From the IMG/VR virus record IMGVR_UViG_3300022752_000018, positions 32,001 through 96,000 of that record: a stretch of DNA of 64,000 nucleotides. One strand, 5' to 3'. Below the pieces are notes generated by a model. That model saw nothing but the letters and a program-made list of their open reading frames with translations. It did no database searches and was not told where the DNA came from. The stretch is from a virus. A program made the translations under genes and the position numbers. This document shows positions 1 through 64,000 of this stretch, piece after piece (positions within the stretch are counted from its first letter, which is position 1; each line of letters opens with the position of its first letter).

Positions 1-3000
1 TACACCCTGACCACCTTGTACACCTTGTACACCTTGTACACCCTGACCACCTTGTACACCTTGTACGCCCTGTATACCTTGACTGGTCATCTGGTTCCAA
101 TATGTTGAATTAACTATTGGTGGCTGACCAGTAGCTGGTGTTTGCCCAGCAACTGGCGTACCATTTTTATAAATGTAACTGTTACCATCATAAAATACTA
201 AATCGTTTTGATAGTAGGTTGTGCTAGCAGAATATGTGCCTTTCCATACCAAACTAAATCCTTGTACACCCTGTACGCCCTGTACACCCTGTACACCTTG
301 GCCACCTTGTACACCTTGTACACCTTGAACTCCTTGACCACCTTGTACACCTTGTACACCTTGTACACCCTGACCACCTTGTACACCTTGTACACCTTGT
401 ACACCCTGACCACCTTGTACACCTTGTACACCTTGTACACCCTGACCACCTTGTACACCTTGTACACCTTGTACACCTTGTCTACCCTGTACACCCTGTA
501 CACCCTGTACACCCTGACCACCTTGTACACCTTGTACGCCCTGTATACCTTGGCTGGTCATTTGCTCCCAATATGTTGAATTAACTATTGGTGGCTGACC
601 AGTAGCTGGTGTTTGCCCAGCAACTGGCGTACCATTTTTATAGATGTAACTATTACCATCATAAAATACTAAATCGTTTTGACTATAAGTTGTACTGGCA
701 GAATATATACCTTTCCATACTAAACTAAAGCCCTGTACACCTTGTACACCTTGTACACCTTGTACACCTTGTACACCTTGTACACCTTGAACACCTTGAC
801 CACCTTGTACACCCTGTACACCTTGTACGCCTTGTCTACCCTGTACACCCTGTACACCTTGTACACCTTGACCGCCCTGTACACCTTGTACACCTTGTAC
901 ACCCTGACCGCCCTGTACACCCTGTACACCCTGTACACCCTGTATACCTTGAACACTCAATAGGTTCCAATTGGCATTTAAAGGTGGACTTCCTATGGAA
1001 CTAGTATGTGTTACTATACAAATATAGCTTGATCCTTGATAATATACCATATCATTTAATTGATATGGTGTTCCACCAGCCCAAGTTCCTTTCCAAACTA
1101 CTCCAAGACCTTGTACACCTTGTACACCTTGTACACCCTGTACTCCCTGTACACCTTGAACACCCTGTACACCTTGCCTACCTTGTATACCTTGCCAACC
1201 TTGAACTCCTTGAATACCTTGAATACCCTGGGCACCTGTCAATTCCCATCTTTGGAGTGTCGCATCAAGATTAGAACTAGTATGGAATTGTGGTGTATAG
1301 CTACCAACAGAGAAAGTTAACCCAGTTGGAGTACCAGTAGAGTTGGAAATTGATCCACCACCCTTGGTCAAACTCAATGTAGCCGTTGTTGATGTACTAG
1401 CAGTTACATAATACACTGTACCAAGAGTAGCATTTAGAGTACTGTAATTTTGTAAAGACCCTCCTCCTGTATTAGTTCCCTGAACAATTACTGGTAATCC
1501 AACTGATGGAGCAGTAGTTGAATTAAAACTAATACCATTCGAGGTAATTTGAACACCTGTTAAATTATTTGGAATATATTCTGATAAACTTACATATGTG
1601 CTACCAGAGAATATGATCATATCACTAACAGCATAGTTATTAAGTGGTGACCATTCACCTCTCCACTTAAATCCTGATCCTTGTATACCCTGCTGACCTT
1701 GTACGCCCTGTACTCCCTGTACACCCTGTACACCCTGACCACCTTGTACGCCCTGTACACCCTGTATACCTTGGCTGGTCATTTGCTCCCAGTAGGTGGT
1801 ATTAACTATTAAACTTGCACCTACACCAGTTGATGGAGCTTGTCCTGCTGTCGGTGTAACATTTTTAAAGACATAACTATTACCGTTGTAGAATACAATG
1901 TCATTTGTATAATAAGTTGTACCCGCTAACCAAGTACCTTTCCATACCAAACTGAATCCTTGTACACCTTGTACACCCTGTACACCTTGAACGCCTTGAC
2001 CACCCTGTACACCTTGGACACCTTGAACTCCTTGACCACCTTGTACACCTTGTACACCTTGTACGCCCTGTATACCTTGTACGCCCTGTACACCTTGTCT
2101 ACCTTGTACACCTTGTACACCTTGTACACCTTGACCACCTTGTACACCTTGTACACCTTGTACACCCTGTCCGCCTTGTACACCCTGTACTCCCTGTACA
2201 CCCTGTACTCCCTGTACACCTTGAACACCCTGTATACCTTGACTGGTCATTTGATTCCAGTACGCAGTATTAACGACTAAACTTTGACCTATACCAGTTG
2301 ATGGTGCGTTACCAGCACTTGGTATAGCATTATTATAGATGTAACTATTACCATTATAGAATACAATATCATTTTGAGTATAAGTTGTACCTGCTAACCA
2401 AGTACCTTTCCATACCAAACTGAATCCCTGTACACCTTGTACACCTTGTACACCCTGTACACCTTGACCACCTTGTACACCTTGTACACCTTGTACACCT
2501 TGTCCACCTTGTACACCTTGTACACCTTGTACACCTTGTCCACCTTGTACACCCTGTACACCTTGTACACCCTGACCGCCCTGTACACCCTGTACTCCCT
2601 GTACACCCTGTACTCCCTGTACACCTTGAACACCCTGTATACCTTGACTGGTCATTTGATTCCAGTACGTAGTATTAACGACTAAACTTTGACCTATACC
2701 AGTTGATGGTACGTTACCGGCACTTGGTGTAGCATTAGTATAGATGTAACTATTACCATTATAGAATACAATATCATTTTGAGTATAAGTTGTACCTGCT
2801 AACCAAGTACCTTTCCATACCAAACTGAATCCCTGTACACCTTGTACACCTTGTACACCTTGAACGCCTTGACCACCCTGTACACCTTGTACACCTTGAA
2901 CTCCTTGACCACCTTGTACACCTTGTACACCTTGGACGCCTTGTACACCTTGTACACCTTGAACACCCTGTACACCTTGTACACCCTGACCACCTTGTAC

Positions 3001-6000
3001 ACCCTGTACACCTTGAACACCCTGTACACCTTGTACACCTTGAACGCCCTGTATACCTTGACTGGTCATCTGGTTCCAGTACGTAGTATTAACGACTAAA
3101 CTTTGACCTATACCAGTTGATGGTGCGTTACCAGCACTTGGTGTAGCATTAGTATAGATGTAACTATTACCATTATAGAATACAATATCATTTTGAAAAT
3201 AAGTTGTACCTACTAACCAAGTACCTTTCCATACCAAACTGAATCCCTGTACACCTTGTACACCTTGTACACCTTGAACGCCTTGACCACCCTGTACACC
3301 TTGTACACCTTGTACACCTTGACCACCTTGTACACCTTGTACACCTTGTACGCCCTGTATACCTTGTACGCCCTGTACACCTTGTCTACCTTGTACACCT
3401 TGTATACCTTGTACACCTTGACCACCTTGTACACCTTGTACACCTTGTACACCCTGTCCGCCTTGTACACCTTGTACACCTTGTACACCCTGTCCGCCTT
3501 GTACACCTTGTACACCTTGTACACCCTGTCCGCCTTGTACACCTTGTACACCTTGTACACCCTGTCCGCCTTGTACACCTTGTACGCCCTGTACACCTTG
3601 TCTACCCTGAATACCTTGTACGCCTTGTACGCCTTGACCACCTTGTATGCCTTGTATACCTTGTTGTCCAGCTGGCTGAAAGGCTACATTTAATACTGAA
3701 CCATCAGCAGGAGCAGTTCCTTGTGTGTCAATAAATGTACAATTTAGGGTAAAGAATGAATTAGGACTATTATAAGTTATACTATTAATAGTAGCAGCAT
3801 ATCTAGTTACAGATCCATCTGGTTGTAATGTTAGAACACCATGATATGATCCAGCAGTTCCAAATGCTGTCATAGCATTAAAGAATGAATATCTGTCTTG
3901 TCCTAAAATATCATATCTATCTACATATACAACTATTCCACCAGCAGTAGTACTAGTCCAATCTCGATTAATTCGTATAGTACCATTTGCAGGATTGCTT
4001 GTAGTAGTATTATCCCAAGCATAAGTGGCAGTGTATCCACCAGGAGTACCTACAATTCCTTGGACACCTTGAATACCTTGGACACCTTGTCCACCCTGTA
4101 CACCTTGAACTCCTTGGACACCTTGTACACCTTGTATACCCTGTACACCTTGTACACCCTGTCCGCCTTGTACACCTTGTACGCCTTGTACACCTTGACC
4201 ACCTTGTATGCCTTGTACGCCCTGTACACCTTGACCACCTTGTATGCCTTGTACGCCCTGTACACCTTGACCACCTTGTATTCCCTGTATTCCCTGTATA
4301 CCTTGTACACCTTGTACACCTTGTAAGCCTTGGCTAGCAATTAATGACCATGGATTAGTTTTAAATATTAAACCAGTTAATGATCCAGTCCCTATTCCAC
4401 CAATACCTGTTACACTAAACTGTGTTCTTCCTAAAATAAATGAGGTTGTAGGCCCATTATCAGCACTGATAATGTAATATACTACATTAGGTACCGTTTG
4501 GCCTGCTGTAAAATATGTCGGACTTGACTCAGGACTACCAGGATTTTCTAAACTAATACCAGCTGGCACTGTTCCTGATACAATAACTGCCTCGCCTATG
4601 TATAAATTAGTACTTGTACATCCAAATACTCCTGAAGTATTGGTCTTGGTTACATCAGGAATAGTAATAGTTGTACCTGGAGGATTGTTTATATTAAAGT
4701 AAGCCCCTGATCCGTATGTTGAATCACCAAATGTACTTGTGTAGCTTGATCCTTGATAGAATATAGTTTCATTTCTTAAGTAACTTGCTCCAGGTTGCCA
4801 ATCTCCTAAGAATGTAAATCCTTCACCCTTAGTACCCTGGAAGCCTTGTACACCTTGTTGACCTTGAACACCTTGAACACCTTGTACACCTTGACCACCT
4901 TGTACACCCTGTATGCCCTGTATACCCTGTACACCCTGTTGACCTTGTACACCCTGTACACCTTGTACACCTTGTACACCTTGTCCACCTTGTACACCCT
5001 GTACACCCTGTACACCTTGTCCACCTTGAACACCTTGAACACCTTGTACACCTTGTCCACCCTGTATGCCCTGTATACCCTGTACACCCTGTTGACCTTG
5101 TACACCCTGTACACCCTGTACACCCTGTCCACCTTGGACACCCTGTACACCCTGTACACCCTGACCACCCTGTACACCCTGTACACCCTGTAGACCCTGT
5201 ACACCCTGTACACCCTGTACACCCTGTAGACCCTGTAGACCCTGAATACCCTGAATACCCTGACCACCTTGTACGCCCTGTACGCCTTGTATACCTTGGC
5301 TTACTAAAAGATTCCAACTTGCGCCTACTACAGGAACAACTCCTGTGCTATTAGCTATTGCTATCCAAGAACTGCCATTATAAAATACTATATCATTAGT
5401 GCTATATGGTGTGGTACTATTCCAAGTTCCTTTCCAAACTAAGCTAAAACCCTGTACACCTTGAATACCCTGTACACCCTGTACACCTTGTCCACCCTGT
5501 ACTCCCTGTACTCCCTGTACACCTTGGCCACCTTGTACACCTTGAACGCCTTGAACGCCTTGAACGCCTTGAACGCCCTGTACACCTTGTACACCTTGGC
5601 CACCTTGTACACCTTGTACACCCTGTACACCTTGAACGCCCTGTAAACCTTGTACACCCTGTAAACCTTGGCTTACAATCATATTCCAATCTGCGGTTGT
5701 CCCGGGAACAATTCCAGTATGTACAGTAGTTGATATCCAAGAACTACCGTTATAAAATACTACATCATTAACAATGTAAGGCGTTGATAAATTATATGTA
5801 CCTCTCCAAATTAATCCAACACCTTGTATACCTTGACCACCTTGTACACCTTGTACACCTTGTACACCTTGACCACCTTGTACACCTTGTACACCTTGTA
5901 CACCTTGACCACCCTGTATACCCTGTATACCCTGTAGACCCTGACCACCTTGTACACCCTGTACTCCCTGTACACCCTGACCACCTTGGACGCCTTGTAC

Positions 6001-9000
6001 ACCTTGTAGACCTTGTACACCTTGTACACCTTGTCCGCCTTGTACACCTTGTACACCTTGTACACCTTGTCCACCTTGTACACCTTGTACACCTTGTACA
6101 CCCTGTCCGCCTTGAATACCTTGAACGCCTTGTATACCCTGACCGCCTTGGATACCTTGAACGCCTTGGACACCCTGTACACCTTGTACACCCTGTACAC
6201 CCTGTACACCTTGAACACCTTGAACGCCCTGTACACCTTGGACACCCTGTACACCTTGTACACCTTGTACACCTTGTACACCTTGAACGCCTTGGACACC
6301 CTGTACACCTTGTACACCTTGTACACCTTGTACACCTTGAATACCTTGGGATGCAAGCACATCCCAACTAGATGGATTTGTATCAGGCTGATTATTATAA
6401 TTGCCATTAACTTTACTAATATATGATGAACCTAGATAAGCTACAGAATCATTATTATTATAAATTACGCTAGGATCCCATATTCCTTTCCAAGTTACAC
6501 CACCACCTTGAATACCCTGTTGGCCTTGTACGCCTTGTACACCTTGAACGCCCTGTACACCTTGTACACCCTGTACACCCTGTACACCCTGTACGCCTTG
6601 TACACCTTGTACGCCCTGTACACCTTGTACACCCTGTACGCCCTGTACACCCTGTACACCCTGTACACCTTGTACTCCTTGTACGCCCTGTACACCCTGT
6701 ACGCCCTGTACACCCTGTACACCCTGTACACCTTGGACGCCTTGGACTCCTTGTACACCTTGGACACCCTGTACACCTTGAACACCCTGTACACCTTGTA
6801 AACCTTGGCTTGCTATTCTTTCCCAGAAAGTATCATTATTTTCAGGTCCAGGAACTGCTGTAGAATTAGAATTACCAGTTGGAACTCCTCCTCCTGTATA
6901 TCTTACTATCCACGCACTACCATTATAAAATACAACTTCATTTTGATAATAAGTTGTATTAAAATCGTACATTCCACGCCAGATTATACCAAAACCTTGT
7001 ATACCCTGTACACCTTGTACGCCCTGTACGCCTTGTACGCCTTGTACACCTTGTACGCCTTGTACACCTTGTACACCTTGAACGCCTTGAACGCCTTGTA
7101 CACCTTGTACACCTTGAACGCCTTGAACGCCTTGTACACCCTGTACGCCCTGTACACCCTGTACACCTTGTACACCTTGGACTCCTTGGACGCCTTGTAC
7201 ACCTTGTACCCCTTGTACACCTTGGACACCTTGGGCTCCTTGTAGACCTTGAACGCCTTGTAAACCTTGGACTCCTTGTAGACCTTGAACGCCTTGTAAA
7301 CCTTGGACTCCTTGTACACCTTGTACACCCTGTACGCCTTGTACACCCTGTACGCCTTGTACACCTTGTACGCCCTGTACACCCTGTACACCCTGTACAC
7401 CTTGTACACCCTGTACGCCTTGTACACCCTGTACGCCTTGTACGCCCTGTACACCCTGTACACCCTGTACACCCTGTACACCCTGTACACCCTGTACACC
7501 TTGAACACCTTGAACACCCTGTACACCCTGTACGCCTTGTACGCCTTGTACACCCTGTACGCCTTGTACACCCTGTACGCCCTGTACGCCTTGTACACCT
7601 TGGGCTCCTTGTACACCTTGTACACCTTGAACACCCTGTACACCCTGTACACCTTGAACGCCTTGAACGCCTTGAGCTGCTAAAATTTGCCAATAAGTCG
7701 AATTAATTACAGGTGGATTACCATAACTTGGTTCTTCATCACTAAATTGACCATATGGTGGATCAGTAGTAATAGGATATATTACAATATAGCTATTTCC
7801 ATTGTAATATACTACATCATTTTGTTGATAAGTTGCTGATGAACTGTATGTTCCTCTCCATCTTATACCAAATCCTTGAATACCTTGAACACCTTGAACA
7901 CCTTGGACTCCTTGAACGCCTTGTACACCTTGGACTCCTTGTACACCTTGGACTCCTTGTACACCTTGGACACCCTGTACACCCTGTACACCTTGGACTC
8001 CCTGTACACCTTGGACTCCTTGGACTCCTTGTACACCCTGTACACCTTGTACACCTTGTACACCTTGAACGCCTTGTAGGCCCTGTACACCTTGAACGCC
8101 TTGTAGGCCTTGATAGCCTTGGACACCTTGACTTGACAACATGTCCCAATAGGCTGATCCTTCATATGGTTCATTATTAGTATTACTGCCTGCTAATGAA
8201 GCCCAAGAAGATCCATTCCATTTAACCGCATCATTTTGATTATAGGTTACATTTGACTGCCATTCTCCTCGCCAAACAAATCCCAATCCTTGGATACCTT
8301 GTTGACCTTGAACTCCCTGTACACCCTGTACACCCTGTACACCCTGTACACCCTGTACACCCTGGACGCCCTGTACACCCTGGACGCCCTGTACACCTTG
8401 GACACCTTGTACACCTTGTACGCCTTGTACACCTTGTACACCCTGAAGACCTTGAACACCTTGTACACCTTGAACGCCTTGTACACCTTGTACACCTTGT
8501 ACACCTTGTACACCTTGTACACCTTGTACACCTTGTATACCTTGCCAACCTTGGACACCCTGTACACCCTGTACACCCTGTACACCCTGTACACCTTGAA
8601 CGCCTTGGACACCTTGGACACCCTGTACACCCTGTACACCTTGGACTCCCTGTACACCTTGGACACCTTGGACACCTTGGACACCTTGGACACCCTGTAC
8701 ACCCTGTACACCTTGGACTCCTTGGACTCCTTGGACACCTTGGACACCCTGTACACCCTGTACACCTTGGACTCCTTGGACTCCTTGGACTCCTTGTACA
8801 CCCTGTACACCCTGTACACCCTGTACACCCTGTACACCCTGTACACCCTGTACACCCTGTACACCCTGTACACCCTGTACACCCTGTACACCCTGTACAC
8901 CTTGTACGCCTTGTACACCTTGGACACCCTGTACACCTTGTACACCCTGTACACCTTGGACTCCCTGTACGCCTTGTACACCCTGTACGCCTTGTACACC

Positions 9001-12000
9001 TTGAACGCCTTGTACACCTTGAACGCCTTGTACACCTTGAACGCCTTGTACACCCTGACTAGCTAATAATTCCCAATATGTGTCATTATACTCTGGTCCT
9101 GGAACTGTCAATGGATTCTGTGCACCTGGAGTAACACCTTCAACACCAGTGTATTTTACTATCCAACTTGATCCACTGTAGAAAACAACTTCATTTTGAT
9201 AATATCTGGTATTGAAATCATACATTCCACGCCAAATAAGACCGAATCCCTGAATACCCTGTACACCCTGTACACCCTGTACACCCTGTACACCTTGTAC
9301 GCCTTGGACACCCTGTACACCCTGTACACCCTGTACACCTTGGACACCTTGGACTCCTTGGACTCCTTGGACTCCTTGTACACCCTGTACACCCTGTACA
9401 CCCTGTACACCCTGTACACCCTGTACACCCTGTACACCCTGTACACCTTGTACGCCTTGTACACCTTGGACACCCTGTACACCTTGAACGCCTTGGACAC
9501 CTTGAACGCCTTGAACACCCTGTACACCTTGTACACCTTGTACACCTTGTATACCTTGCCAACCTTGGACACCCTGTACACCCTGTACACCTTGTACACC
9601 CTGTACACCCTGTACACCCTGTACACCCTGTACACCCTGTACACCTTGTACACCTTGTACACCTTGGACTCCTTGGACTCCTTGTACTCCTTGTACACCT
9701 TGTATACCTTGCCAACCTTGTACACCCTGTACACCTTGTAGGCCTTGTACACCTTGTACACCTTGTACACCTTGTACACCCTGTACACCTTGTACACCCT
9801 GTACACCTTGTACACCCTGTACACCTTGTACACCCTGTACACCTTGTACACCCTGTACACCTTGTACACCTTGTACACCTTGTACACCTTGTACTCCTTG
9901 TAGTCCCTGTACACCTTGTACTCCCTGTACACCCTGTACACCTTGTACACCTTGTACACCTTGTACACCTTGTACCCCTTGTACACCTTGAATACCTTGT
10001 GCAGCTATTAGATTCCAATATGATTCATTGACAACTATTGGATAACCAGCTTCTGCTTTGCTTAAAACTGGTATTGTTTGTAAGCCACCAAACTTATTAT
10101 TGGTATCACCTGTAATAGCAATAAACGAACTACCATCAAAATGAACTATATCATCAGTAGCGTAAAGTTCACTAGAGCTCCAATCACCTCTCCATACTGG
10201 ACCACGACCTTGAATACCTTGTACACCCTGTACGCCTTGGACACCTTGAACGCCTTGAACGCCTTGGACACCCTGTACTCCTTGTACACCTTGGACTCCT
10301 TGGATTCCTTGGACTCCTTGTAGACCTTGAACGCCTTGGACGCCCTGTACACCTTGAACACCCTGTACACCCTGTACACCTTGAACACCCTGTACACCCT
10401 GTACACCTTGTACACCCTGTACACCCTGTACACCCTGTACACCTTGTACACCCTGTACACCTTGTACGCCCTGTACACCCTGTACACCTTGAACGCCCTG
10501 TACGCCCTGTACACCTTGTACACCTTGTACACCTTGGACGCCCTGTACACCCTGTACACCTTGAACGCCTTGGACGCCCTGTACACCTTGAACACCTTGA
10601 ACACCTTGAACACCTTGAACGCCCTGTACACCCTGTACACCTTGAACGCCTTGAACGCCTTGAACGCCTTGTACTCCTTGGACTCCTTGGACCCCTTGTA
10701 CACCCTGTACACCTTGGACTCCTTGTACACCTTGGACTCCTTGTACTCCTTGTACACCTTGTACACCTTGTACACCTTGTACACCTTGTACACCTTGTAC
10801 ACCTTGTACACCTTGGACACCTTGTACACCCTGTACGCCCTGTACGCCCTGTACGCCCTGTACGCCCTGTACACCTTGTACGCCCTGTACGCCCTGTACA
10901 CCTTGTACGCCCTGTACACCTTGGACTCCTTGGACTCCTTGTACACCCTGTACACCTTGTACACCCTGTACACCCTGTACACCCTGTACACCCTGTACAC
11001 CCTGTACACCCTGTACACCCTGTACACCTTGAACGCCTTGTACACCTTGAACGCCTTGTACACCTTGAACGCCTTGTACACCTTGTACACCCTGTACACC
11101 CTGGACGCCCTGTACACCTTGTACGCCTTGTACACCTTGTACACCCTGTACACCCTGTACACCTTGAGTACCTTGACTGGCTAATCTTTCCCAAAATGTA
11201 TCATTATCTTGTGGACCTGGAATAGTTAATGGATTTTCGGCACCTGGAGTGACACCTTCTACTCCTTTATATTTTACTATCCAACTTGATCCATTGTAGA
11301 AAACAACTTGATTCTGATAATATCTAGTATTGAAATCATACATTCCCATCCAGATAATACCAAATCCCTGTATACCTTGTACACCTTGTACACCTTGTAC
11401 ACCTTGAACACCTTGTACGCCTTGTACACCTTGTACACCTTGTAGGCCTTGTACACCTTGTACACCTTGTACGCCTTGTACGCCTTGTACACCTTGTACA
11501 CCTTGGACACCTTGTACACCTTGTAGGCCTTGTACACCTTGTACGCCTTGTACGCCTTGTACGCCTTGTACGCCTTGTACACCTTGTACACCTTGTACAC
11601 CTTGTACACCTTGTACGCCTTGTACACCTTGAACGCCTTGTACACCTTGTACACCTTGGACGCCTTGAACACCTTGTATACCTTGCCAACCTTGTACACC
11701 TTGAACGCCTTGTACACCTTGTACACCCTGTACACCCTGTACACCTTGAACACCTTGAACGCCTTGTACACCTTGTACACCCTGTACACCTTGGACTCCT
11801 TGTAGACCTTGAACGCCTTGTAAGCCCTGTACACCTTGTACGCCTTGTAGGCCTTGTACACCTTGTACGCCTTGTACACCTTGTAGGCCTTGTAGGCCTT
11901 GTACACCTTGGACACCTTGGACACCTTGGACGCCTTGTACACCTTGAACGCCTTGTACACCTTGAACGCCTTGTACACCTTGTACACCCTGTACTCCTTG

Positions 12001-15000
12001 AACGCCTTGTACACCTTGGACACCTTGGACACCTTGTACACCCTGTACACCTTGTACACCCTGTACACCTTGTACACCTTGTACACCTTGTACACCTTGT
12101 ACACCTTGTACACCCTGTACACCCTGTACGCCTTGTACACCTTGTACACCTTGTACACCCTGTACACCTTGAACGCCTTGTACACCTTGAACACCCTGTA
12201 CACCTTGTACGCCTTGTACACCCTGTACACCCTGTACACCCTGTACACCTTGTACACCTTGTACACCTTGTACACCTTGTACGCCTTGGACACCCTGTAC
12301 ACCTTGTACGCCCTGTACACCTTGGACTCCTTGTACACCTTGGACTCCTTGGACTCCTTGGACTCCTTGTACACCTTGTACACCCTGTACACCCTGTACA
12401 CCCTGTACACCCTGTACTCCTTGAACACCCTGTACGCCCTGTACACCTTGTACGCCTTGTACACCCTGAAGACCTTGAATACCTTGAGCAGTCATTCTAT
12501 TCCAGTAAGTATCATTTACTTGACCTGGAGTGAATTCTGGAACTTGGTTTACAAATTGAGTGCCTTGAACATTATACATGTCAAGAGGATAAACTGCTAT
12601 AAAACTATCACCATCATAATAAACTACATCATTTTGTTGATATATAGTTCCTGGAGAATACTCGCCTCTCCAATTAATACTAAAACCTTGTATACCCTGT
12701 ACACCCTGTACACCCTGTACACCTTGTACACCTTGTACACCTTGTACACCTTGTACGCCCTGTACACCCTGTACACCTTGTACTCCTTGTACTCCTTGTA
12801 CTCCTTGTACGCCCTGTACACCCTGTACGCCCTGTACGCCCTGTACACCTTGGACTCCTTGTAGGCCTTGTACACCTTGGACACCCTGTACGCCTTGGAC
12901 GCCTTGGACACCCTGTACGCCTTGTAAGCCCTGTACACCCTGTACACCTTGTACACCCTGTACACCTTGTACACCCTGTACACCTTGAACGCCTTGGACA
13001 CCTTGGACACCTTGTACACCTTGTACGCCTTGAACACCCTGGACGCCCTGTACACCCTGGACGCCCTGTACACCTTGGACACCTTGTACACCTTGTACGC
13101 CTTGTACACCTTGTACACCCTGAAGACCTTGAACACCTTGTACACCTTGAACGCCTTGTACACCTTGTACACCTTGTACACCTTGTACACCTTGTACACC
13201 TTGTACACCTTGTATACCTTGCCAACCTTGGACACCCTGTACGCCTTGTACACCTTGGACTCCTTGTACGCCCTGTACACCTTGGACTCCTTGTACGCCC
13301 TGTACTCCTTGTACGCCCTGTACACCTTGGACTCCTTGGACTCCTTGTACTCCTTGGACTCCTTGGATACCTTGCCAACCTTGTACACCTTGTACACCTT
13401 GTACACCTTGTACACCTTGTACACCCTGAGCTCCTTGTACACCCTGTACACCTTGTACACCCTGTACACCTTGTACACCTTGTACACCTTGAACGCCTTG
13501 AACACCTTGGACGCCCTGTACACCTTGGACGCCCTGTACACCTTGAACGCCTTGGACACCTTGGACGCCTTGGACACCTTGAACGCCTTGGACACCTTGT
13601 ACGCCTTGTACGCCTTGTACACCTTGGACGCCCTGTACACCCTGTACACCTTGAACGCCTTGTACACCTTGTACACCTTGTACGCCTTGGACACCCTGTA
13701 CACCTTGTACACCCTGTACACCCTGTACACCTTGTACACCTTGTACACCTTGGACACCCTGTACGCCTTGGACACCCTGTACGCCTTGGACACCTTGGAC
13801 ACCTTGGACACCTTGGACACCTTGTACACCTTGTAAACCTTGGATACCTTGACTAGCAATCATAGACCAAACATTTAAATTCAAATCTGGTCTGATACCT
13901 TTATTATTTTCTATAGCAGTATAGGCACTGCCATTATAAAATACAGCATTATTAATAATATAATCAGTTTCTGGATTCCATAACCCTCTCCAAATAAATC
14001 CAACACCCTGAATACCTTGAATACCTTGTACACCCTGTACACCCTGTACACCCTGTACACCCTGTACACCCTGTACACCTTGAACGCCCTGTACACCTTG
14101 GACTCCCTGTACACCTTGTACGCCCTGTACACCCTGTACACCCTGTACACCCTGTACACCCTGTACACCCTGTACACCTTGTACACCTTGTACACCTTGT
14201 ACGCCCTGTACACCTTGTACACCCTGTACACCCTGTACACCCTGTACACCTTGTACACCTTGTACACCTTGTACACCTTGTACGCCCTGTACGCCCTGTA
14301 CACCTTGTACACCTTGTACACCTTGTACACCTTGTACGCCTTGTACACCTTGTACGCCCTGTACACCCTGTACACCCTGTACGCCCTGTACACCCTGTAC
14401 ACCCTGTACGCCCTGTACACCCTGTACACCTTGTACACCCTGTACACCCTGTACACCTTGGACACCTTGTACGCCCTGTACACCTTGGACACCTTGTACG
14501 CCCTGTACACCTTGTACACCCTGTACACCTTGTACTCCTTGTACACCTTGTACACCTTGTAAGCCCTGTACACCCTGTACACCCTGTACACCCTGTACAC
14601 CCTGTACTCCTTGGATACCTTGCCAACCTTGTACACCTTGTACACCTTGTACACCCTGTACACCTTGTACACCTTGTACACCTTGTACACCCTGTACACC
14701 CTGTACACCCTGTACACCCTGTACACCTTGAACGCCTTGAACACCCTGTACACCCTGTACACCCTGAGTACCTTGACTGGCTAATCTCTCCCAAAATGTA
14801 TCATTATCTTGAGGTCCAGGAACTGTCAATGGATTTTCAGCACCAGGAGTAACTCCCTCTACTCCTTTATATTTTACTATCCAACTTGATCCATTATAAA
14901 AAACAACTTCATTTTGATAATATCTAGTATTAAAATCATACATTCCCATCCAGATAATACCAAATCCCTGTATACCCTGAACTCCCTGTACACCTTGGAC

Positions 15001-16530
15001 ACCTTGAACGCCTTGAACGCCTTGAACGCCTTGTACACCCTGTACACCCTGTACACCCTGTACACCTTGTACACCCTGTACACCTTGTACGCCCTGTACG
15101 CCCTGTACACCTTGTACACCTTGAACGCCCTGTACACCTTGGACGCCTTGTACACCTTGTACACCCTGTACACCTTGTACCCCTTGTACACCCTGTACGC
15201 CCTGTACGCCCTGTACACCCTGTACACCTTGTACCCCTTGTACACCTTGTACACCTTGTACACCTTGTACGCCCTGTACACCCTGTACACCCTGTACACC
15301 CTGTACTCCTTGTACACCCTGTACACCCTGTACGCCCTGTACACCCTGTACTCCTTGAACACCCTGTACGCCCTGTACACCTTGTACGCCCTGTACGCCT
15401 TGTACGCCTTGTACGCCTTGTACACCTTGTACACCTTGTACACCCTGTACGCCCTGTACGCCCTGTACACCCTGTACACCCTGTACACCTTGTACACCTT
15501 GTACACCTTGTACACCTTGTACACCTTGTACACCTTGTACACCCTGTAAACCTTGAATACCTTGAGTAGCAACTACATCCCAATATACTCTGTAACCAAT
15601 TCTTGGAACTGTATTAGGATCTATTATACCTGGAGTTATACCTGCTGGATCTTTATATACTGCAATATAACTAGAACCATTATAAAAAATTGCTTCATTT
15701 TGATAATATCTTGTGGTAAAACTATAACTCTCTTTCCAAATAATACCAAAACCCTGAATACCCTGTACGCCTTGTACGCCCTGTACACCCTGTACACCTT
15801 GTACACCCTGTACACCTTGAACACCTTGAACGCCCTGTACACCTTGGACCCCTTGTACACCTTGTACACCTTGGACTCCCTGTACGCCTTGGACTCCCTG
15901 TACTCCTTGGACACCTTGTACGCCTTGTACGCCTTGTACACCCTGTACACCCTGTACACCTTGAACGCCTTGTGCTGTACTTTGTTCCCAATAAGCACTT
16001 CCAAAATACGGACGATTACCACGGTTTATTGGAACTGGACCAACGATACTTACCCAACTTGATCCATTATAGTAGACCATGTCGCCTTTGGAATATTCAT
16101 CAAATTCGTTCCAATATCCTTTCCAAATAATACCACGACCTTGGATACCTTGAGCACCCTGTACACCTTGAAATCCTAAATCACCTTGGATACCTTGACG
16201 ACCCTGTACACCTTGAGGTCCTACTGGTCCAAATCTACCTTGAAAACCTTGAATACCTTGTGGACCTTGAGTGGCCATCAAGTCCCAGTATAAACTTCCA
16301 TCTGCGGGGGGTGGACCACCTTGATTTGGTTTTATAGCGACCCAAATAGATCCATTATAGTAGACTACGTCATTTTCACCATAAGGTTCTGTAAGGCTAT
16401 AGTCACCTTTCCAAATGAAACCTATACCTTGTATACCTTGATTACCTTGGGGTCCTTGACGACCTTGTACACCCTGAGGTCCTATTGGACCTATTGGGCC
16501 AAATGTACCCTGTATACCCTGTGGCCCTTG
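1..16530 (-). repeat. Coding 9-bp tandem repeat (minus-strand CAA/CAG-GGT/GGC-GTA) in ~26 tracts separated by globular modules
   Basis: Direct reading: tacaccttg/tacaccctg/tacgccttg variants. Longest uninterrupted tracts are about 11365-12485 and 12690-13850 (~120-130 triplets each). Confidence 0.97.
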
Positions 16531-16884
16531 TAGACCACCGCCACTGATTACACTTATTCTACCAGTTCTAGGGTTACCGTCACCCCAATAAACATTTAAA
16601 TTCCCAGGATCAATAACCTTAATATATGGGCTTCCTGGTTTACCTAAGTCTACACTTTCATTATTATCATCATAAATCTGTACGGTTACATATTGTACAT
16701 TAAGATTATGTTGTACTGACCAAACTTCAGCTGCTACAGTTTGGTGATATACAAAATTTCCACCTACAAAACTAGCTCCTTGAGCACCCTGCACACCTTG
16801 GCTTCCAGGAGCGCCAATCATTATGGCACGCCAGCCATCTTGGACTCCTTGTACACCTTGGAAATATCGTTTTAAGACGCTCAT
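1..16884 (-). CDS. Giant collagen-like (Gly-X-Gln)n fibre protein with ~24 interspersed CBM5/12-like modules; >=5,628 aa, runs off the window edge (3' truncated); absent from the ORF track
   Basis: ATG at 16884 (first start after an in-frame TAG at 16891-16893) gives [18 protein letters not shown].... The revcomp of the dominant 9-mer tacaccttg is CAA GGT GTA (Q-G-V). All plus-strand YTL shadow ORFs from 208 to 16321 start at positions = 1 mod 3, so one register is kept for 16.9 kb. I translated most non-repetitive spacers by hand (e.g. 80-260, 955-1685, 3660-4830, 5280-5830, 6345-6500, 7675-8300, 10000-10210, 12480-12690, 13800-14010, 15540-16890) and found no stop. The track reports no ORF in this frame, consistent with no stop before the edge. 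Confidence 0.93.
80..16425 (-). repeat. ~24 copies of a 45-65 aa W-x-G-x-W/Y...Y..ND.V.Y.GS(S)Y/W...P....YW module (CBM5/12, ChiA1 ChBD-like)
   Basis: Approximate positions: 80-260, 550-730, 955-1105, 1225-1685, 1780-1960, 2240-2425, 2645-2830, 3060-3245, 4335-4830, 5300-5450, 5670-5825, 6345-6495, 6805-6995, 7675-7875, 8130-8295, 9060-9250, 10000-10205, 11175-11365, 12485-12690, 13850-14005, 14775-14965, 15565-15750, 15975-16135, 16280-16425. The copy at 8130-8295 reads [49 protein letters not shown], which resembles the Bacillus circulans ChiA1 chitin-binding domain pattern (AWQVNTAYTAGQLVTYNGKTY...EPSNVPALW). Confidence 0.7.
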
Positions 16885-17138
16885 TGACTTCTATAATACT
16901 CAGCTAAAAAATATTTTTGAATATAACTTTTTGGCCAATGTAATATAGAAGAACTTAGTTTTAAGATTTGTTTGTATGTTTTATTACAAATGCTATAAAC
17001 AACATAAATTACTGGCTGACAGTAAATAATATTCAGAAAAAGTGTTTTTATTAATTTTACATTCAGGTTCAAAGGCGCTTTTTCATAGTCAAAAACTATG
17101 TTTTTTGCCAATTTAACAAATATTTTAATCAAAATCAT
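16881..17138 (-). CDS. Small hypothetical protein (85 aa), possibly translationally coupled to the giant collagen gene
   Basis: Starts 7 nt after the stop of the 474-aa gene; its TGA overlaps the collagen ATG (ATGA at 16884-16881). The tiling is tight, but the sequence is very AT-rich and has no recognisable motif. Confidence 0.45.
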
Positions 17139-17145
17139 TGCGTCT

Positions 17146-18570
17146 CTAAGCCTGGAAGATATCCACTATATTTATCGCAGCGAACCATTTAATGATTTTA
17201 TCGGAGTCACCTATATTAATTTTGTCTGGGCCTTTAACTAATATCCTAATTACTCCATTAGGTGTGCCAGTAGGTGTACCATCAGTAGTACCAACTTCTG
17301 CTTTTACAGACCAACTATAATTTAAAATAGTAGCTGCGTCTAAATATTGTTCTGCTATACCAGTACCACTGCCTGGTCCTGTGGCGGTAAACACAGTGCC
17401 CACCTCAAAATCCATATTTGGATTAGATGCTATAGATTCCCAAACTGTGTCACCTTTTTGTTTGATTCTATATATCCCCCCAACAGTAAATGATCCTGCA
17501 TTGGTTGTTAAAATAGTAATAGATGTGGTTGATGAACCTGAAACTTTTTCAGTTAATGTATTTCCAATTATTGATGTAGTCGATGCATTTGCTCCTCTGG
17601 TTGCTAAAAATTCTAGATTCCAACTTGCGCTTTCATTTCCGCCTATTAATTTTGAATTTATTTCTACCTTTACTTTATAAGAATGATTATTTTCTAATTC
17701 AAACCGATTAGTATCTATTAAGGTATCTGAACCGTCTAAAGTCAGTTCCTTCCAAGTTCCGTTGGTAGTAGTTGCGCTGACTAATAATGTAGTTTTACCA
17801 AATCCAGTATTAAATTCTGATAATCCATCATCACTTAAATGTTGTGTAAACCTACTACTTTGTACTCGTGCGTAACCATCTAATTGTGGTTTTAAGATTA
17901 CATCACCGGTTATAGGATCGCCTTCCTGGTCTTTATTAATAGCTCTTATGGTGTTATTAAGAAGTTGTAAATTACCAAACTTACCATCAGCTTGATCACT
18001 AAGACCAACAAACCCTATATATCTATAACCTCTAACATATATTTTATCACCTGCACTTAGATCATCAGGTATAACATTTGAGTTATCGCCATTGTCTAAA
18101 TAATTGGTAAAATTAAGTACCCCTGACATATAGTCAAAATAGTAAGCACCTTTGTCATTAATACCAGCATCAAATATCTTTTTTGTACCCGCGCTGGCAG
18201 GATTACCTATAAAAACTTCAATTAAATATCCAGGTCCAAATTCAGGACTAATCCAATTTTCGTACTTTACTTCACTCCCTGATATTGTTGCTTTAGCTAC
18301 GTAAGTAGGATATATATTATTTATAGGAGTAGTTGTGGTATCGGGCACTAATTCCATCGTTCTATATTCAACTACACTCTGTACTATATTTGGTGAAGCC
18401 GGGGCCTTTATAATACTATTTGCTTGAGTCCAAATTTTGTCGCCGCGCAATAGGCTAGGACTAGGAATAGTTTCGTTACTAGCACCTTTTAAAGTATTGA
18501 AATCAGTTTTAGATAGACCAAATAATTTCTTGTACAGTAAATCTACTTTTTGTTTATCAACTACGGCCAT
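17146..18570 (-). CDS. Putative virion structural protein (474 aa); N-terminal ~190 aa paralogous to 42339-43934
   Basis: N-terminus KVDLLYKKLFGLSKTD...SNETIPSPSLLRGDKIW matches KVDLLLKKLVGVAKTD...SNESIPSPSLNRGDTLW; both also share FDY.(S/A)GVLNF. TAATG overlap with the upstream gene. Confidence 0.8.
   Translation of the reverse strand: MAVVDKQKVDLLYKKLFGLSKTDFNTLKGASNETIPSPSLLRGDKIWTQANSIIKAPASPNIVQSVVEYRTMELVPDTTTTPINNIYPTYVAKATISGSEVKYENWISPEFGPGYLIEVFIGNPASAGTKKIFDAGINDKGAYYFDYMSGVLNFTNYLDNGDNSNVIPDDLSAGDKIYVRGYRYIGFVGLSDQADGKFGNLQLLNNTIRAINKDQEGDPITGDVILKPQLDGYARVQSSRFTQHLSDDGLSEFNTGFGKTTLLVSATTTNGTWKELTLDGSDTLIDTNRFELENNHSYKVKVEINSKLIGGNESASWNLEFLATRGANASTTSIIGNTLTEKVSGSSTTSITILTTNAGSFTVGGIYRIKQKGDTVWESIASNPNMDFEVGTVFTATGPGSGTGIAEQYLDAATILNYSWSVKAEVGTTDGTPTGTPNGVIRILVKGPDKINIGDSDKIIKWFAAINIVDIFQA
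17169..17175 (-). promoter_or_regulatory. Possible late-promoter box (ATAAATA) inside the 3' end of the 474-aa gene, upstream of the 85-aa/collagen unit
   Basis: Minus strand reads GATAAATATA. Could be chance because it lies in coding sequence. Confidence 0.3.
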
Positions 18571-20711
18571 TAGTTAGTTGCTCCTGATAAACTTAATGCT
18601 CTAACAATATCACTTGTTGTTAATTTTATTCTTATATACACTTCACTAGTGGCAGTATTACTAGTACTCACTGTTCCAAACGTACATATTCTACTTTGAT
18701 CTACATCTTGACCTAATGTAATTATACCACCTTCACTACATCCATTAGATCTATTTCCGCCTGTTCCTGTACCTGGAACACCGCTACCTCCATACGGTAT
18801 GCTCATGTCTAACCATCCATTGAGACCATTATCGGTAGCTATACCATTTCCTGGAACTGCTACCCAAAGACCATGAATAATTCCGTCAATATTAATTTTG
18901 AACTTACTCACAGAACCTCTAATAAATTTAAAGGTAAAATATTGAGGACCACTCCTTCCGCCAGTATTTAGATTTGGTCCAGGTGGTAAAAAATTTGTAT
19001 AATCTGTAATATCATGCTTTAAAACTGCTTGATTACCTTGTCCTACAACCACAGCATCATAATCTTGTAGCGGACTTGTTTGTGAATTAAAAGCCACTGC
19101 GTTGGCTGAAAAACTTGGGTTATCTCCGCTGCCTGGATTTACTATACGATATCCGTTGGCACTGCCACTACCAAATCCGGCAGCAACTTCTAAATTAGTT
19201 TCATCTATAGTATTTGTATTACTTGTTCCAGTTTTGAATAATACACCGCCACTAGGAGTAAAATTCTGTGTGGTTGTACCATAACTATTATCGGCTGTTA
19301 ATGTGACAGGAGCAGTGCTTCTACCAACACCATTTTTTACAGTAACAGTAGTTGATAAAGATAAACTTGAATTATTTAAATAATTCCTTGGTAACGGTAA
19401 ATCACTAAATGCAGGATTATTAGCTTTAGCTGACGCATAGGTCAATGTCACTGGTGTATTAAAAGCCCCACCACCTGTACCAGTTATAAACTCATTGTAT
19501 GTTGGGTACATATTTTTACTTAATTTTGAAATCTTGAAACTTAGTACAAAAGTAGTAGCACTAGAATAATGTGCGATACCACTACTATAACTTAGTGTAG
19601 GTGTTGATTCTGGTTCAAACAATACATCAGAAAATACAGGAGGTTCAGAAGTACTATTATCATAATACCAATAGGCTACACTTGTTTCACCTACAGTAGC
19701 AGGAACAGTTTCTGGAAAAAGATTATTATGCTTTATTTGAACCTTGTTCCAACCTTCCTGTACATTTCCCTGTCCTCTTGAGTCAAATACTTGCCAAAAC
19801 AGAGGACTGATAGATGGAACTGCTACCAAAGCATAATCTTTATCATCTGTTATAACTAAGTCTCCAACAGTTTCATTGTCCTTACCTAGTAGGTATACTG
19901 GACTTAGGTCGTTTTCACTTTCTTTTAATTCAGGTGTCAATGCTTTACTACCAGCAGCAACACCGTTTTTATAAATTGTAACAGTACCTCTATCTCCTGG
20001 GCCACAATCATTTATAGTACTTGTTTGATAGGATGATGTTCTTAACACTTGATTCACTACTGTACCACCAGCAACACTGTTAGTAATAGCATCACCAGTT
20101 CTATCACTTTGTATAAAGTTACACATTCTATAACTAGAAACACCTAAAATTGTAAAAGGCTGAACATTACCATTTTTTAGTTTAGGAAAATTTGGTGGTG
20201 GTTTTGGTACTAACTTTCCTAAAATAACATTCATTTGTGCTATTCCTCTACTTATTGGTGTGGCAGTAGTCATTGCCACTGCTCTAGTAGCTAATTCACC
20301 CTCATCTGGCTGGCCTATTTTCACACCCATGGCAGAATTAAATTTAACCAATCCTGTGGTTGTTAGGTCTCCCACAGTGGTTAGATTAATATCCTCATTT
20401 GCAAATCTTGCGTTTAACCCGCTGTCTGTTACTTCTAAACGATCTGTATGAAAGGCATCTGCCTGCATTTGTCCTGTAGTCTGAAAATCTCCATTTTGAT
20501 CAATCTGTACAGTGTCACTCCAATAGCGTTTGCCATTCTTATCTGTTAATAATATGCGTTTAACATCAGCACTATCCGTAGTTTCAGGAACGCCTAAATC
20601 TGGTTCGGCTTCACTCAGTTTTAGAAAATCATACCTTTGCTCGCTGACATTTGCGGGCTTGACCTTTTTAACACGGCCGCTAAAAAGTTCAACTCTTTGT
20701 TGTGCTGCCAT
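18570..20711 (-). CDS. Putative virion structural protein (713 aa); paralog of 43943-46804, N-terminus shared with 20858-21868
   Basis: GIAQMNVILGKLVPKPPPNFP vs GVAQLNLTLTLLVPLAPPDFP; C-terminal QYFTFKFIR...LNGWLD vs QYFTFRFVR...LNKWLD. N-terminus MAAQQRVELFSGRVKKV...LKLSEAEPDL. Confidence 0.82.
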   Translation of the reverse strand: MAAQQRVELFSGRVKKVKPANVSEQRYDFLKLSEAEPDLGVPETTDSADVKRILLTDKNGKRYWSDTVQIDQNGDFQTTGQMQADAFHTDRLEVTDSGLNARFANEDINLTTVGDLTTTGLVKFNSAMGVKIGQPDEGELATRAVAMTTATPISRGIAQMNVILGKLVPKPPPNFPKLKNGNVQPFTILGVSSYRMCNFIQSDRTGDAITNSVAGGTVVNQVLRTSSYQTSTINDCGPGDRGTVTIYKNGVAAGSKALTPELKESENDLSPVYLLGKDNETVGDLVITDDKDYALVAVPSISPLFWQVFDSRGQGNVQEGWNKVQIKHNNLFPETVPATVGETSVAYWYYDNSTSEPPVFSDVLFEPESTPTLSYSSGIAHYSSATTFVLSFKISKLSKNMYPTYNEFITGTGGGAFNTPVTLTYASAKANNPAFSDLPLPRNYLNNSSLSLSTTVTVKNGVGRSTAPVTLTADNSYGTTTQNFTPSGGVLFKTGTSNTNTIDETNLEVAAGFGSGSANGYRIVNPGSGDNPSFSANAVAFNSQTSPLQDYDAVVVGQGNQAVLKHDITDYTNFLPPGPNLNTGGRSGPQYFTFKFIRGSVSKFKINIDGIIHGLWVAVPGNGIATDNGLNGWLDMSIPYGGSGVPGTGTGGNRSNGCSEGGIITLGQDVDQSRICTFGTVSTSNTATSEVYIRIKLTTSDIVRALSLSGATN

Positions 20712-20745
20712 TTAAGATCTAGCCCCCTTTCCTGTCGCTACATAT

Positions 20746-20774
20746 AAAAACGGGCCTTGTACAGACCCGTTTTT
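20746..20774 (-). terminator. Intrinsic terminator-like hairpin
   Basis: Minus strand AAAAACGGGTC-TGTACAA-GGCCCGTTTTT: 9-bp perfect inverted repeat extendable by a U.G and a C-G pair, ending in a U-tract. Confidence 0.7.
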
Positions 20775-20842
20775 GCTCAAGATAATAGATAATAATTCAT
20801 TGCGGATCATTCTAACTCTTTGTTCAAAAAGTCTTTACAGAC

Positions 20843-20850
20843 TATTTATA
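20843..20850 (-). promoter_or_regulatory. T4-type late promoter consensus TATAAATA
   Basis: Plus-strand tatttata at 20843-20850, 7 nt downstream of the 336-aa gene stop and about 130 nt upstream of the 713-aa gene. Confidence 0.6.
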
Positions 20851-20857
20851 ATTTTGG

Positions 20858-21868
20858 TTAAAACCTACCGCAATCTATTATATTACTAAAATAAGGTCTA
20901 CCCCCTAAATCGCTCTGTAATAAACTACCATTAGCCAATGCTGGATTGGTTACGCCTACTGGGTCGTCACCGTTACCAAATAATATACCACCTTCTTGTA
21001 GTTCTACTCGGCCAGTTCCACCATACCCAACATCAATAACATCAGCACGCCATGTACCTTGTGTAATAGCACTTTCAATAATCACTGTACCACTACCACC
21101 TGGAGCTATACGTAAATTAACATCTGTTGGTGTAAAAATATTCTGTGTGCTCAAGTTTGGAACTTCAAAAGCACCCTCACTTGTACCACTATCACCAATG
21201 AAGATTTCATTTTCGTTACGACCACTTGGGATAAATGTAAAAGTACGTGTGCTAGCCTTGAATCCAAAGAAACCTAATTTAGCTGCACCTCGTCCTTCAT
21301 CAGCCAATGGATCCCACCAACGGAATTCAATACCACGATCTGTTTGGCCATTCAGTTCACTAACAAGATCTTCATTATCACCACCAATAGTAATAATTGG
21401 ATCATCAATTGTGGTTTGTACTGTATTAACTTCTACAGTTGTACCATTGACAAACAAGTTACTATTAATAATCATGTTATCATTAGCGTCAAGAGCAATC
21501 TTATTACTCCATGTTCTATTACCCCATTTGTCAGATACTAGCATAGCTCTTAAAGTACTGTCAGCTGGTGCTTGACTAACATCAACACCGTTTACTTTAA
21601 TAGTTGGATAAAGTACATTTTCGATGCCGACTTGTATAGCTGGGTCTGCATCAGTAGCTATATTTGTTTCAGGGTTGACACTACGCCATGGTACAAATAA
21701 GTTTGGTTCTGCTTCACTTAATTTTAAGTAACCATTTTCCTGTTTCTGTCCTGGTGTTCGTACCTCATACCTACTCTTACCAGTACCATAACCTTTGGTC
21801 ATGATATCGCGAGCTGCGACTTTCTTTACACGACCACTAAATAATTCAACTTTTGGTTGAGCTGCCAT
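20858..21868 (-). CDS. Putative virion/fibre-associated protein (336 aa)
   Basis: Contains V.GTT..VN.....IDDPII.IGG...DRGIEFRW...GFFGF and V..GGTG motifs typical of phage fibre proteins; ends IIDCGRF; SD AAGGA upstream. Confidence 0.8.
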   Translation of the reverse strand: MAAQPKVELFSGRVKKVAARDIMTKGYGTGKSRYEVRTPGQKQENGYLKLSEAEPNLFVPWRSVNPETNIATDADPAIQVGIENVLYPTIKVNGVDVSQAPADSTLRAMLVSDKWGNRTWSNKIALDANDNMIINSNLFVNGTTVEVNTVQTTIDDPIITIGGDNEDLVSELNGQTDRGIEFRWWDPLADEGRGAAKLGFFGFKASTRTFTFIPSGRNENEIFIGDSGTSEGAFEVPNLSTQNIFTPTDVNLRIAPGGSGTVIIESAITQGTWRADVIDVGYGGTGRVELQEGGILFGNGDDPVGVTNPALANGSLLQSDLGGRPYFSNIIDCGRF

Positions 21869-21906
21869 TTTTATCTATCCTTATCTTGATATTACTAATA
21901 CTAATA

Positions 21907-22245
21907 TTAATCGTTAGCTGATTCTAGAATACTTAGTGTAACTTTTAATTGTCCATTTTGACTAGCTTGAACACGTAGACTATCACCAGATTCTAAAACT
22001 AACTTTCCTGCAACGAAACTAATAGCATCGCTGTTAGGAATTTCAAAATCATTAACTAATTCACTTGATACAACACCGCGTACATGCCATGCTGTGAAAG
22101 CTGCACTGGTTGAATCAGTAATATTTGTGACCTGCGTACCAAGAATAATACCTGTTACACCTGCTGGTGTTGTGTAGATATTTGTTGGGCTTGCTGTTAC
22201 GCTTGCTGTCACTGTTTTAAACGCATTTAAGGGTACTGTTGCCAT
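21907..22245 (-). CDS. Small beta-rich structural protein (112 aa); paralog of 47588-47926
   Basis: MATVPLNAFKTVTA...IYTTPAG...GKLVLESGDSLRV; shares K(L/I)(V/I)L..GD.(L/I) and its length with 47588-47926. SD AAAGGA. Confidence 0.8.
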   Translation of the reverse strand: MATVPLNAFKTVTASVTASPTNIYTTPAGVTGIILGTQVTNITDSTSAAFTAWHVRGVVSSELVNDFEIPNSDAISFVAGKLVLESGDSLRVQASQNGQLKVTLSILESAND

Positions 22246-22268
22246 GTTTTAATCCTTTTTATTAATAT

Positions 22269-22300
22269 GTTACTTACCTGCCTCCTGACAAGTAAGTAAC
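22269..22300. other. Intergenic inverted repeat (GTTACTTAC / GTAAGTAAC) between the 6,653-aa and 112-aa genes
   Basis: 9-bp perfect stem with a 14-nt loop. No U-tract follows it on the coding strand, so it is more likely a processing or stabilising hairpin than a terminator. Confidence 0.4.
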
Positions 22301-22311
22301 CCTTCTTACCA

Positions 22312-25300
22312 TTAACTCTGTAACGCTAGAATGTATGGTGTTACAACACCTAACAAGCTCTTGTTAAATGCTCTACCTATAATACTACCTGAGTCACGCT
22401 TGATTGTTAAGTCTGGACCAATTCTAAAGTCACCCTTTTCATCTGTACTGGTGAAGTTAATAAATCCGCCCTTGTCACTAACCAATTGATTCTCTGGTTT
22501 TGGTACACCGCCATTGTATGGTAGCGCACTATCTACGTCAATACCAGTTCCAACCCACTCTAGAGTGTGGCCAGTTGTAGTAATTGTACTAACTTGGTGG
22601 AATGTAGCATATGTGTTATCATCGACACTACCATTAAATGTAGCATCAAGTTGTAGTACACTAATATATCCATTAGTCAAGATATCAGTAAATGCATCCA
22701 TTAATGTAGTAATATTAGTTACTTCACCATCTGTTGCTTTTGGATTACTCTTATCCTGATCCACATAGTTTTGAGCAGTAACAATTGCATCATTTAATAC
22801 TACCTTTCTTGCTAGAGCATCTAGGTACACGAAACATGCTACTGTAGCACTCTTACTATCTGCTGGTATCTGGAAACGACCACCACTGTAATACTGTTCA
22901 GCAGCAAACTTAGTTCTACTATTACCACCATAGATCAAGTCGTATGCTAGGGCATCAATAGTTAATCCTACATCACGCTTACATGTGTCTTGTAAGTAAC
23001 CAAATCCAGCGTAAGTTTCGTTGATAAATGTGATTGTATTTTCGGCGATAGTTGGAATACTATCACGTACAATCGCACGTACAATTAAATTGTCTGGCTT
23101 GAAGTTATCAACATCAGCGAACACTGGGTCAACTAGTGCTGGAGCTGCTGTTGCACCGCCTCTGATAACATCGAGCGTAATTTGTACTAGATCACTTACA
23201 CCAGTCAATGAGCTTGGATCTGTTCTTGTCTGTAGTGTACTATTACCTGTAGTTGCTGTTAGTGATGTACCATCTACAATATCATCAATGATATTCTTAA
23301 GATGAGTAAATCCACCAACTGTTGGTCCTTTTGTAGCTAGAGGTATCATTAATCCACCTTTGTAAGCATACTCAAGAGCTGCTGTTCTAGACTCTTTGTT
23401 ACCACCATACAGTGCATCAAATGCTAGAGCCTCAACAATAAACTCAACATCTCTTCCACACTTGGCTTCATTGTACACGAAGAACTGTACTGAACTACCA
23501 GTAGCCTGTGTAGCATCACCTAATGTGTTCACGAATGCTCGTTTAATATCAAAACTTACATTAGCCTTCATACTACTTGCACTAGCAGTTACTCCGTTGG
23601 CTTGCGATACTGAAGTCTTCAATCCATTAATTGTAGCATTCACCGTTACATTTGAAGCTGTTCTTTGAACATTTGCTACTGTATTAGCACTAGCCAAAGT
23701 ACTATCTGGGTTGTTAACTACTAATACTAGGCTGTCGACAGCAGCTTCTGCGGCTGAGGCCTTACTAGCAGCACCAGTTGTATGTGTTCCTTTAGAAACA
23801 ACATCCTGTAATGGTGTGTAAGCACTATTGTTTAGTATGATTCCCACTAGGTCTGCTAGGAATTGATAAGCAGCAATAGTTGCAACTTTCTCATCCTCAC
23901 CACCAGTGATATCAATATCATCAATATTGTTTGGATGTGAACCAAGTGTTAATTGATTACCTTCCCAATATGATAATGCGGCTTCAATAGTTTCAGCGTT
24001 TACACCATAGGCCATATCATAACGCAGTGCGTCAATGATGTACTGAACATCTCTTTCACACTTGATCTTGTTATAATCTAGTTCTGGATAGTTTCTATCT
24101 AGATATGCACGTACTTCAGCCTTAATAAAGTTACTATAACTTACTAGTGTATTATCTACAGCTCTTGGATTAGTTGCAGCAGTTGTTGTTATAACAAGTG
24201 CTGGTGTTGCTATTACTCCACGATCAACAATATCAATAATTGTATCCATCAACGCACGAGCATCTGTCTTTACTGATCCAGTTGTTGACTGACTTACAAG
24301 TCTCTTGATCAAGTACAATGAACCAATTGTTGCTTGCTTTTGCTCAGATGTAACAACCTTACTATAACTTCTTAAGTATGCTTGTGCTGCTTTAATACTC
24401 TTATAGTTACTTGCTGCTGGAATATCTGCTGCTAGGGCATCAAGAATTAGATCAACATCACGCTCACACTTGGTTACTGTTGTACCAGTATAATCTAGAT
24501 ATTCTCTACTATTGATATACTCAAAAATCTTAAATTGAGTAGCCTCTTTACTAGCAACTAATGTTGTAAATGCACTAACTAAATTAGTAGCACCACCTGC
24601 TGTACTTGGGGCTCCTATTACTAAAGCTTTTGCCTGTGCTGCATTTGTTGCATCAGTATCAGTATCTAGTACACCGGTAATAATAGCAATTAATGTATCA
24701 ACATAACCATCAGCTGTAGCATCAACATTAACTAGAGCCTTAATATTAGTAGCTAGAGATTCAAAAGCAGCCTTTGTGGGAGCTTTTTCACCACTACCTA
24801 AATTAACAGTGGCAGTTCCTTCATAGTATGACTTAGCTGCCACTGTTACGCCCCAGTTACCACCATATAATACATCGTGAGCCAATGCGTCAACTACATA
24901 GTTCAAGTCTCTTGTACATTTATTTGTCTGAGCACCTGCTGTTAAGCTTAGTCCGCTTATTACACCAGATACTAGAGTAGACTTGTTAGTTACAATAGCT
25001 GCACTAGCATTCTTACGTGATGCAGCACCTGAAGCTGTTGTAGTATCAGTTGGGTATAACAATGTTACATTAGCATCAGTTTCGTCATTGATAATATCAA
25101 TGACTACGCTTAACTTAGCACGTACGGCACTTATTGCATCGGAATTAGTACTTACTACAGAACTTACAATGCTCTTAGCTTGAGTTAAACCAGCAAGTAT
25201 AGCCCATTTCTGTGCTGATGCTAGTGCTCCGCTTGCTGAAGCACGTAGATATGAACGACCTGCTTGTACACTTAGGAAGTTACTGCCTGTTACCATATCA

Positions 25301-28300
25301 GTAAACACCGCATCTAAAATCAATCCAATGTCACGTTCGCACTTTTGTACTTCATAAACAAAGTATGAACGATTGTTTACCCAACGAATTGTCTTGGCCT
25401 TAGCATTAGCAACATTGCTAATTAGAATGTTTCTAGCTGCTTCTAATGCATTTCTACTGCCTAATAATTCTGGATACTCTACTGCTGGTACTGTGTATGT
25501 AGCACTAAAAACAACTCCAGTTATAATTGCAATTAGAGCAGTTACTCTTGCGTCTAAATCTGCAGGAGCACTACTATTATTAATAATGTAATCTCTTACG
25601 CCATTAAATGCTGCAATAGTAGCAGCTTCTTCACCAGCATTGGTTAACTGAATAGTTCCAGTACCATTTCTGTAAGCCTTAGCAGCAATAATACTAGCCC
25701 AATTTCCACCGTATGTGATGTCATGAGTTAATGCTTCTAATACATATCCAATATCTCTATTACATTTTGCTGCGTTTCCACCACCACTATTATTACTGGC
25801 TGTAATACCAGCTGCTTTAGCATTAGCAATATTGTTAGCATTGAGTAACCATCCATTTAGAGCTACTTGATCTGCTGTTGTAGTTACATTAGCAGTTGGA
25901 ACAACTACCGCTGGTAAGCCTGTGACGCTTTCTGCATTTATTGTATCAATGATAATATTCATACTGGCCTTAATACTAGCTACAGCATCAGCATTACCTC
26001 CTACATAATTAATTAACAAGTTCTTTAAGTACTTGAACGCTAATAAAGTAATATGCTTTTGTTGATCAGTTAATACATTACTTGCATATTGACGTAGATA
26101 TGAACGAGCAGCAGTTACAGTATGGTAGTTACTACCTGTTACCATATCGTAGGCTACAGCATATGTTAAGAACTCTACATCACGAGCACACAATGCCTCA
26201 TCATAATTAATCTTAGTATATGTCTTATTAATATAAGCAATAACTTCGTTCTTAATGAAAGTCTTGTTGGCTAGTAAGATTGCGTTTGCTTTCTCACGCT
26301 CAGCATTACTTACACCACTATAAGTAATTGTTGGAGTAGCTTGATTTCCAAGACCAGTTTCAATAATTTGAAGTATAATATCCATATTATCGGTAATACG
26401 CTCTTTACTAATAGCATTTGACGCTGCAATACCCATCAATACTTGTTTTAAGTATGTAAATGCTGCTATAGTAGCCTGCTTCTGATTTAGACTTGCTAGG
26501 GCATCTGCTGCTAGATTTAGATCTACACCTTGAGTAACTGATCTATAATAGCTACGTCCTGCTGTAATACTACGGAAATTGCTGTTGAACAACATATCCC
26601 AACGTACTGCATCAATCAATAGTCCAACATCACGAGCACATTTTGTCTTATTATAGACTAGTGCTGGGAAATTAGTATCTACATAATTAGTTACCTGTGT
26701 CTTGATTGCATCTGTTTGACTTCTAATTGCTACTGAGACTTCCTGAATAGCTACTTCAGACCAACTTGCATCTGCGTATACCTCTGTATCTAATGAATCA
26801 TCGTCAATTAGAGCATTAACATTATTAATCAATGCATCAATCATTGGGTCAACCATATACTGATCTACATCACTATAAGTTTTGATTCTAGTACCTAATG
26901 CTGTAAATGCTGCTTGAGTCTTATCAACGTGGTCTGCACTTGTACTTCCTGAACCTGCAACTCCCTCAAGTACAACACCATCATAATAACTACGACCTGC
27001 AACACATGTTTCCATGTTTCCGCCATAGGTTAAATCATATTTGATAGCATCAATTAAATAACCTAGGTCACGTAAACATGTAGTCTTACTATAATTATTA
27101 CCAAAGGTATTTGTTACATTAGTATCTAACCAACTACCCATGTATGTTAGTAAATTGGCTCTATTTGCTTCAATGGCATCAACTGCTTTTCTAATTACTG
27201 TATTATTGGCATTACGAGTTGTCTCACCAAATTCTAATACATCAATTACAACATTCATTGCACCTTTGACTCTTAGGGCAGCAGTGACATTATTGCCTGT
27301 AATTTCAACTAATAGACCTTTTAAGAATCTAAATGCTGCTAGTGTGGCTGCTTTCTGAGTAGTTGTAACTACACCAGCACTGGTCATATTTCTATAATAT
27401 GCCTTACCAGCTGTCCAACTACGGAAGTTTGTGCCAAACATCATATCATAACGTACTGCTTCTGTAACTAACTTCACATCACGTTGACATGTCTCTGCTG
27501 TATATGAGAAACCTGGGAACTGTGCGTTCACATAGTCAGTAACTTGTAGGGCTAAACTATTCTTACGATCAAGCATTGTACTTGCAATTAGTGCTAGATT
27601 ATTATCCACCCAACTTGTACTTGGACGTACTTCATCTATTTCTGTTAGATAATCTGGCAATGCTGTTCCTCCGCTTGTACCTGAATAAGGAGTTGAATTT
27701 TTAACAAATGTTTGACCAACTGCTGGAGAAGCACTTGCGCCCATATCAGTCCAATTTACACTTGTACCTAATTCAATAATTACATATTTTTGACCTGGAA
27801 CTAAAGCGCTAGCATTCACTAAGGTTAGAGCAGAAACAATTGTTTTGACTAGATCACTTGCTTTTTTAGCTGCATCTGTGCTTCCTGGAGCATTTGCTCT
27901 AATTTGTGATGGGCCTGCAAAAGCAGCAGTGCCTGCACTAATAGTAGTATGTGCTGTATTTTTCGCTACATTCTCGACAACTGTTGCTAAACGTGCAAAA
28001 GCATTTTTAGTAGCAGTAATATGGGCTGCATTTGGAGGTGAAGCACCTAAAACTGTACCTGAGTAATAAGCCTTAGCAGCTAATACAGTTTCCAAATTAC
28101 CACCATAAGTTAAGTCATAACGTACTGCGTCTAAAATTAATCCTACATCACGTAAGCACTCATCTGTAGTAAAGCCACCGCCGAAACTTGTAAGATTTAC
28201 TAATCCTGCACCACCATTCCCACCTGCGCCACCTGTGCTTAGTAGATATGATCTCATATCTTCTAGAATAAAGTGTCTATTCTCCTCGATACGATCACGA

Positions 28301-31300
28301 GCGTTTAGGAAACCAATATCACTAGCGTTTGGAGTTCCACCATATGGTGTGCTCACGGCTGGTAATGTTGCTAGGGCTGCTGTTTCATTTGCTGCTGATA
28401 GTAAATTAATTACAATATCCATCAATGCTGCTACACGATCCTGCGCCACTTTATCAGTTTTAACTAAGTCATCAAGAGCGACCTTAACAACTTCAAATGC
28501 TTTCTGTGTAGCTAACTTCTGATTGCCAACTACTGTACTTGCTTGAGCACGATAATAACTGCGAGCAGCCACGATTGTGCGGAAGTTGCTGTTAAACATC
28601 ATATCCCAGCGAACTGCATCAATAATCAACTTAACATCACGCTGACATTTATCAACATCATATACTAAGCCCGCAAAGTTAGCATTAACATAATCAGTTG
28701 TGGCCTTGGCTACTGTGTTAGCAGCAGCCTTGAGCTTGTCACTGAATACATATAACTCACTATCTACCCAACTTGTATCAGCCTCAATGGCCGCTGGCTC
28801 TTCAATACGCTGATCAATGAAACTAATAATATCATCTACTAGTTTTAATGCTGCTGTTTCGCCAGCTCCTGCTGCTGTCTGTGCTGCAATCAATGTTTTT
28901 AATTGTTTGTAAGCATCAATTGTTGCTAATCTATCATCACCTGGGAGGGCTGTACCATCATAATAAGCCTTACCTGCAACAATAGTTTCTTGATTACCAC
29001 CAAAAGTTAGATCATATGTTATAGCATCTAATATTAGTTTAATATCCTTACGACATGTTGATTCAGTATAAACTAAACCATTAAAATTACCATTTTGATT
29101 AGTACGTTCTGTATTAATAAAAGTAATTAAGTTATCTTCAATAGTTTGTCTATTAGTATTAATATCATTACGAGCAGCGATTCTACTGTTTTGATCAGCC
29201 GCAGCAGCATCATATTCTGCTTGTGTATCAAAATCATTAACAGTTATTGAAGGTGGAGTAATTAGATAGTACTTACCTGATCCACCTGGTTTATCTGGGG
29301 TCGAATCAGCAGCAGCATTAAATCCTAAATTATTCAACGCTGTGTTATCGCTGGCCAGAATAGCTAAGAATATATCAAATAATCTTTCAGCACGTTGACG
29401 GAAACTAATAGTTTGTACACTACCACTACCACCTGTTGCTGTATTTGGTGTACCTGTTGCTACAAAAACTGTTCCTACTGTGTTATTTCTAGCCCCGAAA
29501 GTACGATAGTCTGTATAATAGTAAGCTGTACCTGTACCAGTACCTGAACCAGTTGCTGTAAATATAGTACCTGAATTATTGTCTGCTGCACCAAGTTGTG
29601 TAAAGTCAGTGGTACTACCAGTACCATAAACGATTTGATATTTGCCACCTACAATAAAGCCGCCTGCTTGGACTAGAGTTTTCCCAGTACTAGTAATCTT
29701 ATATTCACGACCAACTACTAGTGCTTCGGCTGTTGTTTCAGCATCTAATGTTTCAATATCTGATAGACCTTGTGTGATAACTTCATCTAAAGATTCTAAA
29801 CTTGGTCTAATCTCAAATGTTAATCCTGCTGTAGAACCTGCTGTACCTAATGTAGTATCAATTGGTGCACCATCAACTTCTTCACTCAATTGGAACGAAG
29901 TTGTTGTTGGGTTACCGATAACATAATATGTCTTAGGTTGGGTACCAATATTTGTATAATTTTCTAAAGTACCTGCACCTGTTCCATATACTCCACTTAC
30001 ACGTATTGGCTGATTTTTCTTAATTGGTTGTAAGAGATCAGTTACTGGTGCTGTACAACTAAACTGACCACTAGTACTTGTAATAGTAACTCCTACTAAT
30101 TTCTTACCTAATACACGTTCCTTTAGTTCTTTGAACGCACTGATATTAGCAGCCGCTTGTGTACCAGTTATAACACTAGCAAATGATCTACGATAACTAC
30201 GACCTGCAGATATAGTTCTGAAACTTGTATTAAACATTAGATCATAACGAATAGCATCCAATACTAGACCAACGTCTCTACGACACTTGGCTTGATCATA
30301 ATCAACTACAGGAGAAATACTTGTAAATGTGTTAATGTTATTCACATAATCAATGATTACATCTTGAAGTCTTGGCTTTTCTTGTACAATTGTGGTACTA
30401 ATTTCTTGAAGTAATGGATTGACCCATACTTGATTTGGTAACACTGTTGTTGCAACAGCGCCAGCGCCAGCTTCTATTAGGTTTCTAACCTGTAGAACAA
30501 GATCACGTGCCTCTGTAGCAGCCAATGTATTAGTTGAAGCACCTAGAGCAGTGTTAACCGTAGCAAGAACTTGCTCTGACAAGTATGTATATGCTGCTAC
30601 AGTAGCAGGAATCTCACCTGCATTTGTAAACACTGTACCGTCATAGTAGGCCTTACCAGCAACCATAGTTTCCATATTGCCGCCATAAATGAGGTCATAT
30701 GCCACTGCATCTAATAAGAAACCAATGTCCTCTTCACACTTGTCATCATCATAAGTAAATGAACTCCAAATACTACCTACAGCCGCACTACTTACTTGTG
30801 TACTAATCCAAGTTGTCACTGCTGTCTGCAATGTACCCTTAGCAGTCAATATAGCATCAGCGGCTACTTTGAATGATGAGTCACGATTAACAATACCTGC
30901 TGGTCTTGCCAGTGCGTATACACTACCGCCTGGTAATGGTACACGAGCAGTTGGTACACTGCCACCGCCAATAATACTTGAAATCAATTCAAAACTACGT
31001 GTGATACTAGCAATTGCATCTGCATCATCTAATAGTTCAACTACTTTCTGCTTGGCAAAATCAATACCGCCTAGTGTTTCTTGTAATTGATCTGTTATAA
31101 CCAAACTACTTGTAGCACGACGATATGCTAGACCTGCTTTTACACTGTTATAATTTGTGCCTAATAATAGATCATATAAGGCTGCATCAATAATTAGTCC
31201 AACATCACGACTGCAACGACTTTGATCATAAGTCTTGTAGTTAGCAGTAATATAAGCTACCACTTCTTCCTTCAAGAATTCCTTATTAGCAATCAAACTA

Positions 31301-34300
31301 TTAGCAGCATTGACAGCATTAGGATTAAAAGCAGCACCAATTGGCGGAACATTAACCACTGGTGGGGCTACTTCAACACCTTTGTCAATAATATCAAACA
31401 TTACATCAAATAAGTTTGTAATACGACCAATAGCAGCCTCATTCTTAACTAGTGGAGGCTTCTGACTGATTTCAATTACACGATCACGGATAAACTTAAT
31501 AGCCTGTAGTTGTGGACCAATCTGTGTGCTGGTTACAACATTAGCAGCCTTCTGTAAGTATACACTACCTGCTGTGATACTTTGGAAGTTACTGTTTAAT
31601 ACCATGTCATACATAGCAGCGTCTAAGATCAAGCCTACATCACGAGCACATTTTTCTGTGTTGTATTGTAGGATAAAGCTATCAATATAATCTGCGATAC
31701 GAGCTTGTAATTCAGCTTTTTGTTCTTGTACAGCAATACGAACATAGGCCAATGTTTCATCACCTGCTAAAAAGTCTGGATTAACTCTTAGTGGTACTTG
31801 TTTTACACCACCTTTAACAACATTGATAACAATATCAACCAATTCACCTAGTCTTTGACTTGTTTCAATGCTACCTGCTGTACCTTTAATCTGTTCTAGA
31901 GACTTTTGATAACTCTTTGCTAGCGAACTTCTTGCTACATCAAATATCAAGTTGCCTAGATAGTTATAAGCACGTATTGTAGCTTCAATTTCATCATCTG
32001 GTAAACTCTTTTGACTTGTACCTGCATAGTATGCCTGGCCTGCCCAGTTGCTTTCCATGTTACCACCGTAGGTTAAATCATAGAAGATAGCGTCAAGAAC
32101 TAGATCTAGATCTTCATTACATTGTTTTCTATCAAAACTAAAATCTGTAGAGTATATACCAGCTGGATTATTTTGGAATCCTTCTCTGTTTTGACGTTGT
32201 TGTTCATCAATCCAATCAATAACTTCGGCCTTTAAGAAATCTCTATTGGCTTCAATTAAGTCACGTGCTTTACGAATACCCAAATCATTAGCGTTATTAT
32301 TTCCACCTACTGGCAATGGCAATTGTTTGCTAGGTAAGTTTAATAATCCATTAACTGTAGTTAAGTTTGCTGCTCGTATCACTGATATTAGTAGATCCAT
32401 CAATTGTGTAATTCTATTGTATGGACGGCCTCCTGAAGTGATTCCTGGAATCTGACCTTCACCTTTCTGATAAGCAACAAAAGTTGGGTATCTTGCTGGT
32501 AATCTTTGTAAGATTGTTTTCAAGAATGTGAACAATAAGGCACTTTGTTCTTTTTGTGGATATACACTATTAGTTGTTGTACCTGTGGCCAGTGCGCTAG
32601 CACTTTGCTGTCTCCAATAACTACGAGCAACTGTACTTGTTCTGAAACTTGATCCAAACATTAAGTCATAACGTATTGCATCTAATGTTAGTAACACATC
32701 ACGTTCACACTTTTCAATATCATATGTGAACATTTCATAAACTGTGCCTTCACCAGTAGCAGCGGTTGGAGCACCTGTAGCAATAAATGTTGAATCTACA
32801 GTAGCAGCAAATGTACCAGTAGAATATGTAGTCCATGATGTTACAGGAGATCCAGGTGATTTAATCTTATATCTGCGACCTGCAACCATATCACTGGCTT
32901 TTAGCACTCTTACTACTTTACCATTACCTGTACCTGGTGTATTATTTGCCACAAACTCATCACCCACTGCTGCTGTGTTACCACTAGCACGATGGTTAGC
33001 CCATGTTGTTGTAGTACCAAAATCAGCAATCTTATAGGTCTCGCCCTGTACAATGGATGTTACTGGGATTACTACAAACCAATCTGTCCAAGTTCCGACT
33101 GCAACAATATCATTACTGCTTGGAGCAAGTGAACCAAACTCTCTTAGTGGTCCTGATGCTGGATCTGTAATTGCTACTGGACTAGCATTAAATCTAGCTG
33201 CATCTAGTTGCAATCTTACCCATTCTGTAATTTGACTTTGAATACTGTTCCTACCACTATAGCCAGTATTTGCGTCATCATTAGTCTTCATAAGTTCGAT
33301 CATTGTATTGGCATTTTTCAAATCTTCTTCAACCCATGAAATATCTGGTGTTGAAATATTTTCTTTTGACCAATACGCACTGCCTATAAATGGTGTTTGC
33401 TCTTTATTAGTTTGTTTTGCGACCCAGAAAGTTCCTTCAAATACAACTAAATCACGAGCAACATATGTTGAACTATTTTTCCATGAGCCTTTCCATGTAT
33501 AGCCTGTTCTTACAAAATCTCTAATTACAAATGCTAGATTTTTTGCTGTTTGAGCACCTGCTACACTGCCTGCTTCACCTGTTACTTGTGGGAAAATTAC
33601 TTGAATGTCACTAACATCAATACCTTGAGCAATTAATTCTACATAACCCTTCAACTTTGTGAAAGCACTAATAGTAGCATCAATTTCATCTTGATCTGGT
33701 AATGTAGCGTTTTGACCTGGGGCACTTAAATCACCAGCACGAGTTCCTCTATAATATGCACCACCGGCAATAATACTTTCCATATTACCACCATAGGTCA
33801 TGTCATAATACACTGCATCAAGTATTAGATCTAAGTCTCTCGCACATGTTGACTCTACAAAATCTAAATCTACTAGATTAGGATCTGTTCTTAAGAACTT
33901 TAGAACTTGAGATTTGATAAAGTCTCTATTAGATTCAATTAAGTTTCTAGCAAAACCATACTTAACTGTACCACTTCTTGTTGTATTATAGCCTGTTGGG
34001 CTTGGTAATACATAAGCAGGAATAGCCTTCTCACCCTTGTCAACAATGTTGATCAATAGATCCATTCTATCTTTAACACGCTCTAAGGCTGTAGCATTTG
34101 TACTAACAATAGAACTTAATTTTTCCTTGGCAAACTTAAATGCTTCGATAGTAGCAAACTTCTGTTCACCTACTACTTTACTGGCCACAGCACGGAAATA
34201 TGCACGAGCAGCAGTAATAGTACGGAAGTTACTATTAAACATCATGTCATAACGAACAGCATCAATAATACTTCGTATATCTTCTTGACAATCAGATTGA

Positions 34301-37300
34301 TTGTATGTTAAAGCACCTTGGAATCTATCATCAATGTAGTCAGTTACTAATGTTGGAACATTGGGTTGACCATTAGCACCAGTTTTACTATCCACAAGAG
34401 CATCGCTTAGATCAACTAGATCTTGATCTACCCAATCTGTGTCTGCTGGATCTTCTGTTGGATCTGCAACATTATTATCTACACTTGCTATAACAACTTG
34501 AATTAGATCAGCAGCCGCAGCACCAGCAAAAGAATCACCTGCTGAACCTGTCTTATTTTGCTCAATTGTATATAAAGCCACTTTTTCTAATATAGCATCT
34601 CTTAATAGTTCAAATGTAGCAACACTGCCATCTTTTTGACCACTTACTACTAGGTTTACTGTGCCATTACCTGTACCTGCAACTGCGGCTGTGAATGTAT
34701 CACCTACTGCATATGTAACACCAGTTGTACCAGCAGCAATATTCCAATCTGTAAGGCTTCCTGCTGTACCTAAACTAACAATCTTATACTTTTTACCTGC
34801 CACAAAACTACCAGCTGTAACTGGTGTACCAGTAATTACTCTATCACCTGTGCCTAATACATCTGACAATCCACTGAATCCACGATAGTAAGCGTTACCA
34901 GCTAACTGGCTGCGATAGTTGCTGCCAAACATTACATCATAACGTACACTATCAATAACATCATCAATATCTGCTTCACATTGTGTTTTCTGTGCGCCAG
35001 CATAACCAATATCAAACTTGGTTGTTAGTAATGTATTAACTTCAGCTTTAACAGCGTTTCTGAAACTAGTAAGATTAATAGCATCACTTAGAGCAACTAA
35101 TTTACTATCCACCCAACTTGTGCTTGGTAGGTCTGCGGCTAGTGCTGACGTTGAAACTTTACCATCAATTAGAGGAACAATAACTTCTTTTAATAATGAT
35201 TTAGCTTTGGCAGCAGCAGTACCAGTTGCATCACCTTGTCCAAACTTTTGTACCACTGCATTTTGTTTGGTATTTCTAATAGTTGTGGCCCAACTTTGAC
35301 CTCGTGCTACAACTTCTAGAAGATCACCTAAATAATTGTATGCGGCAATACTTTGATCTAATTCACCTAATAATGAATCTGGAGTATCTGTACCTGCAAC
35401 CTTTACTGTACCATCATAGTAGGCCTTACCTGCAAGATGACTTGCTGTTCTACCACCATAGGTTAAATCATAAAGTACAGCATCAAGCAAGAAGCCAACA
35501 TCTCTTTCACACTTGTCTAAATCGTAATCAAATATTAACTTTAATGTTGTATTATTTGGCCAATCTGTATAAACAGGAGTCGAAGAAGTGCTATTTACAG
35601 TATCATATTTTCCTGCTTTTGTACCATCCTGTGCTCTTAATACACCAGTAAATGTTGTTGATGTTTTACTTGTATAAGTAACAACTTCTGTACCAATTAC
35701 TAGTTTACCTGCCTCTGGGAATCCTTCTGTGCTGGTAACTGTAATAGTAGTTGCCGATGTAGATAATGCACCGTTTAATTGTGTATTAATATTCTTAATA
35801 AATCCTGTTACTTCAGCAACTAGGAAGTTTCTATTACCAGAAATTAACTTCACAGCGTTTAGATAGTCTACATCAGCAGCAGTTCCAGCACCTGAAGTTG
35901 GGGCAGGCATGACAAATGGTCTCTTTGGAGTAAAGTTTGGACCATCTTTCAATAATTTAATGATTAAATCAAAACTGCTGTTAACTCTTTGCTTGGCTTC
36001 AAATTGCTTACTTGTAGGTTTTACATCTTTTAATTGAACTACTTCAGCTAGGACTTCTTTCAATCTTTCATAAGCAGCAACAGTTTGAATGATCTGCTTT
36101 GGAATAATTGATTTTGGTGTAACTGCACCATCAAAGTAACTAATAGCAGCCTGTGTTGTATCAACATTACCACCATATAGTACATCATAGCACAGTGCAT
36201 CAATTAAGAAACCTACGTCACGAGCACATTTATCTCTGTTATAAGCAAAATTAAAGTCAACAAATTCTGTAACACTTGTCTTTAATTTGTTTACTGTTGC
36301 TGTTACGCCTAGTTTATCAAAGAATACTTTAATACCACTATCTGTCCATGAGGTAGATGGGGCTACGGCAGGAGCAAGATCAAGTACAACTGTACCAGTA
36401 CCAGTACCTGCTGTAACAGCCGCTGTGAATATATCACCTACAGCATAAGTCACACCTGATGTTCCAGCAGCAGTATTCCACTGAGCATTTGTAGTACCTG
36501 TTAAATTAGTAATTCTATAATTCTTACCAACAGTTGCGGCACTAATAGTAATACTTGTATCATCAATATAATCAGTAATGATATCAATTAAATTATTGGC
36601 TGGTGTAACACTAGCACTGGTATTATCATCAATAATTGTCTTTAACTGAGCATAAGCAGCAATAGTTAATGCCTTTTCTCCAGTACCTAATGCTAGTCCA
36701 ACGTCACTTGTTTTACCATAATAAGCAGCAGCAGCAATTCTTGTTTCTAAATTACCACCGTATGTTAGGTCATAACGTAGTGCATCTAAGATATATTCGA
36801 CATCACGACGACAAGCATTTTCATCATAACTTGGGTTATTAAAAGTTGCTTTGTTATTATTAATCCAAGTAATTAAACTATTTTCAATAGTTGTACGATT
36901 ATTTTCAATGTCATTACGTAAGTCCCTACGATCAGGAACAAAAGCATTGCCTGTACCACTTGTTGGATCAGTTACTAGGAATGCTGGCTCAACTGCTAGA
37001 CCATTTTCTAGTATACTTAGTATAATATCCATACTACGTGCTACACGTAACTGGCTAGTAGTTTCTGCATTGGTTGGATTACCAGTAATGGCTGGTTTTA
37101 CAATTTCTAACAACTTTTCTTTCAAGTGTTGGAATGAGGCAAGAGTAGCAGATTTTTGATCTTTCACAACTACACTGGCCATTTGTCTGTAATAACTTCT
37201 ACCAGCTACAATACTACGAATATTGCTGTTAAATAACATATCATATTTTACAGCATCAATTACATAACCAACGTCACGAGCACACTTAGCTCTATCATAA

Positions 37301-40300
37301 CCAAATAATACATAGTTGTCATCTACAAATTGTACAACTGAATCTTTGATAGATTCCTTATTAGCTTGTAGGCTTCTATGAGCATTCACTAGATTTGGGT
37401 CAACCCATGATAAGTCTGGAGTGCTTGAAATTGTTCTTAATGCTGTAGTTAGATTTTCATCATTAGCATCGTCAATTAATTTAAGAATTAATTTAACGCA
37501 AGTTTCCATATCTAAAGCAGCACTTAAACTACCATCACTACCATTTGGACTACGAACTTGTAAAGTATTATTTCCAACTGTTGGTGTCCACTCTAGGTCT
37601 TGTGCTACTGATACTACTAAGTTTCTCAAATATGAATAAGCTCTTAATGTAGCTGTTACTTCATCACTTTGTGTTCCAGCTAGGTCTAATTGACTTAGTG
37701 TACCTGCAACATAACTTCTACCAGCTATTTCAGACTCTAATGTACCACCATATGTTGTGTCATAGAATAAGGCATCAAGAATATAGTCTAAATCACGACG
37801 ACATTTTGTTAAATCAAATCCTGTTGGTACTGGGAAATCAACAGCTGATTTGATTTTCTCAAAACGCATTCCAGTAGTTTTACCTGTTGAACCACCAAAT
37901 GTTACTAGTTCGCTGCCATCTAAGTTAGCCAACTTAAATTCTGTAGTTCTTGTGATAGAATTTGTTGTTGTATTAGTTGGTGTGCCTACTACTTTATACA
38001 CTGTTGGATTTGAATATCCATTAATTGTACTTAGGCCAAACATCTTACCACTAACACGAACTAAATCTCCAGCTGCTAATACTACTGGATCTGTCAAATC
38101 TGTATAATTAACAGTAAATGTACCATCTTTACGGTATGTGTTTACTGTTACACCATTTGTTGTTGTTGAGCTCACAAACTTATGTACTACTTCAGCTGTG
38201 ATCAATTGTAAACCAGGTGTATTGATGTATGTAATAACATCATCAATAATAAAGTCTCTGTTCTTTTCAACTAGATCACGAGCACGTTTGTATTCAATAC
38301 TACGTCCTGAAGATGGGAAAGGAATCATAAACTTAGGTACAGCATCCTCACCTTTGTCTAAGATTTCTAAAATAATATCCATATTACGTTGAACACTATT
38401 AACTGCTAGTGAATTTGCCTTAACAAGTTCCACAGCTAATTTTTTCAAGTGCTTGAATGAACCAAGAGTAGCTAATTTTTGGCTACCTGTTACCTTGGCT
38501 GTATTTGCTCTTAGATATGAACGTCCAGCACTAATACTACGGAAGTTACTGACAAACATCAAATCATAACTAAGTGCATCAACAATTAGTCCAACATCAC
38601 GAGCACATTTTTCTTTATCAAATTGATTTAGTGTAAAGTTTGCATCTATATATGATACAACTTCTTCTTTAATAAAATTATAATTCTTACGTAAAATATT
38701 TACGGCTGTATAGCGATCAATATCCTCCTCACTGGTTCTCATTGGTACAGGATATGTGATTGCTCCATTATCTACACCAAAACCAGCAGATTCACTAACA
38801 CTATATCCACTATCTGGACTATAACTTATACCATTTACTTTAGCATTCGTAATAATTTGACCTAAATCATTAACTCTTGCACCATCTAAGATATCAATAA
38901 CAATATCAAATCTTGTACTAATTTCTTCTTTAGCGCTTGGAGCAACAATTCTCTGTAGTGTTATTGCCTTTGCAGCTTTCAAACTGGCTACTGTCTGTAC
39001 TTTTTGTGCGCCGACTACTTCACTGGCGTAGGCACGAAGATAGCTGATAGCAGCAGTAATAGTTTTATAATTACTACCAAAAATCATATCACTTAAGATA
39101 GCATCTAGAATTAATCCTACGTCTCTATAGCATTTTGGCTTGTTAAAACTAAAATTATCAAAAAAGCTATTAGCCATAAACTTAATTGTTTCTGTCTTAA
39201 TATCTTCTTTAGCCGCTAAAACCGCATCACGAATAGCCTTATATGTCGCTGGCTGATAGGTTGTTGTTGGAAATGCTGTTGTAGTTGTACCTAATGTTAG
39301 GTCTGTAGCAGTGTTAACACGAGCAAATTGTGTATCGCCATCACTGATTGTATACCAATTAATATTGATATAGGCCAACATTTCAGCACGGATAAATTCA
39401 CGGTTAGCCATCAACAAATTAAATGCACGAACTTTATTTGTATCTGTGGTTGCTGTTAGCCCAATTGGTTGCTTAAGTCTTTGAATACTATCTTCACTGT
39501 TATTTGGACCTTCTATTAATATCTCATTGATAATATCAATTAAATTACCTACTGCCACAACTTCACTGCCTGTAGCTGCTGGTAGATCGATACGCTGTGG
39601 TACTGCACCTTGCCATGGATTTGGAACTGGGCTACATGTCAATACGTCACGTAATAGTTCTTTCATGTATTTGTAAGCATTTACTGTTTGTTTTATCTGA
39701 TTTGGAAGTACGCTCTTTAATACATTTTTTTCTTCATTAAAGTCGTAATAGAAAATACCGGCAGTTACTGCTTGACGATTACCTCCATGTACTAGATCAA
39801 AGCACACACTATCAATAATAAATCCTATGTCTCTAGCACACTTTACTTTATCATAATCAAATCCAGGATATGCTCTTGATAGATATAATACAACATCATT
39901 TTTAATAAATTCTTTATTAGCCTGTAGTAAAGCATATGCCTTATCTAAACCGTCATCACTTAAACGGCTACCGTTTGGCTGGATAAAATCACTTGTGCCA
40001 ACAATTTCTGTTTCAAGTTGTTTTAAGAATAAACTAAACAAGCCACCTAGTTTGTTTACCTGTGTTTGAGTAGTTGCTACTAGATCAACAGAAGGAGTAC
40101 CTACTGCAAACTTTTGTAATACAGTATTTTGACCGCCTTCGATTGGATCTAAAATTACCACACGCTGAGCTAATAATTGAGCACGTCCAAACGAATCTAT
40201 TGTGGCAGGAACTTCCTCACTGCTCTTTAATTGACTTAGGCCACTAGCATAGTTAAAATATCTTTTAGCTGCGTCTAATGTTTGACTATTACCACCATAT

Positions 40301-42273
40301 ACTATATCATAACATATAGCATCAATAGCATAGCCAACATCACGGCCACAAGTTTCTTGGCTATAATTATAGGCTACAATATTTGGTAAATTATTGTTAA
40401 TATAATCAATTACTTCAGCTACAATAAATGGTTTATTTGCTTGTAGATTTTTTACTAGATTAAGCACTGCATCTTCTGTATCTTGTTGACCTGGGAATTT
40501 AATACGATAGTCAGCTATTGCTGCATTAGTATTGGTAGGATCAATAATAGCTTGAATAAATGCCTTACCACCAAGAGCGCTCGCACTTGTGTTATTTGGT
40601 GATAATGCTCTTGTTACGATTTCAAAACTTGATTGTACTCTTGCTAATAGTGTTGCATCTTCTTGTACTATTGGAACAATCTTATCTCTAACAAACTTGT
40701 ATGCTTCGATAGTAGCTGTTTCTTGTCCTTGTGCTACTGTATAAGTATTTGCCACTGCTGTCAAGTACGTAATTGCAGCCTTAATTGTTTTATAATTTGT
40801 ACCAAGAATCATGTCATCTACTACAGCTTCAATAACAAGTGTAATATCACGCTTACATTTGGATGTGACAAAGGCTAAGCTAGAATAATTTTTCTTTAAA
40901 AAGTCAATAGCTTCGTCAGCAATTTGTGCCTTTCTATCTAGTACAGTTTCTCTTAATATTTTATATTCTGGTTCTGCTGCATCAAGATCAGGACCAATTA
41001 ATAAAGAAGGACTTTTTGGGCCTTCTGTTACTATTCTACTAATAATGTTAAATTCATCAGTAATAATTCTTTTAGCTGTATCACTACCTGCTGGTAAAGA
41101 TGTATTTTGTATAACATTATTTCCGGTACTGGTAAAAGCTTGAGCCTTAACTACAGATCTAGCGGCTATCAGAGCACGTTGGATGGCCGCTGCTGTTTGT
41201 TCTTGCTGTTGTATACCTGTAGTAATATCATCCTTAGCCCAATAACGTAGACCACTGAATGTACTTTGTGTAGTACCTTCATATAATAAGTCAAAGGCTA
41301 AACTATCTACTATAAGGCCATTATCTCTATCACAGGTTTTTTGGTTGTAATCGGCAAAAAGTACACCATCACCAATGTTTGGACGCTTGGCTAAATTCTT
41401 AAATGTGATCTGACGACCAGCTGACTTCTTAACAACACCACGATATAATGGATCACTGGCACCACGACTAACTAGACCGTAGTTACCAAATGAGCTGTTT
41501 GACAAGTTAACTGAACAGAAACCACCGTTCTCACACATAAAGCTGATGTCACAGCAAATTGTAAAGATGGACACCAACTGTGTGTTACCTCTGTTCAACA
41601 TGTGAATACCAATACCACCTTGGTTGTACTGTGTAAACGCATCACAAACCATTGAACGTAGACCAGTTGTCACTGCACCGTCAACACGCATACCTGTACC
41701 AGTAGTTGTAATACTTGTAACAGCCTGTGTGTATGGTGATGTTACGATTTCACCAGCACTTCCGTCTGGTGGGAAACATACCGCAGCACTTGGTGCAATA
41801 TGTCCTTTAAAATTCATACAAAAGATATAAGCGCCATTATATACCCAGAAGATATCCTTGGTTGGGTTCTTTGGACGAACTGTGGTGTTACGCAAGTTGT
41901 CACCAACAACTGACACACGAGCTGGAACACGTAATGGGTTGTCTTCAATATATTCCCCACTCTTTAAGAATATAGTTGTGCCAGGAGTCGCTATGCTCAG
42001 TGCCTTCTTTAGTGTCAAAAAAGCTTGACCTAATGTCTTTCCGCTGTTGCTGTCATCACCATTCTTGGCCACATAAAGTACATTAGGTACTTCAGTTGCG
42101 CCGATCTCGATGATCTTCTGAATAGCAGCGAAACCTTCTGGTTGTTTAATTTCTTGTTTAGTGAAAAGTTTACCATCGGCTGTATTAAGTGCTAACTCGC
42201 CTAGGTCAATGCTATCTAGTGATGGTACTTTGCCAGGTATATCACTACGCTTAAATCTAATATTTGTGCTCAT
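22312..42273 (-). CDS. Giant virion-type protein (6,653 aa): fibre-like N-terminal tag, beta-helix segment, 34 C-x-R-D phycobiliprotein-like repeats, short conserved C-terminal cap
   Basis: Single ORF in the track, with SD AAAGGA. N-terminus IRFKRSDIPGKVP...LGELALNTADGKLF resembles T4-type fibre N-termini. LYVAKNGDDSNSG...TLKKAL...IFLKSGEY.E.NPL is a pectin-lyase-like beta-helix cap. Repeats are described under findings. Confidence 0.93.
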   Translation of the reverse strand: MSTNIRFKRSDIPGKVPSLDSIDLGELALNTADGKLFTKQEIKQPEGFAAIQKIIEIGATEVPNVLYVAKNGDDSNSGKTLGQAFLTLKKALSIATPGTTIFLKSGEYIEDNPLRVPARVSVVGDNLRNTTVRPKNPTKDIFWVYNGAYIFCMNFKGHIAPSAAVCFPPDGSAGEIVTSPYTQAVTSITTTGTGMRVDGAVTTGLRSMVCDAFTQYNQGGIGIHMLNRGNTQLVSIFTICCDISFMCENGGFCSVNLSNSSFGNYGLVSRGASDPLYRGVVKKSAGRQITFKNLAKRPNIGDGVLFADYNQKTCDRDNGLIVDSLAFDLLYEGTTQSTFSGLRYWAKDDITTGIQQQEQTAAAIQRALIAARSVVKAQAFTSTGNNVIQNTSLPAGSDTAKRIITDEFNIISRIVTEGPKSPSLLIGPDLDAAEPEYKILRETVLDRKAQIADEAIDFLKKNYSSLAFVTSKCKRDITLVIEAVVDDMILGTNYKTIKAAITYLTAVANTYTVAQGQETATIEAYKFVRDKIVPIVQEDATLLARVQSSFEIVTRALSPNNTSASALGGKAFIQAIIDPTNTNAAIADYRIKFPGQQDTEDAVLNLVKNLQANKPFIVAEVIDYINNNLPNIVAYNYSQETCGRDVGYAIDAICYDIVYGGNSQTLDAAKRYFNYASGLSQLKSSEEVPATIDSFGRAQLLAQRVVILDPIEGGQNTVLQKFAVGTPSVDLVATTQTQVNKLGGLFSLFLKQLETEIVGTSDFIQPNGSRLSDDGLDKAYALLQANKEFIKNDVVLYLSRAYPGFDYDKVKCARDIGFIIDSVCFDLVHGGNRQAVTAGIFYYDFNEEKNVLKSVLPNQIKQTVNAYKYMKELLRDVLTCSPVPNPWQGAVPQRIDLPAATGSEVVAVGNLIDIINEILIEGPNNSEDSIQRLKQPIGLTATTDTNKVRAFNLLMANREFIRAEMLAYININWYTISDGDTQFARVNTATDLTLGTTTTAFPTTTYQPATYKAIRDAVLAAKEDIKTETIKFMANSFFDNFSFNKPKCYRDVGLILDAILSDMIFGSNYKTITAAISYLRAYASEVVGAQKVQTVASLKAAKAITLQRIVAPSAKEEISTRFDIVIDILDGARVNDLGQIITNAKVNGISYSPDSGYSVSESAGFGVDNGAITYPVPMRTSEEDIDRYTAVNILRKNYNFIKEEVVSYIDANFTLNQFDKEKCARDVGLIVDALSYDLMFVSNFRSISAGRSYLRANTAKVTGSQKLATLGSFKHLKKLAVELVKANSLAVNSVQRNMDIILEILDKGEDAVPKFMIPFPSSGRSIEYKRARDLVEKNRDFIIDDVITYINTPGLQLITAEVVHKFVSSTTTNGVTVNTYRKDGTFTVNYTDLTDPVVLAAGDLVRVSGKMFGLSTINGYSNPTVYKVVGTPTNTTTNSITRTTEFKLANLDGSELVTFGGSTGKTTGMRFEKIKSAVDFPVPTGFDLTKCRRDLDYILDALFYDTTYGGTLESEIAGRSYVAGTLSQLDLAGTQSDEVTATLRAYSYLRNLVVSVAQDLEWTPTVGNNTLQVRSPNGSDGSLSAALDMETCVKLILKLIDDANDENLTTALRTISSTPDLSWVDPNLVNAHRSLQANKESIKDSVVQFVDDNYVLFGYDRAKCARDVGYVIDAVKYDMLFNSNIRSIVAGRSYYRQMASVVVKDQKSATLASFQHLKEKLLEIVKPAITGNPTNAETTSQLRVARSMDIILSILENGLAVEPAFLVTDPTSGTGNAFVPDRRDLRNDIENNRTTIENSLITWINNNKATFNNPSYDENACRRDVEYILDALRYDLTYGGNLETRIAAAAYYGKTSDVGLALGTGEKALTIAAYAQLKTIIDDNTSASVTPANNLIDIITDYIDDTSITISAATVGKNYRITNLTGTTNAQWNTAAGTSGVTYAVGDIFTAAVTAGTGTGTVVLDLAPAVAPSTSWTDSGIKVFFDKLGVTATVNKLKTSVTEFVDFNFAYNRDKCARDVGFLIDALCYDVLYGGNVDTTQAAISYFDGAVTPKSIIPKQIIQTVAAYERLKEVLAEVVQLKDVKPTSKQFEAKQRVNSSFDLIIKLLKDGPNFTPKRPFVMPAPTSGAGTAADVDYLNAVKLISGNRNFLVAEVTGFIKNINTQLNGALSTSATTITVTSTEGFPEAGKLVIGTEVVTYTSKTSTTFTGVLRAQDGTKAGKYDTVNSTSSTPVYTDWPNNTTLKLIFDYDLDKCERDVGFLLDAVLYDLTYGGRTASHLAGKAYYDGTVKVAGTDTPDSLLGELDQSIAAYNYLGDLLEVVARGQSWATTIRNTKQNAVVQKFGQGDATGTAAAKAKSLLKEVIVPLIDGKVSTSALAADLPSTSWVDSKLVALSDAINLTSFRNAVKAEVNTLLTTKFDIGYAGAQKTQCEADIDDVIDSVRYDVMFGSNYRSQLAGNAYYRGFSGLSDVLGTGDRVITGTPVTAGSFVAGKKYKIVSLGTAGSLTDWNIAAGTTGVTYAVGDTFTAAVAGTGNGTVNLVVSGQKDGSVATFELLRDAILEKVALYTIEQNKTGSAGDSFAGAAAADLIQVVIASVDNNVADPTEDPADTDWVDQDLVDLSDALVDSKTGANGQPNVPTLVTDYIDDRFQGALTYNQSDCQEDIRSIIDAVRYDMMFNSNFRTITAARAYFRAVASKVVGEQKFATIEAFKFAKEKLSSIVSTNATALERVKDRMDLLINIVDKGEKAIPAYVLPSPTGYNTTRSGTVKYGFARNLIESNRDFIKSQVLKFLRTDPNLVDLDFVESTCARDLDLILDAVYYDMTYGGNMESIIAGGAYYRGTRAGDLSAPGQNATLPDQDEIDATISAFTKLKGYVELIAQGIDVSDIQVIFPQVTGEAGSVAGAQTAKNLAFVIRDFVRTGYTWKGSWKNSSTYVARDLVVFEGTFWVAKQTNKEQTPFIGSAYWSKENISTPDISWVEEDLKNANTMIELMKTNDDANTGYSGRNSIQSQITEWVRLQLDAARFNASPVAITDPASGPLREFGSLAPSSNDIVAVGTWTDWFVVIPVTSIVQGETYKIADFGTTTTWANHRASGNTAAVGDEFVANNTPGTGNGKVVRVLKASDMVAGRRYKIKSPGSPVTSWTTYSTGTFAATVDSTFIATGAPTAATGEGTVYEMFTYDIEKCERDVLLTLDAIRYDLMFGSSFRTSTVARSYWRQQSASALATGTTTNSVYPQKEQSALLFTFLKTILQRLPARYPTFVAYQKGEGQIPGITSGGRPYNRITQLMDLLISVIRAANLTTVNGLLNLPSKQLPLPVGGNNNANDLGIRKARDLIEANRDFLKAEVIDWIDEQQRQNREGFQNNPAGIYSTDFSFDRKQCNEDLDLVLDAIFYDLTYGGNMESNWAGQAYYAGTSQKSLPDDEIEATIRAYNYLGNLIFDVARSSLAKSYQKSLEQIKGTAGSIETSQRLGELVDIVINVVKGGVKQVPLRVNPDFLAGDETLAYVRIAVQEQKAELQARIADYIDSFILQYNTEKCARDVGLILDAAMYDMVLNSNFQSITAGSVYLQKAANVVTSTQIGPQLQAIKFIRDRVIEISQKPPLVKNEAAIGRITNLFDVMFDIIDKGVEVAPPVVNVPPIGAAFNPNAVNAANSLIANKEFLKEEVVAYITANYKTYDQSRCSRDVGLIIDAALYDLLLGTNYNSVKAGLAYRRATSSLVITDQLQETLGGIDFAKQKVVELLDDADAIASITRSFELISSIIGGGSVPTARVPLPGGSVYALARPAGIVNRDSSFKVAADAILTAKGTLQTAVTTWISTQVSSAAVGSIWSSFTYDDDKCEEDIGFLLDAVAYDLIYGGNMETMVAGKAYYDGTVFTNAGEIPATVAAYTYLSEQVLATVNTALGASTNTLAATEARDLVLQVRNLIEAGAGAVATTVLPNQVWVNPLLQEISTTIVQEKPRLQDVIIDYVNNINTFTSISPVVDYDQAKCRRDVGLVLDAIRYDLMFNTSFRTISAGRSYRRSFASVITGTQAAANISAFKELKERVLGKKLVGVTITSTSGQFSCTAPVTDLLQPIKKNQPIRVSGVYGTGAGTLENYTNIGTQPKTYYVIGNPTTTSFQLSEEVDGAPIDTTLGTAGSTAGLTFEIRPSLESLDEVITQGLSDIETLDAETTAEALVVGREYKITSTGKTLVQAGGFIVGGKYQIVYGTGSTTDFTQLGAADNNSGTIFTATGSGTGTGTAYYYTDYRTFGARNNTVGTVFVATGTPNTATGGSGSVQTISFRQRAERLFDIFLAILASDNTALNNLGFNAAADSTPDKPGGSGKYYLITPPSITVNDFDTQAEYDAAAADQNSRIAARNDINTNRQTIEDNLITFINTERTNQNGNFNGLVYTESTCRKDIKLILDAITYDLTFGGNQETIVAGKAYYDGTALPGDDRLATIDAYKQLKTLIAAQTAAGAGETAALKLVDDIISFIDQRIEEPAAIEADTSWVDSELYVFSDKLKAAANTVAKATTDYVNANFAGLVYDVDKCQRDVKLIIDAVRWDMMFNSNFRTIVAARSYYRAQASTVVGNQKLATQKAFEVVKVALDDLVKTDKVAQDRVAALMDIVINLLSAANETAALATLPAVSTPYGGTPNASDIGFLNARDRIEENRHFILEDMRSYLLSTGGAGGNGGAGLVNLTSFGGGFTTDECLRDVGLILDAVRYDLTYGGNLETVLAAKAYYSGTVLGASPPNAAHITATKNAFARLATVVENVAKNTAHTTISAGTAAFAGPSQIRANAPGSTDAAKKASDLVKTIVSALTLVNASALVPGQKYVIIELGTSVNWTDMGASASPAVGQTFVKNSTPYSGTSGGTALPDYLTEIDEVRPSTSWVDNNLALIASTMLDRKNSLALQVTDYVNAQFPGFSYTAETCQRDVKLVTEAVRYDMMFGTNFRSWTAGKAYYRNMTSAGVVTTTQKAATLAAFRFLKGLLVEITGNNVTAALRVKGAMNVVIDVLEFGETTRNANNTVIRKAVDAIEANRANLLTYMGSWLDTNVTNTFGNNYSKTTCLRDLGYLIDAIKYDLTYGGNMETCVAGRSYYDGVVLEGVAGSGSTSADHVDKTQAAFTALGTRIKTYSDVDQYMVDPMIDALINNVNALIDDDSLDTEVYADASWSEVAIQEVSVAIRSQTDAIKTQVTNYVDTNFPALVYNKTKCARDVGLLIDAVRWDMLFNSNFRSITAGRSYYRSVTQGVDLNLAADALASLNQKQATIAAFTYLKQVLMGIAASNAISKERITDNMDIILQIIETGLGNQATPTITYSGVSNAEREKANAILLANKTFIKNEVIAYINKTYTKINYDEALCARDVEFLTYAVAYDMVTGSNYHTVTAARSYLRQYASNVLTDQQKHITLLAFKYLKNLLINYVGGNADAVASIKASMNIIIDTINAESVTGLPAVVVPTANVTTTADQVALNGWLLNANNIANAKAAGITASNNSGGGNAAKCNRDIGYVLEALTHDITYGGNWASIIAAKAYRNGTGTIQLTNAGEEAATIAAFNGVRDYIINNSSAPADLDARVTALIAIITGVVFSATYTVPAVEYPELLGSRNALEAARNILISNVANAKAKTIRWVNNRSYFVYEVQKCERDIGLILDAVFTDMVTGSNFLSVQAGRSYLRASASGALASAQKWAILAGLTQAKSIVSSVVSTNSDAISAVRAKLSVVIDIINDETDANVTLLYPTDTTTASGAASRKNASAAIVTNKSTLVSGVISGLSLTAGAQTNKCTRDLNYVVDALAHDVLYGGNWGVTVAAKSYYEGTATVNLGSGEKAPTKAAFESLATNIKALVNVDATADGYVDTLIAIITGVLDTDTDATNAAQAKALVIGAPSTAGGATNLVSAFTTLVASKEATQFKIFEYINSREYLDYTGTTVTKCERDVDLILDALAADIPAASNYKSIKAAQAYLRSYSKVVTSEQKQATIGSLYLIKRLVSQSTTGSVKTDARALMDTIIDIVDRGVIATPALVITTTAATNPRAVDNTLVSYSNFIKAEVRAYLDRNYPELDYNKIKCERDVQYIIDALRYDMAYGVNAETIEAALSYWEGNQLTLGSHPNNIDDIDITGGEDEKVATIAAYQFLADLVGIILNNSAYTPLQDVVSKGTHTTGAASKASAAEAAVDSLVLVVNNPDSTLASANTVANVQRTASNVTVNATINGLKTSVSQANGVTASASSMKANVSFDIKRAFVNTLGDATQATGSSVQFFVYNEAKCGRDVEFIVEALAFDALYGGNKESRTAALEYAYKGGLMIPLATKGPTVGGFTHLKNIIDDIVDGTSLTATTGNSTLQTRTDPSSLTGVSDLVQITLDVIRGGATAAPALVDPVFADVDNFKPDNLIVRAIVRDSIPTIAENTITFINETYAGFGYLQDTCKRDVGLTIDALAYDLIYGGNSRTKFAAEQYYSGGRFQIPADSKSATVACFVYLDALARKVVLNDAIVTAQNYVDQDKSNPKATDGEVTNITTLMDAFTDILTNGYISVLQLDATFNGSVDDNTYATFHQVSTITTTGHTLEWVGTGIDVDSALPYNGGVPKPENQLVSDKGGFINFTSTDEKGDFRIGPDLTIKRDSGSIIGRAFNKSLLGVVTPYILALQS
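22650..41400 (-). repeat. Array of 34 helical repeats, consensus Y/F-D-x-x-K-C-x-R-D-V-G-L/Y-I-L/I-D-A-x-x-Y-D-L/M-x-x-(GGN|xSN)...A(G/A)-x-x-Y
   Basis: Hand count from the translation. The first Cys codon is at about 41332-41334 and the last at 22981-22983. Cys and the +3 Asp are present in all 34; the +2 Arg is replaced in five copies (CEAD, CQED, CNED, CEED, CRKD). Confidence 0.9.
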
Positions 42274-42309
42274 TTATATTCCTTTTTTGAATAAAGATTC
42301 ATACTTCAA

Positions 42310-42316
42310 TATTTAC
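42310..42316 (-). promoter_or_regulatory. Late-promoter-like box GTAAATA upstream of the 6,653-aa gene
   Basis: Lies in the 65-nt intergenic gap; the same TAAATA core recurs in other gaps. Confidence 0.5.
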
Positions 42317-42338
42317 CAAAATCGCTTAAAATACGCTT

Positions 42339-43934
42339 TTAGTACTCCCCACAGTCTATCATTGTATCTACCAACTTTCCCGCTTTAATATAACCTCCCA
42401 CGTTCAAGTCTCTAGTAATTTGTGTATCGCCCTCTACTGCTAATTCATTTTGTACTTTCATTGAATCCTCTACCTCCAAGTTACTACTAACTCTGGCTTC
42501 ACCTTCAACATACAAACTATTGTTTACATCCACTATCCCATCAACTGTTAGCCTATTGCCGAAAGTTGTAGTGCCATCTACTATCAAATTATTATTAACA
42601 TTGGTTACACCTTGTTGGCTACCAATCTCAATATTTGTTGCCTCACCAGCAAAATTCACGTTCTTAGCCGTTTCATTTGCTAGATTAAATGTTTCTGTGC
42701 TGACTGTTAAGTCACCACCATCAATGTTGACATCTCCGTCAACATCTAAATTATTGTTAACATTGGTAACACCTTGACTACTACCAATCTCAATTACAGT
42801 AGCATCACCAGCAAAGTTCACTGTGGTTGCTACTTGGTTGGCCAAGTTAAATGTTGTAGTGCTAACTGTTAAATCACCACCATCAATATTAAGATCACCA
42901 TCAACATCTAAATCTTCACCGATATGGAAACTTCCATCTACGTTTAAATCACCATCAACATCTAAATCATTTCGAACATTTGTTGTACCTGTTGTTGCAC
43001 CAAGTATAATACTGGTTGCTGCTTGAGCAAAGTTCACTGTAGTAGCAGCATCTGGAATTAAATTAAATGTAGTACTAGTTGTTTTAAGTTCATCACCATC
43101 AATAACAACATCACCATCTACTTCTAAATTGTTATTAATATTAGTAGTACCGGTAGAAGCACCAATCTCTATGGTAGTAGCATTACCGCCAAAATTAATA
43201 GTTGTAGCAGTTGTGTTTAAAAGATTAAACACACTTTGATTAGTAGTTAAATCACCACCTTGTATTTCTAAATCTTTCTTAATTACAGCATTTTCTTCTA
43301 CAACAATATCGCCTTTTAAAGTAATTAATGTTGCTGGTAATGAAGAAACCATATTGGTAGTTTCTACTTTAAAAACACTATTAAATCCTTTTGGTCCTAC
43401 ATACCTCCAACCAGAAATATAAATCACACTGCTTGGAGTCATTCCTATAGGAATTGCATTATCACCAAAAAAGTTCAATACCCCTGCCTGATAATCAAAA
43501 AACCATTCTCCAGATAGTGCTGATCCATCCGCAAATATCTGTGTACCGCCATTTTTTGGATTCGATAGATTTGGGGGGCCATAAAAAACTTTAACCCTAT
43601 ACGTATTAATACTATTGAATGGATCAAATTCAGGAGGTATCCAATCTGTTAAACCAGTTTTCCAAGTTGGATATACATCATTTACTTTTACACTATTAGT
43701 ATCAGGTACACATTTGATACTTTTATCTTCTAAGTAACTCTGTAATAATCCAATTGTAGGACTTGCTGATTCTGGTATCAAATATGAATTGATCCATAAT
43801 GTATCACCTCTATTTAAACTGGGGCTTGGTATAGACTCATTGCTCGGACTTTTACGTAGAGGTGTATCTGTCTTAGCAACACCTACTAATTTCTTTAACA
43901 ATAAATCTACTTTTGTTTCAAGTGATACAGTCAT
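42339..43934 (-). CDS. Putative fibre protein (531 aa) with four ~54-aa beta-repeat units; N-terminus paralogous to 17146-18570
   Basis: Repeats LDVDGD.NIDGGDLTVST.TFNLAN..A..VNFAG.AT.IEIGS.QGVTNVNNN, DNA period 162 bp (42601 vs 42763); ends IDCGEY. Confidence 0.85.
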   Translation of the reverse strand: MTVSLETKVDLLLKKLVGVAKTDTPLRKSPSNESIPSPSLNRGDTLWINSYLIPESASPTIGLLQSYLEDKSIKCVPDTNSVKVNDVYPTWKTGLTDWIPPEFDPFNSINTYRVKVFYGPPNLSNPKNGGTQIFADGSALSGEWFFDYQAGVLNFFGDNAIPIGMTPSSVIYISGWRYVGPKGFNSVFKVETTNMVSSLPATLITLKGDIVVEENAVIKKDLEIQGGDLTTNQSVFNLLNTTATTINFGGNATTIEIGASTGTTNINNNLEVDGDVVIDGDELKTTSTTFNLIPDAATTVNFAQAATSIILGATTGTTNVRNDLDVDGDLNVDGSFHIGEDLDVDGDLNIDGGDLTVSTTTFNLANQVATTVNFAGDATVIEIGSSQGVTNVNNNLDVDGDVNIDGGDLTVSTETFNLANETAKNVNFAGEATNIEIGSQQGVTNVNNNLIVDGTTTFGNRLTVDGIVDVNNSLYVEGEARVSSNLEVEDSMKVQNELAVEGDTQITRDLNVGGYIKAGKLVDTMIDCGEY

Positions 43935-43942
43935 TTCTTATC

Positions 43943-46804
43943 CTAAATTGTACTTTCACCTAATGTTAAACGAGTTATACCTTGTCCTGCATTTAATTTA
44001 ATTCTTACCCAAATTTCATTATTTGTAGCATTTGTACTGTTTACAATCCCAAAACTACAATTATATGTGTTAGTGCCCGTAGCTGAGGGATCCATATTAC
44101 CACCTAAAGCACAGCCATTAGCTAAACTGTTATCAATCCTTAAATCTAGCCATTTATTAAGACTGCTAATAGTTCCACTTGTTATTCCAGTCGCTGAATT
44201 GAACCCTGTACCTGGCATGGCACAAAATATTGCTGCTACTCCATTTGTAGTTGCTTGGGGATCAGTGGTATATGTTATACTAAATTTGCTTACACCCTGT
44301 CTTACAAATCTAAATGTAAAATATTGAGCTATGGAAGAACTTCGACCAAGAAGAGGATCACTTAGATTAGGACCTATTGGTAAGTAGCCTGTTGAATAAT
44401 CTGTTAGATCATGTTTAAGGCTATGAACGCCTGTCCTTACTCCAACAACTACAGCATCAGTTTTCTGCAACATTGAGGTTTGGCTGTTGAAGAATGTACT
44501 TCCTGCTGTAAATATTGGGGTATCCTGATTAGGAGTTCCCAAATCTGGATTTTGACATCTTGCAGCAGGACCACTACCATTACCTATTGGTGAAGTAAAA
44601 CAAATATCAGTTTCATTTAGGAAAGATGTTGAACCAGCTTTGTCAGTTCTATATAATATTTTTTTACCTAAAGGTGGAAAAACACTATCAGCTATACCAT
44701 AACTATTGTGAGCTCTAATTGTTGGCACAGTAGTAGTAGTATTCCACGAACCAAAATTATTAATAATATTGACTGTATACACTGTAGAATTTGGTCCAGT
44801 TCCGTTGGACACTGTCATATCTTCAGGCAAATATGTATAACCCAAATTAGTGTAATTTTTATTTCCTGAACTAGTCCAAGGACCTACAGCTGATGTTGTT
44901 AATATTTGTTCACCTAAATTATTATGATTTGTTAGACCTGGATTCCAATCCAAATCAAAACCAAGTTGATATACAGTATCATCATCATAATGAGGTATAG
45001 TGCTGCTATATGTCAAACTTTCAGTTTTTAAAACAAATGACTCATTAGTAAATACAGGATTAGATGCAACCGTATCATCATAATACCAAATTCCTATATT
45101 TGATTCCTCATCACCTATTGTTGTTTTCTTAAATGTTCCATTCTCTAAAACTATCCCAGTGTGTTCTATTTGAATAGTGTTCCATCCAGGTAAGGCTGAC
45201 GCACTTGCATTAATTTGTATATCAAATACTTCATGAAATCCTGGTGTATCCAAAGGATATGCTAGATTATTACCTATATTCATTGCTACGGATCCATCGA
45301 AGCTATAAAATGAACCAGTGTCGTTAGCAGTTTCAAATCCCACTGTGCCTGTTCTTGGTTCAAGAGGGTTTGGTATAAAATCGCTACCTATAGTACCTGT
45401 TATTTTATTGTATAATTTTAACTTTAAAGTTTTACTAGTAACAGCATCTATATAATAACAAGTTCCATCAGGACCTAAACCACCGAATGTTGTTCCTTGA
45501 TTTGTAATTTGTATTATGTGTCCTGGAACTAGAACACCTAGACTAGGCTGAATATATCCAACTAAACTACTACCAACTGTGGTTGTCTTAAGTACTGATT
45601 TAATAACTTGAGTACTATTGCCGCTGGTTAATCTTTTAGTAATAATAGGAATTGTGTTTAATTTAAGAATTAGATCACCCTTGTTACCTGGACCAGAAGC
45701 AGTTATAATATTTGTAGTAAAGCTATGAGCACGTATGACATAAACAGCAGTACCTTGATTCACAGCAGTTATATTGTTACCATTCAAAGGTTGATCAGCA
45801 GGCACCTGTCGTAAGATTCTTTTTTGGAAATACCCTTCTCCATTATATCCACCTATTATAAATAAATTTTGATTATTTGGAAAATCTGGTGGGGCTAATG
45901 GCACTAGTAAGGTTAATGTTAGATTCAACTGTGCCACTCCATCTGTTAGACTGGTATTTTCTGTCATTTCAACAGCACCGTCTAATATTCCGTATTCTGG
46001 TTCTCCAAGCAAAATATAATTAGCATTATCAGTGGCTATGTCACCTAGCACATTAAGATCTTTATGTACTCTTGTTTTATTAAAACATTCTATTATACCA
46101 TTTCCTTTAGTGCTTAAAGCTAAATGACCATTGTTATTAAGATTAGTAATTTCAGTATAATTTGATGCTACATCAATAGCGTTAAAAACTTTCGCAAGTT
46201 TGGATCCAGAACCTGGTATTGATGTTTGTGTTATTGGAAAAAATATATTACCTGCTTTTATTGGATCACCTAAACGCATGTTGTCCACATAGACTCTGCG
46301 CCAAGATCTTCCATTTGTTATACTACCATCTTCCCCTATATCATATGCTTTAGGAGTATTAGGTATAATGTTACTGTTTATGTCAGCTCTAAAAACAATA
46401 TCATCAGTATCTGAATCACCTAATACTAAACTACCATCAGCGGTGATACTACCATTAGCGTGTAGGTTTCCATCTACTAAAACATTGTTTTTAATTGTAA
46501 TCCTATCATTAGTTGTTCCAGCCTGTAACTCCAAATCACCTAATGTTGTTTTTATTTTATTTTGAGTTATAGTAACCAGATCAGCTGTTAAAAAATCAGT
46601 ATCTATTTCATCAAGAAAAGCCTTACCAGCTACATCTAATACGTGATTTTCTTTTGGATTACTGGTTTTAATACCAATTCTATGGTTATCGGAATCGTCC
46701 TTAGGTACAAACAAATAAAATAAGTCATTCTCGAATCTCAAATTTACTCCATCACGAAGTAAATTCTCCTTCAAGAGCTGACCTGAAATACGACCAATGG
46801 TCAT
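43943..46804 (-). CDS. Putative virion structural protein (953 aa); paralog of 18570-20711
   Basis: MTIGRISGQLLKENLLRDGVNLRFENDL.Y... N-terminus; GDSDTDDIVFRADINSNIIP motif; shared LVP..PP.FP and QYFTF.F.R blocks. Confidence 0.85.
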   Translation of the reverse strand: MTIGRISGQLLKENLLRDGVNLRFENDLFYLFVPKDDSDNHRIGIKTSNPKENHVLDVAGKAFLDEIDTDFLTADLVTITQNKIKTTLGDLELQAGTTNDRITIKNNVLVDGNLHANGSITADGSLVLGDSDTDDIVFRADINSNIIPNTPKAYDIGEDGSITNGRSWRRVYVDNMRLGDPIKAGNIFFPITQTSIPGSGSKLAKVFNAIDVASNYTEITNLNNNGHLALSTKGNGIIECFNKTRVHKDLNVLGDIATDNANYILLGEPEYGILDGAVEMTENTSLTDGVAQLNLTLTLLVPLAPPDFPNNQNLFIIGGYNGEGYFQKRILRQVPADQPLNGNNITAVNQGTAVYVIRAHSFTTNIITASGPGNKGDLILKLNTIPIITKRLTSGNSTQVIKSVLKTTTVGSSLVGYIQPSLGVLVPGHIIQITNQGTTFGGLGPDGTCYYIDAVTSKTLKLKLYNKITGTIGSDFIPNPLEPRTGTVGFETANDTGSFYSFDGSVAMNIGNNLAYPLDTPGFHEVFDIQINASASALPGWNTIQIEHTGIVLENGTFKKTTIGDEESNIGIWYYDDTVASNPVFTNESFVLKTESLTYSSTIPHYDDDTVYQLGFDLDWNPGLTNHNNLGEQILTTSAVGPWTSSGNKNYTNLGYTYLPEDMTVSNGTGPNSTVYTVNIINNFGSWNTTTTVPTIRAHNSYGIADSVFPPLGKKILYRTDKAGSTSFLNETDICFTSPIGNGSGPAARCQNPDLGTPNQDTPIFTAGSTFFNSQTSMLQKTDAVVVGVRTGVHSLKHDLTDYSTGYLPIGPNLSDPLLGRSSSIAQYFTFRFVRQGVSKFSITYTTDPQATTNGVAAIFCAMPGTGFNSATGITSGTISSLNKWLDLRIDNSLANGCALGGNMDPSATGTNTYNCSFGIVNSTNATNNEIWVRIKLNAGQGITRLTLGESTI

Positions 46805-46932
46805 AAACGCTCCCCATAACCCCGTGTTTCACGGTTAACCTTTGTTTGAACTTTCGCTCGCATCCCTTACGGGCTCTTTGCCGGTTTACCACAGTTTGAT
46901 AGACCAAACAACTTCGTTGTCTGTTCAAATAT
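46804..46932 (-). ncRNA. Candidate structured 5' leader RNA upstream of the 953-aa gene
   Basis: GC-rich island in an AT-rich genome. Hairpins by eye: TTTGAAC/GTTCAAA outer stem, ACAAC-GAA-GTTGT, CCC-GTAA-GGG, GAGC-GAAA-GTTC, CCGTG-AAA-CACGG. Confidence 0.45.
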
Positions 46933-46939
46933 TATTTAT
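46933..46939 (-). promoter_or_regulatory. Late-promoter-like box ATAAATA
   Basis: Minus strand GATAAATAAT, directly upstream of the structured leader. Confidence 0.55.
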
Positions 46940-46955
46940 CAAAACTTGAAAAATA

Positions 46956-47588
46956 TTAGTCAAATCCGTGAATTACAAGAATACTTTTACCTATTGGTGG
47001 TGCTTCTGTAAATGCTAGATATTTTCCGTCTGGGTAAGGGCCTCCAGTAGCGTTTACTGGTATACCTGTCCTTTCAATCAACTTATAATTTATAGGTGGT
47101 ATTTGAAAAACATTTTCTACATAAACAAAAATACTGCGTTCTGTAAATGGAGGCTGATTTTGCGGACCTATTAAGGGTCCAAAATACTTTTCCACTCCGT
47201 CTACATAAGTTTGAGTAGGATCAAAATTTGCAAGAGGCGTAGGAATAAAAAATTGATGTACAATATTTGCTGGTTCTTTAGCTCTTAACTGTAACCATCT
47301 TTCTTCACTGTAAATTTCTAAAGCCTGCAAACTGGTATTATAACGTAAAAGACCACTTCTATCATATGGAGCCAAGGGTCTTTCATTTTCAGGAGTGCCA
47401 GCAGTGAATGCTGGGTTGCCTGTTCCAGTGGGAATCCTCAATGCTCTTAATATGCTTACCCCTGATGGTCTTGGTAAAGGAGCCGCTGGATTTGGGATAT
47501 CCATAATAATTTGACCATCTGTTCTATAAGTTAATTCTAAACTATTTGCAGATTGCCTATTCAGTTTGAGTTGACGATAAAATTTCAT
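46956..47588 (-). CDS. Putative structural protein (210 aa)
   Basis: Contains the IPTGT....RP...G.LRYNT...LEIY...W hinge motif common in phage fibre proteins; TAATG-type overlap with the upstream gene. Confidence 0.8.
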   Translation of the reverse strand: MKFYRQLKLNRQSANSLELTYRTDGQIIMDIPNPAAPLPRPSGVSILRALRIPTGTGNPAFTAGTPENERPLAPYDRSGLLRYNTSLQALEIYSEERWLQLRAKEPANIVHQFFIPTPLANFDPTQTYVDGVEKYFGPLIGPQNQPPFTERSIFVYVENVFQIPPINYKLIERTGIPVNATGGPYPDGKYLAFTEAPPIGKSILVIHGFD

Positions 47589-47926
47589 TATGCTACTCTA
47601 ACAATACTTAAAATTACGCTCATATCTGTATTGGTAGCTGCTGCATATATAGCATCACCGTTACCTAAAATTATTTTTTCTGTATCTAGTGCGAATGTAT
47701 CTAATGGACTGATATTTAAATTTTTAAAAATTGTGGTTGTATTTGTTGGTGTTGACCCTACAGGCACTAGATATACTGTTAGGTTGCTGGGATTGCTACT
47801 TAAATTACAAAAAAACATACTAGTAATAGCATAACTGGTACCCGGGTACTTTGAAATAAAATCTCCTCGATTACAATGAAATATCAATGTAGCATTTTGA
47901 CCTATAGCAGCACTTAATAATGCCAT
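47588..47926 (-). CDS. Small beta-rich structural protein (112 aa); paralog of 21907-22245
   Basis: FFCN......LTVYLVP...IFKNLNISPLDTF.....KIILGNGDAIYA; SD AAGGA. Confidence 0.8.
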   Translation of the reverse strand: MALLSAAIGQNATLIFHCNRGDFISKYPGTSYAITSMFFCNLSSNPSNLTVYLVPVGSTPTNTTTIFKNLNISPLDTFALDTEKIILGNGDAIYAAATNTDMSVILSIVRVA

Positions 47927-47935
47927 GACTTATCC

Positions 47936-49051
47936 TTAAAATATTAATCCATAAACTAGAGCTTTAGTAGCACTACAAAGCTCGTCCTGCGTACTTTGAT
48001 TTGAAAAGTACAATCCTGTTCCACCTGCACCCTGATCTTCCCTACTAAAAATTCTATTCTTATTGGATTCTGGTTGTGGATTGGGCTGTAACGGTGATAA
48101 ATGTTCTATACTTATTTGACTCTTTAGTTCTACTACACCTGTGCTAGGGTTTAACACTAAAGGTCCGTTATCTGTTTCAATTATGGAATATCTATAATCA
48201 AAAACACCTTGTGGTTCATGTGTATAAAGTTTCAAATGAGCATTATTAGCTGCTATTGATCTAGAATCTCCAATAAACAAACCATATCTGTTGAAACTAG
48301 CTACTTCAAATATGCTTCTAGTTAAACCCAAGGACCCATTAGGTCCTGGTAATCCTACTCCTATTGTAAAATATATCCCTGTTCTTATATCGCCTGCAAT
48401 GACATCTTCAGCTCTTGATCCAGTTCTTGTGCTATAAAAAACATCATTATCTTCATAATATCTATTATAAGTTTCAATTACAGCAGCACCAGCTTCGGCT
48501 CTAACATAATCTCTGATAAAAGCAACGTTGGGCACATCATTGTCATCACCAATTCTACTTTCATAAGATTCAACACCTGATGATTTTACCTTTATAATAC
48601 CTTCACCAACCTGAAAATGTAAATCACTATTCCTAGTTTGTATATGATTTGTGGCAAGTCCTAATAATTTATTTGATCCCATTTCTTTTAAAATAAAAGT
48701 TCCTCGATTTAAGTCAGCGGAATTAGGAGGATAATAATCTAGTGTATTATCTTCATCGTATAAAAATTGAACCCCAGGTAAAGTACCTCTGCGTATTTCA
48801 ATACCTGCAGATTCTAAAAGGATGCCTTCATGAAGAGATTGAGTTGAAGTTTCATTTTCATTTCTATTAATAACAATGATATTATCTTCAACATTCATCT
48901 CTCTAATGTTTAGCTGAGTTCTTTCACCCTCTACAATTAAATCACCAGTTACTCGTACCTGACCTGCTTCTCCAGTATCTAGTAGAATTTCTTTACCGGC
49001 TTGGGTTATTATCTTATAACCACCTTCTTGAATACGTAAAACTTTTGACAT
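47936..49051 (-). CDS. Putative structural protein (371 aa)
   Basis: V.GDL.VEG..T......VEDNII..N...GIEI.RG motif, similar to the fibre-type segment of the 336-aa protein; tiles with its neighbours. Confidence 0.8.
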   Translation of the reverse strand: MSKVLRIQEGGYKIITQAGKEILLDTGEAGQVRVTGDLIVEGERTQLNIREMNVEDNIIVINRNENETSTQSLHEGILLESAGIEIRRGTLPGVQFLYDEDNTLDYYPPNSADLNRGTFILKEMGSNKLLGLATNHIQTRNSDLHFQVGEGIIKVKSSGVESYESRIGDDNDVPNVAFIRDYVRAEAGAAVIETYNRYYEDNDVFYSTRTGSRAEDVIAGDIRTGIYFTIGVGLPGPNGSLGLTRSIFEVASFNRYGLFIGDSRSIAANNAHLKLYTHEPQGVFDYRYSIIETDNGPLVLNPSTGVVELKSQISIEHLSPLQPNPQPESNKNRIFSREDQGAGGTGLYFSNQSTQDELCSATKALVYGLIF

Positions 49052-49052
49052 T

Positions 49053-49457
49053 TTATAATGGTATCAATACTAGTGTATCACCACTGCTATCTTCATAGTT
49101 GCTTAAAAACCATTTGTAACGATTACCATTAAAATCAGTTGCCAAACGCTTAGTTAACTTGGCTATAGCTATATTTCCAGGTGTTGTACCTTGAGTACTA
49201 CCTAACATAACAATATCACCGTCTGCTACTACACTAGGAGCTAGTACGCCCAATCTCATTGTAGTTCCGTCACGGCTAACAATATATGTTTTTGCTCCAC
49301 GCTGTTTTACTAAAAAATAATCTGAATTTGTAGTACCACTAAATCTGCCACTTATTCTGATTCCTGCACTTGAATCAACAGCAGCTCCTGCAATACTACC
49401 ACCAAACGTGCCAAGCACTTTAACACCGTTTACATCTTTGGTTAATGGACGTCCCAT
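49053..49457 (-). CDS. Hypothetical protein (134 aa, MGRPL...), possible capsid-associated protein
   Basis: Strong SD (TAGGAG), own promoter box and leader, first gene of the post-capsid structural block. Function is inferred from position only. Confidence 0.75.
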   Translation of the reverse strand: MGRPLTKDVNGVKVLGTFGGSIAGAAVDSSAGIRISGRFSGTTNSDYFLVKQRGAKTYIVSRDGTTMRLGVLAPSVVADGDIVMLGSTQGTTPGNIAIAKLTKRLATDFNGNRYKWFLSNYEDSSGDTLVLIPL

Positions 49458-49522
49458 TGTTTTCTCCTATATTGACGTTCTAAGTCTACGCTGCGGGTAC
49501 AGCATAAGTCCTTACGACTAAT
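49458..49522 (-). ncRNA. Candidate structured 5' leader upstream of the 134-aa gene
   Basis: AGTC-GTAAG-GACT and ATGCTG-TACCCG-CAGCGT hairpins between the promoter box and the SD. Confidence 0.4.
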
Positions 49523-49529
49523 TATTTAC
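49523..49529 (-). promoter_or_regulatory. Late-promoter-like box GTAAATA
   Basis: Directly after the TAG of the glycosyltransferase gene. Confidence 0.55.
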
Positions 49530-50207
49530 CTATTTTTTAAATTCTGGATCCTTACCATCTGTATGTTTTATAGTAGAAAGATGCCCTCTTGGACCATATA
49601 TGGCACCACGAATAGGACTGGCTGTCAAGTATTCTTCTAAACCATACTCGTTACCAAAACCTATATAATGAGTGTGCATGGCTGCTTCATCTATCCATCT
49701 CTGTCTATTAATAATATGAGGATTATTACTAACCTGTTTTACCATAGCATAGGGAAAAACGCTACCTTCATAGTCCTCCCAATCAATATCATGGCCAAAA
49801 CTAGCATGTGCATCTGGTTCATTTACGGGCTTTCTATTGAATCTCAAATGTAAAATATTATCTTTACGCATGCCATCTAATATTTGATCTAGGGTATGAG
49901 GTATACGATCAGCATAAAATTCCCAATCATGTTCTAACATAAACAAAAATTCTGCTGTACTTCCTCTTGCTGCCATATGATAACCGTGGCTAAGTCCGCC
50001 TACCTCTGTGTTTACAATAGGGAATAATGTTCTTAATTTTTCAATATATTCTTCACAACGTTCTTTGTTTGGGTTACGATCACACCAAACTGTTACAGGC
50101 ATTTCCTTCTTCCAAGTTTCCTTAAAACTACGATAAGTGTTTTCAATATGCCAAGTATCAGGTGCGTTAACTGTTGAGTTGGTAAAAATATGCAATTCTA
50201 TGTCCAT
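49530..50207 (-). CDS. GT-A fold (family 2-like) glycosyltransferase, ~225 aa
   Basis: Hydrophobic-strand-EHDW motif (FLFMLEHDWEF) at the DxD position, followed by LRFN and SNNPH..H. Start moved to ATG 50207 because the track start (50249) lies inside the terminator and AGGA sits 6 nt upstream of 50207. Confidence 0.6.
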   Translation of the reverse strand: MDIELHIFTNSTVNAPDTWHIENTYRSFKETWKKEMPVTVWCDRNPNKERCEEYIEKLRTLFPIVNTEVGGLSHGYHMAARGSTAEFLFMLEHDWEFYADRIPHTLDQILDGMRKDNILHLRFNRKPVNEPDAHASFGHDIDWEDYEGSVFPYAMVKQVSNNPHIINRQRWIDEAAMHTHYIGFGNEYGLEEYLTASPIRGAIYGPRGHLSTIKHTDGKDPEFKK

Positions 50208-50230
50208 AAACATTCCTAAAAATATGTTTG

Positions 50231-50237
50231 TATTTAA
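50231..50237 (-). promoter_or_regulatory. Possible late-promoter box TTAAATA for the glycosyltransferase
   Basis: Immediately downstream of the capsid terminator on the coding strand. Confidence 0.35.
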
Positions 50238-50238
50238 T

Positions 50239-50266
50239 AAAAAAGGCACCGTAATTGGTGCCTTTT
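50239..50266 (-). terminator. Rho-independent terminator after the major capsid gene
   Basis: Perfect 10-bp inverted repeat AAAAGGCACC-N6-GGTGCCTTTT ending in a 6-U tract, about 25 nt after the gp23 stop. Confidence 0.9.
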
Positions 50267-50290
50267 AAAAACAAATTTCTTAGTTTGAGA

Positions 50291-51472
50291 TTAACTAAAC
50301 TTGACGTTAGGACGATTAATTCCTACCTTGCCTAGATAATCTGCTGCGTTACCAAGAGAACTTGCTGTATTTGTCAACTCTACATAACCATAACGTGTCA
50401 TAAATGATACGACTGGTTCGAAGGTTGATGGATCTAATACAACACCACTGCTCATCAATGGAATGTATGGGCAATAAAATGCTGGGGCATCGCTTTCGCT
50501 ACTTCCCTTGTATCCAACAATGATTGGATCAGCATCACTGGCATATGTGTTAACATATACTTTCATAGCGCCATTCAATGTACCAACAAACTTGGTGTTA
50601 GTTGGTGCTTCAAATGTACCTTCTGTTGTACGAGCAAATGCGCTTGTTGTAGCACTTTGTAGAATAGTCAGTGTTAATGGACTTACTACTGCCCAGTTAG
50701 CAGCACCACGACGTGTGCGTTGAGCAATAATATTAGCAACACGGTTGATTAGAACTGCTAGAGCAGCGTGTTCATCACCAACGAATGTAGCTGTACCACT
50801 TACTGTTGCTTGGTCAAAAGTTACTAGAGCAGTACCTGCCAATGTGCTTAGGCTTTGTAAGATTTCCTGATCGATTTCAGCAGTAATTTCCTGTGCTAGA
50901 GCAGCCATAATTTCTGCTTCGATGTCAATGCCTTGTTGGGCTTGTGCATCTTGTGCAGCCTCAAATGTCCAGCGAGCACTTAACTTACGAGTTTTCGCTT
51001 CAACGGTTTGCTTGAGGATCTGAATGCTCATTCTACGACCAGCCACACCCTCCATGGTCGCTGTACTAGCGGCTTTACCACTAGCAGCACCGGAGTACTG
51101 TTCAGCAATCTTGAATGGGCTTAGTGCCTCTTCACCAGCTACGGTTCCAACTGCTCCATCAGGTCCTGTGCCAACAGAATCGGCATAACGAACTCTTAGA
51201 GTATGGATTTGACCAACTGGTCCAGTTAGTGGTTGTACACCAACCAACTCGTTAGCAATAACGGTTGGCATAACACGACGGATCACTGGAAGAATCACGC
51301 GGTTTAATGTTGCGACGTTGCCAGCAGACGTAGTACCAGCGCTTGCAGTTTCTGCAAGATACTTACGAGTATTCTCTAGAGTTACACCCATCACTGATTT
51401 CTTTGTGCCTTGGAGACCTTCTAGTAGCGCCTCTTTTGTCTCCTGCCAACGCTTTGTTAGTAGTTCAGACAT
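50291..51472 (-). CDS. gp23: Major capsid protein, T4 gp23 family (393 aa)
   Basis: ILPVIRRVMPTVIANELVGVQPLTGPVGQIHTLR, KTRKLSARWTFEAAQD, EITAEIDQEI, GYKG..E.DAPAFYCPYIPL, FMTRYG; SD AAGGAG. Confidence 0.96.
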   Translation of the reverse strand: MSELLTKRWQETKEALLEGLQGTKKSVMGVTLENTRKYLAETASAGTTSAGNVATLNRVILPVIRRVMPTVIANELVGVQPLTGPVGQIHTLRVRYADSVGTGPDGAVGTVAGEEALSPFKIAEQYSGAASGKAASTATMEGVAGRRMSIQILKQTVEAKTRKLSARWTFEAAQDAQAQQGIDIEAEIMAALAQEITAEIDQEILQSLSTLAGTALVTFDQATVSGTATFVGDEHAALAVLINRVANIIAQRTRRGAANWAVVSPLTLTILQSATTSAFARTTEGTFEAPTNTKFVGTLNGAMKVYVNTYASDADPIIVGYKGSSESDAPAFYCPYIPLMSSGVVLDPSTFEPVVSFMTRYGYVELTNTASSLGNAADYLGKVGINRPNVKFS

Positions 51473-51482
51473 TTCTTTCTCC

Positions 51483-52583
51483 TTAATTAAGTCCAGCTAG
51501 GCGACGGATATCAACGATGTTACTATCGGGTTCGCTGCTGTTTGTCTTTTGTGTGGTAACCTTGTTACCGGTAATTTCTTTTGCCTCTACAAGTGCCTGT
51601 CTTTTCTTAGTTAATCCTGTACTACCTTCTATAACTGTTGGTAGATACTTGTTAAAACTTTCTGTTAGTCGTGTTGTTTGAACGCTTTCTAAAAGTTCAC
51701 TCATAATTCCCTTTTGTTCTGCGCCTAGTGGAGCAAGCAACTCATTCATAAGTTCCTTACGCTTGGCAGCTTCTTTTAGACGACGAATTTCCATATCCTT
51801 GCTTTCTATGACTCTCTGTGCTTTAACTGCCACTGTATTAGCCATTGTTATGGCAGAGTCCTTCTTGTTTATAACCTTGAGCAATTTACTTGTTTCTGAT
51901 TTCTCATTTAAGTAGCTATTTTGGTATTCGTTACTAAATGCTTCAAAAATCTTACGACCAAAATCTGCTCTACGGGCTGATTCAATGTCCTCTTTGAGTT
52001 GTATAAGTTCATTGTTTAAACTATTTGTAACAACTTGTTCGACCATTACTGCGGCACGTTTGACAAATTCTTTCTTCATCTTACCTAGCTGTTGACGACC
52101 TTCCTTGATCAACTTGACCTTGGTATTAGCTAGATCTTTCTTATCTGCATAAAATTCAGCAATTTCATTAGCGAGAGCTTCTACTACAAATTCTTCTAGT
52201 TTAAAAAATTTGTTAGCCATAGACTTTTGATCTTCATGCAATTCATGTATTTCCTTAGCAAGACTGCGTGTAATAAATTCTCTTAATACACCACTATCTC
52301 GCTTCATCTTTATTGCATACTTGGCTTTAGCTTCAGCTAGTTGCTTACGATCTTCATTGAACTCTGCTATCTCGGGAGCTAACTGATCAGCGACCATTCT
52401 GTCAATGGCTTCGATCATTACTGTGCGATCATGCTCATAACGCTGAGCAAATTCTTCCCTTAATTGTTGTGTTAATTGTTCTCTATTTTCGGCAACACGA
52501 GCTTCCCATGCTTCCTCAATTTGAGTTCTAAGATCCTCGCTAATCACATTGTTTTCAAATAAGCTCTTTAATACATCCAACAT
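51483..52583 (-). CDS. gp22: Prohead core scaffolding protein, T4 gp22-like (366 aa)
   Basis: Charged coiled-coil protein between protease and capsid gene; FGRKIFEAF..E motif; SD GAGGAG. Confidence 0.85.
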   Translation of the reverse strand: MLDVLKSLFENNVISEDLRTQIEEAWEARVAENREQLTQQLREEFAQRYEHDRTVMIEAIDRMVADQLAPEIAEFNEDRKQLAEAKAKYAIKMKRDSGVLREFITRSLAKEIHELHEDQKSMANKFFKLEEFVVEALANEIAEFYADKKDLANTKVKLIKEGRQQLGKMKKEFVKRAAVMVEQVVTNSLNNELIQLKEDIESARRADFGRKIFEAFSNEYQNSYLNEKSETSKLLKVINKKDSAITMANTVAVKAQRVIESKDMEIRRLKEAAKRKELMNELLAPLGAEQKGIMSELLESVQTTRLTESFNKYLPTVIEGSTGLTKKRQALVEAKEITGNKVTTQKTNSSEPDSNIVDIRRLAGLN

Positions 52584-52599
52584 TGTGATTCTCCTCTTG

Positions 52600-53226
52600 T
52601 TATCGGAGCTTGCCTATTATTCCTAATAGGCTCTCTTTAATGTACTTCTGTGCCTTGGCATCTTTCTTCACTTCCTCCGCTATGCGTAAGGCTCTAAGCC
52701 CACCACGATTATTCATCAAGTGTTCATAGATTGGTGTCGGATAAGCACCTGGCGCACTAGGTTGAGCTACCACATCCACTGTGATAATCTCAAAGTCACT
52801 GACCTTGCCAGTACCATCTCCACTGACATTGCCGGATCCTCTACTACTTACTCCCAACTTTACTCCACTTTCTAACATAGTACGCACTAGGTTACCCATG
52901 GGCGTTGGTAGTATTTTAAACTTTCCATAACCATTTGGACCGTCCATCCACATTTCTGTAATCATGTGGCTGACTCGGTCCAAATTAATTTTTAAATCAT
53001 CTGGATGATCTACTTCACCTAAAACGCTGTATCCTCCGGAAATTTGATCGTTCAAAGTTTTGACAGCTCTTTCGATCTCATCCACAGGATATATTCTCTG
53101 GTTGGCATTTTTGATGCCTCCTTGAATACAAATACCTTTCATATAAAGGTCTTTGCCGTTTTCCCCTTGACTTTCAACTACCACTCTCGCTTGATCGAAA
53201 GTCAAGTTTTCTCTTAAATAGTTCAT
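52600..53226 (-). CDS. gp21: Prohead protease, T4 gp21 family (208 aa)
   Basis: N.NQRIYP, GEVDHP..LKINLDRVSH.I, PTPMG...R.MLESGVKLGVSSRGSG, D.VAQPSAPGA. Confidence 0.95.
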   Translation of the reverse strand: MNYLRENLTFDQARVVVESQGENGKDLYMKGICIQGGIKNANQRIYPVDEIERAVKTLNDQISGGYSVLGEVDHPDDLKINLDRVSHMITEMWMDGPNGYGKFKILPTPMGNLVRTMLESGVKLGVSSRGSGNVSGDGTGKVSDFEIITVDVVAQPSAPGAYPTPIYEHLMNNRGGLRALRIAEEVKKDAKAQKYIKESLLGIIGKLR

Positions 53227-53236
53227 CTAAATGTTT

Positions 53237-54259
53237 TTACTTGGCTCTTTTTGGTGCGCCATTGATTGGACTCTTAGTGTTGATACTTCCACCACCACCT
53301 ACGTTGCCCCCTGTACCGGCACCCCATGTCTTACCTTCTGCTTCACCTTTCTTCTCAGCTCCATGTCCAGGCTCTCGCTTCTTGAATGCTGTTTTGCCTG
53401 CTTTACCACCTGGAACATTGATGTTACCACCATCCTGTAATTGTGGCTTAGTCTGCTTGAAAACACCGTTACCTTCAATTGTGCTGCCTGCACCTACTTC
53501 CTTACCCTTATACTCACCACCATTTAAAATGTTGGCTGTTGTACCACCCATATCATTTTTCATATTGTCAATGATACTTTTAGTGTTGACACCATCATCA
53601 CCCATTTTACCCCAAGTGTTATAGTTGCCACCACCTACTTTCTCTACATATTCACGGATAAAGTCTTCATCTGTTTGTTTATCTTTTTTGGGAGGGGGAT
53701 CATCTTCATCTTCATCTTCGGGAGGGGGATCATCTTCGTCACGCTTCTCGAAGTACATGCTATCTTTTGTAGGTTCTTCTTCATCGCCCATGCCCATGTC
53801 GTCACCTTCTTCACCACCGCCTAAATCACCTAAGGCCGCCTCCAATTCATCTCTAATAGCTTCTAATTCAGATTCTATATCATCAACACGGTCAGCAAGA
53901 TCACCTTCATCACCCATATCACCCATGTCGCCACCCATATCGTCATCACCTAGGTGACCTAGGTGATGACCTTCTTCATCACCGGCTTCAACATCACCTA
54001 ACATGTCGTCTGTTTCGTCACCACCAAAGGCTTCTTCTTCTGGTGGAGGCATCATACCCATATTTTCATCTACATCATCATCATCAGGATCGTGATGTGA
54101 CTCCGTAGTATCATCATCTTCGAATTCTTCGGCTAATAAATTTTCATATATTTCACGACTTTTTGCTACCACAATATCGTGAAATAATTCTCTTGCTTTA
54201 GTTTCTTCATCATTGATAAGATACTCTAGCATCTGTTCGAACTTTGAACGATCTCCCAT
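53237..54259 (-). CDS. Acidic low-complexity prohead core-like protein (340 aa; position of T4 gp67/68)
   Basis: Short ordered N-terminus (KARELFHDIVVAKSREIYE), then a D/E/G-rich half and a K/G-rich half; SD TAGGAG; lies between portal and protease. Confidence 0.65.
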   Translation of the reverse strand: MGDRSKFEQMLEYLINDEETKARELFHDIVVAKSREIYENLLAEEFEDDDTTESHHDPDDDDVDENMGMMPPPEEEAFGGDETDDMLGDVEAGDEEGHHLGHLGDDDMGGDMGDMGDEGDLADRVDDIESELEAIRDELEAALGDLGGGEEGDDMGMGDEEEPTKDSMYFEKRDEDDPPPEDEDEDDPPPKKDKQTDEDFIREYVEKVGGGNYNTWGKMGDDGVNTKSIIDNMKNDMGGTTANILNGGEYKGKEVGAGSTIEGNGVFKQTKPQLQDGGNINVPGGKAGKTAFKKREPGHGAEKKGEAEGKTWGAGTGGNVGGGGSINTKSPINGAPKRAK

Positions 54260-54293
54260 GTTGTTCTCCTATAGGTAATGAGCTGTCAACTAT

Positions 54294-54300
54294 TATTTAC
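54294..54300 (-). promoter_or_regulatory. Late-promoter-like box GTAAATA for the core-protease-scaffold-capsid operon
   Basis: About 35 nt upstream of the 340-aa gene start. Confidence 0.55.
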
Positions 54301-54336
54301 ATATATTTCTTAAAAAGCACTGAAAACAACTAAAAA

Positions 54337-54924
54337 TTAACGAATTTGTTTCCATTTACTCATTATTTTGTATAATTCTTCATATGTAATTTCCTTGTAA
54401 TTATCATACTTCCATTTTGGTTCATAAAAATTTGGTATTGTTACTCTAATAAATTGTATATCTGAATTATCCTTAATTACTTTCTCAGTTTGTTTATACC
54501 AATTTCCGTAATAAGTCTTTGAATCTTTACTACTTTTATAGTTCTTAGTATCGGCATAAACATTATTAAGTTTACCTTCTAACCCTTCAAAATCAAAACC
54601 AAAAATATAAATTTCATTAGGTTTATAGCTCGCAGATAAAAATAAAGCAGTTGGTCCGCTACTCCAACCTAAATTTTCATCTATAAAATTAAAGTTTTGA
54701 TGTGTGGACTTATATGGAAAAGGCCATGTCCAAACTTGATTGGTGATTTGATATTGATTATTATTAATCTCATCAATCATTTTACGATCTACCGCCACTA
54801 AAAAATCTGGCTTGTATTCCCTATATACAGCATTACAAGCGTAGATTAGGCCATATGGCCTTACATCATCGAAATTTATATTCAATCGTGTTCGTCCATT
54901 TCCGAACACGAAATTCTTTCTCAT
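54337..54924 (-). CDS. Glycosyltransferase-like Rossmann protein (sialyltransferase/DUF115-like, 195 aa)
   Basis: N-terminal VFGNG.TR, IYACNAVYREYKPDFLVAVD, WSSGPTAL, IYIFGFD motifs; ATGA overlap with the upstream methyltransferase. Confidence 0.55.
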   Translation of the reverse strand: MRKNFVFGNGRTRLNINFDDVRPYGLIYACNAVYREYKPDFLVAVDRKMIDEINNNQYQITNQVWTWPFPYKSTHQNFNFIDENLGWSSGPTALFLSASYKPNEIYIFGFDFEGLEGKLNNVYADTKNYKSSKDSKTYYGNWYKQTEKVIKDNSDIQFIRVTIPNFYEPKWKYDNYKEITYEELYKIMSKWKQIR

Positions 54925-55517
54925 AGTGGTTTACGACGACACATCCAAGCTACTTGTTGAAATTCATCACGCATATAATCTACTAATTGATTACGATCTA
55001 TGGTTTCTTGTATATCAGCATCTGTTATCTCACACCAATTCCATATACGATGATTGATAGCTTCTTCAAAATACTCAACATTTCTAACATAATCATGAGC
55101 CATAATAAAGTCTCCTGGCTTTAAATAATCTGTAAGCAAATTTACTTCCATTTTCTTTAAACCACCATCACACATTAAAACTGTAGTGCCTGGTCGTTGT
55201 AAATTTGAAACAATTTCATCTTTATTACTGTCACGAATATTCTGATAATCATCCGTAAAAAGATTACAAATTCTTACTAAAATACCCTCATTGCTTAACA
55301 TTGAATACCATCCTTGTGGATGTAGTTCATAACTGATCATTTGATAATCATGACCAACTTCTTTTAAAATTCTGTTTAGTGCTAGGCTTGTAGCACCTTG
55401 TCCTATACCAATTTCAATTACTGTTGTAGGTTTTACTTCATTGAAAAAAGTACGAAAAGGATGCTGAAAATTCTCGTGCTGTTGGCATACTAGGCCATCA
55501 ATAGGTGCGTGTATCAT
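54921..55517 (-). CDS. Class I SAM-dependent methyltransferase (CmcI/Methyltransf_24-like, 198 aa)
   Basis: Motif I VIEIGIGQG, ISYE strand, VLMCDGG, YLKPGDFIMAHD. Confidence 0.75.
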   Translation of the reverse strand: MIHAPIDGLVCQQHENFQHPFRTFFNEVKPTTVIEIGIGQGATSLALNRILKEVGHDYQMISYELHPQGWYSMLSNEGILVRICNLFTDDYQNIRDSNKDEIVSNLQRPGTTVLMCDGGLKKMEVNLLTDYLKPGDFIMAHDYVRNVEYFEEAINHRIWNWCEITDADIQETIDRNQLVDYMRDEFQQVAWMCRRKPL

Positions 55518-55536
55518 ATTTGTCCTTTATAAATGA

Positions 55537-55779
55537 TTAAGCAGCGGGCGCAGCAGGTGTAGTACCATACATTTTTTGAATGAATTCCATTTCTTCTTCA
55601 GTTTCTAAAATGTGCGATTCTGATGCTTTACGTAAATCATTTATCTGTTTTAGAGTCAATCTTGTTTTTCTTGTATCGCCACGCTGTAATTCATCTAAAT
55701 CACGTGCTGAGTCAAATCTAAAATCATTACTGATTTTATTTGTTTCAGGATTAAGATAGAAAAGTTCTCTAAGGATCAT
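55537..55779 (-). CDS. Hypothetical protein (80 aa, MILRELF...)
   Basis: The track ORF starts at 55818 inside the portal gene; the ATG at 55779 follows the portal stop and an ATAAATA box. Contains DTRKTRLTLKQIN.LRK. Confidence 0.75.
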   Translation of the reverse strand: MILRELFYLNPETNKISNDFRFDSARDLDELQRGDTRKTRLTLKQINDLRKASESHILETEEEMEFIQKMYGTTPAAPAA

Positions 55780-55783
55780 ATTG

Positions 55784-55790
55784 TATTTAT
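55784..55790 (-). promoter_or_regulatory. Late-promoter-like box ATAAATA overlapping the portal stop
   Basis: Minus strand TAATAAATACAATATG. Confidence 0.45.
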
Positions 55791-57517
55791 TACATTGGTG
55801 CTGCTGGTGCTGTAACACCTAAGCCTGTATCAGTTCCTGGAGGCATTTGTCCAGGCATTCCAGCTGTCATATCTTCTGGTGCTGTAGTATCGCTTGCCAT
55901 CTCAAGATCGCTGTCAATACCAGCTGCACTTAGGCCTGCACCACGAAGTTCACCACTTGAGTCAGTACCAGTTATTGGTGCTAATCCCTTCTCTTGACGC
56001 CATAGATTTTCATTTTCTGCTATTTCTTCTTCACTTAAACCTAGGAATCTTTTTAAGGCAAAGCGTTTACTTATATATGGCACCTGTTGTATGGTATTAA
56101 ATGTATTAATTCGTTGTCCATCCATCTCACTTTGACGATAGCTGGCAAAGTTTAAAGGTGGCTGAAATTTTAATTCAAATAGACTTGTATCAATGTTTAC
56201 ACCTTTATAGTGTAAAAACCTCTTAAATTCCTCATCAAATATACTGGTTAATAGACTTTGTAGTCTAATACAATAATTATTAAAACGTAATTCCTGAATA
56301 TAAGCAGTGCCTACACGACCATCGTTATATTGTTGTTGTCCATCATCTGGACCGCTAGGTAAGTAACTACTGGGTATACGAAGGGCTCTAAATAATTTGT
56401 TAGTAAAATACCTTAAATCGTCAATTTCACCAAGATTAGTGCCCCCTGCTAGAGTATCAACCTTACTACCCCTGCCTCCTTCAGTTTGTGGAAAGAAATA
56501 ATCTTCACCTATACTCAAAGGATTATAAGCACTGTCAATTATATTAGATCCACCACCATTTTGACTGGGAATACGTCGTTGATGTATTTCATTTTTGACA
56601 CGCTCTACAAAGCTCATAGCCATATGACTGGGCATATTTCCTACATCAATATAGAAAATCCTACGCTCTGGGGCACGTTGTATACGATAGATTAAAATAG
56701 CATCTTCTAATAATTCTTTTTGTTTATAGACTTTAAACACTTGTTCGAGCAAACTATTACCAAATGGATAATTGTTATCTAATCCTTCGCTCAAACTTAA
56801 ATGTACCACATGAGCAGCATCAATTGCCATCTCATTTTCGTTTAAACTGAACCTATCACCATATTGCGTTGGGTACGCTCCTGTTGCTCCTCGAGCCATT
56901 CCACCACCGGCAATATAATTGCTACCTCTACTGTTGGTTTGATGAGGACTTTGCTGAATCTGTGTAGCTACAAGATTTTTAAAATTGGGATTTAGATCCC
57001 TAATTACATACTGTTCTGGTCTTTTACCATCACTTTCATTAACGATAATTTTAACCATCTTACTTGAATCAACATAAAACCATTTTTGTGTTTCTGGATC
57101 ACGAATAAACCAACTATCACCAAATTTAAAAGTATTTCTTACTATGCGGAAAAATCTTGTATCAAATTGTTGAAGCTTAAACCATTTTTGTAGGTACTCT
57201 TTTAACACTCGAATTTCAGTGTTTGTTGCTCTATCTTTAAAATTTAATGTAAATGTAGTATTATTTTCTTTATTTTTTTGAGTACAAAACTCAGCCAATA
57301 TATCTAAAGCGCCTGTTACTTCTGGATCCATATCCATAGTATCATACTGCATGTATCTTTCAATTCTGTTTGGGGTGCCTGTATAAATGTCAGGTAGAAA
57401 ACTGCTATAATTTGTACGTGCTGGCCCAGGGTTATTACCATTTCTATTAGTCAATGGACTTATATTACCAAATTGGTCATTTGTGCTCACAGGAGTGAAA
57501 TATCTTCGCCAACTCAT
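55790..57517 (-). CDS. gp20: Portal vertex protein, T4 gp20 family (575 aa)
   Basis: LEDAILIYRIQRAPERRIFYIDVGNMP, EDYFFPQ.EGGRGSKVDTL.GG.NLGEIDDL.YF..KLFRALRIP.SYL. Confidence 0.96.
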   Translation of the reverse strand: MSWRRYFTPVSTNDQFGNISPLTNRNGNNPGPARTNYSSFLPDIYTGTPNRIERYMQYDTMDMDPEVTGALDILAEFCTQKNKENNTTFTLNFKDRATNTEIRVLKEYLQKWFKLQQFDTRFFRIVRNTFKFGDSWFIRDPETQKWFYVDSSKMVKIIVNESDGKRPEQYVIRDLNPNFKNLVATQIQQSPHQTNSRGSNYIAGGGMARGATGAYPTQYGDRFSLNENEMAIDAAHVVHLSLSEGLDNNYPFGNSLLEQVFKVYKQKELLEDAILIYRIQRAPERRIFYIDVGNMPSHMAMSFVERVKNEIHQRRIPSQNGGGSNIIDSAYNPLSIGEDYFFPQTEGGRGSKVDTLAGGTNLGEIDDLRYFTNKLFRALRIPSSYLPSGPDDGQQQYNDGRVGTAYIQELRFNNYCIRLQSLLTSIFDEEFKRFLHYKGVNIDTSLFELKFQPPLNFASYRQSEMDGQRINTFNTIQQVPYISKRFALKRFLGLSEEEIAENENLWRQEKGLAPITGTDSSGELRGAGLSAAGIDSDLEMASDTTAPEDMTAGMPGQMPPGTDTGLGVTAPAAPM

Positions 57518-57530
57518 ATATTATACCTTA

Positions 57531-60500
57531 TTATACATTGAAAAGATTACCATTAAGGTTCTTTGTTGCTTGTATCTGCTGTCTACTAGATTCTTCGACT
57601 TTGTTAGTTAATCTTCCTATATTCATATTTAACTGATCAAGACTTTTAACTACGTCGTCTAGAGTTTTAGTCTGCTTACCAGGTGTAGTTGAACCTGATT
57701 CAGATTTTTTTCCTTGATCCTTATCTATCTTATTGTCCACTGCTCTAACAGTGGCTTGTGTAGCTTTTTTATCTTCTTGTTTCGTTTTCTCTCTTTCTGC
57801 TTGAGCTCCACTAGCATGAGTTTGACCTTGTACTTTAGCCTTAGGGACAGGCATTCCATCAGATCCTAATGTAAACATTCCCATGTCAATTTTACTGTAC
57901 TGGGGTTTAGAACTAGGCTCAGATTTAGCCGAAGGATTAGCCTGAGGTAAAGTTTTTTGTAGTGACGCCATGGCTTCTGCTACATTGGCATCACCTGTTC
58001 TTGACTCTTGTTGGGGTGGTGGAGGTTCAGCATAATCTATGCCTGCTACACTGGCATCACCTGGTCCAGCAGCAAAGGCAGCATCATCTGCCATAGGATT
58101 CATAGTCTCTGGCAGTTGTGATGAAAAATCTTTTAGTGCTTGGCTTACATAATCATCCTCATCTTCAGCAAAGGCTGGATCCATTTTACCACCAATGGCA
58201 TCACCACCTTGACCATATTCATCTTCCTCAAATTCTTTTAACCCTATAATTTGATCAGCAAAATCTTTCATTGCAAGACTAATATAATCTTTTTCTGGTT
58301 CTTCAGGTAATACTACATCTTCACCACCTTGACCATATTCATCTTCAGCAAAGGCACTATCCATTGATCCTTCACCCTGCTGTGCTTCATTAGCCTCTAG
58401 CATTTGACTATCTGTTAATCCTTGTACTTGATCAGCAAAATCTTTCATTGCAAGACTAATATAATCTTTTTCTGGTTCTTCAGGTAATACTACATCTTCA
58501 CCACCTTGACCATATTCATCTTCCTCAAATTCATCACGCTCTGGCATATCAAACAAAGCGGTTGCTTCTTGCATAAAGGCATCTTGTGCTTCTGCTGCTG
58601 CTTCACTGGGCATATCAAATAATGTGTTAATTTGTTGCATGAATGTATCTTGTGCGTTTATCGCAGCATCAGTCATTCCGCCTACACTTTCCAATTGTGC
58701 CTTATTAGCTTTTTCTGTTTGTTCTAAAATTTTATTATCAGATTCTTTTTTAGCTATCCCAAGTGCTTCATCTAATTCTTTTTGTTGTTCTAGATTAGAT
58801 TTAAGATTATTCTGAGCTCTTATTACACCGTTTTCTGCTAATTTTAACTGAGCCTGTTCTTCTTCTGTTAGTGCCCTTTCACTAGCCAGAGCCTTTAGTC
58901 CATCCACTTCACCTTGACGCTCTAATAGTCTTTCTTCAATTTCTGTTCTTCTCTCTGCCAATTTGTTCATTTCTTCAGTCTTGTCTCTCATACCTTGAAC
59001 TGGCAGTGCTTCCTTCATATCCTCTTTGATTTTTTCACTATTAGACTTAACTTCTTCCTTAGCATCAGTTAATGGCGAAAAAATTGCCTTACCCATTTCT
59101 TTGCTTATATTTTCTGCTTCCCTGTAGGCCTCTTTCATTTCCTTATTGGCATTTTTATAAGCTTCACTACCTTCAATTTCTTCTTTGCTCTTGCCTTCTC
59201 GCTGGCCTTTAGACATCATAGTGTCCATAGCTGCGCTTGCCTTATCTCCTCTTTCAATGGCACTTTCCTTGTCCTTACCTAATTGAGAAATTTTGGCATC
59301 TCTTTCTGCTCTACGTTTGTTAATTTCTTCTTCTTGTTTTTTCTGATCTTCATCGCCAATTAGATTGCGATCAACTGTTTTTTCCTCTCTATCTATGACC
59401 TGTTTTGGTTGTATTTGATTAGGCAACATTTCCTGCATACTTGTTACATCATTCTTAACTTTTTCAGTATTGGATTTAGGTTCACCCTTAGACTCAGTCA
59501 TTGGTTCTGTTATGGCCTTGCCTAATTCTTTGCCTGCTTCAGTTTGATCTTTAAATATAGCTTGATTAGATTCTTCTATTATTCCTCTTCGTGACTTTTC
59601 CGCTACCTCAAAAGCCTTAAGATCTGATTGTTGTATTTTTTTAATTTCTTCAGACTTAGCTATTTCCCTTTTTTCTTCTTCAAGTCTATTCTTTTCTCTA
59701 TTGGTTAACCCTTGCTCATTAGCTTTCTTTTCTAATTCCTGTACTCTAGCCGTGCGTTCTGCTATATTTTCTTCTTCGCTTTCAATAATTCGTTTGGCAT
59801 TCTTTTTCCTAGTTTCCAACATTGCTTCATTATCGTTAGCAACGAACTGTAAAGTTTTCTTACCATGCTCATCTAAACTTTCTGAAGCCTTAGCCAAATT
59901 GCTTTCAAACTCTTTTGGTTGAGGATATTCTACTCCTTTATAGGCCTCACCTAATGATTTAACTTCCTGTAAAGGTAAAGCATCTTTCATATCCTTCTTT
60001 ATTACTTCAGCTGTATCTTTTGACAGTGCCTGCTTTCTAGTCTGTAATTCCTTTTCAAAATTGTAACCTTGATCTTCCATCTTACGCTTAGTTTCATCAA
60101 CTTCTCTGAAATAGCCTAACTGCTCAGATGCCTTATTTCTTCTTTCTACATATGCTTTCTCCTCTGCCTCTAATCTCTTAAATTCTTCGTCATGTTTTTC
60201 CTGACCTTTCTTGCCTTCAGCTTCATATCTTTCCTCTATGGCCAGTAATTGTTTTTCTCTCTCTTTAAATCCTTTATTGGCTAAATCATATTCTTCTTGA
60301 TATTTTTGTTTTTTAGCTTCCCTTTCCTGTTGATTTAAACTTAGTATTTCATTTAAACCTTCTTTATTAACATTTCTCTTTTCTGTAGCATTATCAACAT
60401 AAGACTTTAAAACAAATTGTCCTGGATCAACTTGTTGTGGACTGGCTACAGATTTTTCTTGTATTCCTTGTATAGGTATATTTTCTGCTACTACATTTTT

Positions 60501-63500
60501 AGTTTGTTCGGCTGATGTTAATTGTTGACCTTGTTTTTTATAATCTTCTAAATTAGCAGCACTGATGGCTACTTCTTGATCTGCTTGTGCTTTTATATTT
60601 TTTTGAAAAGCTAATTCATTTTGTTCACGTTTAGTAAGAGTTTCGGTAGCGGCTTTTTTCTCTAAATCAGTAATTTTTTGAGCAGCTTCGTCTCTAGATT
60701 TAGTCCAATGATCGTTATAATCTTGTTCAACTTTAATCTTAAATTTATTATTTTCCTGTGCTAGATTAATAGCCTCCTGCCCTGATTTTTTAACATCATC
60801 TAATTCTTTAGTCTTAAAACCAGTGACTATTTGTGATTGCTCAGTGCTGATTTTCTTTATAGATTCATTAGTTTCGGCACGTTTATTAACTTCCCATGTA
60901 GTACCTTCTTCTATACGTTTTCTTAATGCTTCAACTTGCGGCCTAAATTCATTATCTAAATCTTTTCCTTGTTGACTTTCTTTTACCGCCCTACGGACAT
61001 CACTAAACTTTGCATCAGGACCTAGCTGCTCTTTCATTTGAGCATACAATTCCCTTTGTTTAGACATATGTTGACCTAAAACTTTACTCAATTCCTGATC
61101 TGCCGCTTTGGCATCATCTGTCTTAAATTGTTTACCTTCTGTTACTGATCCACCTGAAGTTGCCTTTTCTATAAGATCTGTTTTCTTGTAAACTACTCCT
61201 GTCATAAGACTATTCATTGTTTGTTCTAGTCTTGCTTTACTGGCCTCCATTTCCCTGATAACTGCTTGACCTTCTTTACTATCAGGATCAAAAGGTTTAC
61301 CATCTATTGATACAGAAGTTTCTTGATTCTTTTTTGTTTCTTTACTAATTTCTTGTAGATTTGTTCGTGTAAGATCCGTTAGACCTTTCATAGAGCTTTC
61401 TATGTTTGATCTAGTTGTTTCTAATTGCTTAATTGCTGCTTGACCTTCTTTGCTATTAGGATCAACAGATTTACCATCTATTGTTACCGTTGTTTTTTGA
61501 TTATTTTTAACTTCCTTAAAGATTTCCTGTAAATTTAATCTTGAACTATCTTGAAGATTGGTTCTTGCAGGATCTTGGACTGCTGTTTTTGTCAAGTTTA
61601 ACATATTACTCATGGAATTTTCTATGTTTAATTTCATAGATTCCATTTGTTTTATAGCAGCTTGACCTTCTTTGCTATTAGGATCAACAGGTTTACCATC
61701 TATTGATACAGATGTTTTTTGATTATTTTTTATTTCCTTACTAATTTCTTGTAGATTTGTTCGTGTAAGATCCGTTAGACCTTTCATAGAGCTTTCTATA
61801 TTTGATCTAGTTGTTTCTAATTGCTTAATTGCTGCTTGACCTTCTTTGCTATTAGGATCTACTTGTTTGCCATTTACAATAACTTCCTGCGTTTGAGTCT
61901 TGGATACATTAGTCTTAGGGGTTGTAGGAGCTATTTCAGATAATAATCTGTTTTGTGCTGATTCAGTACGACTTTTTTCCACAAGATCACGCATTTTCTG
62001 TTCAGCTGCGGGGCCTTCACGTATACCTGCGATCTTAACTTTTAATTCTTCATCTCGCCACTTTTGTAATTCATCATTACGTTTCTTTTCAGTAGCATAT
62101 TCTTGTCTTGCTATCCTTTCAGCAGTTTCACCTTTTTCAGCACCTATCTTTTTGAAATGTTCTTCTAATTCAGCATCTTGTTTCTTGATTTTTTCTGCAT
62201 TAGATAATGGTTTTTTAGATTCTACTGTGGTTTCTTTAGCTGTTGTTGGCTTAGTTTCTGGTGCTTTGGTTGTTGTAGCAGGCTTAGTTTCTGTGGGTTT
62301 GTCCGTAGGTTTTGCTTCACTTGGGCCTTTAACTTCAACTTTGCTAATTAAATTTTTTGGCCAGTTTTGAACTTCTACCTTACTAATAGTAGTCTTTATA
62401 TCATTACTAATCTTAGTTAAATCTATGCCTTTGGATGTTTTATCTTGTCCGGCAAGAACACTTTTCATTTGGTTAAATGCTACACCGGCGCCTTCTTGAC
62501 TCAGTCCTTTTGCCATATTCATCATTTGGTCTGGCCTTACTACTGCTTCCATACCATGTAGTTCTGCTAGTGTCCCTTTACCCCAATTTTCAAATAGCAT
62601 ACCTGCTTCACCTATACTACCACCTTCACGCTTAGGTGGTGGGGGCTGAGTCTGTGATTCTTCTTTTGCTTTTGGTTTTACTTCTTCCTTTCTTAGTGCT
62701 GCTATTTCATCGAGTGTTTTTTGTAACTTGGGTATGTATTCGCCAATCTTTGTAGCAAGACCAGATATTCCTTGATCTATTCCTTTAACTGCTTTAAAAA
62801 ATCCTGCCTTTTCTAATTCTGCAGGTATTATGGCACCAATATTATCTGCATCTTTTCCTTTTTTATCTGCATATTGTTTAGCTAGTTCATCAATTGATTT
62901 ACCTTTGTCACCTCCAGGAACAGTTCTAGCGACATCTTGTAGTTGTCCCATCACACCGGTAGGTCTGCCTTTGGCATCCCTTTCACCGCTATTTTGTAAA
63001 ATTCTTCCTGCTGTAGATATAAGACCAGCTCTTACATCTTCAATAGTTCTTGTAGTAGTAACTAATATTTCTGTTAGAGGTTCTCTAGCAGCTTGTTCTT
63101 TGACTATGGCCTGACGTTGTGCCTCCATGGCTTCCCTAACATCGTTAGTCTTTTCCATAAACTTTTGAAGACCTTGATAGGCAGTATCATTCTTTTCAAT
63201 ATTTTTAATAATTAACTTGGCAGCATCGCCCACACCTGTAGCAGCTATAGTGTTTAAGGCTACGTTCTTCTGATTTTCCATATTGGCCACTTGTGCTTGC
63301 TTCATGCTTTCACTAGCAAGTGCAGTTTGGCCTTCACCCAATAATTTGGCACTTTCAGCTGTCTTACGAGCAGCATCGCCAAAGATTCCTAAAGATAGTT
63401 GAGCTTCTTTTGTAGTTGCTGTTTGAGAAGCAAAATATTCTTTAAACAGTTGGCCCTGACCCATGGCCTCGGCCTTGATATATTCTTGCGCGAACTTCTC

Positions 63501-63998
63501 TTTTATTTCCCTAGCCTTTTCAGGATCGCCTGCAGCCATCAGTCTAATTTTGGCTTCTATTTGTCCATCGACGGCTGCTTTTTTAAGTGCTTCCTCTTGT
63601 TCTTTACGAGTTTGTCCTGTCAACCTAGCTATTAGATCTAATTCTACACCTAATTCAGCAGCAGCCTTGGCTGTACGCATTTGCCCTTCTACTGAAGTGT
63701 CAGTATAAGATTTCTGCATGGTTATCTGTAAGGATAATAATTCATTTAGATCCTTACTGGTATAACCTATTTGTCTTAAATGATCAGTGATATTGCTTTC
63801 AAAAAATGCCTTACTGAAATCACCGAAGACTTGACTACCTTTGCTTACACTGCCACCTAATCCAGAAAAGTACTTGCCATTTTCCTTTAATACATCAGTA
63901 TACTCTTCTAAACTTAATCTAGCATTTGCTGCTGCCACTCTAAGAGACAGCATGTCATTATTGAAAACATTACCTGTATTACTTAAAGTTTGAAACGC
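57531..63998 (-). CDS. Tape-measure-like protein, >=2,155 aa, 5' end outside the window
   Basis: The frame stays open upstream of the track's M to the window edge (AFQTLSNTGNVFNNDML...). Long helical A/E/K/Q-rich sequence with the R.GG..G..G..FE..G.GT..ELHG.EAV motif that I associate with tape-measure proteins of T4-like phages. Confidence 0.6.
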   Translation of the reverse strand, partial: AFQTLSNTGNVFNNDMLSLRVAAANARLSLEEYTDVLKENGKYFSGLGGSVSKGSQVFGDFSKAFFESNITDHLRQIGYTSKDLNELLSLQITMQKSYTDTSVEGQMRTAKAAAELGVELDLIARLTGQTRKEQEEALKKAAVDGQIEAKIRLMAAGDPEKAREIKEKFAQEYIKAEAMGQGQLFKEYFASQTATTKEAQLSLGIFGDAARKTAESAKLLGEGQTALASESMKQAQVANMENQKNVALNTIAATGVGDAAKLIIKNIEKNDTAYQGLQKFMEKTNDVREAMEAQRQAIVKEQAAREPLTEILVTTTRTIEDVRAGLISTAGRILQNSGERDAKGRPTGVMGQLQDVARTVPGGDKGKSIDELAKQYADKKGKDADNIGAIIPAELEKAGFFKAVKGIDQGISGLATKIGEYIPKLQKTLDEIAALRKEEVKPKAKEESQTQPPPPKREGGSIGEAGMLFENWGKGTLAELHGMEAVVRPDQMMNMAKGLSQEGAGVAFNQMKSVLAGQDKTSKGIDLTKISNDIKTTISKVEVQNWPKNLISKVEVKGPSEAKPTDKPTETKPATTTKAPETKPTTAKETTVESKKPLSNAEKIKKQDAELEEHFKKIGAEKGETAERIARQEYATEKKRNDELQKWRDEELKVKIAGIREGPAAEQKMRDLVEKSRTESAQNRLLSEIAPTTPKTNVSKTQTQEVIVNGKQVDPNSKEGQAAIKQLETTRSNIESSMKGLTDLTRTNLQEISKEIKNNQKTSVSIDGKPVDPNSKEGQAAIKQMESMKLNIENSMSNMLNLTKTAVQDPARTNLQDSSRLNLQEIFKEVKNNQKTTVTIDGKSVDPNSKEGQAAIKQLETTRSNIESSMKGLTDLTRTNLQEISKETKKNQETSVSIDGKPFDPDSKEGQAVIREMEASKARLEQTMNSLMTGVVYKKTDLIEKATSGGSVTEGKQFKTDDAKAADQELSKVLGQHMSKQRELYAQMKEQLGPDAKFSDVRRAVKESQQGKDLDNEFRPQVEALRKRIEEGTTWEVNKRAETNESIKKISTEQSQIVTGFKTKELDDVKKSGQEAINLAQENNKFKIKVEQDYNDHWTKSRDEAAQKITDLEKKAATETLTKREQNELAFQKNIKAQADQEVAISAANLEDYKKQGQQLTSAEQTKNVVAENIPIQGIQEKSVASPQQVDPGQFVLKSYVDNATEKRNVNKEGLNEILSLNQQEREAKKQKYQEEYDLANKGFKEREKQLLAIEERYEAEGKKGQEKHDEEFKRLEAEEKAYVERRNKASEQLGYFREVDETKRKMEDQGYNFEKELQTRKQALSKDTAEVIKKDMKDALPLQEVKSLGEAYKGVEYPQPKEFESNLAKASESLDEHGKKTLQFVANDNEAMLETRKKNAKRIIESEEENIAERTARVQELEKKANEQGLTNREKNRLEEEKREIAKSEEIKKIQQSDLKAFEVAEKSRRGIIEESNQAIFKDQTEAGKELGKAITEPMTESKGEPKSNTEKVKNDVTSMQEMLPNQIQPKQVIDREEKTVDRNLIGDEDQKKQEEEINKRRAERDAKISQLGKDKESAIERGDKASAAMDTMMSKGQREGKSKEEIEGSEAYKNANKEMKEAYREAENISKEMGKAIFSPLTDAKEEVKSNSEKIKEDMKEALPVQGMRDKTEEMNKLAERRTEIEERLLERQGEVDGLKALASERALTEEEQAQLKLAENGVIRAQNNLKSNLEQQKELDEALGIAKKESDNKILEQTEKANKAQLESVGGMTDAAINAQDTFMQQINTLFDMPSEAAAEAQDAFMQEATALFDMPERDEFEEDEYGQGGEDVVLPEEPEKDYISLAMKDFADQVQGLTDSQMLEANEAQQGEGSMDSAFAEDEYGQGGEDVVLPEEPEKDYISLAMKDFADQIIGLKEFEEDEYGQGGDAIGGKMDPAFAEDEDDYVSQALKDFSSQLPETMNPMADDAAFAAGPGDASVAGIDYAEPPPPQQESRTGDANVAEAMASLQKTLPQANPSAKSEPSSKPQYSKIDMGMFTLGSDGMPVPKAKVQGQTHASGAQAEREKTKQEDKKATQATVRAVDNKIDKDQGKKSESGSTTPGKQTKTLDDVVKSLDQLNMNIGRLTNKVEESSRQQIQATKNLNGNLFNV
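58120..58545 (-). repeat. Acidic EDEYGQGG(EDVVLPEEPEKDYISLAMKDFADQ) repeats
   Basis: tcaccaccttgaccatattcatc at 58201, 58321 and 58498 (offsets 120 and 177 bp). Confidence 0.9.
61240..61890 (-). repeat. Four V.(I/V)(D/N)GK.VDP(N/D)SKEGQA.I repeats arranged as a 396-bp (132-aa) duplication
   Basis: Near-identical DNA at 61345 and 61741 (offset 396). Confidence 0.9.
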
Positions 63999-64000
63999 TT

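Follow-up and report, generated by a model that had tools for sequence, protein, structure and literature searches.

Accessory fibres of tailed phages include the fibritin (wac) whiskers of T4 and gp12 of SPP1, which are trimeric, are borne on the neck or head and are dispensable for the injection machinery; T4 fibritin, a coiled coil, has 487 aa and a short C-terminal nucleation element, whereas SPP1 gp12 is a collagen-like decoration of the capsid with 64 aa. Collagen-like chains are also found in other phage fibres. In the T4-like Escherichia phage JS10, the 335-aa "tail fiber protein" EpJS10_0176 consists of collagen, one module and again collagen, and its gene follows gp23/gp24 beside Hoc-like head-decoration genes. 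A CBM5/12-like module embedded in this manner occurs likewise in IME08, in minor tail proteins of Streptomyces phages and in collagen proteins of uncultured Caudovirales; proteins of this type are ~250-1,700 aa long and contain 1-12 modules, and none of their runs exceeds ~45 triplets. For the tail fibres EPclA and EPclB of E. coli O157:H7 prophages, a Gly-X-Y triple helix of the predicted length was demonstrated by CD and EM (Ghosh et al. 2012, PMC3368898), the length of EPclA fitting 0.29 nm per residue, and viral collagens show ~22% Pro and ~35% acidic residues at X, while at Y ~38% of the residues are basic (PMC3368898 Table 4). The neck of cyanophage A-1(L) carries accessory fibres of ~100 nm, which are assembled from ~16 separate trimers (gp82, gp81, gp80) and contain no collagen (PMC10966104).

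The gene described here belongs to an uncultured jumbo myophage of the T4/Rak2 type and is located within its structural block. Its product is probably a structural fibre of this phage, viz. a segmented trimeric collagen rod with CBM-fold knobs that would serve as an adhesion line.

The gene, its collagen tract and its modules

The window, i.e. the whole stretch of 64,000 nt that was analysed, corresponds to G000:C1:32001-96000 of a 183-kb contig; no overlap was seen between the ends of this contig, and because of this it is probably an incomplete genome. The original prediction was of a giant collagen-like gene without a stop in the window, and on the minus strand a single frame is open from an ATG at 16884 to position 1 (5,628 codons, no stop). 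Extension past the window, which had been proposed as a check, reaches the stop 1,859 nt to the left of the window edge in the whole contig. The part in the window (1..16884, minus strand, aa 1-5,628) thus continues to G000:C1:30141, and the full gene (G000:C1:30141-48884, minus strand) encodes 6,247 aa (~622 kDa), with a 26-aa non-collagen tail at the C-terminus. The probability that no stop occurs across 6,247 codons, computed from base composition, is ~10^-183.

The collagen of the full protein amounts to 1,438 Gly-X-Y triplets, which are arranged in 29 uninterrupted runs (5-130 triplets each). Within the window, for which ~1,260 triplets or ~11.4 kb of Gly-X-Gln had been estimated, 1,276 triplets in 27 runs were counted (3,828 aa, 11,484 nt), and the description of a Pro-poor collagen with mostly Val at X and nearly always Gln at Y is likewise upheld, as Val is found at X in 1,043 (82%) and Gln at Y in 1,240 (97%) of these triplets, with only 10 Pro at the 2,552 X/Y positions (0.4%). 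Charged residues account for 25 of the 4,314 collagen residues of the full protein (0.6%). With its 29 perfect runs the protein is by sequence a member of the collagen repeat proteins, and Pfam Collagen (PF01391, cut-off 27.2 bits) scores 127 bits for the last 285 aa and 29.9 bits for a part close to the N-terminus. It lacks the stabilising composition (imino acids at X/Y, charge pairs or Thr) of bacterial and viral collagens; a composition without any of the known triple-helix stabilisers speaks against the collagen model.

All features given in this section are on the minus strand. The ATG of the fibre gene overlaps the stop (ATGA) of an upstream 85-aa ORF (16881..17138; no family match), to which it is translationally coupled. 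The protein begins with a 23-aa leader (16816..16884) that is nearly invariant in four metagenomic orthologues, and this is followed by collagen run 1 (5 triplets; 16771..16815), a 78-aa beta-type domain (16537..16770), which is presumed to be the virion anchor, and collagen run 2 (13 triplets, several Pro; 16420..16536), the lengths of both runs being kept in the orthologues. Identity to the orthologues is 53-67% over aa 1-116 (tblastn) and 40-60% for the 78-aa domain alone. This domain matches only uncharacterised phage families: a word-indexed homologue search was empty, only unnamed viral clusters were retrieved from the ESM Atlas, no paralogue was found within the phage genome, and an AF2 model made without an alignment (pLDDT 48) was too poor to use. 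Due to the lack of a characterised homologue of this domain, the attachment site of the fibre is a guess from gene order.

After the N-terminal domain the collagen is interrupted 25 times within the window, viz. by one 121-aa domain and by 24 CBM5/12-like modules (26 in the full protein), a number that agrees with the ~24 chitin-binding-like modules originally predicted; 24 of the 25 interruptions begin with a W-x-G-x-W/Y ... Y-x-x-N/D-D-x-V-x-Y-x-G-S motif. Modules 1 (aa 156-206; 16267..16419) and 2 (aa 252-305; 15970..16131) are followed by a nearly pure (Gly-Val-Gln)n zone (aa 306-3462; 6499..15969), in which runs of 25-130 triplets lie between modules 3-13. These are module 3 (aa 381-441; 15562..15744), module 4 (aa 643-704; 14773..14958), which belongs to a "type B" marked by its long GVEGVTPG...VPGP loop, module 5 (aa 963-1012; 13849..13998), module 6 (aa 1403-1467; 12484..12678), module 7 (type B, aa 1843-1904; 11173..11358), module 8 (aa 2229-2296; 9997..10200), module 9 (type B, aa 2549-2610; 9055..9240), module 10 (aa 2869-2919; 8128..8280), module 11 (aa 3007-3071; 7672..7866), module 12 (type B, aa 3300-3360; 6805..6987) and module 13 (aa 3463-3513; 6346..6498).

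In the distal zone (aa 3514-5628; 1..6345), which holds modules 14-24 and the odd 121-aa domain, the collagen runs are shorter (8-59 triplets) and many have the period (GVQ)3-GGQ. Modules 14 (aa 3691-3739; 5668..5814) and 15 (aa 3815-3863; 5296..5442) are followed by module 16 (aa 4023-4185; 4330..4818), which together with module 21 (aa 5072-5216; 1237..1671) makes up the two of the 24 window modules with inserts of ~100 aa (~110 aa and ~95 aa, respectively). The 121-aa non-CBM domain (aa 4285-4405; 3670..4032) comes next. Modules 17 (aa 4550-4609; 3058..3237), 18 (aa 4688-4747; 2644..2823) and 19 (aa 4823-4882; 2239..2418) are a recently amplified set with 96-97.5% DNA identity, and the remaining ones are module 20 (aa 4979-5038; 1771..1950), module 22 (aa 5262-5312; 949..1101), module 23 (aa 5388-5445; 550..723) and module 24 (aa 5545-5602; 79..252). 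For the 121-aa domain and the two inserts no Pfam family was found, and their look-alikes are all uncharacterised, unnamed viral sequences; matches of the 121-aa domain or inserts to an 840-aa neighbouring protein (E 0.019) and of one insert to the other (E 0.007) are too weak to use.

Module fold and the question of sugar binding

The modules were predicted to be related to CBM5/12/ChtBD3, and their fold agrees with this. Of ten segments scanned with PF02839 (CBM5/12, ChtBD3; gathering cut-off 26.2 bits), one, containing module 22, scored 36.5 bits, seven scored 14.2-24.5 bits and two gave no match. A profile built from 22 modules matches 1ED7 (ChiA1, E 7e-4), the CBMs of a Vibrio chitin deacetylase (1e-3) and phage fibres. 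The AF2 model of module 22 (pLDDT 85.8) has the small antiparallel beta fold of ChBD/CBM5 and superimposes on the CBM5 domains of ChiC (Z 7.3, rmsd 1.7 Å) and ChiB (Z 6.5-6.8) with rmsd values of 1.7-1.9 Å, and every top Foldseek match of the module model is a CBM5/12 domain or a phage fibre. As judged from this model, the modules belong to the CBM5/12 fold.

The same module is found in 11,238 representative proteins, often in 5-44 copies per protein, and in 227 isolate phage records; about one-third of the top matches alternate it with collagen, and in BFVD many phage "collagen triple helix repeat" proteins carry the module fold. Both the length and the beads-on-a-string design had been put forward as exceptional. 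The length does stand out among everything retrieved, but the design is widespread, the nearest structure is that of a joint and the binding Trp is absent; hence what is exceptional is the length together with the Pro-free, charge-free GVQ composition. A collagen rod with CBM knobs is routine in phage fibres.

The original interpretation sees the knobs as genuine carbohydrate-binding beads, the main role of the fibre being that of a multivalent tether or net that would attach to chitin, exopolysaccharide or the glycans of biofilms. We regard this as possible but rather doubtful. The match to CBM5/12 in both fold and sequence, the 26 x 3 module copies per fibre, the several module types with long loops kept in orthologues, which would suit several ligands, and the labelling of related proteins as carbohydrate-binding or lectin-like in some phage records are all consistent with it. 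However, most modules are under the Pfam cut-off, and in the HMMER alignment the "GWEP" of ChiA1 aligns with a consensus "GNEP", the column being Trp in none of the 22 modules; this column is that of Trp687 of the ChiA1 ChBD, which we take to be the key chitin-binding Trp, acting by aromatic stacking on the sugar chain; other aromatic residues could take its place. Further, in structure the module is closest to the "joint" domain of A-1(L) gp33 (residues 133-188, Z 7.8, 55 residues), a domain that touches the baseplate wedges and is distinct from the receptor-binding one, and in the neck fibre of A-1(L) the CBM at the distal end failed to bind host cells (PMC10966104). The presence of a CBM-like fold in a phage fibre should not be interpreted as showing sugar binding by itself, and glycan binding by the modules is putative.

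Genomic setting and orthologues

Upstream of the fibre gene on the same strand are genes for portal, prohead protease and major head protein (identity to the Phosso/PA5oct/GAP32 group 65-71%); the gene order near the major head gene is not shared by relatives such as Sinorhizobium phage Phosso. An 840-aa tail-fibre-like gene (phrog_38058) starts 14 nt past the fibre stop, and beyond it lie neck, sheath and tube genes, some on the opposite strand. A separate opposite-strand block contains the baseplate and classical fibre genes, including one for an 894-aa collagen-plus-module fibre. The fibre protein matches PHROG 5073, 819 and 6320 ("tail fiber/tail protein") with E values of 3e-28 to 7e-22, mostly over collagen, and these profile matches together with the structural gene block mark it as a predicted phage tail/virion fibre. 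On its other side, next to the 85-aa ORF, is a 474-aa protein with an N-terminal phrog_9417 domain (17146..18570, minus strand), which adjoins the fibre gene also in the related contig L091 (60% identity) and may be an adaptor or partner of the fibre, and then a 713-aa phrog_8578 protein (18570..20711, minus strand), which L091 also has in this cassette (68% identity). Ahead of the other giant gene there is a paralogous pair at 42339-46804. A PDB sequence search with the 474- and 713-aa neighbours gave nothing useful, and IMG/VR relatives of the 474-aa neighbour have no giant gene downstream. In phiCbK-like siphophages, phrog_8578/9417 are upstream of the tape-measure region and are annotated as "tail protein" (Caulobacter phages), and due to this a tail location fits as well as a head location.

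If the protein is a baseplate-attached long tail fibre, it would be the primary organelle of host recognition, and no accessory whisker, with the 840-aa protein as its receptor-binding tip. The tail-fibre families among the PHROG matches, the phrog_38058 gene downstream and the annotation of the phrog_9417 partner all point in this direction; however, the PHROG matches rest mostly on the collagen repeat, the phage has a separate baseplate/fibre block on the other strand with a second collagen-plus-module fibre, the small JS10 counterpart is located among head genes, and a fibre of ~1.2 µm would be poorly suited to position a contractile tail. This alternative is thus unlikely. Because the gene is situated between head and neck genes and the baseplate block has its own 894-aa collagen fibre, a "whisker" or "hair" borne on the head or neck is favoured over a baseplate fibre.

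Orthologues of the gene are carried by four independent metagenome contigs, and they have in common the leader, the first runs of 5/13/15 triplets and the module types, which are colinear. Their collagen is of GVQ or GIQ composition, with Pro at ≤1.5% in three long fragments and runs reaching 175 triplets, and all four genes run off the contig ends. L091 is syntenic with the fibre locus, with neighbouring proteins 60-68% identical; the type-B modules are 71-85% identical to those of L091, above the neighbouring proteins, and module 4 is 82% identical to its counterpart. Between modules 4 and 7, 16 synonymous changes and 2 amino-acid replacements were counted, and on these comparisons the modules are judged to be under purifying selection. 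Among isolate phages, tblastn gave no match for aa 1-310 and one marginal match for aa 4015-4620, and in IMG/VR no N-terminus orthologue was found, the matches being to collagen only.

The orthologues also bear on whether (GVQ)n is instead a disordered or elastic linker, or a beta-rich Gln/Val polymer, that would form a "fuzzy" coat or entropic tether and no micrometre rod. Gln/Val-rich repeats can adopt other structures, and the absence of Pro and charge pairs would accord with this. However, Gly occupies strictly every third residue in runs of up to 130-175 triplets with zero register breaks, diverged orthologues included, while X stays a beta-branched aliphatic residue and Y stays Gln in orthologues, and a triple helix would be expected to impose such strict spacing with kept X/Y residues, whereas a disordered linker would not. 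Pro-poor Gly-X-Gln tracts are also seen in many fibre proteins ending in the trimer-specific Peptidase_S74 chaperone domain, and in the host-guest peptides of Persikov and colleagues from 2000, Gln reportedly ranks among the better non-imino residues at Y. We thus consider a non-helical polymer improbable.

Lastly, although the 9-nt units are highly repetitive (40% of 31-mers non-unique) and the breaks of all four orthologous contigs inside the gene indicate that assemblers struggle with it, an assembly artefact, which the original prediction itself had raised, or a decaying runaway repeat without function, is very improbable and largely excluded, because the four independent assemblies give matching leader, runs, composition and modules, the frame is open for 18.7 kb, no exact repeat is longer than 209 nt and every 251-mer is unique, the modules show far more synonymous than non-synonymous changes, and the locus is syntenic in a relative. 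In the most uniform tracts, small errors in the number of triplets are still possible.

The proposed fibre and its comparison with known systems

In the structural fibre that we favour, three chains would form a segmented collagen-type triple helix with 29 segments of 4-112 nm and ~1.2 µm in total; the rod length of ~1.1 µm originally calculated for the window part (1.23 µm for the full protein) is arithmetically correct, provided that a triple helix is formed. Each of the 26 interruptions would be a trimeric knob of three small CBM5/12-fold domains; a complex prediction for three copies of aa 5217-5360 (score 0.30, mark 0.32) speaks neither for nor against a trimer. The leader, the first three runs and the 78-aa domain would dock the fibre on the virion, and the distal end, with its other collagen composition and 26-aa tail, may be where trimerisation starts; the co-transcribed 840-aa tail-fibre-like protein may be attached there. 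The whole would act as a very long, flexible line for reversible adhesion, enlarging the capture radius, in which the knobs would in the first place be folding or registration clamps and hinges, possibly with weak multivalent surface or glycan contacts.

More tentatively, there may be a clade of uncultured jumbo phages with "fishing lines" of this kind, each a single-polypeptide, Pro-free, charge-free (Gly-Val-Gln)n triple helix of >1 µm, ~10x the particle length, which widen the capture radius or tether the phage to particles or biofilms; such a helix would be a collagen stabilised in an undescribed way, by Gln/Val only and by trimeric CBM-fold clamps every 4-112 nm. Should the protein assemble in the way that its sequence suggests, the fibre would rank with the longest known appendages of tailed phages and would be a natural collagen needing neither proline, hydroxyproline nor charge pairs. 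It would bear on triple-helix stabilisation and on host finding by large aquatic phages, and it offers a potential engineering scaffold, viz. a simple, highly repetitive, non-animal collagen with built-in registration knobs. In literature searches, no description was found of phage fibres combining collagen with chitin-binding domains, or of giant or Gln-rich Pro-free phage collagens.

The likeness to known systems is in each case partial. With T4 fibritin the 26-aa tail shares at most a functional analogy to the C-terminal nucleation element, and membership among fibritin-type whiskers was rejected, as the shaft is Gly-X-Y and not heptads. The A-1(L) neck fibres resemble the proposed fibre in being long, flexible beads-on-a-chain accessory fibres (PMC10966104), but here one polypeptide would span ~1.2 µm. 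The EPclA/EPclB collagen domain differs in having 111 residues, 48% Pro at X, many charge pairs and no CBM-like nodes (PMC3368898). Collagen-like proteins of Megavirus and Tupanvirus share the module fold (BFVD ranks 35 and 38); however, these are capsid fibrils of eukaryotic viruses, ~480-770 aa in length, whereas the present genome is that of a tailed phage. In comparison with CBM5/12 domains (B. circulans ChiA1 ChBD 1ED7, S. griseus ChiC 1WVU/2D49, S. marcescens ChiB and Vibrio deacetylase 4NZ1), the modules share the small beta fold (Z 6.2-7.3, rmsd 1.7-2.4 Å over 46-48 residues) and the core motif W...Y..[GN]D.V.Y.G..Y...W, but they sit inside a collagen chain, whereas the CBM5/12 domains are attached to enzymes; a non-aromatic residue takes the place of the ChiA1 binding Trp, in a loop whose length varies from ~10 to 33 residues. 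The JS10-type proteins share with the fibre the unit of collagen, W-x-G-x-W...Y-N-G-S-Y...W module and collagen, with BFVD E values of 1e-5 to 1e-4 for the module fold and, for JS10, E 1e-22 with 37% identity over 166 aa. However, the multi-module metagenomic proteins have Pro at 10-30% of the X/Y positions and mixed X/Y residues, and the fibre differs from the JS10 type in its 6,247 aa, its 26 modules, its runs of up to 130 triplets of nearly pure GVQ and its other N-terminal domain.

Reading frame and architecture of the fibre gene

The gene for the collagen-like fibre starts on the minus strand with an ATG at window position 16884 and its reading frame is free of stop codons through 5,628 codons, down to window base 1. 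The original prediction had proposed that the contig be extended to find the stop. The window covers bases 32001-96000 of one 183,192-bp contig (G000:C1), where the stop is reached 1,859 nt beyond the window edge. The complete gene (G000:C1:30141-48884, minus strand) thus codes for 6,247 aa (~622 kDa), and a stop-free run of this many codons has a chance probability, computed from base composition, of ~10^-183. A count over the part of the protein encoded in the window gives 27 runs with a total of 1,276 Gly-X-Y triplets, with Val at X in 1,043 of them, Gln at Y in 1,240, and Pro at only 10 X/Y positions. Over the full protein there are 1,438 triplets (4,314 aa) in 29 runs of 5-130 triplets each, and only 25 of these 4,314 residues are charged. 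Based on this recount of the window and the full protein, the triplet figures predicted originally, with mostly Val at X and Gln at Y, are correct. If the chain is triple-helical, then at 0.286 nm per residue its collagen would, by simple arithmetic, measure ~1.23 um.

At the N-terminus, a leader of 23 aa and a run of 5 triplets precede a beta-type domain of 78 aa, which is followed by a run of 13 triplets; from there on, collagen runs alternate with 26 modules of 49-68 aa. These modules share the motif W-x-G-x-W/Y ... Y-x-x-N/D-D-x-V-x-Y-N-G-S-S-Y ... P ... W-x-x-L-x-S-Q, and two of them carry inserts of ~100 aa; one further interruption of the collagen is a 121-aa domain unrelated to the modules. 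The proximal half of the fibre is almost pure (GVQ)n, with spacings of 57-112 nm, and in the distal third the runs are shorter, many of them with the period (GVQ)3-GGQ. The final ~100 collagen residues are of mixed GFQ/GTx/charged composition and are followed by a 26-aa non-collagen tail, which forms the C-terminus. Due to its codon content, the gene has a GC content of 46.7%, versus 35.7% in the remainder of the contig. Inside the gene (window 4800-16100), some 28 further ORFs of 150-411 aa, read in other frames or from the plus strand, are shadows of the 9-nt repeat and not genes. The fibre protein alone requires ~4,500 Gly/Val/Gln residues; no tRNA genes for Gly, Val or Gln were found in the whole contig, only three others (Arg-TCT, Leu-TAA and Met-CAT).

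Orthologues and the question of an assembly artefact

A repeat array of this length could be either an assembly artefact or a real gene. In the DNA, no fewer than 16 distinct 9-mers code for GVQ. Exact period-9 sequence extends over 107 nt at most, exact repeats are no longer than 209 nt, and all 251-mers are unique. The modules range in age from old copies to recent ones with 96-97.5% DNA identity, and between modules 4 and 7 there are 16 synonymous but only 2 amino-acid changes, a sign of purifying selection. Decisive here were four orthologues, retrieved when metagenomes were scanned with the N-terminal 116 aa of the fibre, on the contigs L089 (at least 756 aa), L090 (at least 335 aa), L091 (at least 3,006 aa) and L092 (at least 1,779 aa), all of them open at the contig end. 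In all four the leader is near-identical and the first runs are of 5, 13 and 15 triplets. The orthologues' collagen is GVQ/GIQ with Gln at Y in 86-98% of triplets, Pro does not exceed 1.5% in the three long fragments, the longest runs reach 175 triplets, and the order of module types is colinear with that in the window. The L091 contig is also syntenic with the window (there the fibre gene is preceded by genes for 326, 701 and 466 aa and, ahead of these, by the terminal part of the other giant gene), and the neighbours of the fibre gene share 60-68% protein identity. Hence, assemblers break inside this gene, yet on the evidence of these sequences the gene family is real. Short-read assemblies systematically truncate giant genes of this type, so that protein databases under-count them.

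Genome context and proposed location in the virion

The contig is that of a jumbo T4-superfamily myophage, and its major head protein shows 65-71% identity to those of Sinorhizobium phage Phosso, Vibrio phage 2.275.O, PA5oct and the GAP32/CBB group. On the fibre strand, in the direction of transcription, the genes for portal, prohead protease and major head protein are followed by those for proteins of 953 aa (phrog_8578) and 531 aa (phrog_9417), a 6,653-aa giant, proteins of 713 aa (phrog_8578) and 474 aa (phrog_9417), an 85-aa ORF and the fibre. Directly downstream of the fibre gene are an 840-aa tail-fibre-like gene and DUF4422 glycosyltransferase-like, TPR and GT2 glycosyltransferase genes (G000:C1:24773-30126, corresponding to 10773-16126 of L083, the stretch just left of the window), beyond which lie the genes for neck, sheath and tube, not all of them on this strand. 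A Glu/Lys/Ala-rich protein of 2,200 aa is encoded upstream of portal (window 57531-64000 and on to G000:C1:96133, minus strand); it is a candidate for an internal head protein or one of tape-measure-like type. The second giant gene (window 22312-42273, minus strand) codes for an Ala/Thr/Val/Leu-rich protein with a phage-fibre-type N-terminus and no collagen, whose C-terminal 550 aa show 62% identity in L091. Ahead of each giant gene is one copy of a duplicated two-gene cassette (window 42339-46804 and 17146-20711, minus strand), consisting of a phrog_8578 protein and a protein whose N-terminal domain is phrog_9417. This pair is also found side by side in phiCbK-like Caulobacter phages (CcrBL9 gp133/gp134), in Brevundimonas jumbo phages and in Agrobacterium, Salicola and Sinorhizobium phages; it is annotated as 'tail protein' in the phiCbK-like phages, and the cassette may provide an adaptor for giant fibres.

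Baseplate and classical fibre genes are located elsewhere, in a block on the plus strand, which has its own 894-aa collagen(GIQ)-plus-CBM-like fibre (G000:C1:126366-129050, plus strand, outside the window) right after a 4,418-aa gene; its collagen aligns with the distal part of that in the giant fibre (E 3e-30). In the T4-like phage isolate JS10, the counterpart is a 335-aa 'tail fiber protein' (E 1e-22), whose gene lies after gp23/gp24, beside Hoc-like genes. Because of this separate block with its own fibre and the position of the JS10 gene, we lean towards a head or neck appendage.

The modules and comparison with known fibres

The modules had been predicted to be chitin-binding-like, and in Pfam CBM_5_12 one of them scores 36.5 bits (cut-off 26.2), while seven other segments remain below the cut-off at 14-24.5 bits. 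A 22-module profile matches the ChiA1 chitin-binding domain, Vibrio chitin-deacetylase CBMs and a Pyrococcus ChBD, and also the short tail fibre of cyanophage A-1(L) and a baseplate protein of an Anabaena contractile injection system. An AF2 model of a module (pLDDT 85.8) finds structural matches only among CBM5/12 domains and phage fibre/baseplate proteins (A-1(L) fibre, Z 7.8; ChiC CBM5, Z 7.3, rmsd 1.7 A; ChiB, Z 6.5-6.8). Based on these sequence matches and the modelled structure, the assignment to the CBM5/12 fold is sound.

The alignment column of the ChiA1 'GWEP' Trp, the key binding residue of that domain, is never Trp in the 22 aligned modules and falls in their most length-variable loop. 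The loops are kept between orthologues, which implies that the modules are constrained by something, either packing or a ligand, and the type-B (long-loop) modules are 71-85% identical to those of L091, above the neighbouring proteins. The best structural match, residues 133-188 of A-1(L) gp33, lies in a 'joint' domain holding the fibre on the baseplate wedges, outside the receptor-binding part, and even the distal CBM of the A-1(L) neck fibre did not bind host cells (PMC10966104). With 47 N-x-S/T sequons in the non-collagen parts, the conserved Y-N-G-S among them, and with the glycosyltransferase-type genes downstream of the fibre gene, glycosylation of the virion is conceivable. We propose that the fibre would be a trimer with a segmented triple helix, anchored by its conserved N-terminal part, where the fixed 5/13/15-triplet spacing of all orthologues suggests a precise docking geometry. 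The knobs would likewise be trimeric, holding three highly repetitive chains in register and acting as hinges, perhaps also making weak multivalent contacts, and the fibre could serve in reversible adhesion at long range.

According to the original prediction, both the beads-on-a-string design and the length also seemed exceptional. The design is ordinary, as collagen and module occur together widely: at E <= 1e-3 the module profile matches 11,238 representative proteins, of which many contain the module 5-44 times, and about a third of the top 150 matches show the same alternation, in proteins of at most ~1,700 aa with runs of up to ~45 triplets and 10-30% Pro. The module is also present in 227 isolate phage records, in many phage 'collagen triple helix repeat' proteins of BFVD, and in collagen-like proteins of Megavirus and Tupanvirus. 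The exceptional length is borne out, with 4-5 times more triplets than in any other protein retrieved. Pro-poor Gly-X-Gln collagens are frequent among fibre proteins from metagenomes, which often end in Peptidase_S74; of those retrieved, the largest has ~320 triplets and none is GVQ-homopolymeric, and we found no description in the literature of such a giant GVQ collagen/CBM-knob phage protein. The composition is extreme: viral collagens have ~22% Pro and 35-38% charged residues (PMC3368898), whereas the fibre, apart from the 10 Pro in the window, lacks imino acids and charge pairs. The fibre gene is real and conserved; among phage fibres of this known but uncharacterised kind, it represents an extreme variant.
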